Assembly (NCBI GenBank): GCA_003649205.1
Contig: QMRC01000002.1
Location: 64,001-128,000 of the forward strand
From: Thermoprotei archaeon
GTDB taxonomy: Archaea > Thermoproteota > Thermoprotei > Thermoproteales > B15-G16
Length of the DNA stretch: 64,000 nucleotides
Reading direction: 5' to 3'
Positions 1 through 64,000 of this stretch are shown piece after piece. Each line of letters starts with the position of its first letter. Positions within the stretch are counted from its first letter, which is position 1. Under the pieces are notes generated by a model. The model was not told the DNA's origin, did not search any database, and saw only the letters and a program-made list of their open reading frames with translations. A program made the translations under genes and the position numbers.

Positions 1-243
1 GTTGCAGTACTGAAAGAGAAGATAAGAGAAGAGAGGAGGAGAGAGTACTTCTCAAAAACTGCGAGAGCGCTTGAGTACATAGCTAGTGGGGACGTAACCA
101 ACATAGATGCTACAACACTAGAGCTACTAGTTGACCTTGGTCTCGTCAAAGTACTTGAGACAGAATCTCAGTACAAGTTCATACCTAACACAGATCTCGC
201 AAGACAGGTAATTAGAACACTAGAACGTGAAGGTTACCTATGA
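1..243 (+). CDS. C-terminal end of a gene truncated by the window edge (possibly a HerA-like partner of NurA)
   Basis: Frame 1 is open from base 1 (VAVLKEKIREERRREYFSK...LEREGYL*). Its TGA overlaps the next ATG (ATGA). The identity is a guess from context only. Confidence 0.55.
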   Translation, partial: VAVLKEKIREERRREYFSKTARALEYIASGDVTNIDATTLELLVDLGLVKVLETESQYKFIPNTDLARQVIRTLEREGYL

Positions 244-1334
244 CAACACCACTAGAGAACATCATAAGGGAAGTATACAGAGCAGCTGAGAGAGTATTCC
301 CAAAGGTAAGATCAAAGCTCCTCGAACTAAGTCGTGAAGTGAATAAGCTAAGTACTGAATTCGCTAATCCAATTGAGAGAAGCAAATTGAGATACATCGT
401 AGTAACGGTTGATAGTGGCTTCATAAAGCTAAAGTACGCAAACTTCGCTATAGCTATAGTCGTAGCACATGCAATATCATCAGTAGGTAAGGGACAGGTA
501 GTTAACGTAGCAGCTGAACCAGTCATGATAAAGACCTTGAAGAGAAGTGAGTACGCACTCCACTACGTATCCAAAATCATCGAGTACAGATGCCTACACA
601 ACGTACTTGAGAAGGTACTCAGAGAGAAGACCAGCGAAGATGTAGTGGTCCTACTCGATGGAGCACTAACGTACCCCGAAGAGAGAACCGATGATATCGA
701 ACTCACAAAACTCTACCAAGAGTACCGTAGAGAGTACGAGAAGGTACTTGCAATACTAGAGAGTTACAGAGATAGAACCTACGTAGTAGCTATAGCAAAG
801 GACCTACCAGTAGACAAGTACCTAGATGCTCTCGAAGAACTAACTGAGTACAGAGGAGTAGAGAAATTCCGTAGTCTACATACATGGCTCTGTAGAGCTA
901 CAGAACTACTCCACGAGAGAACTGCAGTAGACATACTACTCAGAGCTAGAGGAGTACCATCGTACCTACACCCAGTTAGAGTAGATAACTTGAGAAAGTA
1001 CAGAGCACCTACAGTACCACAGATATCTAGGTACGGCGTCTACGGCACATACGTGAAGCTAACACACTTGAGAAGACCACTCTACGTAGAGTTCATTGGG
1101 TGGAATCTACCCAAGGTAAGCACACTGATGACGGTACTGTACGAAACATCTATCTACAGCCCTAGGCCAGGTTACCCGGCACCACTCTTCATAGTTGACA
1201 GATTGACTAAGGTCGATAAAGCCATAGCGAGAGCCATAGCAACAGCAATAGAGTACGCAGCAAAACACGCACTAGGTGAGCTATATGTACAGGTCTTTAC
1301 ACCCACATTAAGGGAAGAGTACGAGCACTACTGA
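240..1334 (+). CDS. nurA: NurA-domain 5'-3' nuclease
   Basis: Motifs VTVDSG, VVLLDG, VAIAK and GYPAPLFIVD match the NurA family pattern. Confidence 0.75.
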   Translation: MTTPLENIIREVYRAAERVFPKVRSKLLELSREVNKLSTEFANPIERSKLRYIVVTVDSGFIKLKYANFAIAIVVAHAISSVGKGQVVNVAAEPVMIKTLKRSEYALHYVSKIIEYRCLHNVLEKVLREKTSEDVVVLLDGALTYPEERTDDIELTKLYQEYRREYEKVLAILESYRDRTYVVAIAKDLPVDKYLDALEELTEYRGVEKFRSLHTWLCRATELLHERTAVDILLRARGVPSYLHPVRVDNLRKYRAPTVPQISRYGVYGTYVKLTHLRRPLYVEFIGWNLPKVSTLMTVLYETSIYSPRPGYPAPLFIVDRLTKVDKAIARAIATAIEYAAKHALGELYVQVFTPTLREEYEHY

Positions 1335-2014
1335 TGCGAAGTACGTACCGACTTGAGTTCTCTGATCAAAGCTCTACACTTCTCAACAGCATCAATAGCA
1401 TCCCTACCCCAAGCATCAGCACCAATACTCTTAGCAAACTCCTCAGTTGTAGGTAAACCACCAATAATCACCTTAACCCTATCCCTAAGACCTCTCTCAC
1501 GAAGTAACTCGACAACCCTCCTCATCTCATCCAGCACCGTAGTTAGGAGCGCTGACATAGCAACAATACCAGCACCATACCTCTCAACAGCCTCCACAAA
1601 CTTTTCAGGCGGTACGTCAACACCAAGATCAATAACCCTGAAACCAGCTGCTCTCAACATCGTAGCTACTAAGTTCTTACCAATGTCATGAATATCACCA
1701 CGAACAGTACCAATAACAACCGTACCAACCTCACCACTAGCCTCAATACACTCAACCAACTTAGGCTCCAAAACCCTAAGACACTCCCTAAAGATCTCAG
1801 AAGCTAAAAGCAACTCAGCTAAGTAGTACTCACCACGCTCAAACCTCTCACCAATAATCCTCATACCATCACTAAGAGCACGAAACACAATATCCCTAGC
1901 CGATACACCATGCTTTATAGCTTCCTCAACAAGCCTAAGTACCTCATCCAACTTAAGCTCCACAAATGAATCACGAATCCTAGCTAAAACATCACCACTA
2001 CACTGCATACACAC
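1328..2014 (-). CDS. Corrinoid (B12-binding) protein, MtbC/MttC/MetH-cap type
   Basis: GTVRGDIHDIGKNLV (DxHxxG), DLGVDVP, SALLTT and IGG...GADAW, plus an N-terminal cap (GM..IGERFE.GEYYL.EL). Confidence 0.93.
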   Translation of the reverse strand: MCMQCSGDVLARIRDSFVELKLDEVLRLVEEAIKHGVSARDIVFRALSDGMRIIGERFERGEYYLAELLLASEIFRECLRVLEPKLVECIEASGEVGTVVIGTVRGDIHDIGKNLVATMLRAAGFRVIDLGVDVPPEKFVEAVERYGAGIVAMSALLTTVLDEMRRVVELLRERGLRDRVKVIIGGLPTTEEFAKSIGADAWGRDAIDAVEKCRALIRELKSVRTSHQ

Positions 2015-2071
2015 CGAGGAGTGAAGTACAGATGTATAAGTTTATAATGACTACTCTCAGGGAGAAGCGAG

Positions 2072-2650
2072 GTGATCCCTGTGAGAACAAAGCTATCACC
2101 CATCACATTGACAATTCTGCTAATTACAGTACTAGTAATTGGGTGCGTACTATACACGTACCTCACAAGAGAGGAAACTTCAGGTGCAGTTATAGAAGTA
2201 CTTCCTGACACCAAGTACTACACCGAGGTACTTAAAGCAATTAGGAGCAGTAAGAAGTACATACTCGTAGCAATGTACTTAGCTAAGTACGATCCAGATG
2301 ACCTAGAGGATAGAGCAAATGACCTACTTAGAGAACTCATCAAGGCTAGACAACGTGGAGTTAAAGTCTATGTGTACCTAGAGTACAGGACATATAGCGG
2401 TACCATTAAGGAAAATCTCCTAACAGCAACCTTCCTGAAGAGATTTGGAGTAGAGGTGAGGCTGGATAACCAGACAGATACAGATCACATGAAGTTAGTG
2501 ATCGTAGATGGTGAAGTAGCGTTCGTAGGAAGTCATAACTGGAGTGAAGCTGCTCTAACGTACAATCACGAGCTATCAGTCAAGATCAAGAGTAGAGAGG
2601 TAGTGAAGGTACTGGAGAGGTACTTCTGGTTACTCTGGCACAGAGGTTAG
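2072..2650 (+). CDS. Phospholipase D-family (Nuc-like) nuclease with N-terminal membrane anchor
   Basis: Single HxKxxxxD motif (HMKLVIVD) followed by GSHNWS...NHE; hydrophobic N-terminus. Confidence 0.88.
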   Translation: MIPVRTKLSPITLTILLITVLVIGCVLYTYLTREETSGAVIEVLPDTKYYTEVLKAIRSSKKYILVAMYLAKYDPDDLEDRANDLLRELIKARQRGVKVYVYLEYRTYSGTIKENLLTATFLKRFGVEVRLDNQTDTDHMKLVIVDGEVAFVGSHNWSEAALTYNHELSVKIKSREVVKVLERYFWLLWHRG

Positions 2651-2697
2651 CTATGGGAATTAAACTTAAGAATGGGTAGTGAAGATCCTGTATCCTG

Positions 2698-3390
2698 ATG
2701 CACGAGCATAAGGTAGGAGGTAGGTCGCTAACTGTACTACTCGTACTATCATTACTGTACTGTGGAGCATACGTATCGTGTAACATAGCTGCACAGAAGC
2801 TAACACAAATAGGCTTCTTCACTGTACCAGCAGTGATCTTCGTATTTTGGTTCGTCGTACAGCTACTAGACATAATAAATGAGTTCTATGGATGGGAAGT
2901 AGCGTTCCAGGTAGCTACCATCTCCATGATAGTTAACATAATTGTTTCACTACTATTACTCGTAGCCGTGTACCTACCACCCTCACCAGTACAGTCACCA
3001 GAACTACATGAATGGTACTTCAGATTCTTCACGTGGAGTCCAAGAATTACATTAGCTAGCGTAGTAGCCTACCTCATATCCACCTACGTAGACACCAAGA
3101 TCTTTGACTACCTGAAGAAGATAACCAAGAGAAAACACTTTTGGCTAAGAGAAAACATCTCAACAGCCGTAAGTCAATTAATCGACTCAACACTCTTCAT
3201 ACACATAGCGTTCCTAGGTACAATACCGTACGGTGCCGTACTGTACACAGCAGTATGTCAGTACAGCTTCAAGATGTTGATAAATGTACTAGATACTCCA
3301 CTGATGTACCTGTACAGATACCTCGTATCGAGAGCACTACAACAAGTAATCACAGTACCGAAACCACAACTAATACATACTGTACAGTAG
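2698..3390 (+). CDS. VUT/YhhQ family queuosine/archaeosine-precursor transporter
   Basis: DIINEFYG, PRITLASVVAYLIS, WLRENISTAVSQLIDS and LDTP motifs; multiple TM segments. Confidence 0.9.
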   Translation: MHEHKVGGRSLTVLLVLSLLYCGAYVSCNIAAQKLTQIGFFTVPAVIFVFWFVVQLLDIINEFYGWEVAFQVATISMIVNIIVSLLLLVAVYLPPSPVQSPELHEWYFRFFTWSPRITLASVVAYLISTYVDTKIFDYLKKITKRKHFWLRENISTAVSQLIDSTLFIHIAFLGTIPYGAVLYTAVCQYSFKMLINVLDTPLMYLYRYLVSRALQQVITVPKPQLIHTVQ

Positions 3391-3402
3391 CTAAGGTAGT
3401 AG

Positions 3403-4221
3403 GTGAGCACAATGAAGAACATTGATGCAGCACTACAACTAGTACCACCGAAGAGCGTCTTCATGATCTTAGTAGCTGTAATGATCGTGAACACAGCAGT
3501 AAACGTAGTACCTGGAGTAATGCCAGAGCTATTGAGGAACACAATTGGTATAGCTCTGTCCTGCTTCTCCCAGCTAGTGATAGCGTACCTACTGTACAGT
3601 GGCTTAAAGGTTGAGAGCTTTCACGTAAATGATCTACTATCTACGCTACAGGACCTATGTAAGATCATTAGTGAGAAGTATCCCGAACAAAAGCAGGTAC
3701 TGTATGAACTGGAGAGAGTAAGAACCTCAGCACAAAAGGTACCGAGGAGAAGAGTAACGTTACTGGTTACAATCTACGTAGTGTTTGGACTAACTTCGCT
3801 CCTACTAGTCCTATACAGTGTCTGGAAGCTAAGAGGATTACTCGAGCAATTAATTACAGGTATCAGCATTGAGGAAATATACCTGTACCTAGGTATCGCA
3901 AGTTTAGGTGGATTACTCGCAATAGTTAGTGTAGTAGCTCTATTCTACGCACTACACGTACTTAACAAAGATCTACTCGAGGTGGAGAAGATCGAGGATA
4001 GTGTAGCTCTCATACTCAGGACATCAGGTATAGCCTCTACACCTGAGAGAACATACACAGTACCGAAGAGAAGTACAGCTCTCTACATCGTACTCTCACT
4101 GATAACCCTCGGCATATTCATACTATACTGGATCTACGTCGTAATACTGAGAGACCTCAGAAATCATCTCCTAGAGGATAGAGCAATAGCACAGCAAATA
4201 ACGCACCTAGTACTAACCTAA
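3403..4221 (+). CDS. Membrane protein with C-terminal DUF4234-like domain
   Basis: RSTALYIVLSLITLGIFILYWIY...DLRNH pattern; several TM helices. Confidence 0.65.
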   Translation: MSTMKNIDAALQLVPPKSVFMILVAVMIVNTAVNVVPGVMPELLRNTIGIALSCFSQLVIAYLLYSGLKVESFHVNDLLSTLQDLCKIISEKYPEQKQVLYELERVRTSAQKVPRRRVTLLVTIYVVFGLTSLLLVLYSVWKLRGLLEQLITGISIEEIYLYLGIASLGGLLAIVSVVALFYALHVLNKDLLEVEKIEDSVALILRTSGIASTPERTYTVPKRSTALYIVLSLITLGIFILYWIYVVILRDLRNHLLEDRAIAQQITHLVLT

Positions 4222-4539
4222 CTTCAAGCACCTAAACCATTACCCACACGTAAACTAGGTAACTACCCTCTATTTTTAGGTACAATCACGTTGTCACAAG
4301 TACTAGAACACTGAGAATACAGCTTCACAAGCTATTAGCACACGAGCTAGAATTGATATACATTGTACCCTAGTGCTTATGAGAGTACTCGTAACCAGTA
4401 CCTTCATAGTAGTGACATCACTTATTGGAAAACCACCACAGCAATGGCACCAACCATACCCTCAACAACCCCCTCAGCAGTAACACTACCACTCGTAGTC
4501 ACGCTGTGAGCATTCGTAGTCACCCCCACAGGTGAGACA

Positions 4540-4761
4540 AGGTAAATTAGCAAAGAAATTTGCTACCTCAGAGATAGTCAACGTCCTTGAGAAATAGAAG
4601 TTGGTAAGTACCTGATAACCGTGGTAGTACTAGCTGTAATAGCGTACATCATAGCACTAATCACACAGCTAGCAAATGAAGTAGGCATATTGATAACCAT
4701 CACAATCACACCACCATACATACTCCTCAGAGGAAAGGTACTGAGCCTGTACTCAAAGTAA
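4540..4761 (+). pseudogene. Remnant of a membrane protein (DUF4013-like)
   Basis: Interrupted frame reading FATSEIVNVLEK / GKYLITVVVLAVIAYIIA...LSLYSK*. Confidence 0.25.
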
Positions 4762-4773
4762 CAGGTAGACCCC

Positions 4774-5646
4774 TCAACCCCCCCTACATCTTTGAACTAG
4801 AATCAAGAGTACTCTACGTACATAATGTCGAAGAGGTGATTTACTGAGTAGACCAATTCTAGTCGAAAGTATTAGTACATGAATTAGGTACTTAATCACT
4901 ACCCTGAGACTAAACTTCGAGAAACCACTCAACCTAAGACCAAACGAGAACGGCACCTCACATACCTTACCAGTAGGTGTCAGCGAGAGTACATCCAGTA
5001 AGATCTTCCAACTATACCCATAGTACCGACGTAACTTCTCAAGCAAATCCCTACGAGCTAGGAAGAAACCACTCTGTAAATCACGTACAGCCCTAAACCT
5101 AGGAACTAGCAACCACGCAGTGAAAGTAGCGAACCTAGAGATTAAGCGACGAATAGGACCCATACCCCTAGCAGAACCACCAGGAACAAACCTACTAGCA
5201 ATAACCAACCAGTACCCACACCTAGTAGCTAGCAAGAACATCTTAGGCACTAAAGCAGGAGGATGCTGACCATCACTATCCATCACAACAACGTACTCAC
5301 CACTAGCCCACTTAAGACCATCGATAATAGCTGAGTAGAGACCAAATCTACCAGGCCTCACAACAACTCTCACAGGATAGTACTTAGAGAACAACTTAGC
5401 TACATCAGCAGTCCTGTCAGGACTAGAATCATCAACAATAACCTCGTAATCAATACCACACCTAGACAATACAGTACACAGATCACGAAGTACACGCTTC
5501 AAACCACGAAACTCACAGTACGTTGGAATAATAACAGAGACAGAAGTCACCAACCTAAACCACACCCAAGCAGAACTAAGGATTAACCTAAACAACACAG
5601 AGAAGGCATCATCATTAACATCAAGACCACGGTAGCACTGCAACAA
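4774..5646 (-). CDS. GT2 polyprenol-phosphate mannosyltransferase (DPM1-like)
   Basis: SVIIPTYCE, VDDSSPDRT, VMDSDGQHPP, ASRFVPGG and DLQSGFF motifs. The true start is probably about 30 codons inside the ORF. Confidence 0.88.
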   Translation of the reverse strand: MLQCYRGLDVNDDAFSVLFRLILSSAWVWFRLVTSVSVIIPTYCEFRGLKRVLRDLCTVLSRCGIDYEVIVDDSSPDRTADVAKLFSKYYPVRVVVRPGRFGLYSAIIDGLKWASGEYVVVMDSDGQHPPALVPKMFLLATRCGYWLVIASRFVPGGSARGMGPIRRLISRFATFTAWLLVPRFRAVRDLQSGFFLARRDLLEKLRRYYGYSWKILLDVLSLTPTGKVCEVPFSFGLRLSGFSKFSLRVVIKYLIHVLILSTRIGLLSKSPLRHYVRRVLLILVQRCRGG

Positions 5647-5945
5647 CGTAAAACACTCAAAACAAAAGCAACACTACTGGTCAGTACACTACAGAGAATA
5701 CATACCTCCTATCACAATACCAAACTCGCTAATCTAGTTGCGTCAGGTACACTAACTACATAACTCTATAACTCTCTTAGTAAACCCATGTAGAATCTAC
5801 TGATGTACTTCTACACCCCGACATCTGAATGCTGCTAGGATTAGTGCTGTTGCTAATGCTGAGGGATACAGCTACTTCAACGTAAACTTTCTTACCTATG
5901 AGATGCCGATCCCTCACTTCCTCTAGCCTTGATTTTCAACTACTT

Positions 5946-6869
5946 TTAAGCTGTCTGTTCCCGTGTATTACCTCTTCTCTTCCTCTCCCTCCTCTCCTGG
6001 TAAATTAACTCAATTAATCTCCCAATGACTCCAATTACGAGGCAGTAGTAAGCGTATGTTGCTAGTTCATTAGCTCTAGCCTCCTCCCCTATCGCTAGGT
6101 ACACTGCTGCACTTATGAGAAGTACCATGAATGCTACTATGAATAGCCCTGGTATACCTATGCTCTGTAGGTACCTACTAACCTGTTTCAAGTGCGACCT
6201 TACTCCACCTCTAGACTTTCTAAGGACTGCTATTACTGCTCTCGGTGCTGTAGCTGCTGATGAAATTGCTAGTAGTACTATTGTCATTGGCGTAACCAGT
6301 GTTGGCACTGTGTAATCTGTAGTTACACTCTGTGAAGCAACTCCCGTTACCAATGTCCCTACACTCGGTACTGAGTACCCATAGTACCTCACCCAGAAAT
6401 CAACAGGTATCACGAGTACCGGTGCTTGCGTTACTCTCTTTCCCACTTCTAGATGTATCCTCGATATTGGTAGTAACTCAATACCCTCCACCATGAATGG
6501 TATTGCTAAGTACATCACCACTACTAGCACCGTGACTGTTAATGCTACTGGTACTACCCCCATTACCTCTACATTACAGATCCTAGCTCCCACCAACCTA
6601 AATTGCTTCTTTACAACCTCAGTTACTGAGACTACTGCTAGTGGTATCAGTGATGCATACGTTAGTTGTGCCGAGAAGCCCCATCTCATTGCTGTCCTAA
6701 GACCAACCACTACCAATCTCGAGTACGCTAGAGCAGCTAACACCATGGTTGCTACCACAAGTACTACTAGGTTCCTCAACCACTTATCTCCATCCACACA
6801 ATAGCAATACGGCACTGGTAGCGTTACTACAATTGCTAGCAGTGGAGTCAGTATCATTACCGAATTCAC
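5946..6869 (-). CDS. Hypothetical multi-TM membrane protein, possibly a chimeric or decayed fragment
   Basis: 307-aa hydrophobic ORF; C-terminal ANELATYAYYCLVIGV helix pair. Confidence 0.5.
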   Translation of the reverse strand: MNSVMILTPLLAIVVTLPVPYCYCVDGDKWLRNLVVLVVATMVLAALAYSRLVVVGLRTAMRWGFSAQLTYASLIPLAVVSVTEVVKKQFRLVGARICNVEVMGVVPVALTVTVLVVVMYLAIPFMVEGIELLPISRIHLEVGKRVTQAPVLVIPVDFWVRYYGYSVPSVGTLVTGVASQSVTTDYTVPTLVTPMTIVLLAISSAATAPRAVIAVLRKSRGGVRSHLKQVSRYLQSIGIPGLFIVAFMVLLISAAVYLAIGEEARANELATYAYYCLVIGVIGRLIELIYQERRERKRRGNTREQTA

Positions 6870-7029
6870 AGCTTTCTCGGTAAACTCGCTGTAACTTATA
6901 GGTTAAGTTATCGTAGTCTCAATACCATGACAGAGCACACAACTATACTCCACATATCGTCCTCAAGGGAGAAACACCAAGGTACATCAGGTGATTACGT
7001 TACTGTCTCGACGCTAGGAGGATAGAGGG

Positions 7030-7182
7030 GGTAGGTAAGTTGAGTAAGTTCCTATCCAATCTAACACATCCTCACAGTTGAGGATGTGTACGAGCTTTGT
7101 ACTAGCGAAGAAGCTTAACTCGACACTAATTACCGAGAGTAGAGAGCTAGGGGAAAACCTATGAGGACTTAGTGTGGAGGTT
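7030..7182 (+). pseudogene. PIN/VapC toxin C-terminal remnant
   Basis: Fragment VLAKKLNSTLITESRELG resembles the PIN consensus ALAxxxxxxLxTxDxxL. Confidence 0.3.
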
Positions 7183-7226
7183 AAGTTATTTAGCTCTGTA
7201 GTGGGTGCTGTTTTCTCGGTGATGAC

Positions 7227-8171
7227 ATGTACTCTATTGCTGATGCTGAGTACGAGCTCAGGAGAGTAACTGAGTACTGGAACCACTTCTCCAACCTACC
7301 CCCAGTAGCAATTGGTGAGGTAAGTGGCCTCACTCTCGTATCTGACCTCAAGATCGCAGTTATCACCGGTAGCGAATTCGGTTCTAGATTCATCAGCAAC
7401 CTCTGTAACTACAGCGGTTTCTGCACTAGGTGCCTATCCTGTATCGGTGATAGGTGTAGATACGGTAAATTCGATTTCTCCAAAAATGTAGTGTACGTCC
7501 ACGAAGTTCCACCCAGAACCGAACTACCGAGTGTAATCGATGAACCTGAGAAGTACTTACCAGAGAGATTACCGAGTGTAGACATCGTAGTAGCTACAGG
7601 CCTCCACAGCGATCTATACTTAGCACTACCTGACCTCCTCAGGAAATCAGACGTAAAAGCACTCATAGTATTTAGAGAGGACCCACAAGACGCACCCTAC
7701 GGCGTCATCAAGGACCTAGAGGATACCTGCCGTAGCTACGGTATCGAGTTCGCAACAGCTAAACCAGCTTGCTCACTAATACCCGACCCCAAGATGAGCA
7801 TCATTACGAGATTCGTAAGGGAATTCAGAGTCGGCAGACCACTAATCAAGATAGAGTGCATCGATGGAGTATTCAAGAGAGTTGAAGTCATAGTATCTAC
7901 ACCATGTGGCTGCACCTGGTTCGTCGCTAGAAACCTCCTAGATTACAGATTTCAACCCAACGAGAGAGGTATCTTGGACCTACGTAAGAGAGCATTCATG
8001 CTACACCACACATACCCCTGCAAAGCATCCATGGAATGGGATAGAGAACTCGGTGACTCACTAATGCACATAGCATCCTTCATCTGCGCTGAATCAGTAT
8101 TCCAAGGTCTAGGCATGCACGATGTCGTCAGGAACCTAGTCATTGAGAGACTTAAGAGGAAAATAGTTTAA
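7227..8171 (+). CDS. DUF166 family protein (Cys-rich)
   Basis: GLHSDL, KPACSL, PCGCTWFVA and HHTYPCKASMEWDRELGDSLMH motifs. Confidence 0.75.
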   Translation: MYSIADAEYELRRVTEYWNHFSNLPPVAIGEVSGLTLVSDLKIAVITGSEFGSRFISNLCNYSGFCTRCLSCIGDRCRYGKFDFSKNVVYVHEVPPRTELPSVIDEPEKYLPERLPSVDIVVATGLHSDLYLALPDLLRKSDVKALIVFREDPQDAPYGVIKDLEDTCRSYGIEFATAKPACSLIPDPKMSIITRFVREFRVGRPLIKIECIDGVFKRVEVIVSTPCGCTWFVARNLLDYRFQPNERGILDLRKRAFMLHHTYPCKASMEWDRELGDSLMHIASFICAESVFQGLGMHDVVRNLVIERLKRKIV

Positions 8172-8212
8172 CCAAGTTACGAACCCAATAACACAGCTAT
8201 CGAGGTACCTAA

Positions 8213-8869
8213 ATGCAGTTTAGTGAATTAAAGCAGAAGATACTTGAACTACTGAGAACAGACATAGAGTTCAGATACGCTGTAGCAGGTCTACTTGGTC
8301 TCGAAGAGATCCTGAGAAAGCTAGATGAACACAGCAGAATACTGAAAGAACATAGTGAAATACTGAGGAAACACAGTGAAATACTTGAGAGACACAGCAA
8401 GATTCTCGAGGAGCACAGTAAAATTCTCAAAGAGCACACTAGATTACTTCATAGATTAGTCAGGGATGTAGCAGACATCAAGAGAACCATTGAGAGAATT
8501 ACGATATCCCTTGAAGAAGAAGCTAGAGAAGTCATAGCACATAGACTCAGAGAGAAACTAGGTATTGAAGTACCACTATCGAGACTAGAACTACCTGAAC
8601 TTGAGATTAACATCTACGGAATTGCTAATGACTACGTAGTGATTGGTGAATGCACAACAAGACTAGGGATCAGAAAAGTAAGGGAATTACTTGAGAAGTA
8701 CAGAGTATTGAGGGAGAGGTACAGAAATTACCTAAGACCAAAGATAGTGCTCACAATATACGCAATGACATGCACTAGAGAAGCAATTAAAGAAGCAGAA
8801 GGTACAGGGATCTGGCTAAATACAGCAACGAAGGAAGAGACTACATTAAGGGTATTGAGTCTAGATTAG
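8213..8869 (+). CDS. Coiled-coil heptad-repeat protein with C-terminal PD-(D/E)XK-like domain
   Basis: N-terminus LLRTDIEFRYAVAGLLGLEE is shared with 23696..24430; EHSxILx heptads; EINIYG...IGECT. Confidence 0.75.
   Translation: MQFSELKQKILELLRTDIEFRYAVAGLLGLEEILRKLDEHSRILKEHSEILRKHSEILERHSKILEEHSKILKEHTRLLHRLVRDVADIKRTIERITISLEEEAREVIAHRLREKLGIEVPLSRLELPELEINIYGIANDYVVIGECTTRLGIRKVRELLEKYRVLRERYRNYLRPKIVLTIYAMTCTREAIKEAEGTGIWLNTATKEETTLRVLSLD
8327..8452 (+). repeat. Six degenerate 21-bp coding tandem repeats (EHSxILx)
   Basis: Units gaacacagcagaatactgaaa, gaacatagtgaaatactgagg, aaacacagtgaaatacttgag, agacacagcaagattctcgag and two more. Confidence 0.85.
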
Positions 8870-8873
8870 AGAG

Positions 8874-9149
8874 CTAAAATAGCTTCAGCTCTCTTAGTTG
8901 CTTCGTGGTAGCTCTTTCACCAAGACACTTAACACCAACCTCACATTCAGTAACCTTACCCTCAATAGTCCTGAATATCCTCCTACTAATAGGTCTAATA
9001 CCGAGATTCTCAGGCTTACAATGTTGAATCCATGTGTAGGTACCCTCAGTATCAACAAGTAGCTCTAGCTCGAGAAATCTCGAGAAGTTACAGGGATTGT
9101 ACACCCTAGTACTGGGAGGATCTCTAGCTTAGATATTAGGGAGACTCAT
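8874..9149 (-). pseudogene. Clan AA (retropepsin-like) aspartyl protease remnant
   Basis: ELLVDTEGTYTWI (compare canonical LVDTGATYT) and LGIRP..RR.FRTIEGKV.E; internal stop near the 5' end and C-terminal truncation. Confidence 0.6.
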
Positions 9150-9307
9150 CTTCGACTTCAAAGCCCTCACGGTAGATGCACTAATCTCCGTGGCGAATAT
9201 GCTAGCAAGGTTCGAAGACTTATTTAATTAGGTTAGTTGTTAGTATAAGACCTAACATTACATTGATAGTGTTAATAGCTGTCCAGCGTTGGGTTGGTAC
9301 GTGTAGT

Positions 9308-9979
9308 TTATCTTCTGTTTGCTCTGTCTGTCGTGGTTTGCCTGGTGTATCTCTTTATGAGTGTAACTCCTAGGTACACAAATGGTGTGTCTAGCGCTGC
9401 TATCAGGACTTTGAATAACCACATGCTGACAATAATATTGAGTAGCACCTCAGGTGGTACGGCTCCGTAGAATGCTAGTGTTGTGAATACTGCTGTGTCT
9501 ATTAGTTGACTAACCATGGTTGATGCATTGTTTCTGAGCCATAGCCACCTACCTCGTGTGATCTCTCTCCACTTCCAGAATGCCCATACGTCATGGTGTT
9601 GACTAGCTAGGTACGCTACTATGCTCGCTAGTACGATTCTTAGCTGAGGTGAGAATACTCTTTCGAAGAGTTGTTGCTGTGTGAGTTCTGTGGCTGGTAT
9701 GAAGTAGTCAAGCCCTATGAGTAGTAACGTAGCGATCTCCGCTGCTAGACCTGCCCACACGATGTAGATTGCTCGTTTCTTACCGTAGATCTCGTCTACG
9801 ATGTCTGTTATGGGAAATGTTATTGAGTAGGAGATGGTTCCTGCCGGAACCACGAGTCCTAGGAACTCCACTAGCTTTATCCCTGCTGCGATATTTGCAT
9901 ACACTATCGATGCTCCGAAGATACCTGAGGACAGTACTAGTACGATGAGGTCTCGTTCGCTCAGTGGTACCTCTCTCAA
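9308..9979 (-). CDS. Second VUT/YhhQ family queuosine/archaeosine-precursor transporter
   Basis: TFPITDIVDEIYG, RIVLASIVAYLASQHHDV, WLRNNASTMVSQLIDT and LDTPFVY motifs. Confidence 0.92.
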   Translation of the reverse strand: MREVPLSERDLIVLVLSSGIFGASIVYANIAAGIKLVEFLGLVVPAGTISYSITFPITDIVDEIYGKKRAIYIVWAGLAAEIATLLLIGLDYFIPATELTQQQLFERVFSPQLRIVLASIVAYLASQHHDVWAFWKWREITRGRWLWLRNNASTMVSQLIDTAVFTTLAFYGAVPPEVLLNIIVSMWLFKVLIAALDTPFVYLGVTLIKRYTRQTTTDRANRR

Positions 9980-10420
9980 GGCTGATCACCATGTTGTTCC
10001 AGATCTTGAAAGTACAGGCTTATAAAGTGTTGTACTGTGTGCGCTATGTGGAGTATGACCTTAGTGTCTCCCGTGGCTACGTGGTACGACTATTCTGAGG
10101 ATCTTTGAACGTTTTGCCTCGAGAACTGTTGGAGGATGTACTCAAGCTCTAGAGTGTATAAAAGCGTGTAAACGCGATTTGTTTAGGGACCTCAAATCTA
10201 GGTTTAAGGAGAATTTCGGAATATACTCAGGAAATTGTATAGCTGACTAATAACGTTATAGAACTTAGCAGTTCTACTACACCTTGATTCTAAGCCACCT
10301 TTACTTCATTTGAAAAGTAACAAGTAAGACTTCAAACAATGAAGATTAAACACGTCTATACAATACATGTCCATAATTAGTCAAATAACTCCCAATCTCA
10401 ATAGAATACTTCTCCCTGAC

Positions 10421-11719
10421 CTACCACGTATCTATCTGAGATATGTACACTATCCTGCGTGGAAATAGTGTGTGAAGTACTCGTAAAGCAGCTTTATCAC
10501 AGGACAGAAACTCTACCTCGCTTCTAAGCAAGACATCACTAAAACTATAAACACCGTAGATAAGTCTGGTAATACCGTCCCGAGAGAGGTGCACCTTATT
10601 GCTTGCTGGTACTGTACTGGGTAGAATCTCCACATATCCCTTATCGATATCTATCCTAGCGCATCCATAGGGGGAGCACAGATCTATAGATGTCGACACA
10701 GCTAGACCTACTTCCTCAACCCTCCTCCTGAGCTCCGGCTCTAACTGCTTACATAGCTTGTACTGATCAATGACGTAGTCCATGTACACGCTACCACTAA
10801 ATCTCTCAAACATATCGAGCACATCACTGAGTTCCGGAACATAAGGTACGAAGAGCCTAACAACACGAACATCCTCAGCGATCAACCTCCTCAACACCTC
10901 CCTAAGCACAGACCTCAGATACCTACCATCAATAGCTGCAACCTCAAGAACAACCCCCTCCTCTCTAGGCCAAACTCCTCTCCTCATTCTCGAAGCAACG
11001 AGACCCAGAGCATACCCAACAACCCTACCACCATCCAAAGCCACAACTCTAACACCACTATCCCTCTCATCGTAGAGGAAACTATGGTAGAACGTCTTCT
11101 CCAAAACCCTAGCTCTCCAGTACTCAAGTGGTCTCCAAACCATACCAGAGAACCTACTACTCCAAATATCATACACCCTAGCAACCTCCTCAATCCTCTC
11201 CTCATCCAACTCCTCAAACTCAAGATCAGGACCACCAGACAAAACATCCAAAGCCCTCTCAACCCTGTCTCGAGCACCAACAAACTCATAGAAAGTAAAC
11301 GTATCAGCATAACCAAGGGACCTATACACCCTATAACCAGCACTACCGTACTCCGTCAATAGCGAGGATAGAGCAAGACCAAACTTACGGCACACCTCCA
11401 AAGCCAACTTCATCAATGATGTAGCAATACCCCTCCTACGGTACTCAGGATGAGTAGAGACATTAGCAATCCCCCCAGTATCCACATAAGCAACACCCAC
11501 ACGTAACCTCCTAACAACAAGCTGTACATGACCCACGATCTTACCTCCTTCCTCAGCTACGAGAGCTAAGTCCCTCCTAAAACCATAGTCACTAGACTCA
11601 TACGAAACCCAATCATCAACAGTCAAACCCCACACACCATAGGACCTAAAGCAAGTTCTCAAGAGCCCAACAATACCAACCTCATCCCCAGGTCTATACC
11701 TACGAAACACAACCACCAC
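10421..11719 (-). CDS. Eis-like GNAT acetyltransferase
   Basis: GGIANVSTHPEYRRRGIATSLM acetyl-CoA motif and YRSLGY; tandem GNAT plus SCP2-like C-terminal layout; 432 aa. Confidence 0.85.
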   Translation of the reverse strand: MVVVFRRYRPGDEVGIVGLLRTCFRSYGVWGLTVDDWVSYESSDYGFRRDLALVAEEGGKIVGHVQLVVRRLRVGVAYVDTGGIANVSTHPEYRRRGIATSLMKLALEVCRKFGLALSSLLTEYGSAGYRVYRSLGYADTFTFYEFVGARDRVERALDVLSGGPDLEFEELDEERIEEVARVYDIWSSRFSGMVWRPLEYWRARVLEKTFYHSFLYDERDSGVRVVALDGGRVVGYALGLVASRMRRGVWPREEGVVLEVAAIDGRYLRSVLREVLRRLIAEDVRVVRLFVPYVPELSDVLDMFERFSGSVYMDYVIDQYKLCKQLEPELRRRVEEVGLAVSTSIDLCSPYGCARIDIDKGYVEILPSTVPASNKVHLSRDGITRLIYGVYSFSDVLLRSEVEFLSCDKAALRVLHTLFPRRIVYISQIDTW

Positions 11720-13027
11720 ACACCACCCTTACAACCCAACGAAAAACAACAGTAATAACTAATAGAGATCAGAGCCTCAAGCACTCACCATTAACCACAA
11801 CCTCGAAACAACACCTTTTCACAGTATCGATTTAATTCACCTAGTCGCAAGAGCTAGTTTCGACCACCTGCTAATGAATTTAGTAAAAGTAAAAGTCCAT
11901 AGTCTTGCTACAGAAGACTAGAACCCGTACTTAGGAGATGAATTCTCAGCTCACGCCACAGTTTGAGGAGAGCATGACCGCAGTTAAGAGATCAGGTTGA
12001 AAGTTTATTACTGAAGTTAATAGAGTTCTAGCGAAGGTCTTTAGATACATTTCCCGGTCTATAGAATTGCTGTTATGATCATCGCTACGGCTATTGATAC
12101 AGGGAGCAGCAGTAGGTCTCGATACAGAATTGGTAAAGTATGTGAGAGACAATACAGAGGTCTTCCAGTTGATGTACACTGCACTGACAGGTGAAGTCAA
12201 GACCCTCAAGACACTAAGTGATAACCCCCAAGCCCAGGAACAACATCCAAAAACACCATGATAGTTATCGGTATCGCCATACCACTCTCAGCTGTAATTC
12301 ATAGCACTACCCCACTTAAAGAGACTTAAAGGGAAGAACCAATTTAGGTCTCTTCAATGATATGGTATTAGGTAAGAACCTATACACTCTCAACATCTCC
12401 AGGGAGATAATACGGTCTAAACTTTTGAATCACCACAAGACACTCATAACCGTGCTCTCTATCACAATAAACGTGGAGAACTCGCTATTAGAACTTCCCA
12501 TAGATTTGCAGGAGTTTACATAGTTGCATACATAACCACTAAACTACTTAGCGTAGCCTCCATGGACGTCACCGTATATCAAATTAACTAACCTCATCAC
12601 GAACTCGCTACACACATCACTCATCCTCATAGGTAATGCATTAACAACACTAAACCCAACTAACATATAATTCACATCGATGAGACATATATCCTAAGCA
12701 CACTCGTAAAGTCACTAATGCCACCTGCTGTGATGAACCTCATCCTTGCGCATACATTCAATCTTAACTACGTACTTGCTTCCACAATCCTAGCACCACC
12801 AACACCGACACCCATAGCCATAGTAGTAACCATGACCATAGCCCTATAAACGGTGGTGTTAGTATCCCTGTAACCACAATGTAGATTCCTATCTCCCATA
12901 GTTGAACTATGGAGTTGATTAATCAAGACCTGGAAAGGTTCTAAAGTAATGTCAAGGTTTAACCAAGTGTCGTAATGCGAACATGTATATTTCAAGGACC
13001 TGTTCCTCAGTATACTGGGGATGAGCA

Positions 13028-13936
13028 GTGATTAGAATCCCAAGAAGTAAAGTCGTGTACAGTTTTAGCCCCAAACATAGTCCAGCCGCTTATGCTAAAC
13101 CAGGTGAAGTAGTTGTCTTTGAAACCATCGATGCACTTGGGGGACAGATCAAAAGTGAAAACACTAGCTTAGAATCTCTAGATTGGACAAAGGTTAATCC
13201 AGCTACAGGCCCTCTATATGTTGAAGGTGCTGAGGCAGGGGATACTCTCGTAGTGGATATCCTCGACATATCTACCGAGGAACAAGCAGTAATACTCGTA
13301 GTACCTGGGTACGGTGCATTACATGACAAGAAGTTTAATCCCAAAGTCAAGCTACTGCAAAGACGTAGAGATTACCTACTGTTCAACAACATAGAGATAC
13401 CGGTAAAACCCATGATAGGTGTAATCGGTGTCGCACCACCTGAAGGAGAGGTACCTACAGGATCCCTTGGTGCTCACGGAGGTAACATGGATGTAGCCCT
13501 CATAACACGAGGAACAAAACTCTACCTACCAGTATTCGTAAAGGGAGCACTCCTAGCAATTGGAGATCTTCATTTAGTACAAGGAGATGGAGAGCTATGT
13601 GTATCAGCAGCTGAAGTGTCCGGAGAAGTAATGGTTAGAGTAGACGTAGTAAAGGGGAAGAGACCGAGATACCCGGTACTGGAGCTAGAAGATAGGTACG
13701 CAATACTTGCCTTCGGAAAAACACTTGACGAAGCAGCCTACCGAGCAACCGAAGAAGCAGTTGAAGCACTTAAAAGAGCACACAACCTAAACTTCGAAGA
13801 AGCGTACATGCTAGCAAGCCTCATAGTGAACCTAAGGATAAATCAAGTCGTAGACCCACTTAAAGGTGTAAGAGCAGAAATACCAAAGAAATACATCGAC
13901 ATAGATAACATACTAGTAGAGACCAAACAAAGCTAG
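13028..13936 (+). CDS. Acetamidase/formamidase family protein
   Basis: NPATGPLYVEGAEAGD, HGGNMD, GDLHLVQGDGE and AYMLAS...QVVDP motifs. Confidence 0.93.
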   Translation: MIRIPRSKVVYSFSPKHSPAAYAKPGEVVVFETIDALGGQIKSENTSLESLDWTKVNPATGPLYVEGAEAGDTLVVDILDISTEEQAVILVVPGYGALHDKKFNPKVKLLQRRRDYLLFNNIEIPVKPMIGVIGVAPPEGEVPTGSLGAHGGNMDVALITRGTKLYLPVFVKGALLAIGDLHLVQGDGELCVSAAEVSGEVMVRVDVVKGKRPRYPVLELEDRYAILAFGKTLDEAAYRATEEAVEALKRAHNLNFEEAYMLASLIVNLRINQVVDPLKGVRAEIPKKYIDIDNILVETKQS

Positions 13937-13994
13937 AACAACACAACAAGAATACAGACGCCTAAGGAAGGAACCATATGGAAATTTCAAGAGT

Positions 13995-14843
13995 TTACTT
14001 TCTCGACCTACTTGACCTACCTCCTCTAAACGTCAAAACTACCCCAAGAACGGTCAAGGCAATCCCTACAATAGCTCCCAAACTAGGTTTCTCATTCAGT
14101 ATGAGCCATCCTAGAGTAGTAGCACCATAAGGCTCAAAGGCCATAGCAGTTGTCACTAACGTCGCAGGGTAACGCCTCATAGCGTAGTTCAGCGCAGTAT
14201 GGCCAATAGCCATAGGTACTAAACCCATGAGTACAAGGTAGACAATACTCTCCGCTCTAGTAGCTAGAGGATTTACACCCAGTACACAGCAGATAACACT
14301 AGTTACGAGGAACGCCACCAAGTAAACACTAACAACATACCCCATCGTATCCCTACTAGATTTACCCACTACACGACCTATCTGGAAATAAATTGACCCA
14401 GCAACCGTAGCCGCAAAGGCAAGGATTACACCCATAGATGTTGCACCACTCCAAGGCTGAGAAAGCACGTAAATACCCAGTAACGTCACCACAACACCAA
14501 GCATCTGCAATCTCGAGAACTTCTCCCTCAAAACAACGTACTCAAAGGGAAGAGTGACCACAGGATACGAGATAACTATTCCACTCGCAGGAGCAATCGC
14601 CATGTAGTTCAAACTCTCAAGCCATAGAGAAAAGTGAATAGCAAGAGCAACTCCAGCAATCACCGTGTACCAATCCAACCTCAGAGACCTCTTAAACACA
14701 GTCACATAGCACAGAAGCACAATCGAACCTACCAACAACCTCCACCAAGCAGCAACATAACCTGAAACAAGCGCCAACCTAGCCAAAACAGCTGCCCATG
14801 ATATCGCAAAGATACCCAACACCAAAGACAACGCATATCTCAA
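13995..14843 (-). CDS. DMT/EamA family transporter
   Basis: About 10 TM helices; LAIHFSLWLESL, GHTALNYAM and EPYGATTLGWLILNE. Confidence 0.88.
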   Translation of the reverse strand: MRYALSLVLGIFAISWAAVLARLALVSGYVAAWWRLLVGSIVLLCYVTVFKRSLRLDWYTVIAGVALAIHFSLWLESLNYMAIAPASGIVISYPVVTLPFEYVVLREKFSRLQMLGVVVTLLGIYVLSQPWSGATSMGVILAFAATVAGSIYFQIGRVVGKSSRDTMGYVVSVYLVAFLVTSVICCVLGVNPLATRAESIVYLVLMGLVPMAIGHTALNYAMRRYPATLVTTAMAFEPYGATTLGWLILNEKPSLGAIVGIALTVLGVVLTFRGGRSSRSRK

Positions 14844-14932
14844 TCAGCTAGCACCTCAAGTACACCAAATAGACCTAGTGGGTTACAAAAGGGTATCACA
14901 ACTACTTACAGCAGAACTGAACCCAGCACCTT

Positions 14933-17134
14933 CTACTCCGAAGCCTTTACAAGGGCCTTTAGTAACCTCCTCACATCATACGGTGAAGGCACGTTGTACT
15001 TCGCCCTAGAAGGAACTATACCAACCCTAATAGTGTACGCATACTCAGGCAACGTAGCAAACATCTCCTCATCAGTCCTATCATCACCAATAGCCAGTAT
15101 GAAGTCCCACTTCCTCTTCTTAAGCCAATTAAGTACAGCTCTACCCTTACTAATGCCCGCACTCCTAATCTCTATAACCCTATTACCCTCAATAACCTCC
15201 AGGTTATACGTAGCTACTAAATTCGTGAGAAACTCCTTAAGTTCCTTAGCCCTAGTCTCACCGAGCTCTACACCAGCTCTCCTGTAGTGCCAAGCAATGG
15301 AAAACTCCTTCTCCTCAATAAACGAACCTGGAGTCCTATCAACATAAAGCTCCAAAATCCTCCTAATCTCCCTCTTCCAATCACTCTTCAAAGGCACAGC
15401 AACTCTCCATGACCCTCCTCTCTCCTTAATCCACGCACCATGCTCAGCTACAAGACTTATGCCTAAATCACCAAACCACTCATCGAGAGTCCTACGATCC
15501 CTACCACTAACTATCACAACCTCATTCCCAGGAGTCTCAGCAAGTCTCCTCAAAATCTCCACAACCTCACCATCGGGTCTCGCGAGATCAGGTCTCTCAA
15601 CAAGAGGAGTAAGAGTACCATCGTAATCCAGCAGAATTAACCTACTCCTACTCCTAACATAGTCACTAACCAACCTCTCCTCCACATCTACAGTCAATAC
15701 CTTAGCCTTTAACCTACTCTGCTCCTCCTTCACCTCATTAAGACTCTCAAGGAAATCATCAGCCCACCTAAAGACGTCGTACCTCTTCACCCTAAGCTGC
15801 ATAAACCACATTCTCTTAGCTCTCTCATCCCTAGGCATCTCCAACGCCATCTTAATAGCTCTAGCCACCTCCTCCCTATTATTAGGATTGACTACAAGAG
15901 CCTCAACAAGTTCCAGAGACGCACCAGCCCCCTCGCTCAATATCAAAACTCCATCACCATCAACCTTAGACGCAACAAACTCCTTAGAAACCAAGTTCAT
16001 ACCATCCCTAAGAGGAGTTATGAGAGCAACCTCTGCAACCCTGTAAAGCGCTAAGAGTTCCTCCACAGGAATGTACCTGTACATGTAGAGTACAGGACTC
16101 CAACCAGGTGTAGCATACTTACCATTGATCTTACCAACAAGCTCATCAATCTGCTTCTTAAGCTCAACATACTCTTCCACACCCATTCTAGAAGGAGAGA
16201 CCACCAGCACAAAGACAACCTTACCCCTATACTCAGGATACTGCTCCAAAAACAACTCATAAGCCTTAAGCCTCTGCACAATACCCTTCGTGTAGTCAAG
16301 TCTATCAATTGAGAAGATGACCCTCAATCCCTTAAAGGTCTCCCTGAGAGCTCTATACCTCTCCTCAACCTCTGGCGTATTGAGAAGCTTGATAAGCTCC
16401 TCGTAGTTTATACCCATCGGAAAAGCATCCACCTTAACCACACGCCCACTCACATAGATCCTACCCAAGACATGGTCAAAACCCAGAAGCCTCCTCACAC
16501 TACTCAAGAAGTGCCTTACATAGTCATAGGTGTGGAACCCCACTAGGTCAGCTCCGAGAATTCCCTGTAGTATCTCCCTTCTCCAGGGTAGTAAGCGGAA
16601 GACCTCCGACGATGGAAACGGTATGTGTAGGAAGTACCCTATAGGGACGTCATCCCCCAACTCCCTACGAAGCAACTCAGGCAACAGCATGAGGTGGTAA
16701 TCGTGAATCCAAATCACATCACCAGGCTTATAGATCTGCAGTACCGCCTCCGCAAAAGCTTTGTTAACACGAACATAAGCATCCCAGTACCCAGGCTCAT
16801 ACCGTACCTTCTCAGAAAAATAGTGGAAGAGAGGCCAAATAATCTTATTACAGAAGCCATAGTAGTAATCCTCTATGTCTTGCCTCGTGAGGAACACCGG
16901 GTACAAATTCTTAGAGGCTAAGACCTCCTCAATCCTCCTCCTATCACTCCAACTAATCTCCTCCAGAGGTATCCCCGGCCAACCAATCCATATACTGGAA
17001 CCCCTACGGTGAACAGCCACAAGACCCGTCGCTAAACCACCTGTACTAGGCTCAACTACAGGTCGTCCATTCTTCCTAACAACCTTCACAGGTAACCTAT
17101 TAGATACAAGTATCAACCTATTCCCAGGCCGCAT
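14933..17134 (-). CDS. tpsp: Bifunctional trehalose-6-phosphate synthase/phosphatase (GT20 + HAD)
   Basis: VSNRLP, GGLA, WIHDYHL, FLHIPFP, DRLDYTKG and DGMNLVSKE, then HAD motifs LDYDGTL, SGRD and GDDRTDE. ATG at 17134 follows a GGTGGGG RBS. Confidence 0.95.
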   Translation of the reverse strand: MRPGNRLILVSNRLPVKVVRKNGRPVVEPSTGGLATGLVAVHRRGSSIWIGWPGIPLEEISWSDRRRIEEVLASKNLYPVFLTRQDIEDYYYGFCNKIIWPLFHYFSEKVRYEPGYWDAYVRVNKAFAEAVLQIYKPGDVIWIHDYHLMLLPELLRRELGDDVPIGYFLHIPFPSSEVFRLLPWRREILQGILGADLVGFHTYDYVRHFLSSVRRLLGFDHVLGRIYVSGRVVKVDAFPMGINYEELIKLLNTPEVEERYRALRETFKGLRVIFSIDRLDYTKGIVQRLKAYELFLEQYPEYRGKVVFVLVVSPSRMGVEEYVELKKQIDELVGKINGKYATPGWSPVLYMYRYIPVEELLALYRVAEVALITPLRDGMNLVSKEFVASKVDGDGVLILSEGAGASLELVEALVVNPNNREEVARAIKMALEMPRDERAKRMWFMQLRVKRYDVFRWADDFLESLNEVKEEQSRLKAKVLTVDVEERLVSDYVRSRSRLILLDYDGTLTPLVERPDLARPDGEVVEILRRLAETPGNEVVIVSGRDRRTLDEWFGDLGISLVAEHGAWIKERGGSWRVAVPLKSDWKREIRRILELYVDRTPGSFIEEKEFSIAWHYRRAGVELGETRAKELKEFLTNLVATYNLEVIEGNRVIEIRSAGISKGRAVLNWLKKRKWDFILAIGDDRTDEEMFATLPEYAYTIRVGIVPSRAKYNVPSPYDVRRLLKALVKASE

Positions 17135-17418
17135 CCACAAACCCCACCACACAGGTAAACACAGTCAGTACCTTACTCTAGCCTCACGAGAAGGCACATA
17201 CCTAAACGAAGTGAAATCCCTAAGCACCTTAACCAAGTACCTGAAGACCCTACAAACACATTCCCCTATTTTAAACTACTCACATATGTAACTAAACACA
17301 TCCACGAACGTAACACCCCACATCAAAACAACAACACACAACACCATACCATAACACCCAGCAATTCACAACATAAAATTAATCACTCAGCACTATCCAA
17401 ACAACTAGTTGTTTCCCC

Positions 17419-18201
17419 TCACGAGAAGAGTACTGTCCTCACAGCAGTTAAGATAGACATCGAGTAGTACAGTAGAGCAGCTATAGCCCTAAGCTTCCTC
17501 TCCTCAAGTCTAATCACGAATCTAGCGGCGGTACTAGCGCCTAAGTACGTACCCGCTGCAAGAGGTAGTGCGAGAAGTACATCATACACTCCATGAGCTA
17601 CGTACGATGTGAGCCCGAACGCAGCAGTAATACCGACCATCATCTTACTAGTAGCGAGAGCCTCCTTAACACTGAGACCGAGAACAGCAATCAGTATGGG
17701 GACCTTGATGACACCACCACCAATACCTGTCGTAGCAGAGAGAAAACCAGCAAACATGGAGATAAGGAGAGCAAGCTTCAAACTCCTGGGAGGTCTCAAC
17801 CGAGGTTGAAGGACAATTACAGTACCAGCAAGAGCAAGGGCGCAGGAAATAGCGAGAGCAACGTAGGAACCAGGTAATCTCACAGCAACAAAACCACCGA
17901 GAACAGCACCAACAATAGTGACAGACTCAAGAACAAGACCAACCCTAACCCTCACCAAACCCCTCCTAAGGAACCTCACCAAACCACCAAGACCAGTACC
18001 GAGAACAGCAGTTAAGCTAGCAGAGACAGCGAGATGAGGCTCAACACCCAGCAAAACAAGGGTAGGAGACACAACACTACCACCACCAATACCAAGAAAT
18101 GTACCAATGAAACCAGCAATGAAACCAATCAAAACCAGTACAGGTAAGTAAGGCACCAAACCTAAACACCACACAAAAAGCTTGAAGGTCAAGTAAATCA
18201 A
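17419..18201 (-). CDS. TauE/SafE family (sulfite exporter-like) membrane protein
   Basis: Duplicated GIGGG motifs (LGIGGGSVVSP, TGIGGGVIKVP) and ALATS. Confidence 0.88.
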   Translation of the reverse strand: MIYLTFKLFVWCLGLVPYLPVLVLIGFIAGFIGTFLGIGGGSVVSPTLVLLGVEPHLAVSASLTAVLGTGLGGLVRFLRRGLVRVRVGLVLESVTIVGAVLGGFVAVRLPGSYVALAISCALALAGTVIVLQPRLRPPRSLKLALLISMFAGFLSATTGIGGGVIKVPILIAVLGLSVKEALATSKMMVGITAAFGLTSYVAHGVYDVLLALPLAAGTYLGASTAARFVIRLEERKLRAIAALLYYSMSILTAVRTVLFS

Positions 18202-18294
18202 TTACTGAAAGAGTAAGAAGATGAACCAAAGCGAGTAGAGAACTTTATGCACGTACCACACGTAGATAACTAGTGAGTACGAGGTCTCAACCTC

Positions 18295-18846
18295 ATGTCA
18301 GAGCTAATTCAGGAAACAATACGTACACCCAAGGTGATTTAGGAGAAGATCAAGCAGCTAAATATCGACCTAGATACCCTAGTAATAGAGCTACTAATCA
18401 AAGAGCTGAACATCAGCTCTAGAGAGGAGATACAGATACATCTACAACTTGCTCAAAAACACTTTGAGGAAGCAAAGAAGTACCTAACTGAAAATAATCT
18501 AGTTCAAGCTAGTGAGAAGCTGTATAAGTGTGCCGAGGAGTGTATTAAGGCACTAGCTATGAAGTACAGAGTACCTGAGGTTGAGGAATATCGTAGAGAA
18601 GGTAGGTAGTGGACGAAGCTCCTCTCAAGAGCAGCTAAGAGATTGGCAGCTACACTAAGTAGTGAAATCATATGTATTGCATGGTCTATAGCATACGTCC
18701 TACATGTATGGGGATTTCACGAAGCATCACTAGAGGTATGTCATGTGAGTAGCTGTGTTAAGTACATTGAGCAACTACTCAAGGGAAACAATGAGGAGAG
18801 TAGAGGTACACAATACACAGTGATTTCACTTAGTAACAAGGTATAG
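18295..18846 (+). pseudogene. PaREP1 family (HEPN-like) pseudogene
   Basis: One frame from ATG 18295 contains QASEKLYKCAEECIKALA and LHVWGFHEA, but has TAG stops at 18340 and 18607 (the latter at the conserved W of GRW). Confidence 0.85.
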
Positions 18847-18925
18847 GTGACTAGAGGTGAGTTAGTGGTAAGGTAAGTGAAGATTTTAAGCTGAAGAACC
18901 ACTGTATATGTAGGTCTAGGGAGTT

Positions 18926-19051
18926 ATGAAGCTTGGAAGAATTAGAGGTAGAATAGGACACATATACCCAATTAGAAGGAGAGTAGGACACATATACCCG
19001 CTATCTAAGGTGAGGAAACTCCATGGCAGTGAGGGTAAGGCTCAGGATTAG
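18926..19051 (+). CDS. Small Arg/Gly-rich peptide (41 aa) overlapping the start of a retropepsin-like gene
   Basis: MKLGRIRGRIGHIYPIRRRVGHIYPLSKVRKLHGSEGKAQD*. GGGAG RBS and a TTTTAAG TATA-like element upstream; an analogous uORF lies at 36740. Confidence 0.55.
   Translation: MKLGRIRGRIGHIYPIRRRVGHIYPLSKVRKLHGSEGKAQD
18941..19000 (+). repeat. Two 30-bp direct repeats encoding IRxRxGHIYP
   Basis: attagaggtagaataggacacatataccca / attagaaggagagtaggacacatatacccg. Confidence 0.9.
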
Positions 19052-19448
19052 ATGTCTTAAGTCGGGTAGAGAGGTAGTGACATCAGCTCTCGTCAACTCA
19101 GGTTTTGAAGCGGAAACACCACAACTACTCATACCGCGTAGATTAGCAACAGAGCTCAACCTCTGGCCACCACCAGAAGAAGCAGTACTAATCGAAGTAG
19201 GTACAGCAGGAGGACCAGTACGAAACTACCTCATACCAAATGTAGCAGAGGTCTACGTAGAGACCCAAGATAGAACCGTAGGACCAGTGAAGTGTGACAT
19301 CATGATCTCTAGCTATGAGTACGAAGTACTCATAAGCGATAAGCTAGGAGGTGAGTTAGGGATCGTAATCCTAGATCTTAGAGGGAAGTGGAGGTTCAGT
19401 GATGAGGATAAGGTAAGAGAGACAGAACCACCACAGTACTGGTTCTAG
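19023..19448 (+). CDS. Retropepsin-like (clan AA fold) protein with Asn in place of the catalytic Asp
   Basis: SALVNSGFE (canonical ALxDTGF), VGTAGG flap and EVLISD. Confidence 0.75.
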   Translation: MAVRVRLRIRCLKSGREVVTSALVNSGFEAETPQLLIPRRLATELNLWPPPEEAVLIEVGTAGGPVRNYLIPNVAEVYVETQDRTVGPVKCDIMISSYEYEVLISDKLGGELGIVILDLRGKWRFSDEDKVRETEPPQYWF

Positions 19449-19568
19449 TAGCATAACAGCATGAAGAACACCCTCTCTAGACCTCTACAGTAAGTGAGAT
19501 GAACCATCACTTAAAAGGAGCACCGTACACTACTAAATCGAGACGAGAACACTAGCGGTGTTGACGCT

Positions 19569-20315
19569 ATGGGTAAGCTACGAGAGTACATGGAGCAGTG
19601 GTTCAAGGAGGCAAAACACGATCTAGAACTCGCTAAGAGATTTCGAAATGAACAACTACACCACGTAGCATGCTTCTTCGCACAGCAAGCAGCTGAGAAA
19701 GCACTAAAGGCACTGTACTACATCTGTCGTAGACCACACCCTCGAACACATGACCTAGAGAAGCTGTACCTAGAGCTACCACAGGAAGTACAGTCCATAC
19801 AGCACGACTTCACCATAAAAGACCTAAGAACACTAACAGACTACTACGAGAAATCAAGGTACCCAGACGCCATCAGAGGACTACCCTCCGAGAAGATAGA
19901 TAGAGAGGATGCAGACCTAACCATAGAAATAGCTGAGAAAGTAATTTCCTGGGTCGAGAAAATCATAGCAACACACCCCATTGAAGATCCTGATCCACAA
20001 GCCATAGACATAGCTAGAGAAGTAGTTCGAAAACTCAAGACAAAAATCACAGTAACAGAAGCATACGTCTTCGGAAGTAGAGTACGAGGAGACTGGAACA
20101 CCTACAGCGACCTAGACATAGTCATAGTATCACCAAACTTCAAAAACCTCAAACCACTAGAAAGACTAAAACTCACACTAAACATCCTAGAAAACCTCAA
20201 CACACCATACAGAGTAAACCTCTTCCTCTACACACCAGAAGAATTCAAAGAAGCACTCAATGGCGCATCACCAGCAATAGTAGATGCCTCAAAGTACTGG
20301 ATAAGAATAGACTAG
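19569..20315 (+). CDS. HEPN-MNT fusion protein
   Basis: N-half ACFFAQQAAEKALKA..THDL..SRYPD; C-half VFGSRVRGDWNTYSDLDIV. Confidence 0.9.
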   Translation: MGKLREYMEQWFKEAKHDLELAKRFRNEQLHHVACFFAQQAAEKALKALYYICRRPHPRTHDLEKLYLELPQEVQSIQHDFTIKDLRTLTDYYEKSRYPDAIRGLPSEKIDREDADLTIEIAEKVISWVEKIIATHPIEDPDPQAIDIAREVVRKLKTKITVTEAYVFGSRVRGDWNTYSDLDIVIVSPNFKNLKPLERLKLTLNILENLNTPYRVNLFLYTPEEFKEALNGASPAIVDASKYWIRID

Positions 20316-20390
20316 AGCACAAACCTAAAGTAATTATAGGATAGTGGTAGACTCAACACCGACACGAATTCCTGCAGACACAACTCAGCA

Positions 20391-20789
20391 CTAAGAACTA
20401 TGATTAAACATCTGCTTGACTAAGTGAACTACCTTCTCCGCAATAGATAGGAACCTCCTTGCAGTACCCTCAGCAATCTCTCTCCAAGGCTTCCTCAATC
20501 CAGCATTAGGATACCTAGCAATCACGTAGTAAGGAGATAGCTCTGTCAACAACTCAACATCACTAACCTCTAGCTCTAAACCAGCTACATGAAGTAGCTC
20601 CAAGAGGTCATGACTTCTAGGAGGTCTAACTCTTTTAAATCCAATAATGTAAGCTTTCAAAGCCTTTTCTACAGCTTGATGTGAGAGGAATACAGCAAGA
20701 TGGTAGCTACCACGCTTAAAAGCTTCTTTAGCCTCATTGAGATCAACTAGAGCACCCTCTAACCAATCTAGAGCCTCCTCTCTAATCAT
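20391..20789 (-). CDS. HEPN domain protein
   Basis: SHQAVEKALKA, RSHDL and ARYPNA. Confidence 0.92.
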   Translation of the reverse strand: MIREEALDWLEGALVDLNEAKEAFKRGSYHLAVFLSHQAVEKALKAYIIGFKRVRPPRSHDLLELLHVAGLELEVSDVELLTELSPYYVIARYPNAGLRKPWREIAEGTARRFLSIAEKVVHLVKQMFNHSS

Positions 20790-20803
20790 AACTACAACCC
20801 AAA

Positions 20804-21130
20804 TTAAGCAATTCTGATCCAGTACTCCATAGCATCCCTAACGACAATACTCCTCCTCTTAACCTCCTCAAACTCCTCAGGAGTATAGGCCAAGATATCA
20901 AATCCCCTATTAGGTGGCAAAAACTTCCTCAAGATAGCATACCTCTTACCAAAATCCAATCCCCTAAACCTAGGAGAAACAACAATTAAATCAACATCAC
21001 TATCAACTAACCAATCACCACGAGCAAAACTACCAAAGAGATAAACCTCAACATCACCGAGAACTTCCTTAACCTTCCTCACAAAATCCCTCAACATCTT
21101 CAGAACATCTTCAGGAACATTACCGTACAA
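20804..21130 (-). CDS. Minimal nucleotidyltransferase (MNT)
   Basis: YLFGSFARGDWLVDSDVDL and YTPEEF. Confidence 0.92.
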   Translation of the reverse strand: MYGNVPEDVLKMLRDFVRKVKEVLGDVEVYLFGSFARGDWLVDSDVDLIVVSPRFRGLDFGKRYAILRKFLPPNRGFDILAYTPEEFEEVKRRSIVVRDAMEYWIRIA

Positions 21131-21246
21131 GAACTCAACACCTCAATACCACAACCGAGCTAGAAACTAAAATCACTAACTCCACAGATACACCATAGTG
21201 GAAAAGTTTTTGTCTCTACATCAGTACAGCAATCATGTGAAATCCA

Positions 21247-21659
21247 TGGAACGAATTGAAGAAGCTAGAAGGTGGTTCCTCCAAACTTCAAGAGATATCA
21301 AAGCAGCTAGTGACAGCCTCCACGCTGCAAACTTCGAGTGGTCATGCTTTCAGGCACAACAAGCTGCAGAGAAAGCTGTTAAAGCACTACTGTACGCTCA
21401 CGGTAGACATGCCTGGGGACACAGCATAGTTGAGCTACTCAACATCTTGAAGGAATTAGAGGAGGTACCTGAAGAACTCTACGTAGCTGCACGCGAACTA
21501 GATAGACACTACATACCCTCACAATACCCAAATGCATTTGAATCTGGATACCCAGGTATGTACTACGATAAACCGACAGCAGATAGAGCACTTGAAGCTG
21601 CTAGGAAGATCATGGAGTGGGTGAAGGAATGCTTGAGAAAACTTGGTGTAAACGTGTAG
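21247..21659 (+). CDS. HEPN domain protein
   Basis: WSCFQAQQAAEKAVKA, GHS and LDRHYIPSQYP (the usual R of RYP is Q here). Start taken at ATG 21247. Confidence 0.9.
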
Positions 21660-22033
21660 AGGAGCTCATTAGTAAGCTCAGCAAGGTATTTGGCATCGAA
21701 GCAGTCATAGTATTTGGATCATGGGCACGTAGTGGAGGAGGTGAGTGGAGCGATCTCGATGTACTCGTAGTAACGGATGATGTCAAGAACATAGACATAC
21801 TCGAACGATTTAGAATAGCTACCGAATACAAGCCACCACGAGTAGACGTGTTCCTGTACACATATGGAGAACTCGAGAACATGATGAAGAGAGGAAATCC
21901 ACTAGCACTATCAGCACTCGTAGAGGGGATACCACTAAAAGCAAGTAGCAGAGTCCTAAAGCTCATGGAAGTAGCCAAGCAAAGGTACATAAGGAGAGGA
22001 CGAGTTTGGATCGAGACAACAAAACTACAGTAA
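21617..22033 (+). CDS. Minimal nucleotidyltransferase (MNT)
   Basis: VFGSWARSGGGEWSDLDVL; overlaps the HEPN gene. Confidence 0.9.
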   Translation: MGEGMLEKTWCKRVEELISKLSKVFGIEAVIVFGSWARSGGGEWSDLDVLVVTDDVKNIDILERFRIATEYKPPRVDVFLYTYGELENMMKRGNPLALSALVEGIPLKASSRVLKLMEVAKQRYIRRGRVWIETTKLQ

Positions 22034-22263
22034 CCTCACGCATTAGATTGCAGAAGATAGCGAAGGTCCTAGAGAGCAAACAGCACTAGAAAAAGCCACA
22101 CAGAAATCAACCCAAGATACAGTAATCACAGAGTCAAACACAAAACACCTTAGAACTTACTTGTCAAGTCCTCACATAAGTCTCTTAAACCTCTCATCAA
22201 CCTAACTAACCTAGAATAGAACCCTTATAACTCATTCATGAAGGGAGGAATACAGGTGAGGTA

Positions 22264-22872
22264 ATGTACAAGGTAATTGTAGCCACACTAGCATCACAAG
22301 CACCACTCACAGCAATAGCAGTAGTAACACTCTACTACCTACTAAGTCGAAGAATAGATAAGCTGGAACTGAGACTAACCAAGTTAGAAGTAAGAATAGA
22401 TAATCTTGAAGTAAGAATGTCAAACCTAGAACAGGAAATGAAGAGAGGATTCGGTAACCTAGCTAGCTTCAACGATACACTAATTACACTACTACAGACG
22501 AAGACAGTAATAACTGAAGGAGAAGCACTAGTACTGAAGAACTACCTAAGAACAATAACACCAGGAACAAGCACAAAGTACTACACAGAAGAAGTAAGGA
22601 AGAGACTACTGGAGCTACTAGATAAGAAATTAAGTGAGTACACCTGGGAAGACGTATTCGAACTAGAGGAAATAGCTGAACTAATCAATGAAGAAGCTAG
22701 AGTAACAGGAAGAATGGACCTAGCAGACTACTACGGAAGACTAAGAGCATACATAGCAATAATTAGAGGAGATCTCATAAGAAGACACGTAATGCCACCA
22801 GAGAAACCACCAGAGAAGAAATGGTTAAAGAAAATACAGCAACAACCTACACACCAAACACACAACCCCTAG
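22264..22872 (+). CDS. Membrane-anchored coiled-coil hypothetical protein
   Basis: N-terminal TM, then heptads RIDKLELRLTKLEVRIDNLEVRMSNLE and a helical C-domain; GGTGAGG RBS. Confidence 0.75.
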   Translation: MYKVIVATLASQAPLTAIAVVTLYYLLSRRIDKLELRLTKLEVRIDNLEVRMSNLEQEMKRGFGNLASFNDTLITLLQTKTVITEGEALVLKNYLRTITPGTSTKYYTEEVRKRLLELLDKKLSEYTWEDVFELEEIAELINEEARVTGRMDLADYYGRLRAYIAIIRGDLIRRHVMPPEKPPEKKWLKKIQQQPTHQTHNP

Positions 22873-22892
22873 ACCTCACAACCAATACAGCA

Positions 22893-23267
22893 CTATAACT
22901 CCCTCAACTCCTTCAAAAGCTTCAGAAGATCAATACCACACCTCTCAATCTCAACCACAATAGGATTCCTCTTAACCCTCATCCTCTCAAATTCACTCAA
23001 CGTAACAACAATAGGCTCAACACGAGGACACATCAGTAAACAACCCTCAATAAGCTCAAGACGCTTAACAGGACTCCTAGGTAAATCACCATCAACAACA
23101 ATTAACACATCAACATCACTCCACTCATTAAAATCACCACGAGCAAAACTACCGAAAAGCCAAGCACCAACAACACTAAACCGCTTAGAGACACACCTAA
23201 CAAACCTCAAAGCCTCCCTTAAAGCCTCTTCACGTCTCCTCAACCTCTCCTCAAGAACCTTCCCCAT
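22893..23267 (-). CDS. Minimal nucleotidyltransferase (MNT)
   Basis: WLFGSFARGDFNEWSDVDVL. Confidence 0.92.
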   Translation of the reverse strand: MGKVLEERLRRREEALREALRFVRCVSKRFSVVGAWLFGSFARGDFNEWSDVDVLIVVDGDLPRSPVKRLELIEGCLLMCPRVEPIVVTLSEFERMRVKRNPIVVEIERCGIDLLKLLKELREL

Positions 23268-23656
23268 ACACCCTCAACCCAAGATAGAATACACTCCGCA
23301 AGCTTAATAGCTTCCTCAGCATCCTCCCTCACATAGTAATCCTCAGGAACACCTTCACACCACACATCAGGGTACCTAGTAGGAGTATAGAACCTATCCA
23401 ACCTCCTACACGCACGCAAAACCTCTTCAGGAACCTCCACACCCAGCTCACTAATGTACTCAAGCAACCTACTCAATGCACGACCAAAACGAGGACGACC
23501 AACACCCCACAACAAAGCCTTCAAAGCCTTCTCAGCAGCTTGATGAGCCTTAAAACAAGCCCAATTAAAATCACCACACAAAGCATCACGCCTAGCGGAA
23601 TCGAGCGTAAGCCTAGCACTCCTAAACCACCTCTCAAACTCAACAGAATCAAGCAT
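23240..23656 (-). CDS. HEPN domain protein
   Basis: WACFKAHQAAEKALKA and YTPTRYPD; the conserved GHxL is altered to GRAL. Start at MLDSVE. Confidence 0.9.
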   Translation of the reverse strand: MLDSVEFERWFRSARLTLDSARRDALCGDFNWACFKAHQAAEKALKALLWGVGRPRFGRALSRLLEYISELGVEVPEEVLRACRRLDRFYTPTRYPDVWCEGVPEDYYVREDAEEAIKLAECILSWVEGVWGRFLRRG

Positions 23657-23695
23657 AGAGACACCAGCAAGCAGCACTAGCTGAGGAGAGTAAAG

Positions 23696-24430
23696 CTACA
23701 CCTCCAGAACCTCTCCACGACACTCAATACCTAACTTATCAGCAAGCTCCTTAGCCCTCTTCCTAATTCCAGGAGACACAATCAACATCTTCGGCTTAAC
23801 CCCAGTAACCCTCTCATAGAGCACACCTACCCTATACAGCTCAGCTACATCAGCTCTATCAACACTAGCCTTATACTCAACAAGAACGTGCTCACCATCT
23901 CTAATCAACAAATCAACCTCAATCCAAGACGGATAACCAAACACAACACCCTCACTATCGTAGTAAACCCACCTCTCAACCCTATACACCTTAAGCAAAT
24001 CCTCAACGAGGTACTTAATAGACTCCCTAAAAGCACCCTCTGTAGAGAGACCATACTTAAGACCAAGAGCTTGAATACTCGCTACCAACCTCTCAAGAAC
24101 TCTCATATGCTCCTCAAGCACTCTACTATGCTTAAGAGCTTGCTCCTGTAAGCTCCTAACCTGCTCCTGCAGTACCTTCATCTGCTCCTGTAAATTCCTA
24201 ACTTGCTCCTGTAAACTCCTAATGACCTCACTGTGTTTAGCTACTTGTTTTTGTAGGTCTCTAACCTGCTTCTGTAGGTCTCTAACTTGTTCCTGTAGAG
24301 ACTTAATAGCTTCAGTATTCTTGTCAATTCTCTTAAGCACCTCTTCAATACCTAGTAAACCCACTACAGCATACCTAAACTCAACATCCTCACGAAGCAA
24401 CCTAAGAAACTCCTCCCTCAACCCCGACAT
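23696..24430 (-). CDS. Coiled-coil repeat + PD-(D/E)XK nuclease-like protein (DUF3782-like)
   Basis: LLREDVEFRYAVVGLLG, QEQVRxL heptads and IEVDLLIRDGEHVLVEYK. Confidence 0.82.
   Translation of the reverse strand: MSGLREEFLRLLREDVEFRYAVVGLLGIEEVLKRIDKNTEAIKSLQEQVRDLQKQVRDLQKQVAKHSEVIRSLQEQVRNLQEQMKVLQEQVRSLQEQALKHSRVLEEHMRVLERLVASIQALGLKYGLSTEGAFRESIKYLVEDLLKVYRVERWVYYDSEGVVFGYPSWIEVDLLIRDGEHVLVEYKASVDRADVAELYRVGVLYERVTGVKPKMLIVSPGIRKRAKELADKLGIECRGEVLEV
24138..24305 (-). repeat. Degenerate 21-bp coding repeats (LQEQVRx heptads)
   Basis: Recurring ttgctcctgta / ttgtaggtctctaac units at 21-bp period; boundaries are approximate. Confidence 0.75.
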
Positions 24431-24663
24431 AGCACATACACCCTAGTGAACCCACAACAGAGAAACCACCTACACTCCCTCAAGCAAACTCCATCACTTA
24501 AAGTCAATCCAAAAAGCTACACTCCAGTAAATAAGCTTTCATTTACTCATCAAGAACCAGGTAGAGAAGCTAAGCAAAACAGCATTAACGTACACACAAA
24601 AAACAAACACCCACCACTACCCTTAATACACCCCAAATACCCACAACCACTGAGGTCGATTGA

Positions 24664-25062
24664 GTGCCCATTAGAGATGAAGTCCTAAATTGGCTCACCG
24701 AATCCAAAGCAGATCTCCAACATGCAGAATCCAGCCTACAAATTGGCGACTACAACTGGGCCTGCTTCGCTGCACAGCAAGCAGCTGAGAAAGCACTAAA
24801 AGCACTGATAATGCACACCCTGGGTGAGTACCCTCGTGGACACGACCTCATTAAACTCTACAGAAAGGTAAAGAACTACACAGACCTCAAACTCAACGAA
24901 AGTGCACTAGCTAGATTATCAGCATACTACACACTAGCAAGATACCCAAATGCAGGTCTCGAAAAACCATCAGAAGAAATCACCAGAGAACAAGCAGAAG
25001 AAGCCATAGCAATCGCCAGAGGTGTAGTCGATGAGATCACAAAAACTATCAGAGATCCGTAG
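24664..25062 (+). CDS. HEPN domain protein
   Basis: WACFAAQQAAEKALKA, RGHDL and ARYPNA. Confidence 0.92.
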   Translation: MPIRDEVLNWLTESKADLQHAESSLQIGDYNWACFAAQQAAEKALKALIMHTLGEYPRGHDLIKLYRKVKNYTDLKLNESALARLSAYYTLARYPNAGLEKPSEEITREQAEEAIAIARGVVDEITKTIRDP

Positions 25063-25369
25063 AGAAGTAATCAACACACTAAGAAAACTCGCACAGGAAC
25101 TAAACGCAACAATCTACCTCTTCGGAAGCTACGCACGTGGAGATCACATGCTAGATAGCGACGTAGACATAGTAATTGTATCAAAAACCTTCGAAGGCAT
25201 GAACTACGTAAGTAGAGTCGAACTAGTTAGAACAAAACTACCACCACACATAAGCTTCGACATAATCCCACTAACACCACAGGAATTCAAAGAGAGAAGA
25301 GAGAAACCATTCTTCAAAGAAATATCTAGGTACTGGATCGAAATAAAACCACAACACCCTCAAGCCTAA
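25031..25369 (+). CDS. Minimal nucleotidyltransferase (MNT)
   Basis: YLFGSYARGDHMLDSDVDI. Confidence 0.92.
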   Translation: MRSQKLSEIRREVINTLRKLAQELNATIYLFGSYARGDHMLDSDVDIVIVSKTFEGMNYVSRVELVRTKLPPHISFDIIPLTPQEFKERREKPFFKEISRYWIEIKPQHPQA

Positions 25370-25425
25370 GGAAAGAAGGAAGTATAACTAATTCCACTAC
25401 CTCAACAGAGGAGAAACGTAGTAAA

Positions 25426-26266
25426 ATGGTGTTGAGTATGGATAGAGAGATTGTCGTCAAGAAGTTAACCGAACTATTTAGAAACCTCAACGACATCGAA
25501 GTAGCAATACTCTTCGGCTCAATCGCTAGAGGCTATAGACATCCACACGACATAGATATAGCCGTGAAATTCACCACCAAAAAATCACCACTCGACCTAG
25601 CAAACCTAGTCACACATAGCCAGACACCTAGGTACTACCGAAGATCACATAGACATAATCGACCTAGACTACGCTAAACCCATCCTACTACTCAGAATCC
25701 TAAAGGAGGGAATAATCCTGAAGGGAAATCCAGAGACCCTAAAGGAACTATACGAGAAGGCTTCAAGAGGAATTGAGCAACTCATCGAAATCAAGCTATG
25801 GAGTAACCTAGATCCAGAACCCAGAGTAAACAAAATAGTCATAACCTCAAGAGTTGAGGAAGTTAGGAGAAACACAGAATTCCTCAAGAGAGAAATCCTG
25901 ACAAAGAACGTACATGAGCTAGAGTACAGAGACATACTAGCACTCGAGAGAGCACTACACAGAATTGCTGAAGCTATACTAGACATATGTAGACACCTCG
26001 TAGCAGTCTACTCACTAGGCATAGTCGAGAGCTACGGAGAATACCCCAGAAAACTAGCACAAGCAGGTAAGATGCCTAGAGACCTAGCTGAAGACATAAC
26101 CAAACTAGCAGGACTAGGAAATATCCTAGTCCACAGATACCTAGAGATAGACCTCGAAAAACTCCACAAAACAGCACAAGAAATAGCTAAAGAAGTAGTA
26201 CCCAAATTCCTACACTGGATCAAGAACATAGATCCACAAGAAACACCACCCCTCCCAAGTAAATAG
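25426..26266 (+). pseudogene. Frameshifted MNT-HepT(DUF86) fusion
   Basis: LFGSIARG...HDIDIAV, then a frameshift at the cacaca run (about 25611-25616). The second frame is open to 26266 with AILDICRHLV...GNILVHRY. Confidence 0.85.
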
Positions 26267-26482
26267 GAAGCTCGTACAGCATACATCAACACAAGAGAAG
26301 CTGAGCAACCATAACCTACCAAGACAAAAACCATACATACTACAGAAAATAGACGTAGAGTACACACGTGAAACCTAGTAAATGTAGACGAGGTAGCGAA
26401 CATGTTCTTCAGAATGAGAACAAGCAACACACTAAGTAGATCAAGCAAACACCACAAGAAGATCAATTAAAAGGTAGAGAAG

Positions 26483-27964
26483 ATGACTAAACACCCCAGT
26501 AAGCACCTCCTACAGAAAACACTCAAGAAAGTAAAAGAAAGCGAAACCACATACCTAGTACTCTCAGTAGCAATACCAACAATTCTAAGAACAGTACCAG
26601 AACTCATATACCCCTTCCCAACAGGATTCGACCCACTCTCATACTACTTCCCAGCAATACTACACCTAAAACAAAACCTAAACCATGTATGGAAATTGAT
26701 TGAATACGGACCAATACCCTACATACTACTAACACCACTACCAACAAAAGACACCATACTCCTAGGCCTAAAGATACTCAATATCACCGCAATAACACTA
26801 CTAGCACTAACAACATACCTAACAGCTAGAGACATACTAAAACAAACACCACAATGGAGCTTCATAACAACGCTACTAACAACAAACTACATAACAATGG
26901 CATTTTCATGGCTATACCCAAGAAATACACTAGCATACGCCCTATCACTACTAACGACATACCTACTACTAAGAGATAAGATACTACACGCATCACTACT
27001 AACAGCAACCACAGCACTAACACACCCCGTACCCACAATCTTCATAGTCACATCATCCATAACGACAACACTACTCAGAAGAAAAACCAAGTACCTAATA
27101 CCTGCAATACCGACACTCACACCACCACTACTCCTAGCAATAGGCTACAAACTAAACCTCACAACAAGATCCCTACTCGAGAAGTACTTACAGACACTAG
27201 TAAACGCAGCAACAGCACCACTACACCAACACCTAAACCCCCTAAACCAATCCCTACTACTCTACCTATACCTACCAGAAATACCACTCATAGTAATCAC
27301 ACTAATAATCTACAAACGCTACAACACCAGAACAATACATAGCAACCTAATCATCTACCTAACACTACTAATCACCACCATAATCTACACAAAATCACAC
27401 CTCGGAGATAGATTCGTATACATGATACAGCCACTACTAATACTCACAACAACAACCATAGTACACACAAGTAAACCAACCACAATACACCACATGAAAC
27501 AATACACGAGAGAAATAACGTACACACTCACACCCATAGTACTAGTAATGACATTACTAACAACAGCATACATAGCATCAACAGGAACACCACCAGTACT
27601 ATACTTCAAAAAACCCTACGTATTCAACGACGAAATCTACAGAAAATTCCCATCAGGAATGGCGCAAGGACCAATACCACTAAGAGACGTAGAGCCAACA
27701 ATGAAACTACTTAAAACACTAACACAAGAAGTAGAACCCCAAAAAGTAACACTCTACATAGCATTCAGAGGATTCCTATACTACATCAACGAAGAATACG
27801 CAGAAAAAGTAGAGTATACACCAACAGAAAAACTACCTCCAAACAGATACACAATAACTTGGATCAAAGAACCATGGTTCAAACTCCACATACCGAAAAA
27901 CACAGAAATAATCGTAGTAAAACAGGAAGGAAACCTAGCAATAATCTACATAGAGAGCAAGTAA
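26483..27964 (+). CDS. Multi-TM membrane protein, GT-C glycosyltransferase-like
   Basis: GFDPLSYY loop after TM1, many TM segments, THP and DRF motifs, soluble C-tail. Confidence 0.6.
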   Translation: MTKHPSKHLLQKTLKKVKESETTYLVLSVAIPTILRTVPELIYPFPTGFDPLSYYFPAILHLKQNLNHVWKLIEYGPIPYILLTPLPTKDTILLGLKILNITAITLLALTTYLTARDILKQTPQWSFITTLLTTNYITMAFSWLYPRNTLAYALSLLTTYLLLRDKILHASLLTATTALTHPVPTIFIVTSSITTTLLRRKTKYLIPAIPTLTPPLLLAIGYKLNLTTRSLLEKYLQTLVNAATAPLHQHLNPLNQSLLLYLYLPEIPLIVITLIIYKRYNTRTIHSNLIIYLTLLITTIIYTKSHLGDRFVYMIQPLLILTTTTIVHTSKPTTIHHMKQYTREITYTLTPIVLVMTLLTTAYIASTGTPPVLYFKKPYVFNDEIYRKFPSGMAQGPIPLRDVEPTMKLLKTLTQEVEPQKVTLYIAFRGFLYYINEEYAEKVEYTPTEKLPPNRYTITWIKEPWFKLHIPKNTEIIVVKQEGNLAIIYIESK

Positions 27965-28142
27965 GTCAATCGCTAGAGATATCGACCTCAGCCCCCTCAC
28001 CTAAACACAGTAACCAAAGGACAATTCCACACCTGAGCAGCGACAGAACTGTCAAAGAACTCGCGAAGAGGAACTACGTGATCTGCATCCACTGCACTGA
28101 ACTTAAACAGTACACAAGTCAGTACTTTCACTACTCGAAGAC

Positions 28143-28378
28143 TCATACATCAACAGCTGTGATTTCCTTGGTTTCTGAATCTCTATACAGGTGAATTAGT
28201 GGGTGTATTGGTTCTCCTAACTCGTATTTTGTTGGTTCTCTGAACCTGATGTGCAGAATTGAGTACTCAGGTACCAACGATATCTCGGCTACCTTCTCAG
28301 GTAGTGTGATATCGCAAATTCTCTCTATGTACCTGAGTAGCGACTTGATATCTACCTTAAGTAGGGGATCTACCGCCA
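28143..28378 (-). CDS. Small DUF2283-like protein
   Basis: ILHIRFREP...GEP...LYRD..TKEITAVDV; probable start at MAVDPLL. Confidence 0.45.
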
Positions 28379-28679
28379 TTTCTTCTTTCTCAATCTCCTG
28401 TAGGTTTCCAACCCTATTACGTGTGCTGTCTTGACGGTACTTTGCTAAGTAACTACACTCAACCTTGCCGTGCATAGTACTTTCCTATTCCTAGTTCTAT
28501 GTTTTCCTGCTAGTGTTTTATAGTATGGAGTTTCCCCTGTATTAGTGGTTGCTCTAGTTTATTCTCCTGGTTGTGGTGTCTTTGTTTATTTGCTTATTGG
28601 TCACTTACCTAAGGTTCTTGGGTTGCTTGTGAGTTGCTTTAGGAGGATAGCTTATTGGCTTTAGGGTTATGTAATGGGT

Positions 28680-28971
28680 ATTAGCTTCTTAGCTTCTTCA
28701 CTTGATACTATGTGGATCTCTAGGGGTATCCCCATGGAAGTCCATACTTGTCAACGGCGTTCCATAGGATGTCGGCTTTTAACTTTGTTTTCTCTTGATC
28801 TGTTAGCTCTCTATTCACGATTATGAGTATGTCTATGTCGCTTAGTACTGTTAATCTATCTTCTGCTGCCCCTCCAAATTGTATGCTTTTGCCTCTGGTA
28901 GTATTTCCTTTATTGATTTTGCTAGGAGTTGTATGTAGCATCTCCACTCCTTTAAGCACTCTATCTTCCAC
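28680..28971 (-). pseudogene. MNT pseudogene, paralog of 29505..29852
   Basis: FGGAAEDRLTVLSDIDIL and DKYGLPWGYP; frameshift before LEIHIVS. Confidence 0.8.
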
Positions 28972-29098
28972 TTAACCCATCCAAACTTCTACAGGAGAAG
29001 ACCAAGTACTGACTCAACTAAGATAGCTTGAGAAGACAATAAACAATTAAAGATAGTGAGCAATCACTACACTAGAGAACTAAGGTGGTACCACTACA

Positions 29099-29518
29099 TT
29101 GAGCGGAGAAAGAGTCAACATAATCAAGGATAGAGCCTACGCATTCCTAAACCTAGCTAAAGAATTAATCGATAAAAGACCTGACATAGCATCCTTCAAC
29201 ATCCACCAAGCATGCCAACTCAGAATCAAAGCAACACTACTTAGATTCACAGGTGAAATACCTAGAATCCACAGCATTAGAGAACTCCTAGGAATACTCG
29301 CAAAGAAGCTAGAAGACCTCAACTACAGAGAAGACGCCCTAAAAATCATCAACTTCATAAGAAAACAGAGAGAAGCACTCATTGACATAGAAGCAGCATA
29401 CACCGAGTCAAGATACGGAATAGGAATCACCACTAGAAGCATGATAGAGGAAATGCTGAAAACAGCCGAAGAACTATTTAAGCTCCTAGACGAAGTCGAA
29501 AAACATGTACTGGGCTAA
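29099..29518 (+). CDS. HEPN domain protein
   Basis: FNIHQACQLRIKA, PRIHSIRELL and YTESRYG. Confidence 0.88.
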   Translation: MSGERVNIIKDRAYAFLNLAKELIDKRPDIASFNIHQACQLRIKATLLRFTGEIPRIHSIRELLGILAKKLEDLNYREDALKIINFIRKQREALIDIEAAYTESRYGIGITTRSMIEEMLKTAEELFKLLDEVEKHVLG

Positions 29519-29852
29519 ATACCACCTACAACACCTCAAAAAATGGAGAGAAGCAGCTGAAGCTATAGCAAAAGCAGTAAAAGACCTACACATCAAAGCA
29601 GAAGTATACGTCATTGGAGGGGCAGCAGAAGATAGATTAACAGTACTAAGCGACATAGACATACTCCTATGCCTAGAAGAGAAACCAAAAATCGAAGACG
29701 TATGGATATTGAGGAGGAAAGTACTAGAGATAGCTATGGACAAGTACGGACTACCCATAGACTACCCCATAGAACTCCACATACAGGACAAGAAAACCTG
29801 TAACCAAACACTACAACACAGAAAAGCCATAAAGATCAACACATCAACCTAA
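29505..29852 (+). CDS. Minimal nucleotidyltransferase (MNT)
   Basis: VYVIGGAAEDRLTVLSDIDIL and PIELH. Confidence 0.88.
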   Translation: MYWAKYHLQHLKKWREAAEAIAKAVKDLHIKAEVYVIGGAAEDRLTVLSDIDILLCLEEKPKIEDVWILRRKVLEIAMDKYGLPIDYPIELHIQDKKTCNQTLQHRKAIKINTST

Positions 29853-29902
29853 CACACATACAAAAACACCAAGAGAACACAAAGTAACTAGGTGAAACCA
29901 AC

Positions 29903-30061
29903 ATGAATGAAGAGAGCAACAACTCCAACACAATAACCGTAAAACTCCCCAGCATCCTCGCGAAGAAACTCAGAGATGTAAAAGAAGCAAAAGCAACGAA
30001 AAAGTACATAGAAGAAAGAATTCACGACATAGAAAAGCTAGTGGAACTAGCGACAAATTAA
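29903..30061 (+). pseudogene. Internally deleted PaREP1 (52 aa)
   Basis: MNEESNNSNTITVKLPSILAKKLRDV joined in frame to EAKATKKYIEERIHDIEKLVELA; these match the two ends of 37322..37834. Confidence 0.85.
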
Positions 30062-30408
30062 GACTCAGTAAAAAGGCTATAGTTTTTGAAACGATTGAGC
30101 AAGACTAGGTACTGGAGAAGGACAATCACACCCTAACTACCCAAAGAATAGATACCTATGGACGAGAGAAGTGATTAGATAAAGGTACACAAATAACCCT
30201 ATACCCGGAATATCAGGTGAGTCCCGTGAGTGGAGAGAAGGTGCCTAAGTTCAACATATGAAGTCTACTTTATCGAGAAGGAAGAAGCATAACCTATGAA
30301 GCACAACAATAGAACTAACAGGTCTCATACCAGAATACGAGTACAGGTAAACTTAGCACACCTCCCAAACCCACAAAGATTAAGAACTAGAACTTCAAGG
30401 ATATCGTC

Positions 30409-30918
30409 ATGAACGTTGAAATTACTATAAAATTACCTGAAGTAATTGCTAAACACATCAAGAATCTAGGTATCGACATAGAATCTAAGATCATCGACAT
30501 GATCATTCAAGAACTTAACCTGGATCCTGAAGAAGAAGTTAAAGCTCACGTAGAGCTTGCAGTAAAGTTCCTAGAAGATGGAAGAAAGCTCATCAATAGG
30601 GATCCAGCTCAAGCTAGTGAAAAGCTGTATAAAGCTGCTGAAGAGTGTGTAAAAGCATTAACAATACAATTCAAGCTAGAGAACATCATGAGGAAAATCA
30701 GAGAAAGAGGTAGGTGGACCGTTACAGAACTTGAGAAAGCTGCTGAGATCATAAGCGACAGGATTGGTTCATGGTTCTACGATGCTTGGGATCACGCATG
30801 GACCCTACACGTATGGGGATTCCACGAAGCAAAACTAGATAGCGAAGCCGTGAAGAGAAGACTACCATACATAGAAAAGATAGTGGAAGAAACAAAGAAG
30901 ATAATTAGAGGTCTTTAG
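30409..30918 (+). CDS. PaREP1 family protein with N-terminal RHH-like segment
   Basis: QASEKLYKAAEECVKAL, GRW and AWTLHVWGFHEA. Confidence 0.92.
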   Translation: MNVEITIKLPEVIAKHIKNLGIDIESKIIDMIIQELNLDPEEEVKAHVELAVKFLEDGRKLINRDPAQASEKLYKAAEECVKALTIQFKLENIMRKIRERGRWTVTELEKAAEIISDRIGSWFYDAWDHAWTLHVWGFHEAKLDSEAVKRRLPYIEKIVEETKKIIRGL

Positions 30919-30954
30919 GAGAGATCACGAAGCTTACTAAAGGCACAAAGCTGC

Positions 30955-31190
30955 AATGCCACTCATGAAAGAAATCCCCAACAAAGCAAGACACATCTAC
31001 ACAATACACCTCTTCGAAAGTTTTCCTAAAGGTATGGCATACCTGAAAGTGATGTAGATACCCCAGTAGTATACTCAATCGAGAACGAGAACCTACATAG
31101 CAACCCAGCAGATACCTCTAGTAAGGTATATAGAGAGCCAGGTGAAGCCATTGAGTACACAACAATGAGCATTAACCTGTGAATTAATAC
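30955..31190 (+). pseudogene. MNT remnant
   Basis: Fragments IYTIHLFESFPKG and PESDVD lie in different frames. Confidence 0.4.
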
Positions 31191-31345
31191 CCACAGGCAC
31201 ATCTACCGAATAAAGATAGAGCGCCATCAGCTACTATATGAACTCAATCCACAGGGAAAACACCAATAACCAATACAAACTACACTAACCACAAAGAAAG
31301 TTCTTAACGTCACAGCCCCCTACTAGAAGTAGGTAGTAGACCTGT

Positions 31346-32254
31346 ATGAGAATCTTAACTAGAGATCACGTAGTTCAGAAACTCCGTGAAGTACTCTCTA
31401 AGAGGAAAGAAGTTAAGCTAGCTTACCTCATAGGCTCCATCGCAGAGAGAGGATTTAGCTACCACGACGTAGATGTAGCAATCCTACTCGACTGCAACCC
31501 CAACGACAAACTCAAACTCCTAGGAGAAATACACAACGACATATGTAAAGCACTCTCCATAAGCGACGACCGTGTAGACATAATACCCATAGACGAAGTA
31601 GACTGGCACTTCAAATACAGAATCGTCAAAGGAATCAAACTAGTAGACAGAGATGACGCTAGCCTACAACTCATTAAAGAACTCAACAACATCTACCCAG
31701 AACTACGACTACTACTTAACCTCAACCTCAGAGAGTGGATGAGGATGAACGACCCAAGAAGCATAGACTGGACCATAGTTAAGAAACGCATGGACTACGC
31801 CTTCAAAGCCACAGAAATCCTCAACGAAATCCTAACCAAACCCCTCGAAGAAATAACATCATCAACAATACTCAAACTAGCATTCGAACGCCTAGTACAC
31901 ACAATAGTTGAATCAATTCTAGACACTGCACGACACATAGTATCAGTAAAAGGATGGGGGCCAGCTGAAACGTATCGAGACTACATCGAAATACTTCACA
32001 AACAAGGAATAATCTCACCCGAACTAGCCCAAGAACTCTACAAATTCATTACCTGGAGAAACATACTGGTACACAGATACATCGAAATAAACTACTCAAA
32101 ACTATACGAAGACTCAAAGAAACTAACTACCATTGTAAGAGAGTTCGAAAAACAAATAATCAAGCTCAAGGAAAAGCACGAAGAAACCAAACACAACAAA
32201 CCACAACAACAGCCACATAACCCCCAAGAGATTTCACAAAGCAAAAAGTACTGA
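31346..32254 (+). CDS. MNT-HepT(DUF86) fusion, intact
   Basis: YLIGSIAERGFSYHDVDVA, then ESILDTARHIV...WRNILVHRY (RX4HxY). Confidence 0.9.
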   Translation: MRILTRDHVVQKLREVLSKRKEVKLAYLIGSIAERGFSYHDVDVAILLDCNPNDKLKLLGEIHNDICKALSISDDRVDIIPIDEVDWHFKYRIVKGIKLVDRDDASLQLIKELNNIYPELRLLLNLNLREWMRMNDPRSIDWTIVKKRMDYAFKATEILNEILTKPLEEITSSTILKLAFERLVHTIVESILDTARHIVSVKGWGPAETYRDYIEILHKQGIISPELAQELYKFITWRNILVHRYIEINYSKLYEDSKKLTTIVREFEKQIIKLKEKHEETKHNKPQQQPHNPQEISQSKKY

Positions 32255-32442
32255 AGATATGGAAAACCACGCAAAATACCTCAGATAAGTAATCAAATAC
32301 ACAAGAGAAAGACTGAGAGAAAAGAACTAACAAAAACCAAAAATCAAGAACAGGAAACCTTCACAGTATGAGGGGATTAGCGGTAGAGACAACATAGCTT
32401 ATAGAGGAGCGAAATCAATAATTTAGAGATGAGGGGGTAACA

Positions 32443-33483
32443 ATTCACGAAATTAAGTTCATAAACAGGGTACCAGAACTCAAAGCCTTAAGGGATTGGT
32501 GCGCAAAACAGAGAACAACACCTCTCTACATCTACGGTCCTGAAGGCTGTGGAAAGACAAGACTACTGAGAGAATTCATCAAGAAATTCAATGAGTACTT
32601 CGGAGATGACGCAATTGCAGTATACATCGATGCACTAGAGAGAAGCTCAGTAGAGAAAGCCATACTAACGTCGAGATCCGTGAAACTAGCTACAGAAACC
32701 CTCGAGAAAATAATCGAGAAATTCTCCGGTCTAAGCGTTGGAAGAATTCTCGCTGAATCAATAACATCAATACTCGAAAAAGCAATCATAAAGAAGAAAC
32801 TCGAAGACAACTACATCCTCATAGCAATCGACGACATAACCAGAGCACTTGGCCTCCAACAAATTGAGTGGTACATCAAGTGGCTTTACGAACTCCTATG
32901 GAAGATCAGAGAAGAGTACAGACCAAAAGCCATAAACATAATAGTAACGACATCGGAAGGAACCAGCCTAAAATTAGTATCAAGACACAGACACGCACAC
33001 ATCACACTACTATGGAACCTACCCAAAGAAGCATTTAAAGAACTCTTCCACGAACTAAAACCACCAAACAACACAGAATTCGAACAAGTATGGAAACTAC
33101 TAGGAGGAAACCCAGGAAGACTAATTGAACTAGCTGAAGAATACAACTGGAACCTCGAAAAATGGCTCAATAACCTCATGAAGAGACTAAAACCACTCGC
33201 CGAAGAAATCGCTAGAAGAGGACTAATCAAAGAACTGAAACAACTAATCGAAGACCCCGACAACGTATGGTACAAAGCATCCCCCAAAATAGGTGAACTA
33301 TACGACCTCCTAGTAGAAAACAACGTATTCATGTACAAAGGATTCACAACACTAAACGAAACCGAAATACCCAAAGACCCAGAACTCGGAATCGGACAAG
33401 ACTACACATGGCAAATACCCGCATACAGATACATACTAGACAAACTACTCAAAAACAAAACAACAACCCCCACACAAACCTAA
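32443..33483 (+). CDS. Archaeal (STAND-like, ATPase_2-type) ATPase, copy 1, apparent ATT start
   Basis: The frame is open from 32422. KFINR, Walker A GPEGCGKT, Walker B IAIDDI, TTSEG and GGNPG are present. No ATG/GTG/TTG lies before Walker A. Confidence 0.85.
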   Translation: MHEIKFINRVPELKALRDWCAKQRTTPLYIYGPEGCGKTRLLREFIKKFNEYFGDDAIAVYIDALERSSVEKAILTSRSVKLATETLEKIIEKFSGLSVGRILAESITSILEKAIIKKKLEDNYILIAIDDITRALGLQQIEWYIKWLYELLWKIREEYRPKAINIIVTTSEGTSLKLVSRHRHAHITLLWNLPKEAFKELFHELKPPNNTEFEQVWKLLGGNPGRLIELAEEYNWNLEKWLNNLMKRLKPLAEEIARRGLIKELKQLIEDPDNVWYKASPKIGELYDLLVENNVFMYKGFTTLNETEIPKDPELGIGQDYTWQIPAYRYILDKLLKNKTTTPTQT

Positions 33484-33598
33484 AAGAAGACATAACCCTA
33501 GACCTCAACCAAACGAAAAATCCTCAGCAAGAAACAAGACCTAAAAAGTACCATAGCTACTACCTACCAAAACAGAGAAGACAACTCAGGGGAACAAA

Positions 33599-34588
33599 GT
33601 GATAGAGCTAAAGTTCGTAAATAGAGAAGAAGAATTAAAGACATTACATGAATTAGCAAATAAAGGAACAACACTACCAATCTACCTCTATGGACCAGAA
33701 GGTTGTGGAAAGACAAGACTACTAAAGGAATTCATAAAGAAAGTCAATGGGGTAGCCCTGTACATAGACGCACTTGAGGGTGAAGACCCAGAGAAGGCAC
33801 TACTCACAACACCACTAAACATACTCACCGACATAGTGAAAGATTTGATTAAAGAAGTAGCAAAACCTGTAGGACAATACCTATGCCTAAGTCTATGGAA
33901 AATACTCAAACACATAGAAACCAAACTACAGATAAGAGGTAAACCCCTAATCATAGCTGTAGACGACATCACAAGAGCAATAGGTCTAAGTAAAGTCGAG
34001 TGGTACACAAAGTGGCTATACGAACTAATTAAGAAACTACAGGAAGACTATCGACCAAGTTCCATTTTAATCATAGCAACAACAAGCGAAGGCAAGAGCC
34101 TAGACCTAGTAATGAGACACACATACACACACATCAACCTAGTATGGAACCTAGACAAAGAAGCCCACCAAGAACTAATACAACAACTAAAACCACCAAA
34201 AAACATAGACCCAGAACAACTCTGGTACTACACAGGAGGAAACCCAAGAGCAACAATCGACATAGCAGAAAACAACTGGAACATAGATAGCTGGATCCAG
34301 AAAATAGAGGCAAAACTAAGACCACTCATCAGAACCATAAGAAGCCTAAACCTAACCAATGAACTACAGAAACTAATCGAAGATCCAGACAACATAGAAA
34401 AACAACCATCACAAAAAATGGAACAACTCTACACAATACTCGTAGAAGCAAACCTATTCATGTACAAAGGATTCAGAACAATAAACGGAAAACACATACC
34501 TAAAAACCCAGAACTAGGAATAGGAGAGTACTACGCATGGCAGATACCAGCATATAAGCACGCACTAGAGCAACTACTACAGAGATAA
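33599..34588 (+). CDS. Archaeal STAND-like ATPase, copy 2
   Basis: KFVNRE, GPEGCGKT, IAVDDI, TTSEG, GGNPR and WQIPAY. Confidence 0.92.
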   Translation: MIELKFVNREEELKTLHELANKGTTLPIYLYGPEGCGKTRLLKEFIKKVNGVALYIDALEGEDPEKALLTTPLNILTDIVKDLIKEVAKPVGQYLCLSLWKILKHIETKLQIRGKPLIIAVDDITRAIGLSKVEWYTKWLYELIKKLQEDYRPSSILIIATTSEGKSLDLVMRHTYTHINLVWNLDKEAHQELIQQLKPPKNIDPEQLWYYTGGNPRATIDIAENNWNIDSWIQKIEAKLRPLIRTIRSLNLTNELQKLIEDPDNIEKQPSQKMEQLYTILVEANLFMYKGFRTINGKHIPKNPELGIGEYYAWQIPAYKHALEQLLQR

Positions 34589-34685
34589 CAGTAGAATTCA
34601 CTACCTATGTAGCGGATAAAACCAATCATAAGGCTTCACACACCTAGAATCATCCACCCCACCATTAATCCTCCCAGGAACAATC

Positions 34686-34845
34686 AACGAATCATTCCAA
34701 GACCCTCAACCACAACCACATTAAGATAAACATCATTCAACTTCAGCAAATAGTACACAGCACCCATCTCATCAACGTAAACTTCACTAGGACCACCCAA
34801 AACTCTCTCAAGAACACGAACAAACCCCCTCAAAAATTCTCAACA
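34686..34845 (-). pseudogene. Small toxin-like (RelE/DUF4258-like) remnant
   Basis: Fragment VLERVLGGPSEVYVDEMGAVYYLLKLNDVYLNVVVV. Confidence 0.3.
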
Positions 34846-35047
34846 CCTAACACACTTAAAACATCCCTATGCCTCTTTACCACATGTAAATAAAGCCTAT
34901 GAGAAATCACTACATTACACCACCAACAAGAAACCTCAGAACACAACACCCAACAACCAAAGACAACACATATCCAAAAAGAGTTAAGTCTAAGCCAGGA
35001 AAAGAAACCAGAAAGAGGAAACTAAGTTACAAAATGAGGCTTAAGAC

Positions 35048-36070
35048 ATGAGTACAGAACCCAAGTTCGTCGACAGAGAATACGAACTAAAGACCCTGGA
35101 AGAACTATCGAGAAGAGACCTACCAACACCACTCTACATCTACGGTCCTGAAGGCTGCGGAAAGACAAGACTACTGAGAGAATTCATAACAAACTTCAAC
35201 GGAATAGGAATCTACATAGACACACTAGAGAGAACCAACATAGAGAAAGTACTAACAGTAAACCTAGCAATACCAGAGCTAAGAGAGTACATAGTGTCAA
35301 TAGCCAAGGAATACCTCGGAAACATAGGACTAATCCTCGCACAAAAACTATACACAGTACTAGAGAAAATAGCCACAAAATACAAACTAAAAGGCAAAAA
35401 CCTCGTAATAGCTGTCGACGACGTAACACAAGTACTCGGAATACACGAAATAGAACGCTACATGAAATGGCTCTACGAAGCAATAACCAAGATAAAACAA
35501 GAATACAGACCAGAATCAATACTCATACTAGTAACAACATCAGAAGGACAAAGCCTACAAAGAATAATAAGACACACCTACACCAAAGTAAACCTACTAT
35601 GGAACCTACCAAAAGAAGCCTTCACACAACTAGCAAATCAACTACAACCACCAGATAGAGACACAGTAGAGAAAACCTGGGAACTAACAGGAGGAAACCC
35701 AAGAAGACTAATCGAAATAGCTAAATGGTACAGATGGAACATAGACCAATGGCTAGAAGACCTAAAAGAAAACATAAGAGACGTAGCTAAAACAGCAATA
35801 AAACTCAACCTAGTAGAAGAACTAATCAAAGTAATCGAAAACCCAGACAACATAGATGTAGTAACAACAGAGAAAATGGAAAGACTCTACAAAATCCTAC
35901 TCGAAAGAAACCTAGTAATCTACACAGGAATACCACTACTACAATCATGGACAACAAAACAAAGACACCTAACACCCAACACCAAACTAGGAATAGGAAG
36001 ATACTACTCATGGCAAATACCAGCATACAAATACGCACTAAAACAACTACTACAGAAACAACACCACTAA
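35048..36070 (+). CDS. Archaeal STAND-like ATPase, copy 3
   Basis: KFVDRE, GPEGCGKT, IAVDDV, TTSEG, GGNPR and WQIPAY. Confidence 0.92.
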   Translation: MSTEPKFVDREYELKTLEELSRRDLPTPLYIYGPEGCGKTRLLREFITNFNGIGIYIDTLERTNIEKVLTVNLAIPELREYIVSIAKEYLGNIGLILAQKLYTVLEKIATKYKLKGKNLVIAVDDVTQVLGIHEIERYMKWLYEAITKIKQEYRPESILILVTTSEGQSLQRIIRHTYTKVNLLWNLPKEAFTQLANQLQPPDRDTVEKTWELTGGNPRRLIEIAKWYRWNIDQWLEDLKENIRDVAKTAIKLNLVEELIKVIENPDNIDVVTTEKMERLYKILLERNLVIYTGIPLLQSWTTKQRHLTPNTKLGIGRYYSWQIPAYKYALKQLLQKQHH

Positions 36071-36389
36071 CACCCACCCCTTAGAAAAAGAACACCAATA
36101 ACCGATAGTTTATGTCAAGACACACCAAATCCCTAAGACATACAAGACCTAATCTAAGAACCTCCAACAAACAAAGAAAACAATTAGACAAAACACAAAA
36201 TCCCAACCCAAAGAGAAGACACTAAGCACACAACAACAAGAGAAAACACTCTCAACACTAAACCCTAAGAAGGTACCCACAAGAACCAAAGAAGACCTAC
36301 TAGCAATAGAAAATACAGCATCAGAAGCTCAAAAAGTAATCCAAAGAGTAGAGAAAGAATTAACTCAAAGAATTCTTAAAATCTTAGAC

Positions 36390-36653
36390 ATGGTGCTTTC
36401 AGGTAAGCTCACTCGAGAAGAAGCAACAAAGATATTCCTAAAACTCTACACATCAGCTACAGTACCTAACTGGCTAGAAGAACTACTAGGTAACCTCATA
36501 CTAATCGATGAACCAGAGGAACACGCCGGCTTATCAGAGCAAGAACTAAAGCAAATAACACAGAAACTACGCGAAAGAGCAAAAACACAGCAAAACCAAG
36601 ACAACTCCACCACCAAAAGACAAAAACCACTACCCGACGAGACTACTGACTAA
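36390..36653 (+). CDS. Hypothetical protein, probably 5'-truncated
   Basis: 87-aa helical ORF; the frame looks coding upstream of the ATG. Confidence 0.4.
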   Translation: MVLSGKLTREEATKIFLKLYTSATVPNWLEELLGNLILIDEPEEHAGLSEQELKQITQKLRERAKTQQNQDNSTTKRQKPLPDETTD

Positions 36654-36739
36654 GTAACAACACTCAAAGCTACAGAGCACCTACATAGTCTGAGGCTATG
36701 AATACTGCTCTACGGTATCTATACCTCGTGGGGTAGCCT

Positions 36740-36871
36740 ATGAGGAGATTCATAGGGTTGATCAGAGATCACAGGACTAAGATTGGAAGGATCGTTGCTA
36801 AGAGAGTGAGTGTGCGTAGCTATGGTCGTGAGAGTGAGGATAAGGATAGAGAGGAGCGGAAAGGTTGTTGA
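36740..36871 (+). CDS. Small Arg-rich peptide (43 aa) overlapping the start of the second retropepsin-like gene
   Basis: MRRFIGLIRDHRTKIGRIVAKRVSVRSYGRESEDKDREERKGC*; GGGGT RBS; same layout as 18926. Confidence 0.5.
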   Translation: MRRFIGLIRDHRTKIGRIVAKRVSVRSYGRESEDKDREERKGC

Positions 36872-37247
36872 AACTAGCGCCCTAGCAAATAGCAGTTACG
36901 AAGCTGAAACACCACAGCTACTGATACCCATTCGCCTTGCTGAAACCTTGGGCCTGTGGCCTCCTACAAAGGAGCTTACGGAGACCGTGTATGAGACTGC
37001 TGGTGCCCCACTCAGAGTATGGATAGCTCCAAGAGCGTGTAGAGTCAGGGTCATAGCTGAAGATACTGAGTCCCCCGATGTCATAGCCGATGCAGTGATC
37101 TCACCGATAGCAGACGAGGTTCTCAGCGATAAGCTCATCAGCAAGCTTCAGATAGCGTTAGAAGATGTAGAAGAAGGACTATGGAGATTCCGATGGGAAC
37201 CAAGAGACAAGCTGAGACGCAGCGAACCACCCAAGCTCTGGAAATAG
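36822..37247 (+). CDS. Retropepsin-like protein with Asn at the catalytic position, paralog of 19023
   Basis: MVVRVRIRI..SALANSSYEAETPQLLIP..ETAGAP..WRF. Confidence 0.75.
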   Translation: MVVRVRIRIERSGKVVETSALANSSYEAETPQLLIPIRLAETLGLWPPTKELTETVYETAGAPLRVWIAPRACRVRVIAEDTESPDVIADAVISPIADEVLSDKLISKLQIALEDVEEGLWRFRWEPRDKLRRSEPPKLWK

Positions 37248-37321
37248 CCCATTACTATCGACACCTCACCTCATAGATTATAAGGCTTTCTAGAGTTTTA
37301 GAATAGTTAGGTAGAACTGGT

Positions 37322-37834
37322 ATGAGTGAGGAGAACTCTAGCTTCAATACAGTAACTCTAAAACTCCCTAGTATCATCATGGAGAAACTCAAGGATGTAG
37401 GAGTTGACGTAGAATCGCTAATAATTGATTTAATTGTAGACAATCTAAACCTTAAACCAGAGGAGGAACTTGAAGTTCATAGGGAACTAGCTAGAAGGTT
37501 CCTAGAGGAAGGTATGAAGCTCATCGATGTAAATCCTGTACAAGCAAGTGAGAAGCTATACAAAGCAGCTGAGGAAGCTGTGAAGACACTTGTACTCAAA
37601 CACAGGCTACGCAGCATAGTGGAAAGAGTTGAGAAACGTGGTAGGTGGAAAGTAGAAGACCTCTTCGACGCTATTAGTGAGTTGAGACAGATCTACAGCG
37701 ATGACATTAGGAGGTGGTGGGACTCTGCATGGAATCTCCATGTATGGGGATTCCATGAGGCGAAGGCTACGAAGAGGTACGTGGAAGAAAGGATCCGTGA
37801 TGTAGAGGAGCTGGTAAAGCTAGCTATAGAATGA
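37322..37834 (+). CDS. PaREP1 family protein
   Basis: QASEKLYKAAEEAVK, GRW and AWNLHVWGFHEA. Confidence 0.92.
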   Translation: MSEENSSFNTVTLKLPSIIMEKLKDVGVDVESLIIDLIVDNLNLKPEEELEVHRELARRFLEEGMKLIDVNPVQASEKLYKAAEEAVKTLVLKHRLRSIVERVEKRGRWKVEDLFDAISELRQIYSDDIRRWWDSAWNLHVWGFHEAKATKRYVEERIRDVEELVKLAIE

Positions 37835-37975
37835 GGCTCAGCAGTACATATGCATAGTCTACAGAAGATGGTGATGAGATGCGAAGCTCTATCAATACAT
37901 GACTTTAGCGCTGATATAGCGCCATAGATAAGTTTGATGAGGTGCAACCAAGTCATAGATACGGGTGTGAGCTTG

Positions 37976-38506
37976 ATGGAAGCCATCTACGTCCCTAAGA
38001 AGCTTGTTGATGAAGCTAGGAAGATGGGTATCGACATAAGCGAACTCGTACTGAATGCTATCGCTAACGTGCTTGATTTAGATCCAAGTGAAGTTGCTTC
38101 TGCTAGGCTTGAGCTTGCTGAGAAATCTCTTGAAGAAGCTAGAGAGTTCATCAAGCAGAGAAATGCTGTTCAAGCGAGCGAGAAGCTGTACAAAGCCGTT
38201 GAGGAGTGCATCAAGGCATTAGCAGAGGTATTCAACGCTTCACAACTCAAAGAAGTTAGAAAGAGAGGAAAGTGGGATACATGGCTTCTCGGTATGGCTG
38301 CAACCGATCTCTCGAAAAGGCTCGGCGAAGAAAGGATTAGGTTAGCATGGAAAGACGCGTACGACATACATGTATGGGGTTTCCACGAAGCGAAGTACAG
38401 AGTAGAGGATGTGGAAGCAGCACTCCCACTAGCAGAGTGGTTGCTCAGCTACACGAAGCAAGTAATAAGTGAGAAGCTTAGAGAACATAAAGAGAAGCAA
38501 GAGTAG
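37976..38506 (+). CDS. PaREP1 family protein
   Basis: QASEKLYKAVEECIKAL, GKW and IHVWGFHEA. Start at ATG 37976 after GGTGTGAG. Confidence 0.92.
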   Translation: MEAIYVPKKLVDEARKMGIDISELVLNAIANVLDLDPSEVASARLELAEKSLEEAREFIKQRNAVQASEKLYKAVEECIKALAEVFNASQLKEVRKRGKWDTWLLGMAATDLSKRLGEERIRLAWKDAYDIHVWGFHEAKYRVEDVEAALPLAEWLLSYTKQVISEKLREHKEKQE

Positions 38507-38514
38507 GTACATGA

Positions 38515-38910
38515 ATGAGCATGAGTACCTACGTAGAGAAGCTCATCCCTAGAAACTTAGTCATCGAGTCCTCTAGAGGTGCTCAAGTGAGGATCCATGT
38601 GATCGAGCAAGGTATCTGCAAGGAGGGAGCAACTAAGGAGATCGAGAACGAGCTAGAAGAACTCATCGGTAGCACAAAGCCAGACCTGCAGAGCATCACT
38701 AAGAAGATTGAGGAGAAGCTCCACACCGTGCTGACCAGCAAGCACAAGCTGCTGATCTACCTACCGCTCCTAAACCCGAGGACAAAGGCTAGAACACTCT
38801 GCAAAACCCTAAGAGAACTACTAGCAAGCAACGATACAAACACCCTACAACACAAACCCATTGAAATCCCACATATGAAATTGAAAGCTAGAGGTGTAGA
38901 GAATGTCTGA
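38515..38910 (+). CDS. Hypothetical protein or fragment
   Basis: 131-aa ORF directly downstream of PaREP1; no recognised motif. Confidence 0.4.
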   Translation: MSMSTYVEKLIPRNLVIESSRGAQVRIHVIEQGICKEGATKEIENELEELIGSTKPDLQSITKKIEEKLHTVLTSKHKLLIYLPLLNPRTKARTLCKTLRELLASNDTNTLQHKPIEIPHMKLKARGVENV

Positions 38911-39007
38911 TCTGCTGACGCACTACACTATCAGCTACCTAGTTGCGAGCAGAGTGCTGAAACCGAGACACGCCTTATAAGCAGTAATATTCAGTCATAT
39001 ACAGGAG

Positions 39008-39577
39008 ATGGTGAGCCCCAACGAGGAGGCAGGTCACGTAGCAAAGGTGGCTCCCCGAGGGGAGAGGATGCTAGCTCTCAAAGCAAGGGCTGTTCTCGTC
39101 GAGGGAGACCTATACGACCTGTTCTCGGAGCTCTAGCCTCACTCGTAGGGAGGTGCAGAGGATTATCGACACGCTTTGGGAGCTGGATAAGTTACCAACA
39201 TTGAACCAGTGTCACCAGATGTTCTACAGGCAGCTAGAGAGAAGGGGTTCCGAGCACATCAAGCTAAGCAAATGTACAAGTATGGTCTCCCGCTCGTGAA
39301 ATCCGCAAAGAAGAATGGAGGCACTAAACCACTCCTCAAGAAGCTAAGCGTCAGGCTCGACAGGTACGATGCAAGCATAGACTTCAACACCTGGACGGCG
39401 ACAGTGAAGCTTAGGAACAAGACGTTCAAGCTAAAGCTACTGCATAGACGGAGCTACCTAGACAAGTTCAGGAGTAGGAAATGGTACGAGGTAGTCGTAA
39501 GGTGGTTACCTGGAGCGCAGGTAGAGGTTATTATCCCCTTCCGCTTCGAGCACCTAGCTAAGACCATGAAAAGATGA
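39008..39577 (+). mobile_element. Decayed TnpB/IS605-OrfB-like N-terminal fragment
   Basis: Broken frames give MVSPNEEAG..MLALKARA / REVQRIIDTLWELDKLPTLNQCHQMFY / GFRAHQAKQMY..KNGGTKPLLKKLSVRLD. This resembles crenarchaeal TnpB N-termini. No RuvC or Zn finger is present; GC is locally higher. Confidence 0.5.
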
Positions 39578-39927
39578 AGCTAGCAGAGAAAAGAAGTAAT
39601 AGTACTCACCGAACCAATCGATGAAGAGAACATGTAGAGAGCACGGTACTCAAAATGCAGGACATGGTACATGGCTAAAAACGAGCACTCCCATTTACCA
39701 TGTGGAGAGCCATCACATCACCATCAGCTACCCGCTCTACTCAATGCAGCGCGATGAAGATCCTCAATGAATACTCGTTGAAAGAACTGCATCCACACTG
39801 AGATACCATGAACCCATTTACAGCTAACAATACTGATGATAGCAACAGTCAGGAACCTATGGACAAAGGAGCCGGTGTGGAGGAAGGAGCAAAAGTAACC
39901 TAATAGAGAGGATAGATTAGTAGAGAA

Positions 39928-40170
39928 ATGTTTGAGAAGAGCGTTACTATCAATGGCTTTAAGAGCATACGGGAAGGTAAGCTAGATGAATTTACAGAAA
40001 TAAACATCTTCGTATGTAGAAACAATACGGAGGAAGTCTACTGTACTCGAAGCTCCAACCCCCAAATAACCGCAGGAATACTACACCCCCATAAATCCAT
40101 AAATCCAGAAGAGGCAAAACTAGTACTAAGTCTGGAATCCAGGCACAGGAGGAGAGGGGCTAACCCATGA
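39928..40170 (+). pseudogene. SMC/ABC-like (AAA_15-type) ATPase N-terminal remnant
   Basis: VTINGFKSIREGKLDEFTEINIFVCRNNT is a degenerate form of I.NFKSI....INxFVGxNNxGKS. Confidence 0.55.
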
Positions 40171-40679
40171 GCACCAGTATAAGCATCCCCCTAAAACTCT
40201 ACGAGAGGCTGAAAAAGGAGGGGGTAGACATCGAAGCACTGGTAGTCGACCTACTAGTGGAGAGGTTAAACCTAAACCCAGACGAGGCCACTCAAATACG
40301 CCTAGAGCTAGCCGAGAAGTACCTCAAAGAAGGAGTAAAGCTAGTAGATAAGGACCCAGTACAAGCCAGCGAGAAGCTATACAAGGCAGCTGAGGAATGC
40401 ATTAAAGCCGCAGCCACACACCTCAACCTCAAGGACATACTAGCGAGGGTAAGGAGAAGAGGGAGATGGGTACTAGCAGACCTAGAGAAGGCAGCCCGAG
40501 CAGCAGGCAAGAAAATCAGCGAAGACATATACATAGGCTGGGACCGAGCAAACTACCTACACGTCTGGGGCTTCCACGAAGCAAAATTAGACGCCGAAGA
40601 CGTGAAAGCAAGAATCCCATACATAGAGAAAATGGTAGAGAAACTGAAAGAAGAACTAGGGAAGAGAGAACATAAGTAG
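40167..40679 (+). CDS. PaREP1 family protein
   Basis: QASEKLYKAAEECIKA, GRW and LHVWGFHEA. Confidence 0.92.
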   Translation: MSTSISIPLKLYERLKKEGVDIEALVVDLLVERLNLNPDEATQIRLELAEKYLKEGVKLVDKDPVQASEKLYKAAEECIKAAATHLNLKDILARVRRRGRWVLADLEKAARAAGKKISEDIYIGWDRANYLHVWGFHEAKLDAEDVKARIPYIEKMVEKLKEELGKREHK

Positions 40680-40814
40680 AAGGTAAAGGTAAAAGACAGC
40701 ATATACCTAGCATACCGGTGAACACATGAAGACCACTAATCACCTTACAGTAAGCCCCCCACAAGCCCACGACAGTTATAGGACCAATAACCGATGAACT
40801 ATAACCTACCCAGA

Positions 40815-41220
40815 TTCAAGGTAGCAACACAGCTCCTGAAGAGCACTAGAGCTAATCCCCCTCCTCGACCTCAGCTACAGCAACGAAGAGCTAACCATAA
40901 AGATAACCCAAATCGTAGACACCCATGAGATCTACAGAGCCAACATAGATGACAAGACCCTGAGGATAGCTAACGCCAAGGACGTCAAAGTCTTCAAAGC
41001 AGACCTCTCCAGAGACCCCACACCGCTACCCAACAAGAGCATAGATACTGCTACAGCGCTAAAGGTCATTGAGCACCTACTAAACCCCCGACCATATGCT
41101 CAAGGAAACACATAGGATTCACAAGAAAAGAGATTACCTCCCTATAACAACACCAAACTCAACAAGCTGGATAAACAGAACAACACTACTACTTGACTAT
41201 TAACCATATAATGCTGAACA
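40815..41220 (+). pseudogene. Class I SAM methyltransferase remnant
   Basis: Fragments LLDLSYSN, KVIEHLLNP, DHMLKETHR and ITTPN..SWINR..LL resemble 53966..54685. Confidence 0.6.
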
Positions 41221-41437
41221 CACCCCCTACTCAACCTTAGTCACACTAACAGTGACCCAACTTCAAAATGATGCACCAGGCACACCAGCATTAGGAATAG
41301 CACTACTAGCCCTAAAACAATATAGGACATAGATCACTCAACAACTATACCTCATAGTAGCAAGCTAAAGGAACCTATGGACAAGAGAGTTAGTGTGATC
41401 AAAAACAAAGATAAGCTAGGTCTAGAGGATACACCTA

Positions 41438-41910
41438 ATGGATATTGTATTACCCAAGACAATTGCTGAGAAACTACAGAAGAAAGCTAAGTACACCGTC
41501 ACATCAGTTGAGAAGTACTTACTCGATGTCTTGACTAAGGACTACGATCCTGAGACTACTGCTGAAAAGCACCTTAGCACAGCACTAGAGCACCTCGAGC
41601 AGACTAAGGAAGAGCTCAAGGAAAGTGATCTTAGGCAATCCAGTAAAAAGATCCGGAATACATGTACACCTGCTATCAAGGCTCATGCACCTGCTAGAAA
41701 GAGCAAGAGAACAGAGTCACACACAGAATTATGGGTTTACAAGAACGAAGTTACTAAGAACTCGATAACTGAATTAAAATGGTACTCAAAGTAGCAGACA
41801 CCACACATAAGAACCTCTACGAAGAATTAACAACAAGAGAAAATGTGAAAGATACACTGAGAGAAGTAGAGAAGCTTGTGAAGACCATAGTGAAGAGACC
41901 TAGAGGTGAT
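41438..41910 (+). pseudogene. Degenerate PaREP1
   Basis: MDIVLPKTIAEKL..DLRQSSKKIRN (compare QASEKIW)..ESHTELWVY; the C-terminus (HKNLYE) lies past the stop codon. Confidence 0.7.
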
Positions 41911-41915
41911 ACAAA

Positions 41916-42542
41916 ATCACGTCCACGAACCCTCCACTCGAACTTAAACTAGATACCTGGTTCTACGAGACATACGTACCCAGAAGATTCACGCTGGATA
42001 ACGGTGAGGTAATTGAGTTAACCGCTAAAGAAGTTGAGGAGAAACTCTCAAGAGAACCACTATTCCTACTCTACGTACCACCAAAGCACATAGACGATGT
42101 GTGTAGACTACTCAAGGAAGAGGAATTCACCGAGACATGGCTACGTGTGCCCAAGGGTGAGAAGTACAGTCTTGTGAGAAGGCTCATTGAACCGTGGGAA
42201 CTCCATGTGAGAATCTACGAGAGTGGGTTCATAGAGTCCGAGGTCGAAGTGAGTCGAGACTACATTGAGCACCTAGGTGAGTACCGTGTGTATGTTGTCT
42301 ACGAGCTCTTCAACTTCTACAGCAAAGTCTATGACAGGTTACACATACTGTACAAGCCCAGGAACAGGTGGGTCGTTAAAGTGTGGGATAACCTACGCAT
42401 CAGAGTAAAACCACCAAAGCTACTAACACCCTGGAAACCCATAGCAGTGGGAGTAGGCGTAGCCATAGCTGTAGGCCTCCTCACATACGCACTAGCTAAG
42501 CTCGAGAAGGGAGATCATGAACACTCCCAGGAAACTACTTGA
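41916..42542 (+). CDS. Hypothetical protein with C-terminal TM anchor; probable ATC start
   Basis: The frame is open from 41910 to 42542. GAGGTGAT RBS at 41903-41910; the first canonical start (GTG 42099) is far inside. Contains PWELHVRIY..G.IESEVEV. Confidence 0.65.
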   Translation: MTSTNPPLELKLDTWFYETYVPRRFTLDNGEVIELTAKEVEEKLSREPLFLLYVPPKHIDDVCRLLKEEEFTETWLRVPKGEKYSLVRRLIEPWELHVRIYESGFIESEVEVSRDYIEHLGEYRVYVVYELFNFYSKVYDRLHILYKPRNRWVVKVWDNLRIRVKPPKLLTPWKPIAVGVGVAIAVGLLTYALAKLEKGDHEHSQETT

Positions 42543-42924
42543 AGTGTACAACCTCTGCATAAGGTACCTCCACGAAGCTGAGAAACTCTTAGGCAAGGGA
42601 GACCCTGTTGAAGCTAGTGAGAAACTATACAAGGTAGTGGAAGAGTGCGTCAAGGCACTAGCCGAGGTACATGAACTTGAGGAGTACAGAAAATCTCTTG
42701 AAGTAGGTAAGTGGAATGTTGCTAGACTTGAATCTGCTTCACGTAAGTTAGCTGAGATCTACGGTGACGATGTGTACATCACCTGGAAAATTGCCTACGA
42801 GAAACTACACATTAGAGGCTTTCACGAGCGAGAACTAGCACCGAACGAAGTTAAAGAGGAAATACCTAGAGTAGGGATGTTACTTGCCATCATTAAGGAC
42901 CTCGTAAAGAAGTTAAGCAAGTAA
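42517..42924 (+). CDS. PaREP1 family protein lacking the N-terminal RHH-like segment
   Basis: EASEKLYKVVEECVKAL, GKW and LHIRGFHE. Confidence 0.9.
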   Translation: MNTPRKLLEVYNLCIRYLHEAEKLLGKGDPVEASEKLYKVVEECVKALAEVHELEEYRKSLEVGKWNVARLESASRKLAEIYGDDVYITWKIAYEKLHIRGFHERELAPNEVKEEIPRVGMLLAIIKDLVKKLSK

Positions 42925-43518
42925 AGTACACTACACAGTACTTGACGAAGGTAAAGGAAACAACAGCTCTAACACCATTACCCAGACACAAGCAAATCTC
43001 ATAGACACATCAACAACCATTTAAAAACTATGAGAGACCTAACCCCCTCCACAGCCCCCACAAACCCCAGTAACTTACGAACTCACCAACAACCACAAAA
43101 GACACAACAACCCAACACATCTACCACAACTAGTAAGACTCTAACCTCCCTCCAACCCCCCAACTTTAATCACTAGCGCGAATAGGAGACTCAACACCAA
43201 TACTATGAATAGTACCATAAACCCTATCTCAAGACCCAAAACCCAAGATCTTCAACACTGCATAGATCCCCGAAACAACAACCCCAACAGCTAAGACATA
43301 AATAATCACCTGAAGCACCCTATCAACCAACGACAGATCCCCCCTAGACACATCAACCACACCACCAATTAAGTAATGCCCTAGCTCCACCCTTAAAACC
43401 CTCTTACACTACCTCAGAACCCCACCCTCGAAGCCCCCACCCTCAAAAACAACATCTACCCAGTCAACAGAACCAAGCGCACTAAAATTTATGTTACCGA
43501 GTACGTAATTCCAAGACA

Positions 43519-43878
43519 GTGAAGACAATGTGGGAGTACGTAATTGGCGGCGCTACCATCTTTGGATTAATCGTCACTCTAGGTGCTTGGTTAAACGGTA
43601 GAATGACTAGAAGAGTCATGATACAACACTTCAAGGAGGTTGAGCAGCATTTTGAGAGAATTGAGAGATACTTCGAAAGATCAGATAGAAGATTTGAAGA
43701 AATACTTAGAGAAATCAGGAGGATAAGTGAGGAGTCCAATAGAAGATTTGAGGAGATGAATAAGAGATTTGAAGAACTACTTAAGAAAATGGATGAAAGA
43801 TTCAATGAACTCATCAAACAACACAATGAGTTAATTAAGCAACATAACGAAATACTGAAAATACTGAGGACTAAATAG
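43519..43878 (+). CDS. Membrane-anchored coiled-coil protein
   Basis: TM segment followed by RRFEE and NELIKQH repeats. Confidence 0.75.
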   Translation: MKTMWEYVIGGATIFGLIVTLGAWLNGRMTRRVMIQHFKEVEQHFERIERYFERSDRRFEEILREIRRISEESNRRFEEMNKRFEELLKKMDERFNELIKQHNELIKQHNEILKILRTK

Positions 43879-44040
43879 TGAAAACAAATCTAGGGTAACT
43901 ACGCTTACTGCTGATAGAGAATATCCTAAGATCCTTCACAGTCCTAGTCTCGAACCTTGGGTACTCGGTACACCCTTAAAGGTTAAGCCTAATAATATGG
44001 TTGACACAATTACATTAGGATAAAAGTCGCGCAAACGTTA

Positions 44041-44508
44041 TTGAGAAAACCTGATACAATATTCACTAGAGCACTAAATACCAGAGGTCTTACCCATGAC
44101 AGAAGGAATCTACCCGGCATTGTTACACTTGCTGATGGCAGTAAGCTCGTCCTACGTGTTGTAATCGTCGGTGTAAAGCATGTTGGTTTCTCACCATTTG
44201 GAGGAGTAAACTTCACAATCAAGACCGCAGGAGGCATAGCATCGCTCTACGTACCAGACGAACTAAAGAATAAAGTAAAGGACAAACCCCTCACCCCTCC
44301 TGATAAACCTCCAGAGGATGGATGGGAGCTAATAGATATCCAGAGTCAAGAACCAGCAATAGAAGAGGTAGAAGGCAAGAAGTACAGGATTAAGGTCTTA
44401 GCTGAAGCATCCATGGTTTCCCGCAACATGAATTACAAAACCGACGTAGGTGAACCACTCTACTGGGTCCACTGGAACGTTAAAACACAATGGAAGCCCT
44501 CGGGGTGA
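44041..44508 (+). CDS. Hypothetical protein, possibly frameshifted near its 5' end
   Basis: VTLADGSKLVLRV...GEPLYWVHW. The best RBS (GAGGT) plus ATG at 44096 is out of frame with the long ORF. Confidence 0.55.
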   Translation: MRKPDTIFTRALNTRGLTHDRRNLPGIVTLADGSKLVLRVVIVGVKHVGFSPFGGVNFTIKTAGGIASLYVPDELKNKVKDKPLTPPDKPPEDGWELIDIQSQEPAIEEVEGKKYRIKVLAEASMVSRNMNYKTDVGEPLYWVHWNVKTQWKPSG

Positions 44509-44784
44509 AGCATATTGAGCCAGCTAACTAACACAGTAGACTCAACAATGAGCTACGGTCCAATACAAGAAGTACCTGTATCGTCACAAAATACAGCTAG
44601 CAAACTCAAGATCTTATCAAAAAAGCTTCGCGCAATAAAAACTCATAGATGCTGCTGAAAGCTGAGAGATAATATCACAGAAAGGAACTAGAAAAGGCTG
44701 AAGAGGTTAAGGTTCAAGCTACTAACTTGTCTACTCAGCCCTGATATAATGCTGATGTATTGGAGATGATTTTTTCTAAAGTGA

Positions 44785-45027
44785 TCATTTGTTAATCTTG
44801 TTAACTTTTACCAAAAAGCTTTGTATCTCCTTAGCTATTTCACTAACTATGGGTCTTATAATTAGTTCACTTGCTCTCCAAATCTCAATACCAATAACCT
44901 CACCTCTCTCGTTGAATTCCACGTACACGTCTTCACACACCTCAACAGTATCATGAGCATGGTCTTCCTTGAAAATTAAATACAGTATGTCATGTCTATT
45001 ATCGTACATAACCCTCACAACAATCAC
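44785..45027 (-). CDS. DUF2283 family protein
   Basis: YDNRHDILYLIF..DTVEV.EDVYVEFNERGEVIGIEIWRAS. Confidence 0.88.
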   Translation of the reverse strand: MIVVRVMYDNRHDILYLIFKEDHAHDTVEVCEDVYVEFNERGEVIGIEIWRASELIIRPIVSEIAKEIQSFLVKVNKINK

Positions 45028-45397
45028 CCTCTAGAGACTTCGCAAAAGTAGATTTACACTGAGCATATAATGCGTCCAAAGACCTCTTAACAAGACTCAG
45101 AGCCTTTTCCTGTAAATGCGGCAAATTAGAATCATTTTTCGCAATTTCGATAAGTGCCTTTAACGCATATAAATTACCTTCCTCAGCCATTTTACCTAAG
45201 GCATCTAATGCAGCCTCCTGAACACTCGACAACTGAAAGGGATCATTGATAATTTTCTTAAGATCCTCTACAACACCAATTTCATTGAGAATTTTGTTGA
45301 GAACTTCATTGTAAGAATTACACGCATAAATACGCTTCAACTGCTCCAACCTTTCAACCGTCTTCTTCTCGACTCTAATATATGTATACCTACTCAT
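44999..45397 (-). CDS. Antitoxin-like DNA-binding N-terminus fused to HEAT-like helices
   Basis: TYIRVEKKTVERLEQLK..SYNEVLNKIL, then VQEAALDALGKM and LQEKAL repeats. Confidence 0.6.
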   Translation of the reverse strand: MSRYTYIRVEKKTVERLEQLKRIYACNSYNEVLNKILNEIGVVEDLKKIINDPFQLSSVQEAALDALGKMAEEGNLYALKALIEIAKNDSNLPHLQEKALSLVKRSLDALYAQCKSTFAKSLEGDCCEGYVR

Positions 45398-45424
45398 ACC
45401 TGACCTCTAAGATAACCACGTGAC

Positions 45425-45480
45425 CCCCACTTAAAAACTTTTTGTACTTACCATTATCATAGCATTAACCTTATATTTGG
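45425..45480. promoter_or_regulatory. Probable divergent archaeal promoter region
   Basis: AT-rich TTAAAAACTTTTTG and CTTATA boxes between divergent starts at 45397 (-) and about 45501 (+). Confidence 0.35.
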
Positions 45481-45500
45481 TATTTACAAAACATACCATA

Positions 45501-45788
45501 ATGCACCTTAGACTCACACATCATGCCAACGAAAAGTTGAGAATCAGAGGAATTGATGTAAAAGAGATCGAGCAAATCATGAGAAAACCATCAAGAATGC
45601 TCTATGACCTACTAACCAAAAGGTACATAGCAATCGGACCTAGACCAACAAAACCAAGCCAATATCTGGTAGTAGTGTACGAAAAGATAGACAATGATGT
45701 GGAAGTGATAACAGCGTACACTACAACAAAAGTAGACAAAGTAATTAAATCAAAGGTAGAGAAGGGAAGATGGTTCGAAATCAAGTAG
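45501..45788 (+). CDS. DUF4258 (RelE/BrnT-like) toxin candidate
   Basis: LTHHANEKLRIRGI...LVVVYE...VITAY; ATG at 45501. Confidence 0.8.
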   Translation: MHLRLTHHANEKLRIRGIDVKEIEQIMRKPSRMLYDLLTKRYIAIGPRPTKPSQYLVVVYEKIDNDVEVITAYTTTKVDKVIKSKVEKGRWFEIK

Positions 45789-45899
45789 AGAACATAAGAA
45801 GAAACTACAGCTACAAACTAGCTACAGCACCCAGACTATACCCAACATATGAACAGTGAACAAAACCAAGCCACATGACGAGACCAGACCCACAACATC

Positions 45900-46110
45900 A
45901 CCACTCAATCAGAGTATGCTTGCCAACACACAATTCTCGCACCAGCACCAATCAAACTATCAACAATCCCACCAGGAACACACTCAATAAAAACACCATA
46001 CCACAACAACACCATCCTCAACTTCAACACCATCCGGCAATCACCACCAACACCAGTATACGGACCAACGTACGTACCAGGTTCAATAACTGTACTAGAA
46101 TAGTGAAAAT
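45900..46110 (-). pseudogene. Sugar-1-phosphate nucleotidyltransferase C-terminal (left-handed beta-helix) remnant
   Basis: Fragments VIEPGTYVGPYTGVG, EVEDGVV and IVDSLIGAGARI in broken frames. Confidence 0.55.
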
Positions 46111-46268
46111 GAAAAAGAGACTCAACACGTCACCAGACTCTGAAACCTAACACTGGTAAAGATGAAGTTATAGTTGAAACCAGGATGTACTTCGATTGCA
46201 CCTCGATAATGTCTTAGTATCTAAAGAGTAAAAGAGCTAGAGTTATTGTGATGTCAACCTTCTCGCCA

Positions 46269-47405
46269 TTACTTAGAATGTTTGGCAAGTAATTCCCTCT
46301 TCACAACATCAAGTCTTCCATCATTTTCAATAAATACCTTAACTGCTTCAGCAAACAGTGGTGTAGTCCAAGCAAAGTACTGACCAATACCGGGCATATC
46401 CTTAGGAGGAGTCACACCTAGAAAGTCCTGCACCAAAAACGGAACAACTAAACTATCCTCAATCAAGACCTGTCGAATCAACGATATAGAGGGATCCATC
46501 CCCTGCAGTATGTCGGGATCCTCAACCACCTGAATTAATCGTCTAAGCAAATCACCCTCATCAATTCCACGTTCACTACACAACACACTAAGTTTCTGAA
46601 TAACACTAGTAACAAGACCCAAAACATCATCAAGATACTGACTAAATGACCCACGATACTCATATACCCACTTGATGATTTCACGTGGATTACCACCAGT
46701 CACCAAGTACACAGATTCTGGATCGAGATCACTACCTAACTCCCCCAACAAATCACGTACACCATCAAGACCTAAATTCCAAACAACACTCACCCTAACC
46801 TTACGCGTCTTCAACAACTCACCAACCACAGAACCATAGCTAGTCGAAACAATACTACAAACCCTATACCCCTGTCCAAGCAAATCATTAATGAAGTTAT
46901 AGAGGTGCTCCACAACCCTCTTTGCCTCCTCACCACGCACTTCATCAACAACAACCAACACATACTCGTAACCATACTTCTGCAATAGGGAAGAAATCTT
47001 ATCCAACAACTTAGAAAGTACAGAGAGTAAGGGCGAACCCCCTGCCGCTATGCTGCACACCATATCGAATAAGTCACGTAAGTCCTCACGCATCGAAAGT
47101 GCGCTACGCAATCTACTCAGAGATTCCGGCTCTTCACAGAGGATGCTGGATAACACGTGAGATTGTTTTGAAACACCATACGTGAATGCATTGAGCAGAA
47201 AACTCTTACCACAACCTCTAGGTCCATAAAGTACCTGGACAAAAGCGCTAGAACCTGTAAGAAGATCAACAAGCCTACATATCTCATCTCTACGATCAAC
47301 AAGCCTACAAACCTGTCTATACTCCCTAGCTCTCTCAAGTACATCCCAAAACCTCAGACTACGCGTAAACCAAAGGTAGAGACAAGCCGAAATAATATCG
47401 CCCAA
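46269..47405 (-). CDS. Archaeal STAND-like ATPase, divergent copy 4
   Basis: LVDRRDE, GPRGCGKS, VVVDEV, VWNL, GGNPR and GIGQYFAWTTP. Confidence 0.88.
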   Translation of the reverse strand: MGDIISACLYLWFTRSLRFWDVLERAREYRQVCRLVDRRDEICRLVDLLTGSSAFVQVLYGPRGCGKSFLLNAFTYGVSKQSHVLSSILCEEPESLSRLRSALSMREDLRDLFDMVCSIAAGGSPLLSVLSKLLDKISSLLQKYGYEYVLVVVDEVRGEEAKRVVEHLYNFINDLLGQGYRVCSIVSTSYGSVVGELLKTRKVRVSVVWNLGLDGVRDLLGELGSDLDPESVYLVTGGNPREIIKWVYEYRGSFSQYLDDVLGLVTSVIQKLSVLCSERGIDEGDLLRRLIQVVEDPDILQGMDPSISLIRQVLIEDSLVVPFLVQDFLGVTPPKDMPGIGQYFAWTTPLFAEAVKVFIENDGRLDVVKRELLAKHSK

Positions 47406-47491
47406 TATCCCACCTACAACTCATAAACCACACAAAAGTTAATAATTCAATTAACAAAATCACCTCTGTATTTCCACATAACCCATCAACA

Positions 47492-49258
47492 TCAATCACT
47501 TACCTTGACTATATCATTAAATCGCTCCGCCAAATACTTAGCTAACTCCTGAAGATCCTCACTAGATAATGCCCTACAAACCTCCCAAGGCACGTAAATC
47601 CTATATGAACACAGACTACGAGGAACAGTCGCCACAACTTCAATAGCTTCACCTCCAGCTCTTACCAACACACTTGATCTACATACAATTTCACATCCAC
47701 CTCCAATTTCGAATACCGGCAGGGAAATGAACACCAAAGGAAGACCACACACATCAACAAAGTCCAAACACCGATACCTAAGAGACCTCACAAACAAATC
47801 CTGTAAATCCAAGAACTGAGAACATAAACCACGACGCTCTAAGAAATCAAACATAGCATTAGTAAGCTCAACCTCAACCTCCAACTTACGACGAAGATCA
47901 AGACGAATATTAGTCCTCAAGCTAGCAATACAACACGGCAGTCTCTGCACCTTGAGATCCTCAAGCAGGTACTCAGTGTACCTAAGCAACAACCCCTCCC
48001 GCTCCCTAACCTCCACACGCCTCTCACGCAGAAAATCCGCAATACGCACTAACAAAGCCTCATCCGTAGTAGCTACAAGACGAAGAACCTTAGTACCAAC
48101 ATCTAAATCCCTCTCAGCAGATGAACTCAAGTACGCACAGGTTATGTGCAAGAGAAGTTCACGCACAGCCCTACTCTCATCAGACTCATAGATCTCAGCA
48201 TACTGGTGAAGCCTCCTAACAAAAAGCTCCTGAATCAAAGGGACATAACTATCAGGAACCACAACTACAAGTCTCTTCCGACCCCCTACCTCCACGAGAC
48301 TAGGTCTCAAAGCCCTAGCCATTCGCGACCAATTAACAACAACCTCACCCCACACATGGAGAGAATCCCTATTGAGGTAATCCAAGCGATCAAGATCCAG
48401 CACACAATCGTCCATAACGAATCTGATAAGAGGATCAACAAAGTCCTCATAGAAAAGCTCTAGATACCTACTCAGATCAGAACCCTTCAAGACACCATCA
48501 AATGACTTAACAAATACAGTACCCCTACTCGATGAAGGGTAAGCCAAAGCAGCCTTTAAAACAGCCTCACCAACAAGAGAAACTCCACTCCTCCTCAATA
48601 AATCAAGAACAACCCTACGCAACTCAGCCAAATCCACACTAAATAGAGGATTACTAGGCTCCTGAGCAAGATTAAACGCCACATGCAGCATAAACTTATC
48701 AACACGCTCAATAGAGCACAAACCCAAGAAACTAGTCACCCTCCCAAGCAAATGCCTCAAAACATCCTCCAACACATGACTCCAACTCGAATGATATAGA
48801 TCATGAAGAAGAGCCGCAGCAACAAGACCAGAAGTAATATCCTCCACCAAGCTCTTAACATCCCGACCCAACACCTCCTCAAAAAACCTCCTGAGCATAC
48901 CAACCGAACCCAAATACCTACAAACTAAGTCACATAGCAGGCACTTCCACTCCCCCAAAAACAAATACGTAAGAACAGCAACCCCAACACAGTGCTCAAA
49001 CCGAGTATGAGTAGCACCAGGATACCTAAGCCACGGTAAGATAGATAACTGTCTAACAAACACCAACCTCTGAAATTGAGGCAAGGTCATAAGCTCATAT
49101 AGAAAACGCGGAACCCTCACATACCCATACAACGAATCATAAACAACAACATCATCGCCAGAAACCAACCACAACCACCCAACCAGAAAAGACAAAACAA
49201 ATACATAAACCCTACAGCAACAGCAACACGAACCAAGTATAACACCCCATAAACACAA
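47492..49258 (-). CDS. HD-domain phosphohydrolase, SAMHD1/dNTPase-like
   Basis: DSLYG, FQRL..VRQL, YPGATHTRFEHCVGV, AALLHDLYH..WSH and DLDRLDYLNRDS. The true start is probably near 49170. Confidence 0.88.
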   Translation of the reverse strand: MCLWGVILGSCCCCCRVYVFVLSFLVGWLWLVSGDDVVVYDSLYGYVRVPRFLYELMTLPQFQRLVFVRQLSILPWLRYPGATHTRFEHCVGVAVLTYLFLGEWKCLLCDLVCRYLGSVGMLRRFFEEVLGRDVKSLVEDITSGLVAAALLHDLYHSSWSHVLEDVLRHLLGRVTSFLGLCSIERVDKFMLHVAFNLAQEPSNPLFSVDLAELRRVVLDLLRRSGVSLVGEAVLKAALAYPSSSRGTVFVKSFDGVLKGSDLSRYLELFYEDFVDPLIRFVMDDCVLDLDRLDYLNRDSLHVWGEVVVNWSRMARALRPSLVEVGGRKRLVVVVPDSYVPLIQELFVRRLHQYAEIYESDESRAVRELLLHITCAYLSSSAERDLDVGTKVLRLVATTDEALLVRIADFLRERRVEVREREGLLLRYTEYLLEDLKVQRLPCCIASLRTNIRLDLRRKLEVEVELTNAMFDFLERRGLCSQFLDLQDLFVRSLRYRCLDFVDVCGLPLVFISLPVFEIGGGCEIVCRSSVLVRAGGEAIEVVATVPRSLCSYRIYVPWEVCRALSSEDLQELAKYLAERFNDIVKVSD

Positions 49259-49735
49259 TCCTCAACTACAGCCCCATTCTCAACATGATCGCACAATCAC
49301 CTTACAACACTACAATTCAGCATCAGTCCACCAATCTCGAGGATATCTCCAGAAGCAACAATACCTCGCCATCATCCTTCACGAAAAATAAAGAGCAAGA
49401 ACAGCACCACCAGAACAAACAACAAGAAATACATCACCTAAGATGCGTATCAACCCAAGACCAAACACCAAACCCATAAAGTACCTAGACCAGCAGAGAA
49501 ACTAAAGACCCAATAAGAATCCGCAAAACAACACAAGAACTAGAAGAGAAAACCAATACTAAACACCACAAGAAAACACAGTACCCAAACTCTAGAGACG
49601 AAGGCAAAGGAGCAAACAACAAGCATGAAGAAACAAGAACCTTGCAAATCAAAGTCAAGAAATAGAGACCTTAACGAAACACCTAGAAAACAGACAACAA
49701 AGCAACAACACAGGAAAAACAACGAGGACAAGTAC

Positions 49736-51064
49736 ATGACCACCCAACCAACAATATCAATAATCATACCAGTAGGAAAAGAAGGAGAAGACCTCTACAA
49801 CCGCATACTAAAATTCAAGAGAGAAATGGACCAAACAGCAAAACAACACAACATAACCTACGAACTCATACTAGTAACAGACCTACACCACAAACCAACA
49901 CTAAAAGCAATGACAAAACTAGCGAGACAAAACATAGCAAAAGAAAAATCAATAGAAACGCAGTACCCCACACAGGAAAACTACAGAACACTCCTAGACA
50001 CAAACACACCCATAACACCACAAACCACCACCAAAGCAACACCCTCTAGCAACCTGAACACACAGAAACCAAAGCTCAGTATCATCATACCGACGTACAA
50101 CGAACGAGATAACATACCAGAACTCATCAAGAGACTTGAGAAAACACTCAAAGACATTAACTATGAAATCATCTTCGTAGATGACAACTCACCAGATGGT
50201 ACAGCAGAAGTCATCAGAAAGTACATGACTAAAAACCCTAAGATCAAACTCATCGTTAGACACAAGAAAATGGGACTCACAACAGCCATGATAGATGGGT
50301 TTCTAACTTCAAGAGGAGAACTCGTAGCCTTCATGGATGCAGACCTCCAACACCCACCAGAACTCCTCCCTACACTCTACAGGCTCGTAGCCGAAAAAGG
50401 CTACGACATAGCCATAGCATCCAGATACGTCAAAGGAGCTAAAATACAAGGCTGGCCACTATGGAGAAGAATAGTAAGTAAAGGAGCAATCCTCCTCGCA
50501 CACCTCCTCATACCACAAACCAGAAAAGTCAAAGACCCTCTCTCAGGATACTTCCTAGCAAAGAGAACAGTACTAGAACCAATTATAGAGACAATACAAA
50601 AAAGACATCGAGTACAAAAATCAGTCTTCGGCAAAATCCTCCTCGAAACCCTTGCACAAATCCATGCACTGAAAGTAATCGAGAAGCCATACACCTTCAC
50701 AAATAGACGTTGTGGACAAAGCAAAATGCCACTAAGCATATACCCAAAGTACATCTGGTACCTCCTCACACTCAGCAACTACTTCACTCTCAAATACATT
50801 GCCATAGCCACCATAGCAGCACTCCTCGCCAAATACACAACACCAACCCTAGGCATAACATCACTAGCACTCAGCATACTTATTCGATGGCTCACACTCC
50901 ACAAAGAACTACCACTAAAAACACTACTCATAGCAGAAACAACATCAACAACCATCAAGAAACTAATCACCTACACCCTCCACACAACACTAGCACCACT
51001 CACCACCATAAGCTGGATCATAGCCACAGCCACAGAACTCTTCCTAATACATAGGTTAAGGTAA
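49736..51064 (+). CDS. GT2 DPM1-like glycosyltransferase with a truncated extra GT2 N-terminus and TM tail
   Basis: ISIIIPVGKE..YELILVTD fragment, then LSIIIPTYNE, VDDNSPDGT, MDADLQHPP and DPLSGYF. Confidence 0.88.
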   Translation: MTTQPTISIIIPVGKEGEDLYNRILKFKREMDQTAKQHNITYELILVTDLHHKPTLKAMTKLARQNIAKEKSIETQYPTQENYRTLLDTNTPITPQTTTKATPSSNLNTQKPKLSIIIPTYNERDNIPELIKRLEKTLKDINYEIIFVDDNSPDGTAEVIRKYMTKNPKIKLIVRHKKMGLTTAMIDGFLTSRGELVAFMDADLQHPPELLPTLYRLVAEKGYDIAIASRYVKGAKIQGWPLWRRIVSKGAILLAHLLIPQTRKVKDPLSGYFLAKRTVLEPIIETIQKRHRVQKSVFGKILLETLAQIHALKVIEKPYTFTNRRCGQSKMPLSIYPKYIWYLLTLSNYFTLKYIAIATIAALLAKYTTPTLGITSLALSILIRWLTLHKELPLKTLLIAETTSTTIKKLITYTLHTTLAPLTTISWIIATATELFLIHRLR

Positions 51065-51271
51065 TACCAATCATAGCACTTAACACGGTAGCCCTAGCAA
51101 CAATACGCTTCGAACACCGCAATGACATAGCCGAGAGACAAGGTGAATAACTAGGGGAAACATCAATACGTAATACTGCAAAGAAACATGACATCTAGAG
51201 CAAAAGCAAATGACAGAAAACTTAATGAATGGAGCACCCTTTATTACTAGCTAGCACGTAAGGTTTCCAGT

Positions 51272-52387
51272 ATGAGGATACTATGGTTTCAATGGCGAGA
51301 CATAAAACATCCATGGAGTGGAGGAGCAGAGATATACATGCACGAAATCTGTAGACGACTCATCAAGTACGGGCATAAGATCCATGCAGTAACTTGCTGG
51401 CACCCTCAACTAAAGCACTTTGAAAAAATAGAAGGCTACACAGTAGAGAGAGTAGGAAACGACCTAACGTACCCACTGTACATACCCTACATAATTACCA
51501 AGTACATCAAGTACATCGATGTGATAGTAGAAGACACAAGCAAAATCCCCCTCTTCACCCCCCTCCTACGCATGAAAACTTCACCTCCTGTAGTAGCCAT
51601 AGTCCACCACCTAAACCGCGACATCTACTTCCAAGAACTCCCCCTACATAAAGCAACAATAGCATACATCCTCGAGACATTAATGCCTAAGCTCTACACA
51701 ACACTTCCAAACACAATACTCATAGCAGTATCAGAAAGCACAAAACAAGAACTTATCAAGCTAGGCGCAGATCCAAAGAGAATCTACATAGTACCCAACG
51801 CAGTAGACATATCAACATGTACACAAGCACCACCAGAAAACAAGAACTGCAACCCAACCATACTCTACCTATCAAGATTGAAGGCATATAAACAACCACA
51901 CCACGTGATCAAGGCATTTAGAAAGCTAATCAAATCAATACCTAATGCAAAACTAGTAATAGCAGGCAAAGGCACATCACATCTACGCAAACTAATAGCT
52001 AAAACACATCTAGAACACATAATAGAAGTGAAAGGAGAAATCGACAACAAAAGCAAAATAGACCTCCTACAAAAAGCCTGGGTCTTAGTTCAAACCTCAA
52101 GAAAAGAAGGCTTTGGAATTACAGTACTCGAAGCAGCTGCATGCAAAACACCAACAATAGCATACAACGTACCAGGCCTCCGCGACTCAATAAAACACAT
52201 GGAAACCGGAATCCTAGTACCACTAAACGACATAGAATCACTAACACAAGCAATAACAACACTACTACTAACCCCCAACCTCAGAAGAAAACTAGCAGAA
52301 AACGCCTATAGATACGCACTAAAACACAACTGGGAGAAAACAGCAAGAAAATTCGAGAAAATAATCGAGGAACTAAACCATGAATAA
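51272..52387 (+). CDS. GT4 glycosyltransferase
   Basis: HPWSGGAE, AVSESTK, SRLKAYK and EGFGITVLEAAAC. Confidence 0.93.
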   Translation: MRILWFQWRDIKHPWSGGAEIYMHEICRRLIKYGHKIHAVTCWHPQLKHFEKIEGYTVERVGNDLTYPLYIPYIITKYIKYIDVIVEDTSKIPLFTPLLRMKTSPPVVAIVHHLNRDIYFQELPLHKATIAYILETLMPKLYTTLPNTILIAVSESTKQELIKLGADPKRIYIVPNAVDISTCTQAPPENKNCNPTILYLSRLKAYKQPHHVIKAFRKLIKSIPNAKLVIAGKGTSHLRKLIAKTHLEHIIEVKGEIDNKSKIDLLQKAWVLVQTSRKEGFGITVLEAAACKTPTIAYNVPGLRDSIKHMETGILVPLNDIESLTQAITTLLLTPNLRRKLAENAYRYALKHNWEKTARKFEKIIEELNHE

Positions 52388-53309
52388 ACCCCTAGTAAGC
52401 ATCGTAATACCAACCCGAAACTCAGCCAACACACTCCCCCTATGCCTAAAGTCAATAATGAAACAAACATACAAAAACATAGAAATAATAGTAATTGACA
52501 ACTTCAGCAACGACAAAACTAGAGAAATAGCTAAACAATTCGGAGCAAGAGTCTACCTACTCCCCTGCGAACGCACCAAAGCAAAGAACATAGGTACACT
52601 ACTAGCAAAAGGAAAGTACATACTATACCTAGATTCCGACATGATACTCTCAAGAAACGTCATAGAAAAGTGCGTCAATACCATGGAAAACCAACCACAC
52701 ATAGGAGGAATAATAATACCCGAGATATCATTCGGAAAAAGCCTCCTAGCACACCTACGACTATACGAACGCATCTGCTACTTCCACACCGAAATGGAAT
52801 CAGCTAGATTCTACAGAAGAGACCTCGTACTCCAAGCACACGGATTCGACGAAGATCTACTACTCTACGAAGAAGCCTCCCTACACGAAAAAGTACAAAA
52901 AATGGGCTACAAAATAAGCAGAGTACCAACACCAATAATCCACCTAGAAAACACGCACCTCTGGCCCTTCCTCAAGAAAAGACTAAGATACGCAGTAACA
53001 CTACATAGATTCATCAAAAGATACCACAACAGAAAAGCCGTAGCAGACCCAACATATAGAATGAAACTAATAATTAGAATACTGAAAAAACTCTCCACAC
53101 CCATCCCAATAATATTACTAATACTACTACTCAAATCAATAGAACAAGCCGCATACTACATATCAATACTAACCAGCATAACTAATATAAAAAGCCAAGA
53201 TAGCACATACGAGATCCAAACAATAATACAGGATAAAACACGAAAAAAGCAATACCTACACGACACACAAAAGAGAGTACCGTGCCGAGAAAGATTCCAC
53301 TCTAACTAA
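52380..53309 (+). CDS. GT2 glycosyltransferase
   Basis: VSIVIPTRNS, VIDNFSNDKT, YLDSD and GFDEDL. Confidence 0.92.
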   Translation: MNKPLVSIVIPTRNSANTLPLCLKSIMKQTYKNIEIIVIDNFSNDKTREIAKQFGARVYLLPCERTKAKNIGTLLAKGKYILYLDSDMILSRNVIEKCVNTMENQPHIGGIIIPEISFGKSLLAHLRLYERICYFHTEMESARFYRRDLVLQAHGFDEDLLLYEEASLHEKVQKMGYKISRVPTPIIHLENTHLWPFLKKRLRYAVTLHRFIKRYHNRKAVADPTYRMKLIIRILKKLSTPIPIILLILLLKSIEQAAYYISILTSITNIKSQDSTYEIQTIIQDKTRKKQYLHDTQKRVPCRERFHSN

Positions 53310-53484
53310 AGCTTCAATAAAGCATCACATCAAAAATAATGCACACCTACCCAAGAACCTAGAACATTAGTAAGCAAGAAAGCTTATAAACTAATTATAA
53401 ACTAAAAGTAAGTCAAAAGCGTAGAAACATAACACCAGTGATAGGTCACATGAAGCAGCAATCAACCGATATTTAGTACGTGCG

Positions 53485-53898
53485 GTGAAAGCAGTGAAAT
53501 GGGAAGAATACGCTACGAAGCATCCTCACTTTGTATGCGAAGATACAGTCCCTAAACTACTTGAGGAACTACTGAAGTACCTCAATAAACTGAATAAACC
53601 CTTCTCAATCATCGACCTAGGATGTGGAGATGAAACTACCCTATACGCTCTACATAATAGAGGACTACTCGAAAACGCTAGTAAGGTAGTAGGTGTCGAT
53701 ATCTCCAAAGAAAGAATTAAGAGAATGAAAACATTCTGTCCATTTGCTAAAGGCATCATCGGAGACGTATGTAACCTAAAACAAATCCCAGATAACTCAT
53801 TTGGTGAGATAATCTCAAAGCCAAGTAATAGAGCTTTTAGATTCGACATAGTAGAGCATGAGTTCTCTAGACTTGTCACAGAGGGAAGAAGCACATAG
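53485..53898 (+). pseudogene. Truncated class I SAM methyltransferase
   Basis: IIDLGCGDE, VGVDIS and IGDV; the frame is lost near the expected QVIEH motif. Confidence 0.7.
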
Positions 53899-53965
53899 AA
53901 TACAAAAATAAGAGTTATGCATTACTACAGATATACCTTCGCCTCAACATGAAGAAGTAAGAGGG

Positions 53966-54685
53966 GTGAAAAGTGAGTTGAGGAACAAATTCTACACACT
54001 GATGCTAAAACTTTACAACAAATGGTCCAATAGGGAGAAGCGTGCCTTTCTTGAATTGCTTGAGTATAACCCCAGAGCTAAAGTACTAGACCTAGGATGC
54101 GGTAACGGCAAATTCACCCTCGAGATAAAAAGGAAAATAGGTACTAGACTAGTATATGGAGTCGATATTCACGAACCAAGTTTAAGAAAGGCTTCAAAAC
54201 ATGGAATCATAGTTGTTAAGCATGACTTGAACGTTTTCCCTTATCCTTTCAACTCTAATGAATTTGATGTTATAGTTTCTCGTCAGGTAATAGAGCATCT
54301 GTATTATCCCGTTAAATTTCTCAAGGAGATCCATAGAATGCTCAAACCAGGAGGTTATGTAGTAATATCAACAGAGAACTTAGCTAGTTGGGATAACATA
54401 ATCGCCTTATTACTTGGCTATACACCCTTCTCTATGGAGTTCGATGAAGGCCTAGTTAAGGTAGGAAATCCCTTAAGTCCTCATGAGAAAAGACTTAGAG
54501 ATAATTATCAGCACCCGCATGTCAGAATACTTACGTATAGAGGTTTAATAGAATTGATGAAGTTCGTTGGATTTAAAGTTGAGAAAGTTGTTGGTAGCGG
54601 GCACATATTCATAACTAGACTTTTTGAAGAAATAGACAGGAGGCACTGTAGATTTATCACGATTAAGGCTAGGAAAGAGCAATAA
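53966..54685 (+). CDS. Class I SAM methyltransferase (type 11-like)
   Basis: VLDLGCGNG, GVDI, FDVIVSRQVIEH and LKPGG. Confidence 0.92.
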   Translation: MKSELRNKFYTLMLKLYNKWSNREKRAFLELLEYNPRAKVLDLGCGNGKFTLEIKRKIGTRLVYGVDIHEPSLRKASKHGIIVVKHDLNVFPYPFNSNEFDVIVSRQVIEHLYYPVKFLKEIHRMLKPGGYVVISTENLASWDNIIALLLGYTPFSMEFDEGLVKVGNPLSPHEKRLRDNYQHPHVRILTYRGLIELMKFVGFKVEKVVGSGHIFITRLFEEIDRRHCRFITIKARKEQ

Positions 54686-56070
54686 ACCTGTCATTAGGTA
54701 TAGGGGCTAAAGCAGCAAATTACAGCATAAGCCTCATTACGAATTCTGGTCCTTTGATTAGGAGGGAAAACGATCGAGATTATTGTTAGAAATCGCAACC
54801 CATAGTAGGGTAAGAACACATTTCTACATGTGCTATACCGAACCTTAGTTAGCACCTCTTCTAAACAATTTCTTCACAATTAAGTTGTAACGAAGAACAT
54901 GAGCTAGCAGTTCACATTTGCAACTCGTAGGAGGCAATATGGTGAGTTCCTTCTACTTGAGTTGAAATTCGATAACACTTGTATATTGTACCTGCGCCAA
55001 TCAGTATAATCCATGATATGGATTATATTTGCCAACGATGCATCGTCATTCATGCCACTGTACCATATTGTATACCATGGCGTTATATAAGGTAGAAGCA
55101 ATAGGTGTGGCAAACACGTTAGGGAGAGTAAAGAAGAGATTTTAGGATGAAAATTTGCTTAAAGAACTTAGCAAGAAGAACAAAGATATTAAGGCAACTA
55201 GGAAAACCTCCAAGTGCGTTATACAGTAAAGTGAGGAAATGTTATAGTGTCAAATTACTTGTTGAAGACCTTGGTAGCCACATACTCACCTTTCGAGCTT
55301 TACAACAATCCAAGAAATGTTGAAGAAGTTCTTAAATGGGAAAGTATATTGAAAAAGCTCGGGAAGAAAATAAGTCAACTTGGAAGATATATCGTCAGAG
55401 ACAGTGCAGATAACAGAAATAGAATTAAGCTAAGGAGTAAGCCCTTAAACTTAGAAGAGCTATGTAGACTAGAGGAATTGACGGAAATTCGTGAAATTTC
55501 TCTTCAAAGAAAAGACTAAGAAAGCTCGGTACTGACAATGAAATTGAAGTACCGTGGGCAAAACTTCAAAATATAGAAATTGAGTAGACCAAAATACCGT
55601 GTAGCTAATTTTGCAAAAACTTAACTGTAGTCTATATTGTGGAAACGCCCCATAGAACTATTAAATGTACATTTAGAGAAGTAGAATTGGATTTTACTAA
55701 GCTCAAGGAAATCAGGAGAATGTGGCTATATGCATTAAGGTTAAGAAACTTAAGAAGAAGCTTTTGGTTCAAAAGATAAGGTATGGTTTGAGTATCGAGG
55801 ATGTATGTTTTCCAAAGCTAGAGAAGCTTACAGCGCACTAACAAGCTTCTTAGAGATATACAGAAACACTGAAGTGCATGTCGTTCTAATTGAAGAAATG
55901 TTGTTAGCAGGATTTCTAAGCGAGCATAACAAAGTTTAGAGTCTCTCATTGAATTGGAGATATACCGCAAATTTAAGCAGAAGAGAAGAAAAATTGTAGA
56001 ACAAATATATTTGGTATATTTGGGAAGCATAGGACATAGAGCAAAAGCTAATCCAAGTGGGTGTCTAGTT

Positions 56071-57132
56071 ATGAAGAGCATAGACGAGATTAAAGATGCT
56101 AATTATAATTTCGATTTTAAGTACCAAAGAGTGATAGTACCCGAAGTTATTTCTATACATTCTAATTCACCAAAGATACACTACTTCTCCTTTGGAGAAT
56201 TCTTCTATGAAGACCTATTTCCATATACCAATTGCTGTATCAAAATATTCTTTGACTTTAAACCCAGAAAATACTTCATTGATTTACTTAATGAATATGG
56301 TGATGGAAAGTGCACAAAGTATTCAGACTCCGTATTTTTAAAAGGAATCGATACTAATTCGTTAAGTACCATCTACAGGAAAAAAGCAGGTTTTGTAGAC
56401 TTGTTTATGCTTACTAAAATTTCTCAAGATAGAATAGAACTTTATGTTAATAAGCATTACTATTCCTTATTTAAGCTAAGAATAGAGAACGTTGTACCTC
56501 CCGGACTTCATCTGAGAGATATAACTTATTTGAAGTTGCTACTTAACGATTTCCTGACCTTACATGCATCAGCTTTTGCTACAAGTGAAGACGAAGGTTA
56601 TCTTGTGTTGGCTCCTCCAAATACAGGAAAATCCTTTGTAGTTACGAAATTAGCAGAGGACGGATTTAAGCTTCTTTCGGAAGATCTGTCTGTCGTAAAT
56701 TTGCGGGATCTATGCATCCATGCTGTTCCGTACACAGCAACATTCTACCATGAAACATCAAAATTAAAATACATAGCTCCATTAAGCTACTATATTCCGG
56801 TAAGGAGAAAGGTGTTAGGAGAACTCTTTAAAGGCAAAATAATCCCCAAGGCAAAGTTGAAGAAAATATTCATTTTGGAGTACGGTCGACAACCAGTCTT
56901 CGATAGGGTTGATGAAGATAGCGCATTAGTAGAGATTTTGAATCTGACTAGAAATGAGTTTAACCTTAGATCAAATTTGGTCATTAATGCTATCTTGTAT
57001 CATCAAAAGCTTGATTTAGAATCGATTGAAAAAGAAAAATTTAGTAGATTAATTAAAAGGATTGATGTCATCAAAATTAGAGCTAATTCTCCATATGAGT
57101 ACTTGGATATAATAAAGAGGAAAGTAAGGTGA
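56071..57132 (+). CDS. HPr-kinase-related P-loop kinase
   Basis: TLHASAF, LAPPNTGKS and LLSEDL match the HprK-like H / Walker A / D-D pattern. ATG at 56071 follows GGGTG. Confidence 0.72.
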   Translation: MKSIDEIKDANYNFDFKYQRVIVPEVISIHSNSPKIHYFSFGEFFYEDLFPYTNCCIKIFFDFKPRKYFIDLLNEYGDGKCTKYSDSVFLKGIDTNSLSTIYRKKAGFVDLFMLTKISQDRIELYVNKHYYSLFKLRIENVVPPGLHLRDITYLKLLLNDFLTLHASAFATSEDEGYLVLAPPNTGKSFVVTKLAEDGFKLLSEDLSVVNLRDLCIHAVPYTATFYHETSKLKYIAPLSYYIPVRRKVLGELFKGKIIPKAKLKKIFILEYGRQPVFDRVDEDSALVEILNLTRNEFNLRSNLVINAILYHQKLDLESIEKEKFSRLIKRIDVIKIRANSPYEYLDIIKRKVR

Positions 57133-60100
57133 TTGACTATGCAAGGATCTATACATGGTGACCTGATGGAAAAACTCATACTGATATGCATAGCTACAAC
57201 TATTACATTTACTGTGGGATTTAAAGTTATTTTAAGTCCTGGTATCCCCATAATGGCTGAACAAGTAGAAGTCTACGACGAAGAGCACTTCCTAAAGGCT
57301 GCCCAAGTTTGGGATGATCAGATAGGTATAACATCAATTGCTGATGTACCGAAATACTATTTGTACCACATAATCTACTTCCTTTCTAAAGCCATGGGTT
57401 TTGAAGTGACAATAAAGCTTTTTCTGATCCTTGTTCATCCTGTAAGTTTCTTAACTAGCTACTACTTTTTAAAGAAAATTTTAATTGAGAAGAGCAAGAT
57501 AACTACCCTAACTGTTTTTCTCCTCATATTAATTTCCTTAGTTTATACTTTCAATCCTTGGATAACTCATCGATCTAGAAACTTAATATTACGGTGGCAG
57601 TACGCTCTATCGCCCCTGCTATTCTACTTGTGGATAAAAATTCTAGAAGATAAAAGATACCTTCGCTACTCCTTCATATTTGCAGTACTCTTTTCACTAG
57701 TTGAAACTTCACGGTATATATCTAAGTTTCTCCTTCCAGCATTCCTTCTCACAATCTTTTATATCACCTTTAACAGAAAGGCAAAAATTGTTGTAAAAAG
57801 GTTATTAACGACAACAGCATTTCTTGGAAGCATGCTTCTGCCCGTGTATCTTCCACTACTACTTACAAGTCTTACCAGCCAACCAACAGTCATTCAAGCC
57901 TTTACTGTCAGTGACATATCTGGTGAAAGACCAATAAATGCGTTTGCATTATTCTTCACGAATTACCTTGGTTCTCATTACTCCAATCCTTACCCTCCAT
58001 CTGACAAAAGACCGTTTCTGTTCCTTTCTATTACTATCCTAGCATTATCTTCCATAATCTTCATGAATTCAATAATTAGGAGGATGAGAGGGAACTCATG
58101 GATATTCATCAGTTTTCTGGTACTTACTCCAATAACTCTGTACTTATCAATGCTTAAAGAGGCTCCACTTTCAAACTACCTGATAAATCTGATGGTAGAC
58201 TTTCCTCCTCTTGGAAGGTTGTTTAGACAAAGCTATCACAACGCTACGTTTCTACCCCTATACTACGAGGTGCTTCTCGCCTCTTTAATTGTGTTCATAT
58301 ATGAAAAAACGTATAGTAGTAAAGGCAAGAATAAAGTAGGACAAATTGTGCTGGGAATACTATGTTTTATAATTCTATTTTCCGCATTGACCTCAAGCTG
58401 GCCCTTACTAACGGGTAATCTAAATGATTATTGGAATCCTACAACAATACCAAAAGACTACGTATATGTGAACAAATTAATTAAAGCTGAAAATCCCCTA
58501 TTTCATGCTTTATGGATGCCTACCTTCGGGGGTAGAAAAGCTGTTTGGGTAAACGCTTCTTCCCCTTATAATCGTCCGCCAACAGGTATATTTGACCTAA
58601 AATCCTCGTCTCTACCAACATATTTGTACACGGAACTCTACTTCTTCGATTACTATAATCCTATTGGTTGGAGACCATTTTACCGACCTTTAGACGGTTA
58701 TAAAGGCCTTAAGTGGGGTAATATTTTCGGACCTTTAAATATCAAGTACTTAATTATCCACTATGATTTATCATGGAACAAATATGAAGAAAAAATCAAC
58801 TACACGAATTTGTATATAAAATCCATCGCTAATAAACTTAAAAGCGATCAAACCTTAAAAGTTATTTATGAAGGAAAGTATTTAACTGTATTCCAAATAC
58901 AGAATGTGTCTCAACGCATTTTCATTCCCAATACTACGAGCATAGTTGTAGGTGGTCTACCAGCCTATGCCTCTTTAGTAGATGTTATATATATTAATGA
59001 ATTAAATGTTGGTGCTTCTGTAATTTTTCTAGATAGCTTAGATATAAAAAGTATTAGAGACTTTCATCACATTCCTGACCACATTATCATAGTAGGTAAT
59101 AGTTCTATAATACCTTTTATCTTAGCAAAGCTAGACAAGAAAATAGTAATACAACCTGCTGCTTTTGTTAAGAGGGTTGTGGCACCTGAAAAAGTGTGGA
59201 GTTATGGCTATTCCACGTCGAGTTACAGCTTTCAAAGTACTCTGAAAAAACTAGGTATTAACGAGTGGGCTTGGGACTTTGATTACGACTGTGGTCTAGT
59301 CTTCACATGGGCTAGATATAGTATTCCATCTAATCTCAAGCCCTCTAATAGAGATCTCATTAAGTCTTGGGAATTTAGTTCACAGGATGACTGTCTTCTG
59401 TGGATAGAGAATACATTATCTAAATCTAAACAGTTTAATGCATTACAGAAGCTAATTTGCATCGATGGTATTCTCAAAGTTGAACTTTACAATTCTACTT
59501 GGGGTTGGAAGACTATTAACTCACCATTGATACCGGTTGATCCTCAGCATGTCTATCAATTTGTTGTTAAGATTCGTGGCGTTAACGCTCACAAGGTCCA
59601 TATTAAGATTGCTGAGTTTGATTCCAGCAAGAAAATAATTGATGTTAAGTGTGTTAAGAATGTTGGTGATGGTACTTTCGACTGGAAAGTGGTTATGCTT
59701 AATTACGTTCCTAGTAACACTAAGGTCCGCTATGTTCAACTTCAAATCTGGCATGGACATCTAACCGATAAGCCTTTACCTAACATCATCATGATTGACT
59801 ATGTTAAGGTTTACGATATCACTAAGTACAGTAAGCGAGTTACTCTTGATGTACCTTTCAATGTGCCTGGATCAGGTGAGTACAGGTTGCTTGTGCGTTA
59901 TTTTGAGAATGAGAGAGGTGGTGCTATAAGGGTTTACCTTGATGGTAGGCTTGTTGCTGAGGTTAGAACTGTTAGTCAGTTGAATAGGTTTGTGTGGAGA
60001 GATCTGGGTACGTTCAGGCTTGAGGCTGGTAGACATGTGCTTACGCTGGAGAATGTTGAGGGCTTTAATGCTGTCAATGTGTTTGTTCTGATACCTGTTG

Positions 60101-60957
60101 AGGAATTTAACAAGATTGTTGAGGAGTTTGAGAAGCTCTTGGAGGGCAAAACCATTATCTATCTATTCGAAGCTGAGTCAGACATGTTTAAAGTGAAGGC
60201 TAGGACCGTTAAAGACGTTGATGCTAGTAACGGCGAGGTGTTGTACCTGGAGTCGGGTGGGTATGCTTGGCAGAGGTTTGAGATTGTTAGGAGTGGTTAT
60301 TATGTGGTAGCTGTGAGGTTAAGTGGTAGTGCAAGGATTGTGATTGACAATAATAGCTTCACAGTATCTTCGAGTGGTCTTGGGTTCTGTTATCTAGGGC
60401 CTATATACCTTGAGAAGGGTGAGCATACTATTCGTGTGGAGGCTCTTGTCAAACCTCTGTACCTTGATGTTGTTTGGATCTACTCTGTTAAATCGCCTAA
60501 CTCTAGGGTGACTGTAGAGGATTTATTCAAGGTGGAGGAGGAGCCTGCTAAGGTCATTCGCTATGAACGTATTGATCCAACGTTGTGGAGAGTAGAGGTG
60601 GTGGCGAGGAAGCCGTTTATGCTGGTCTTTGCCGAGGCTTATGATTCTCTTTGGGAGGCTAGGGTGTATAAGGGTGGTAAACTTGTTGAGAAGGTAAGGT
60701 CTATCCCTGTGTACGGTGTTATTAATGGTTTCTGGATCAATGCTACTGGTAACCTAACTATTGTTATTCGTTATGTTCCTCAGGATTGGTTTGAGTTTGG
60801 GTTGAAGATCTCTGTAACGACGTTTGCTCTATGTGTCTTCTACCTTGTGTGGGATTGGAGGAGGGGTAGGGGTGATAGGTGGGCTGTGTTGTTGGGGGAG
60901 TGGGTTAGGTCTATGCCTAGGTGTTTTAAGGGTGGTGGTTTTCGTGGAGCTGCTTGA
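57133..60957 (+). CDS. Large membrane protein: GT-C-like multi-TM N-half, carbohydrate-binding-like beta domains, YfhO-like C-terminus
   Basis: About 12 TMs with YTFNPW and WPLLTGNL, then LWMP and NIKYLIIH; jelly-roll-like segments; LVFAEAYDSLWEA..INGFWI..YVPQ; terminal TM. Confidence 0.75.
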   Translation: MTMQGSIHGDLMEKLILICIATTITFTVGFKVILSPGIPIMAEQVEVYDEEHFLKAAQVWDDQIGITSIADVPKYYLYHIIYFLSKAMGFEVTIKLFLILVHPVSFLTSYYFLKKILIEKSKITTLTVFLLILISLVYTFNPWITHRSRNLILRWQYALSPLLFYLWIKILEDKRYLRYSFIFAVLFSLVETSRYISKFLLPAFLLTIFYITFNRKAKIVVKRLLTTTAFLGSMLLPVYLPLLLTSLTSQPTVIQAFTVSDISGERPINAFALFFTNYLGSHYSNPYPPSDKRPFLFLSITILALSSIIFMNSIIRRMRGNSWIFISFLVLTPITLYLSMLKEAPLSNYLINLMVDFPPLGRLFRQSYHNATFLPLYYEVLLASLIVFIYEKTYSSKGKNKVGQIVLGILCFIILFSALTSSWPLLTGNLNDYWNPTTIPKDYVYVNKLIKAENPLFHALWMPTFGGRKAVWVNASSPYNRPPTGIFDLKSSSLPTYLYTELYFFDYYNPIGWRPFYRPLDGYKGLKWGNIFGPLNIKYLIIHYDLSWNKYEEKINYTNLYIKSIANKLKSDQTLKVIYEGKYLTVFQIQNVSQRIFIPNTTSIVVGGLPAYASLVDVIYINELNVGASVIFLDSLDIKSIRDFHHIPDHIIIVGNSSIIPFILAKLDKKIVIQPAAFVKRVVAPEKVWSYGYSTSSYSFQSTLKKLGINEWAWDFDYDCGLVFTWARYSIPSNLKPSNRDLIKSWEFSSQDDCLLWIENTLSKSKQFNALQKLICIDGILKVELYNSTWGWKTINSPLIPVDPQHVYQFVVKIRGVNAHKVHIKIAEFDSSKKIIDVKCVKNVGDGTFDWKVVMLNYVPSNTKVRYVQLQIWHGHLTDKPLPNIIMIDYVKVYDITKYSKRVTLDVPFNVPGSGEYRLLVRYFENERGGAIRVYLDGRLVAEVRTVSQLNRFVWRDLGTFRLEAGRHVLTLENVEGFNAVNVFVLIPVEEFNKIVEEFEKLLEGKTIIYLFEAESDMFKVKARTVKDVDASNGEVLYLESGGYAWQRFEIVRSGYYVVAVRLSGSARIVIDNNSFTVSSSGLGFCYLGPIYLEKGEHTIRVEALVKPLYLDVVWIYSVKSPNSRVTVEDLFKVEEEPAKVIRYERIDPTLWRVEVVARKPFMLVFAEAYDSLWEARVYKGGKLVEKVRSIPVYGVINGFWINATGNLTIVIRYVPQDWFEFGLKISVTTFALCVFYLVWDWRRGRGDRWAVLLGEWVRSMPRCFKGGGFRGAA

Positions 60958-61124
60958 GGTGTTTTGGTAGTTGGTCTGTGTTGTTGTGTTTGTTTGATGT
61001 GGTTGTGTCTTTGGTGTCTTGGTGTTGATGTTTTTGAGGTGTTGGTTTTCTTTGGGGTAGTTGGTTTCTTGGTCTTGTGGGGTTGGTGGGTTTTAGGTTG
61101 TTTATTGTTCATTTGTTGCTGGGG

Positions 61125-61271
61125 TTTGGTGATTTTTGTAGGTGGTGTCTTGATATTTCTGAGGCTATGGGGCTTTTTGGTTGGGGGTCTAGGGTTCCTC
61201 TTAGGGAGGGTCTTAAGCGGATAATTGAGTGGGTTAAGGTTAGGTTACGTGAGGAGGGTGTTTTGTCGTAG
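61125..61271 (+). pseudogene. NAD-dependent epimerase/dehydratase C-terminal remnant
   Basis: GDFCRWCLDISEAMGLFGWGSRVPLREGLKRIIEW resembles the consensus D..RR..DISKA..LLGW.P.V.LEEGL..T.EW. Confidence 0.65.
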
Positions 61272-61362
61272 GCTGTAGGTTTGTTTGGGATTTTTCTTTT
61301 CTTGGTCGGTAGTGCTTAGATAACCTTCAGTGTAGGTGTAGTTCTGGGTTTTGGGAAGCTAT

Positions 61363-62142
61363 ATGGTTGGTATTGCTACTGAACAGGTTTTGGTTGTTCA
61401 CTATGTGTTGTATAGGCTTGGTAGTTGTGTTCCTGTTACGAAGTTGCGTAAGGTCTTGTTCCTCTGTGACTGTAACGTTGTTAAGAGGTTGGGTAGGAGG
61501 CCGTTCTTTACGTGGGTTAAGTACTTGTATGGTCCGTATTCGAGGGAGGTTGAGGCTGTTGTGGAGTACTTAGTTGCTGAGGGTTGTGTGGTGCGTGAGG
61601 TGTAGATGGGTTTTAGAGGTAGGGTGTATGAGGTCTATACTGTGTAGATTAGCCCTGACTTGGGTTGTTTAGTGAATGTTGTTGGTAGTGATGTTGTTGG
61701 TGTGCTTGAGGAGGTGGTGTCTAGGTATCGTGATCAAGATGTTGATTCTCTCAAGGAGACTGTCTATAGGATTGATGAGGTTAGGGATGTGGGGCTTAAT
61801 GAGGTTATTGTGATTATTCCGCCTGTGATCTGTGATAGGGAGGTGCTGGGGGTGGTTTATAAGTTCGTTAGGGTTGATCCTAGGGACTTTGATTACTGGT
61901 GTGCGGTTCTTCCTTTTGGTTTTGTGCCTGTGCCTAGTAATGTCGATCCTGAAGTCTATGTGACGCGAGTTCTTAGTAGACAGTTGGAGATCGAGAAGAG
62001 CTTGAGGGGGTTTGCTGAGAAGATGAGACAGAAGTACTCTAAGAGGACTCTTGAAGCTTTCTTAAGCTATACTCCTTCTCCGGAGGAAGTTGATGAGTTA
62101 GCTGGTGAGGGTTCTTCCGAGGAGTATGAGTTACGTACTTGA
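61363..62142 (+). pseudogene. DUF4065/SocA (Panacea)-like antitoxin interrupted by two in-frame TAG stops
   Basis: TKLRKVLFLCD..W..YLYGPYSREV. ORFs 61351 and 61660 share a frame, with TAG at 61603 and 61645. Confidence 0.7.
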
Positions 62143-62329
62143 TACTAATGTATGTGTTTACTATACCTTATACGTTCTCAAGCAGATGTTAGGGATTGGG
62201 AGAGTTAGTGATCTAGAGTTATGCTGCTTTAACTTTTTACAGAGTTTAGTGTTGCGAGGTAGGAGAGCAATCGTGGGTTTGGTGTCGGTTATTGAGTGTG
62301 TTGATGTGTTTAAGGCTCTTGCGAGGTGA
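62126..62329 (+). pseudogene. Truncated PIN-domain toxin
   Basis: MSYVLDTNV...VSVIEC; overlaps the antitoxin end; only about 67 aa. Confidence 0.6.
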
Positions 62330-62384
62330 TTTTGTGTCGATCATAGGGATCTATTCGAGGTATTTATGATCTCTTTGCTTCCTC

Positions 62385-63272
62385 TTGTTGATGTCAGGAC
62401 TATTACTCTGCAGGATTATCTACGTGCTCTTCAGGACTTTAGGGGGTCGTTCGGGTTTAAATCCTAGGTGGGAGTTCCTAAATCATGCAAAGTTTCTTGT
62501 ATTTTATCACGTATGTTTTTCGGGGAGAGTAATTTACCATGGGAAGTACTGTGGTTCAACAAATCTGACTATAGCCGGACTCGCGTATAGGAGAGGTATA
62601 GGGGGTTCAAGAGGTATCGGGAACTATGAGGAATTTACTATATCCAATCCTAGACCTAGGCTCAACTTGGGTAGAGGAGATGTATTTTACCTGAGTGAGG
62701 TACTGAATCTCGTTACCCATAAGGCATCTCTCTATGTTAACCCTAACTATCTGAGGAAGTATCTATTGGATCATCTAATGCGTATGGAATCTATTTTACA
62801 TAACAGCCGTAGGATTATCTCAGGCACATCTCTAGGTGAGTTGTATGAAACGTGTGTGGATCTGCTGGTTGTCTATGACCAGACATATGCTCTTCTTGAT
62901 GAAGTGCCTGGGAAGGGGCTCACAAGGGAGATAGAGGAGGAGCTAGCGAAAATGAAACCGCCTGTAAATCCATTTGAACTGGAACTAATGATACCAATTG
63001 ATAGGGATCAAGCGGAATTGCTGGCAAAGGACTTGGGGCTACAGTATGCAGCACTTCGAAAGATGATAAGGGAGTACATAGATGTTTTAGAAAGTGCATG
63101 TAGGTTGATTAAAGAGAGATACTTAGCGAAATTGGAGAGGGTAAGGGATTATTTCGATGTGAAGGAACGCAGTTTTATGGAATTCATAGAACGCAATAAC
63201 ACGCGCCACAGAAGGAGTCTCGAGAGGATAATAGGAACAGCCGCGAAGTTTGGGAAGCTAGGACAACTATGA
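62385..63272 (+). CDS. PLD-family (HKD) nuclease-like protein, probably 5'-truncated
   Basis: NHAKFLVF, YCGSTNLT.AGL and GNYEE, followed by a helical C-terminus. Confidence 0.62.
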   Translation: MLMSGLLLCRIIYVLFRTLGGRSGLNPRWEFLNHAKFLVFYHVCFSGRVIYHGKYCGSTNLTIAGLAYRRGIGGSRGIGNYEEFTISNPRPRLNLGRGDVFYLSEVLNLVTHKASLYVNPNYLRKYLLDHLMRMESILHNSRRIISGTSLGELYETCVDLLVVYDQTYALLDEVPGKGLTREIEEELAKMKPPVNPFELELMIPIDRDQAELLAKDLGLQYAALRKMIREYIDVLESACRLIKERYLAKLERVRDYFDVKERSFMEFIERNNTRHRRSLERIIGTAAKFGKLGQL

Positions 63273-63674
63273 TGGAGGCTCTGGCAATGGAATGTCGCGG
63301 GTAATGATGTGTGCACTGGTGATGTTGAGGGCTTTCTTTCAGCTGTTGCTCTTCTTGGTCGGAACTAGTTTCAGGTATATGTAGTTCATGTAATAGTTCT
63401 CTTCAGCATAAGCATTTCACGCTAGAGGATCTAGAGGATGAACTTAGCCTCTAGCTGTGCTGTAAAGGATTAGTGTGTCTTTCGGTGTAGGTTGGCCACT
63501 TCTTGAGTTTATCTTCCTTTACTGCATGAATTTACTCATCAATGGACGTGTCTAGGACGTATGGTTGTGTGCATGATTTCTGTTACTGAGCTTGCTTTGA
63601 TGTAGGTATGTGCTGTAGCTTGATCTCTCAGGTTAGAAACTTTGAAGTAGTGGGATGGGTGATGCTGATAATGT

Positions 63675-63929
63675 ATGGCCGCTAGGGGTATTGTTTTTGA
63701 GCGTTGTATTGGTGAGTTGTTTACATGTCTTGGGTTTGAGGTTAAGCGTGTGAATTTCACTTTCACGTGCCCTATCCATGGTAGACTTCACGAAGTAGAT
63801 CTCGTTGTTGCAGCAGTGGAGAAACCTCTCATAACTACTTGGTACGTACCTGGCAGTTGTTTTGCTGTGGAGTGTAAGGTAGGTCCTGTACCGGAGAGAG
63901 TTGTTGAAGAGCTATATCTTAACCAGTGA
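63675..63929 (+). pseudogene. Mrr-like PD-(D/E)XK restriction endonuclease fragment
   Basis: RGIVFERCIGELF..LGFEV...EVDLV...AVECK; the ORF ends early. Confidence 0.6.
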
Positions 63930-64000
63930 TTTCTCAGCTTCGAGCGACTGCTTTGTGTGGATGGTTGCTTTACTCTCCATATGTTGTTAACCATAGTCTT

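Follow-up and report, generated by a model that had tools for sequence, protein, structure and literature searches.

A conserved archaeal gene pair: a short repeat-peptide gene overlapping a retropepsin-fold gene with Asn at the catalytic position

Comparison with described systems

In the precursors of retroviral proteases, such as HIV-1 p6*/TFP, an upstream-encoded transframe or flanking peptide occupies the dimer's own cleft. The stretch of archaeal DNA analyzed here (64,000 nucleotides, hereafter the window) contains two gene pairs that recall this arrangement. In each pair, a small gene for a basic peptide overlaps the start of a gene for a retropepsin-fold protein, which we refer to as the main gene and main protein. 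The likeness lies in a retropepsin dimer with its own upstream peptide, encoded in the other reading frame and here modeled in the cleft. The pairs differ from p6*/TFP in that the peptide has a cistron and a stop to itself and is not a frameshift product, in that the protein naturally carries Asn and nothing is predicted to be cleaved, and in their location on an archaeal chromosome with no flanking retroelement genes.

The clan AA DTGF/DTGA proteases (TIGR03698; Asp_protease_2, PF13650) share the fold and length class of the main family. When the main family was compared by hhalign with a canonical set of ten DTG(F/A) proteins from related genomes, the profiles aligned at 96.7% probability (E 3.3e-10) with the psi-loop motif in register, and by this profile comparison the main protein and the clan AA DTG family are remotely related. 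The main family is set apart by Asn at the catalytic position in 121 of 123 members, by a C-terminal extension of ∼25 residues that ends in PxxW, and by the upstream peptide gene; the in-frame upstream residues of 12 canonical DTG loci (that frame only) contain no such peptide. None of the main-family members scanned reaches the family cut-off. For TIGR03698 this cut-off is 57.35 bits; neither window copy matches at E ≤ 10, and a few paralogs in the genome scan score 20–31 bits (e.g., C7:14656, E 5.8e-6). Asp_protease_2 is touched by just 2 of the 123 members, at E ∼0.005. Whether used as a single sequence or as a profile, the main protein has no usable match in Pfam, NCBIfam, or PDB sequences.

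Type II toxin-antitoxin systems provide a different comparison. Like them, the module is a pair of neighboring genes in one orientation whose ORFs overlap or are coupled, and a small disordered upstream partner is modeled in the cleft of the globular downstream partner. Many diverged paralogs with matched specificities are found per genome, in multi-copy and patchy sets that include decayed copies and occupy varied contexts, and in the window the module sits among HEPN/MNT pairs. Unlike type II systems, the module has no known toxin fold or activity, its upstream partner, only 30–55 aa long, lacks a DNA-binding domain, and either gene can occur as an orphan. No profile for a known toxin, antitoxin, or defense component in PADLOC, Pfam, or NCBIfam matches the module, and the main protein has no match in PADLOC or PHROG. 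Small archaeal retropepsin-domain proteins in a defense context have been described as the Saci_1895 type, which are ∼100 aa long and adjoin type III CRISPR loci in Sulfolobales (PMC3973734). The part of that paper concerned with these proteins presents them as Cas-associated and mentions no partner peptide, whereas the loci described here have no conserved cas neighbors.

A literature search on the family and the peptide (retropepsin-like proteins in archaea, toxin-antitoxin, pseudoprotease, GHIYP) found no paper, and none of the profile libraries searched (Pfam, NCBIfam, PADLOC, PHROGs) describes the module. Matches of the peptide to Pfam SH3_7 (E 0.053) and to a PHROG (E 0.045) were set aside as noise.

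A coding peptide gene overlapping the main gene

All features of the two window pairs lie on the + strand. Copy 1 opens with the TATA-like hexamer TTTTAA at 18883–18888, the likely promoter of a bicistronic transcript. The small gene follows at 18926–19051, with GGGAG preceding its ATG, and encodes a basic 41-aa peptide, MKLGRIRGRIGHIYPIRRRVGHIYPLSKVRKLHGSEGKAQD, which contains tandem [RK]-[IVL]-G-[HR]-I-x motifs (KLGRIR, RIGHIYP, and RVGHIYP). Two direct 30-nt repeats, at 18940–18969 (encoding IRGRIGHIYP) and 18970–18999 (encoding IRRRVGHIYP, the stretch modeled in the cleft), are identical at 27 of 30 positions (90%), and their 16-mer core occurs exactly twice within the 64-kb window. Inside the peptide ORF, before the main ATG, is the Shine-Dalgarno (SD)-like element GGTGAGG for the main ORF (19009–19015), within which lies the main-frame stop (TGA, 19011–19013). 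The main gene, at 19023–19448, overlaps the peptide ORF by 29 nt and encodes a 141-aa retropepsin-fold protein with the motif ALVNSGFE, in which Asn25 replaces the catalytic Asp. An earlier note on this DNA had pointed to the unlisted ORF with its own ribosome-binding site and TATA-like element, its two repeats, its overlap with an NSG retropepsin-fold gene, and a recurrence of the layout about 18 kb away; each of these can be read in the DNA. The recurrence, copy 2, is 17.8 kb downstream (36740–37247). Its small gene (36740–36871) encodes a 43-aa basic peptide with FIGLI and KIGRIV motifs and overlaps the main start in the −1 frame, and its main gene (36822–37247; ALANSSYE) encodes a product 48% identical to that of copy 1. 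In both copies the frame of the small ORF is one base behind that of the main ORF. The copy 2 peptide is also kept by the ortholog in a related genome (L117).

The earlier note had also proposed a search for conserved [RK]x[IV]Gx[IV] peptides upstream of homologs, and such peptides were found among both orthologs and paralogs. We collected 34 orthologous loci from other genomes, with titles that include Desulfurococcales, Thermofilaceae, Sulfolobales, Bathyarchaeia, and Ignisphaera, among others. A 17-codon core, RIGHIYPxRRRxGHIYP, is present in 29 of 33 analyzable orthologous sequences (window included), and the ORF is open with a start codon in 32 of 32 ortholog loci. Residues R9, G11, H12, R18, R19, G21, H22, and Y24 are invariant in the peptide alignment. 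Across the 29 loci with the core, entropy at the three codon positions is 0.26, 0.08, and 1.29, so that variation falls almost only on third positions, and it includes AGA/CGT and AGG/CGG changes between arginine codons. Differing codon pairs are synonymous or nonsynonymous at 3230:766 in the peptide frame, as compared with 264:3572 and 246:3607 in the other frames. This pattern of third-position variation in the peptide frame implies purifying selection on a protein and excludes a purely DNA- or RNA-level repeat; on codon-level evidence, the 41-aa ORF is a protein-coding gene under purifying selection. In the protein sets searched, the peptide gene is present only within rare fused calls.

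The paralogs within the source genome have diverged in sequence and keep the pattern. At least 10 of 16 of their upstream regions contain a twice-repeated [RK]-[IVLF]-G-[RHK]-[IVF] in the −1 frame, for example, RVGHIY twice, KVGRIV twice, RFGKF twice, or KLGRLIP with RFGRFIP. The repeat spacing, where measured (30, 30, 33, 33, 33, 51, 54, and 33 nt), is always a multiple of three, and the third base of the Gly codon varies. Of 33 loci, 18 have a TATA-like hexamer 60–69 nt ahead of the first motif codon, and no other 10-nt bin holds more than 6; so placed, it makes the small ORF the leading cistron of the transcript.

Close relatives differ in how many RIGHIYPLRR units they have: L038 has three full ones and L036 two, and one-unit forms of the peptide are seen in L043, L045, and L097. 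This variation suggests expansion and contraction by slippage.

The overlapping layout recurs far beyond chance. Among 32 analyzable ortholog loci (L028 and L030 were left out of the count, their main genes themselves being frameshifted), the peptide ORF is in the −1 frame in 31 and in frame with an intervening stop in one (L032), and none is fused or in the +1 frame. In the metagenomes, 54 of 68 loci are analyzable, the main N-terminus being absent from the other 14, and 47 of these are in the −1 frame (46 overlapping), three are fused, two are in frame with a stop, and two are in the +1 frame with a TAGTG stop-start overlap; the genome and metagenome samples overlap, some contigs being the same records (e.g., L054 and L014). 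At least 10 of the 16 own-genome paralogs show this layout, as do 18 of 24 family members of related genomes. At 33 loci the main start codon is GTG (18), ATG (9), TTG (3), CTG (2), or TTA (1), and every Val at this position is encoded by GTG, as a start codon should be. In 24 of 32 ortholog loci an SD-like element is found no more than 18 nt before the main start; translated in the peptide frame, it gives the Leu-Gly-Asp that recurs in the peptide linker. The linker between peptide and main protein varies in length by whole codons, and in some lineages (L032, L050, L096, and L100) a stop falls exactly at the junction. On these gene structures, peptide and main ORF are separate cistrons in nearly all loci.

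The Asn25 retropepsin fold and its predicted peptide ligand

AlphaFold2, supplied with a 123-row alignment, models the main protein at a pLDDT of 97.4. A Foldseek search of the PDB with this model returned 219 matches at E ≤ 0.001, and the best 50 of the 219 are all retroviral proteases. The best matches are to HIV-1 protease (E 1.9e-5, probability 1.00, target-normalized TM-score 0.66–0.73), the top 50 span 0.61–0.73 in this TM-score, and inactive D25N-substrate complexes are among the best structural matches. The main protein is thus predicted to have the retropepsin β-barrel fold. In the hhalign alignment, Asn25 falls on the invariant Asp of the canonical DTG relatives. Position 25 is Asn in 121 of the 123 family members, Arg in one, and Ser in one; with Asp in none of the 123, the clan AA catalytic motif (hydrophobic-hydrophobic-D-T/S-G) is absent from the family. 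Other positions are also conserved among the 123 members, namely, Arg4, Gly27, Glu29 (109), Glu101 (115), and Asp106 (121). By these counts, the family is a conserved Asn variant rather than a decaying enzyme. The earlier note had held that many archaeal clan AA proteases begin with MGH(V/I) and that the main protein lacks this N-terminal strand. The first statement applies to 4 of the 12 canonical relatives that were read. The second does not stand, because the main-protein segment VRVRLRI aligns column for column with the canonical strand VYVDIEL and is modeled as a strand at residues 4–11; the missing part is only the Gly-His dipeptide.

A complex was predicted from two copies of the main protein and one peptide, each with its own alignment. 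The score was 0.74 (runs at 0.71, 0.74, and 0.77), as compared with 0.24 for the best control. In the calibration of the tool, the score mark is reached by 116 of 157 solved complexes and by 2 of 215 mismatched pairs, with alignments that differ from those supplied here. The runs share at least 78% of contacts, with a partner pLDDT of at least 50. In the 2:1 model, which would correspond to a homodimer with a single cleft under two flaps, both main-protein copies touch one peptide segment: residues 16–27 (IRRRVGHIYPLS) contact main residues 23, 25, 27–31, 36, and 57–62 of both copies. Val20 and Ile23 are placed in equivalent pockets of the two subunits, Gly21-His22 lies between both Asn25 residues, and the interface consists of the cleft and flaps, with residues 2, 139, and 141 at its edge. 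The second repeat therefore probably occupies the substrate cleft of the modeled dimer, in contact with Asn25 and the flaps. The pass may in part reflect model memory of the many solved retroviral protease-substrate complexes. The model places only one of the two or three repeats and leaves the tandem structure without explanation.

Comparison across paralogs points in the same direction. Among paralogs and relatives, GHIY-type peptides pair with E[VLF]GTAP flaps, while GR[LI]Y, KVGRIV, RIGY, and other peptide types each occur with a different flap. Two members that lack Glu29 (replaced by Ile) and Glu101 (replaced by Thr or Gln) are accompanied by tandem-repeat peptides of acidic or hydrophobic character. 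The peptide motif and the residues of the pocket thus appear to change together across paralogs, a pattern confounded by shared ancestry. The model, in which an interface with the dimer is predicted as the earlier note had proposed to check, and this co-variation both fit that note's suggestion that the peptide is a ligand, pseudo-substrate, or inhibitor of a pseudo-protease.

Several subfamilies depart from the common pattern. In G000:C1:295651 (− strand) and the second gene of L117, NSGFE is replaced by NSGFIG or NTGFIG, and the peptides, LPPEVLEP with LPPELLGEP and DYLLTLLEPE with DYLLTLIDLE, are not basic. In three Thr25 variants (VTTGYE; L125, L126, and L134, from genomes G010, G008, and G004 of one genus), a peptide ORF is absent upstream in every frame. 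A single evolutionary event may underlie the acidic peptides, and likewise the Thr25 variants. L123, L124, L127, and L129, as well as L135 and L143, have a longer upstream ORF of ∼45–60 aa, with a single [KR]-I-G-Y-[ILM]-[RK]-V-K motif and an extra helical-looking segment; that of L143 is in the +1 rather than the −1 frame.

We favor, with a probability of roughly 55%, a self-contained two-cistron module in which a dead-retropepsin dimer binds its own peptide in the cleft and in which the pair plays a toxin-antitoxin-like role. One promoter would drive a short first gene and an overlapping second gene, each with its own start, the ribosome-binding site of the main gene lying inside the peptide ORF. 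The first gene would yield a basic, disordered peptide in which the unit [RK]-[IVL]-G-[HRK]-[IV]-x-(P) is repeated two or three times in tandem, and the second a retropepsin-fold protein with the family-wide Asn in place of the catalytic Asp. The main protein would form the usual retropepsin homodimer, and one repeat of the cognate peptide would lie extended in its cleft as a pseudo-substrate, with Gly-His between the two Asn25 residues, the flanking Val and Ile filling symmetric pockets, and basic residues facing the conserved Glu29 and Glu101. The main protein would then be a peptide receptor and not a protease, peptide and pocket would co-evolve in each paralog, and the pair would behave as a selfish or stress-island module with the peptide as its cleft-plugging partner. 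Naturally occurring fusions that bring peptide and domain into one frame are a further point in favor of this reading. A broader proposal, that such archaeal pairs make up a class of their own, new among addiction or stress modules of two genes, in which the dead-retropepsin dimer is a specific receptor for a co-encoded tandem-repeat micro-peptide bound as a pseudo-substrate and up to ∼20 pairs per genome are each insulated by co-evolving motif and pocket, is one we put forward only tentatively.

The pair adds a conserved gene of ∼30–55 codons, whose product is a concrete predicted ligand for a family of "hypothetical" proteins widespread in archaea. An Asn retropepsin fold with its own pseudo-substrate would be a natural counterpart of the D25N-substrate complexes used for HIV protease, and it bears on uses of the retropepsin fold before or outside retroelements. 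If the broader proposal holds, prokaryotes would have their first example of a retropepsin pseudo-enzyme whose dedicated ligand is genetically encoded, and the fold could be seen with a "flanking peptide in the cleft" in a pre-retroviral form. The pairs would also offer thermophile-derived peptide receptors with their matching ligands, compact and mutually orthogonal. Should the pair act in toxin-antitoxin or sensing, archaeal defense and stress islands would gain a new component.

Two alternatives retain the peptide as a translated product and assign it no role as a separate partner. In one, a programmed +1 frameshift or a fused allele would join the peptide to the main protein as an N-terminal pro-segment that folds into the cleft, much like the flanking region of retroviral protease precursors. 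The frame relation invites this reading, since the main frame is the peptide frame plus one in 31 of 32 and 47 of 54 loci despite the variation in the linker, and, as at the RF2 shift site, an SD-like element is close by on the upstream side. In-frame fusions also occur in several lineages, both as database proteins (P0010, P0016, P0040, P0081, P0167, P0218, P0227, and P0264) and as loci (L047, L048, and L065). However, a main-frame stop lies 2–12 codons before the main start in the ortholog loci, leaving a tiny window for a shift, and no conserved slippery sequence was found at their overlap, so that programmed frameshifting is unlikely. With no conserved shift site, an NTG start in 30 of 33 loci (all 18 Val being GTG), and the SD-like element in 24 of 32, the usual marks of a programmed +1 frameshift are lacking, and the junction stops of L032, L050, L096, and L100 also speak against a single protein. 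A single G, in a G-run within the SD-like element, separates L048 and L065 from split loci that are otherwise nearly identical, and both may be variants or products of misassembly; for L047 the alignment offers no such split counterpart, and its difference is not pinned to one base. Fusion is either tolerated or an assembly artifact and is not the rule. When a natural fused form was folded as a monomer, the N-terminal extension had a pLDDT of 44–59 and was uninformative. In the other alternative, which we also regard as improbable, the small ORF would be a cis-acting leader whose nascent peptide stalls the ribosome over the main ribosome-binding site, the free peptide having no role. Overlap with the main SD and start, strong conservation at the amino acid level, and motifs that end in proline are all in keeping with a leader, but paralogs within a single genome have different motifs, each matched to the pocket of the main protein encoded with it, although all would pass the same ribosome tunnel. 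A peptide that diverges in step with its own downstream protein is not expected of an arrest peptide acting on a shared ribosome. Some of the peptides are acidic, fused forms exist, and the complex model is specific relative to controls, each of which counts further against a leader.

The remaining two alternatives concern where the repeats act. The earlier note had suggested that the peptide supplies a missing N-terminal strand in trans, or, by extension, a β-strand of the dimer interface, and GH(I/V)(Y/W) does resemble the way in which 4 of the 12 canonical DTG relatives begin, (M/V)GHV(Y/W)V. As a lead only, the peptide may have descended from a duplicated 5′ end. The main protein keeps its own strand, in the hhalign columns and in the model (residues 4–11, pLDDT 97), and the model puts the peptide at the cleft and flaps, with the terminal residues 2, 139, and 141 only at the edge, and not in the N-terminal sheet; we consider donation of a strand very unlikely. 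Lastly, the repeats could act as DNA or RNA, for instance, as operator sites of an autoregulator, the open frame being incidental. They lie between the promoter and the main gene, and synonymous codons are often the same in both repeats of a locus, suggesting concerted evolution. The codon-position evidence leads us to reject this reading, which is strongly disfavored by variation concentrated at third positions, arginine codon swaps included, by repeat spacing that is always in frame, and by an ORF that is open with a start codon in all 32 loci.

Distribution and genomic surroundings

The source genome (G000, with the window at C2:64001–128000) has 20 matches to the main protein, several with stops, and the family is found in 15 of 21 related genomes at 1–20 matches each, many with internal stops. 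Overall, it comprises 461 clusters at 50% identity (E ≤ 0.001), mostly Thermoproteota by automatic labels and named only "hypothetical protein". Neighbor clustering of 34 loci gave no conserved flanking gene. A scan of viral contigs with a single main protein gave one marginal 18-residue match and no sign of viral carriage. Orphan peptide ORFs stand beside broken main genes (C1:139909 and C2:18953), and intact main genes without a peptide ORF are also present (C15:38857 and the Thr25 variants). With orphans of both kinds, neither partner looks strictly lethal alone. Around the module in the window are HEPN/nucleotidyltransferase pairs, PaREP1 paralogs, and archaeal ATPases. In genomic terms, this distribution and context is toxin-antitoxin-like module behavior, and from it we infer that a toxin-antitoxin-like cellular role is the favored one.

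The HEPN and nucleotidyltransferase (MNT) genes of the window form a dense run at 19569–25366 and 29099–32251. The run includes two fused forms, HEPN-NT at 19569–20315 and NT-HepT at 31346–32251, and pairs at 20391–21130, 21198–22030, 22896–23677, 24664–25366, and 29099–29849. Six PaREP1 paralogs and, in addition, a 67-aa C-terminal PaREP1 fragment directly upstream of the copy 1 promoter are located at 18643–18846, 30409–30915, 37322–38506, and 40167–42921; their 3′ ends have a stretch of ∼34 nt in common. Just upstream of copy 2 are three tandem archaeal ATPase_2 (PF01637) genes (32680–36070), the first of which is N-terminally short.

Elsewhere in the source genome, one paralog of the main gene is present at G000:C3:144978–145328 (−) and again at C3:146101–146451 (+), as inverted copies with identical translations ∼0.8 kb apart. 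At G000:C15:35607–35933 (−), a TIGR03698-like retropepsin gene of the canonical type has NTG for DTG, and it adjoins two members of the main family, C15:36908 and C15:38857.
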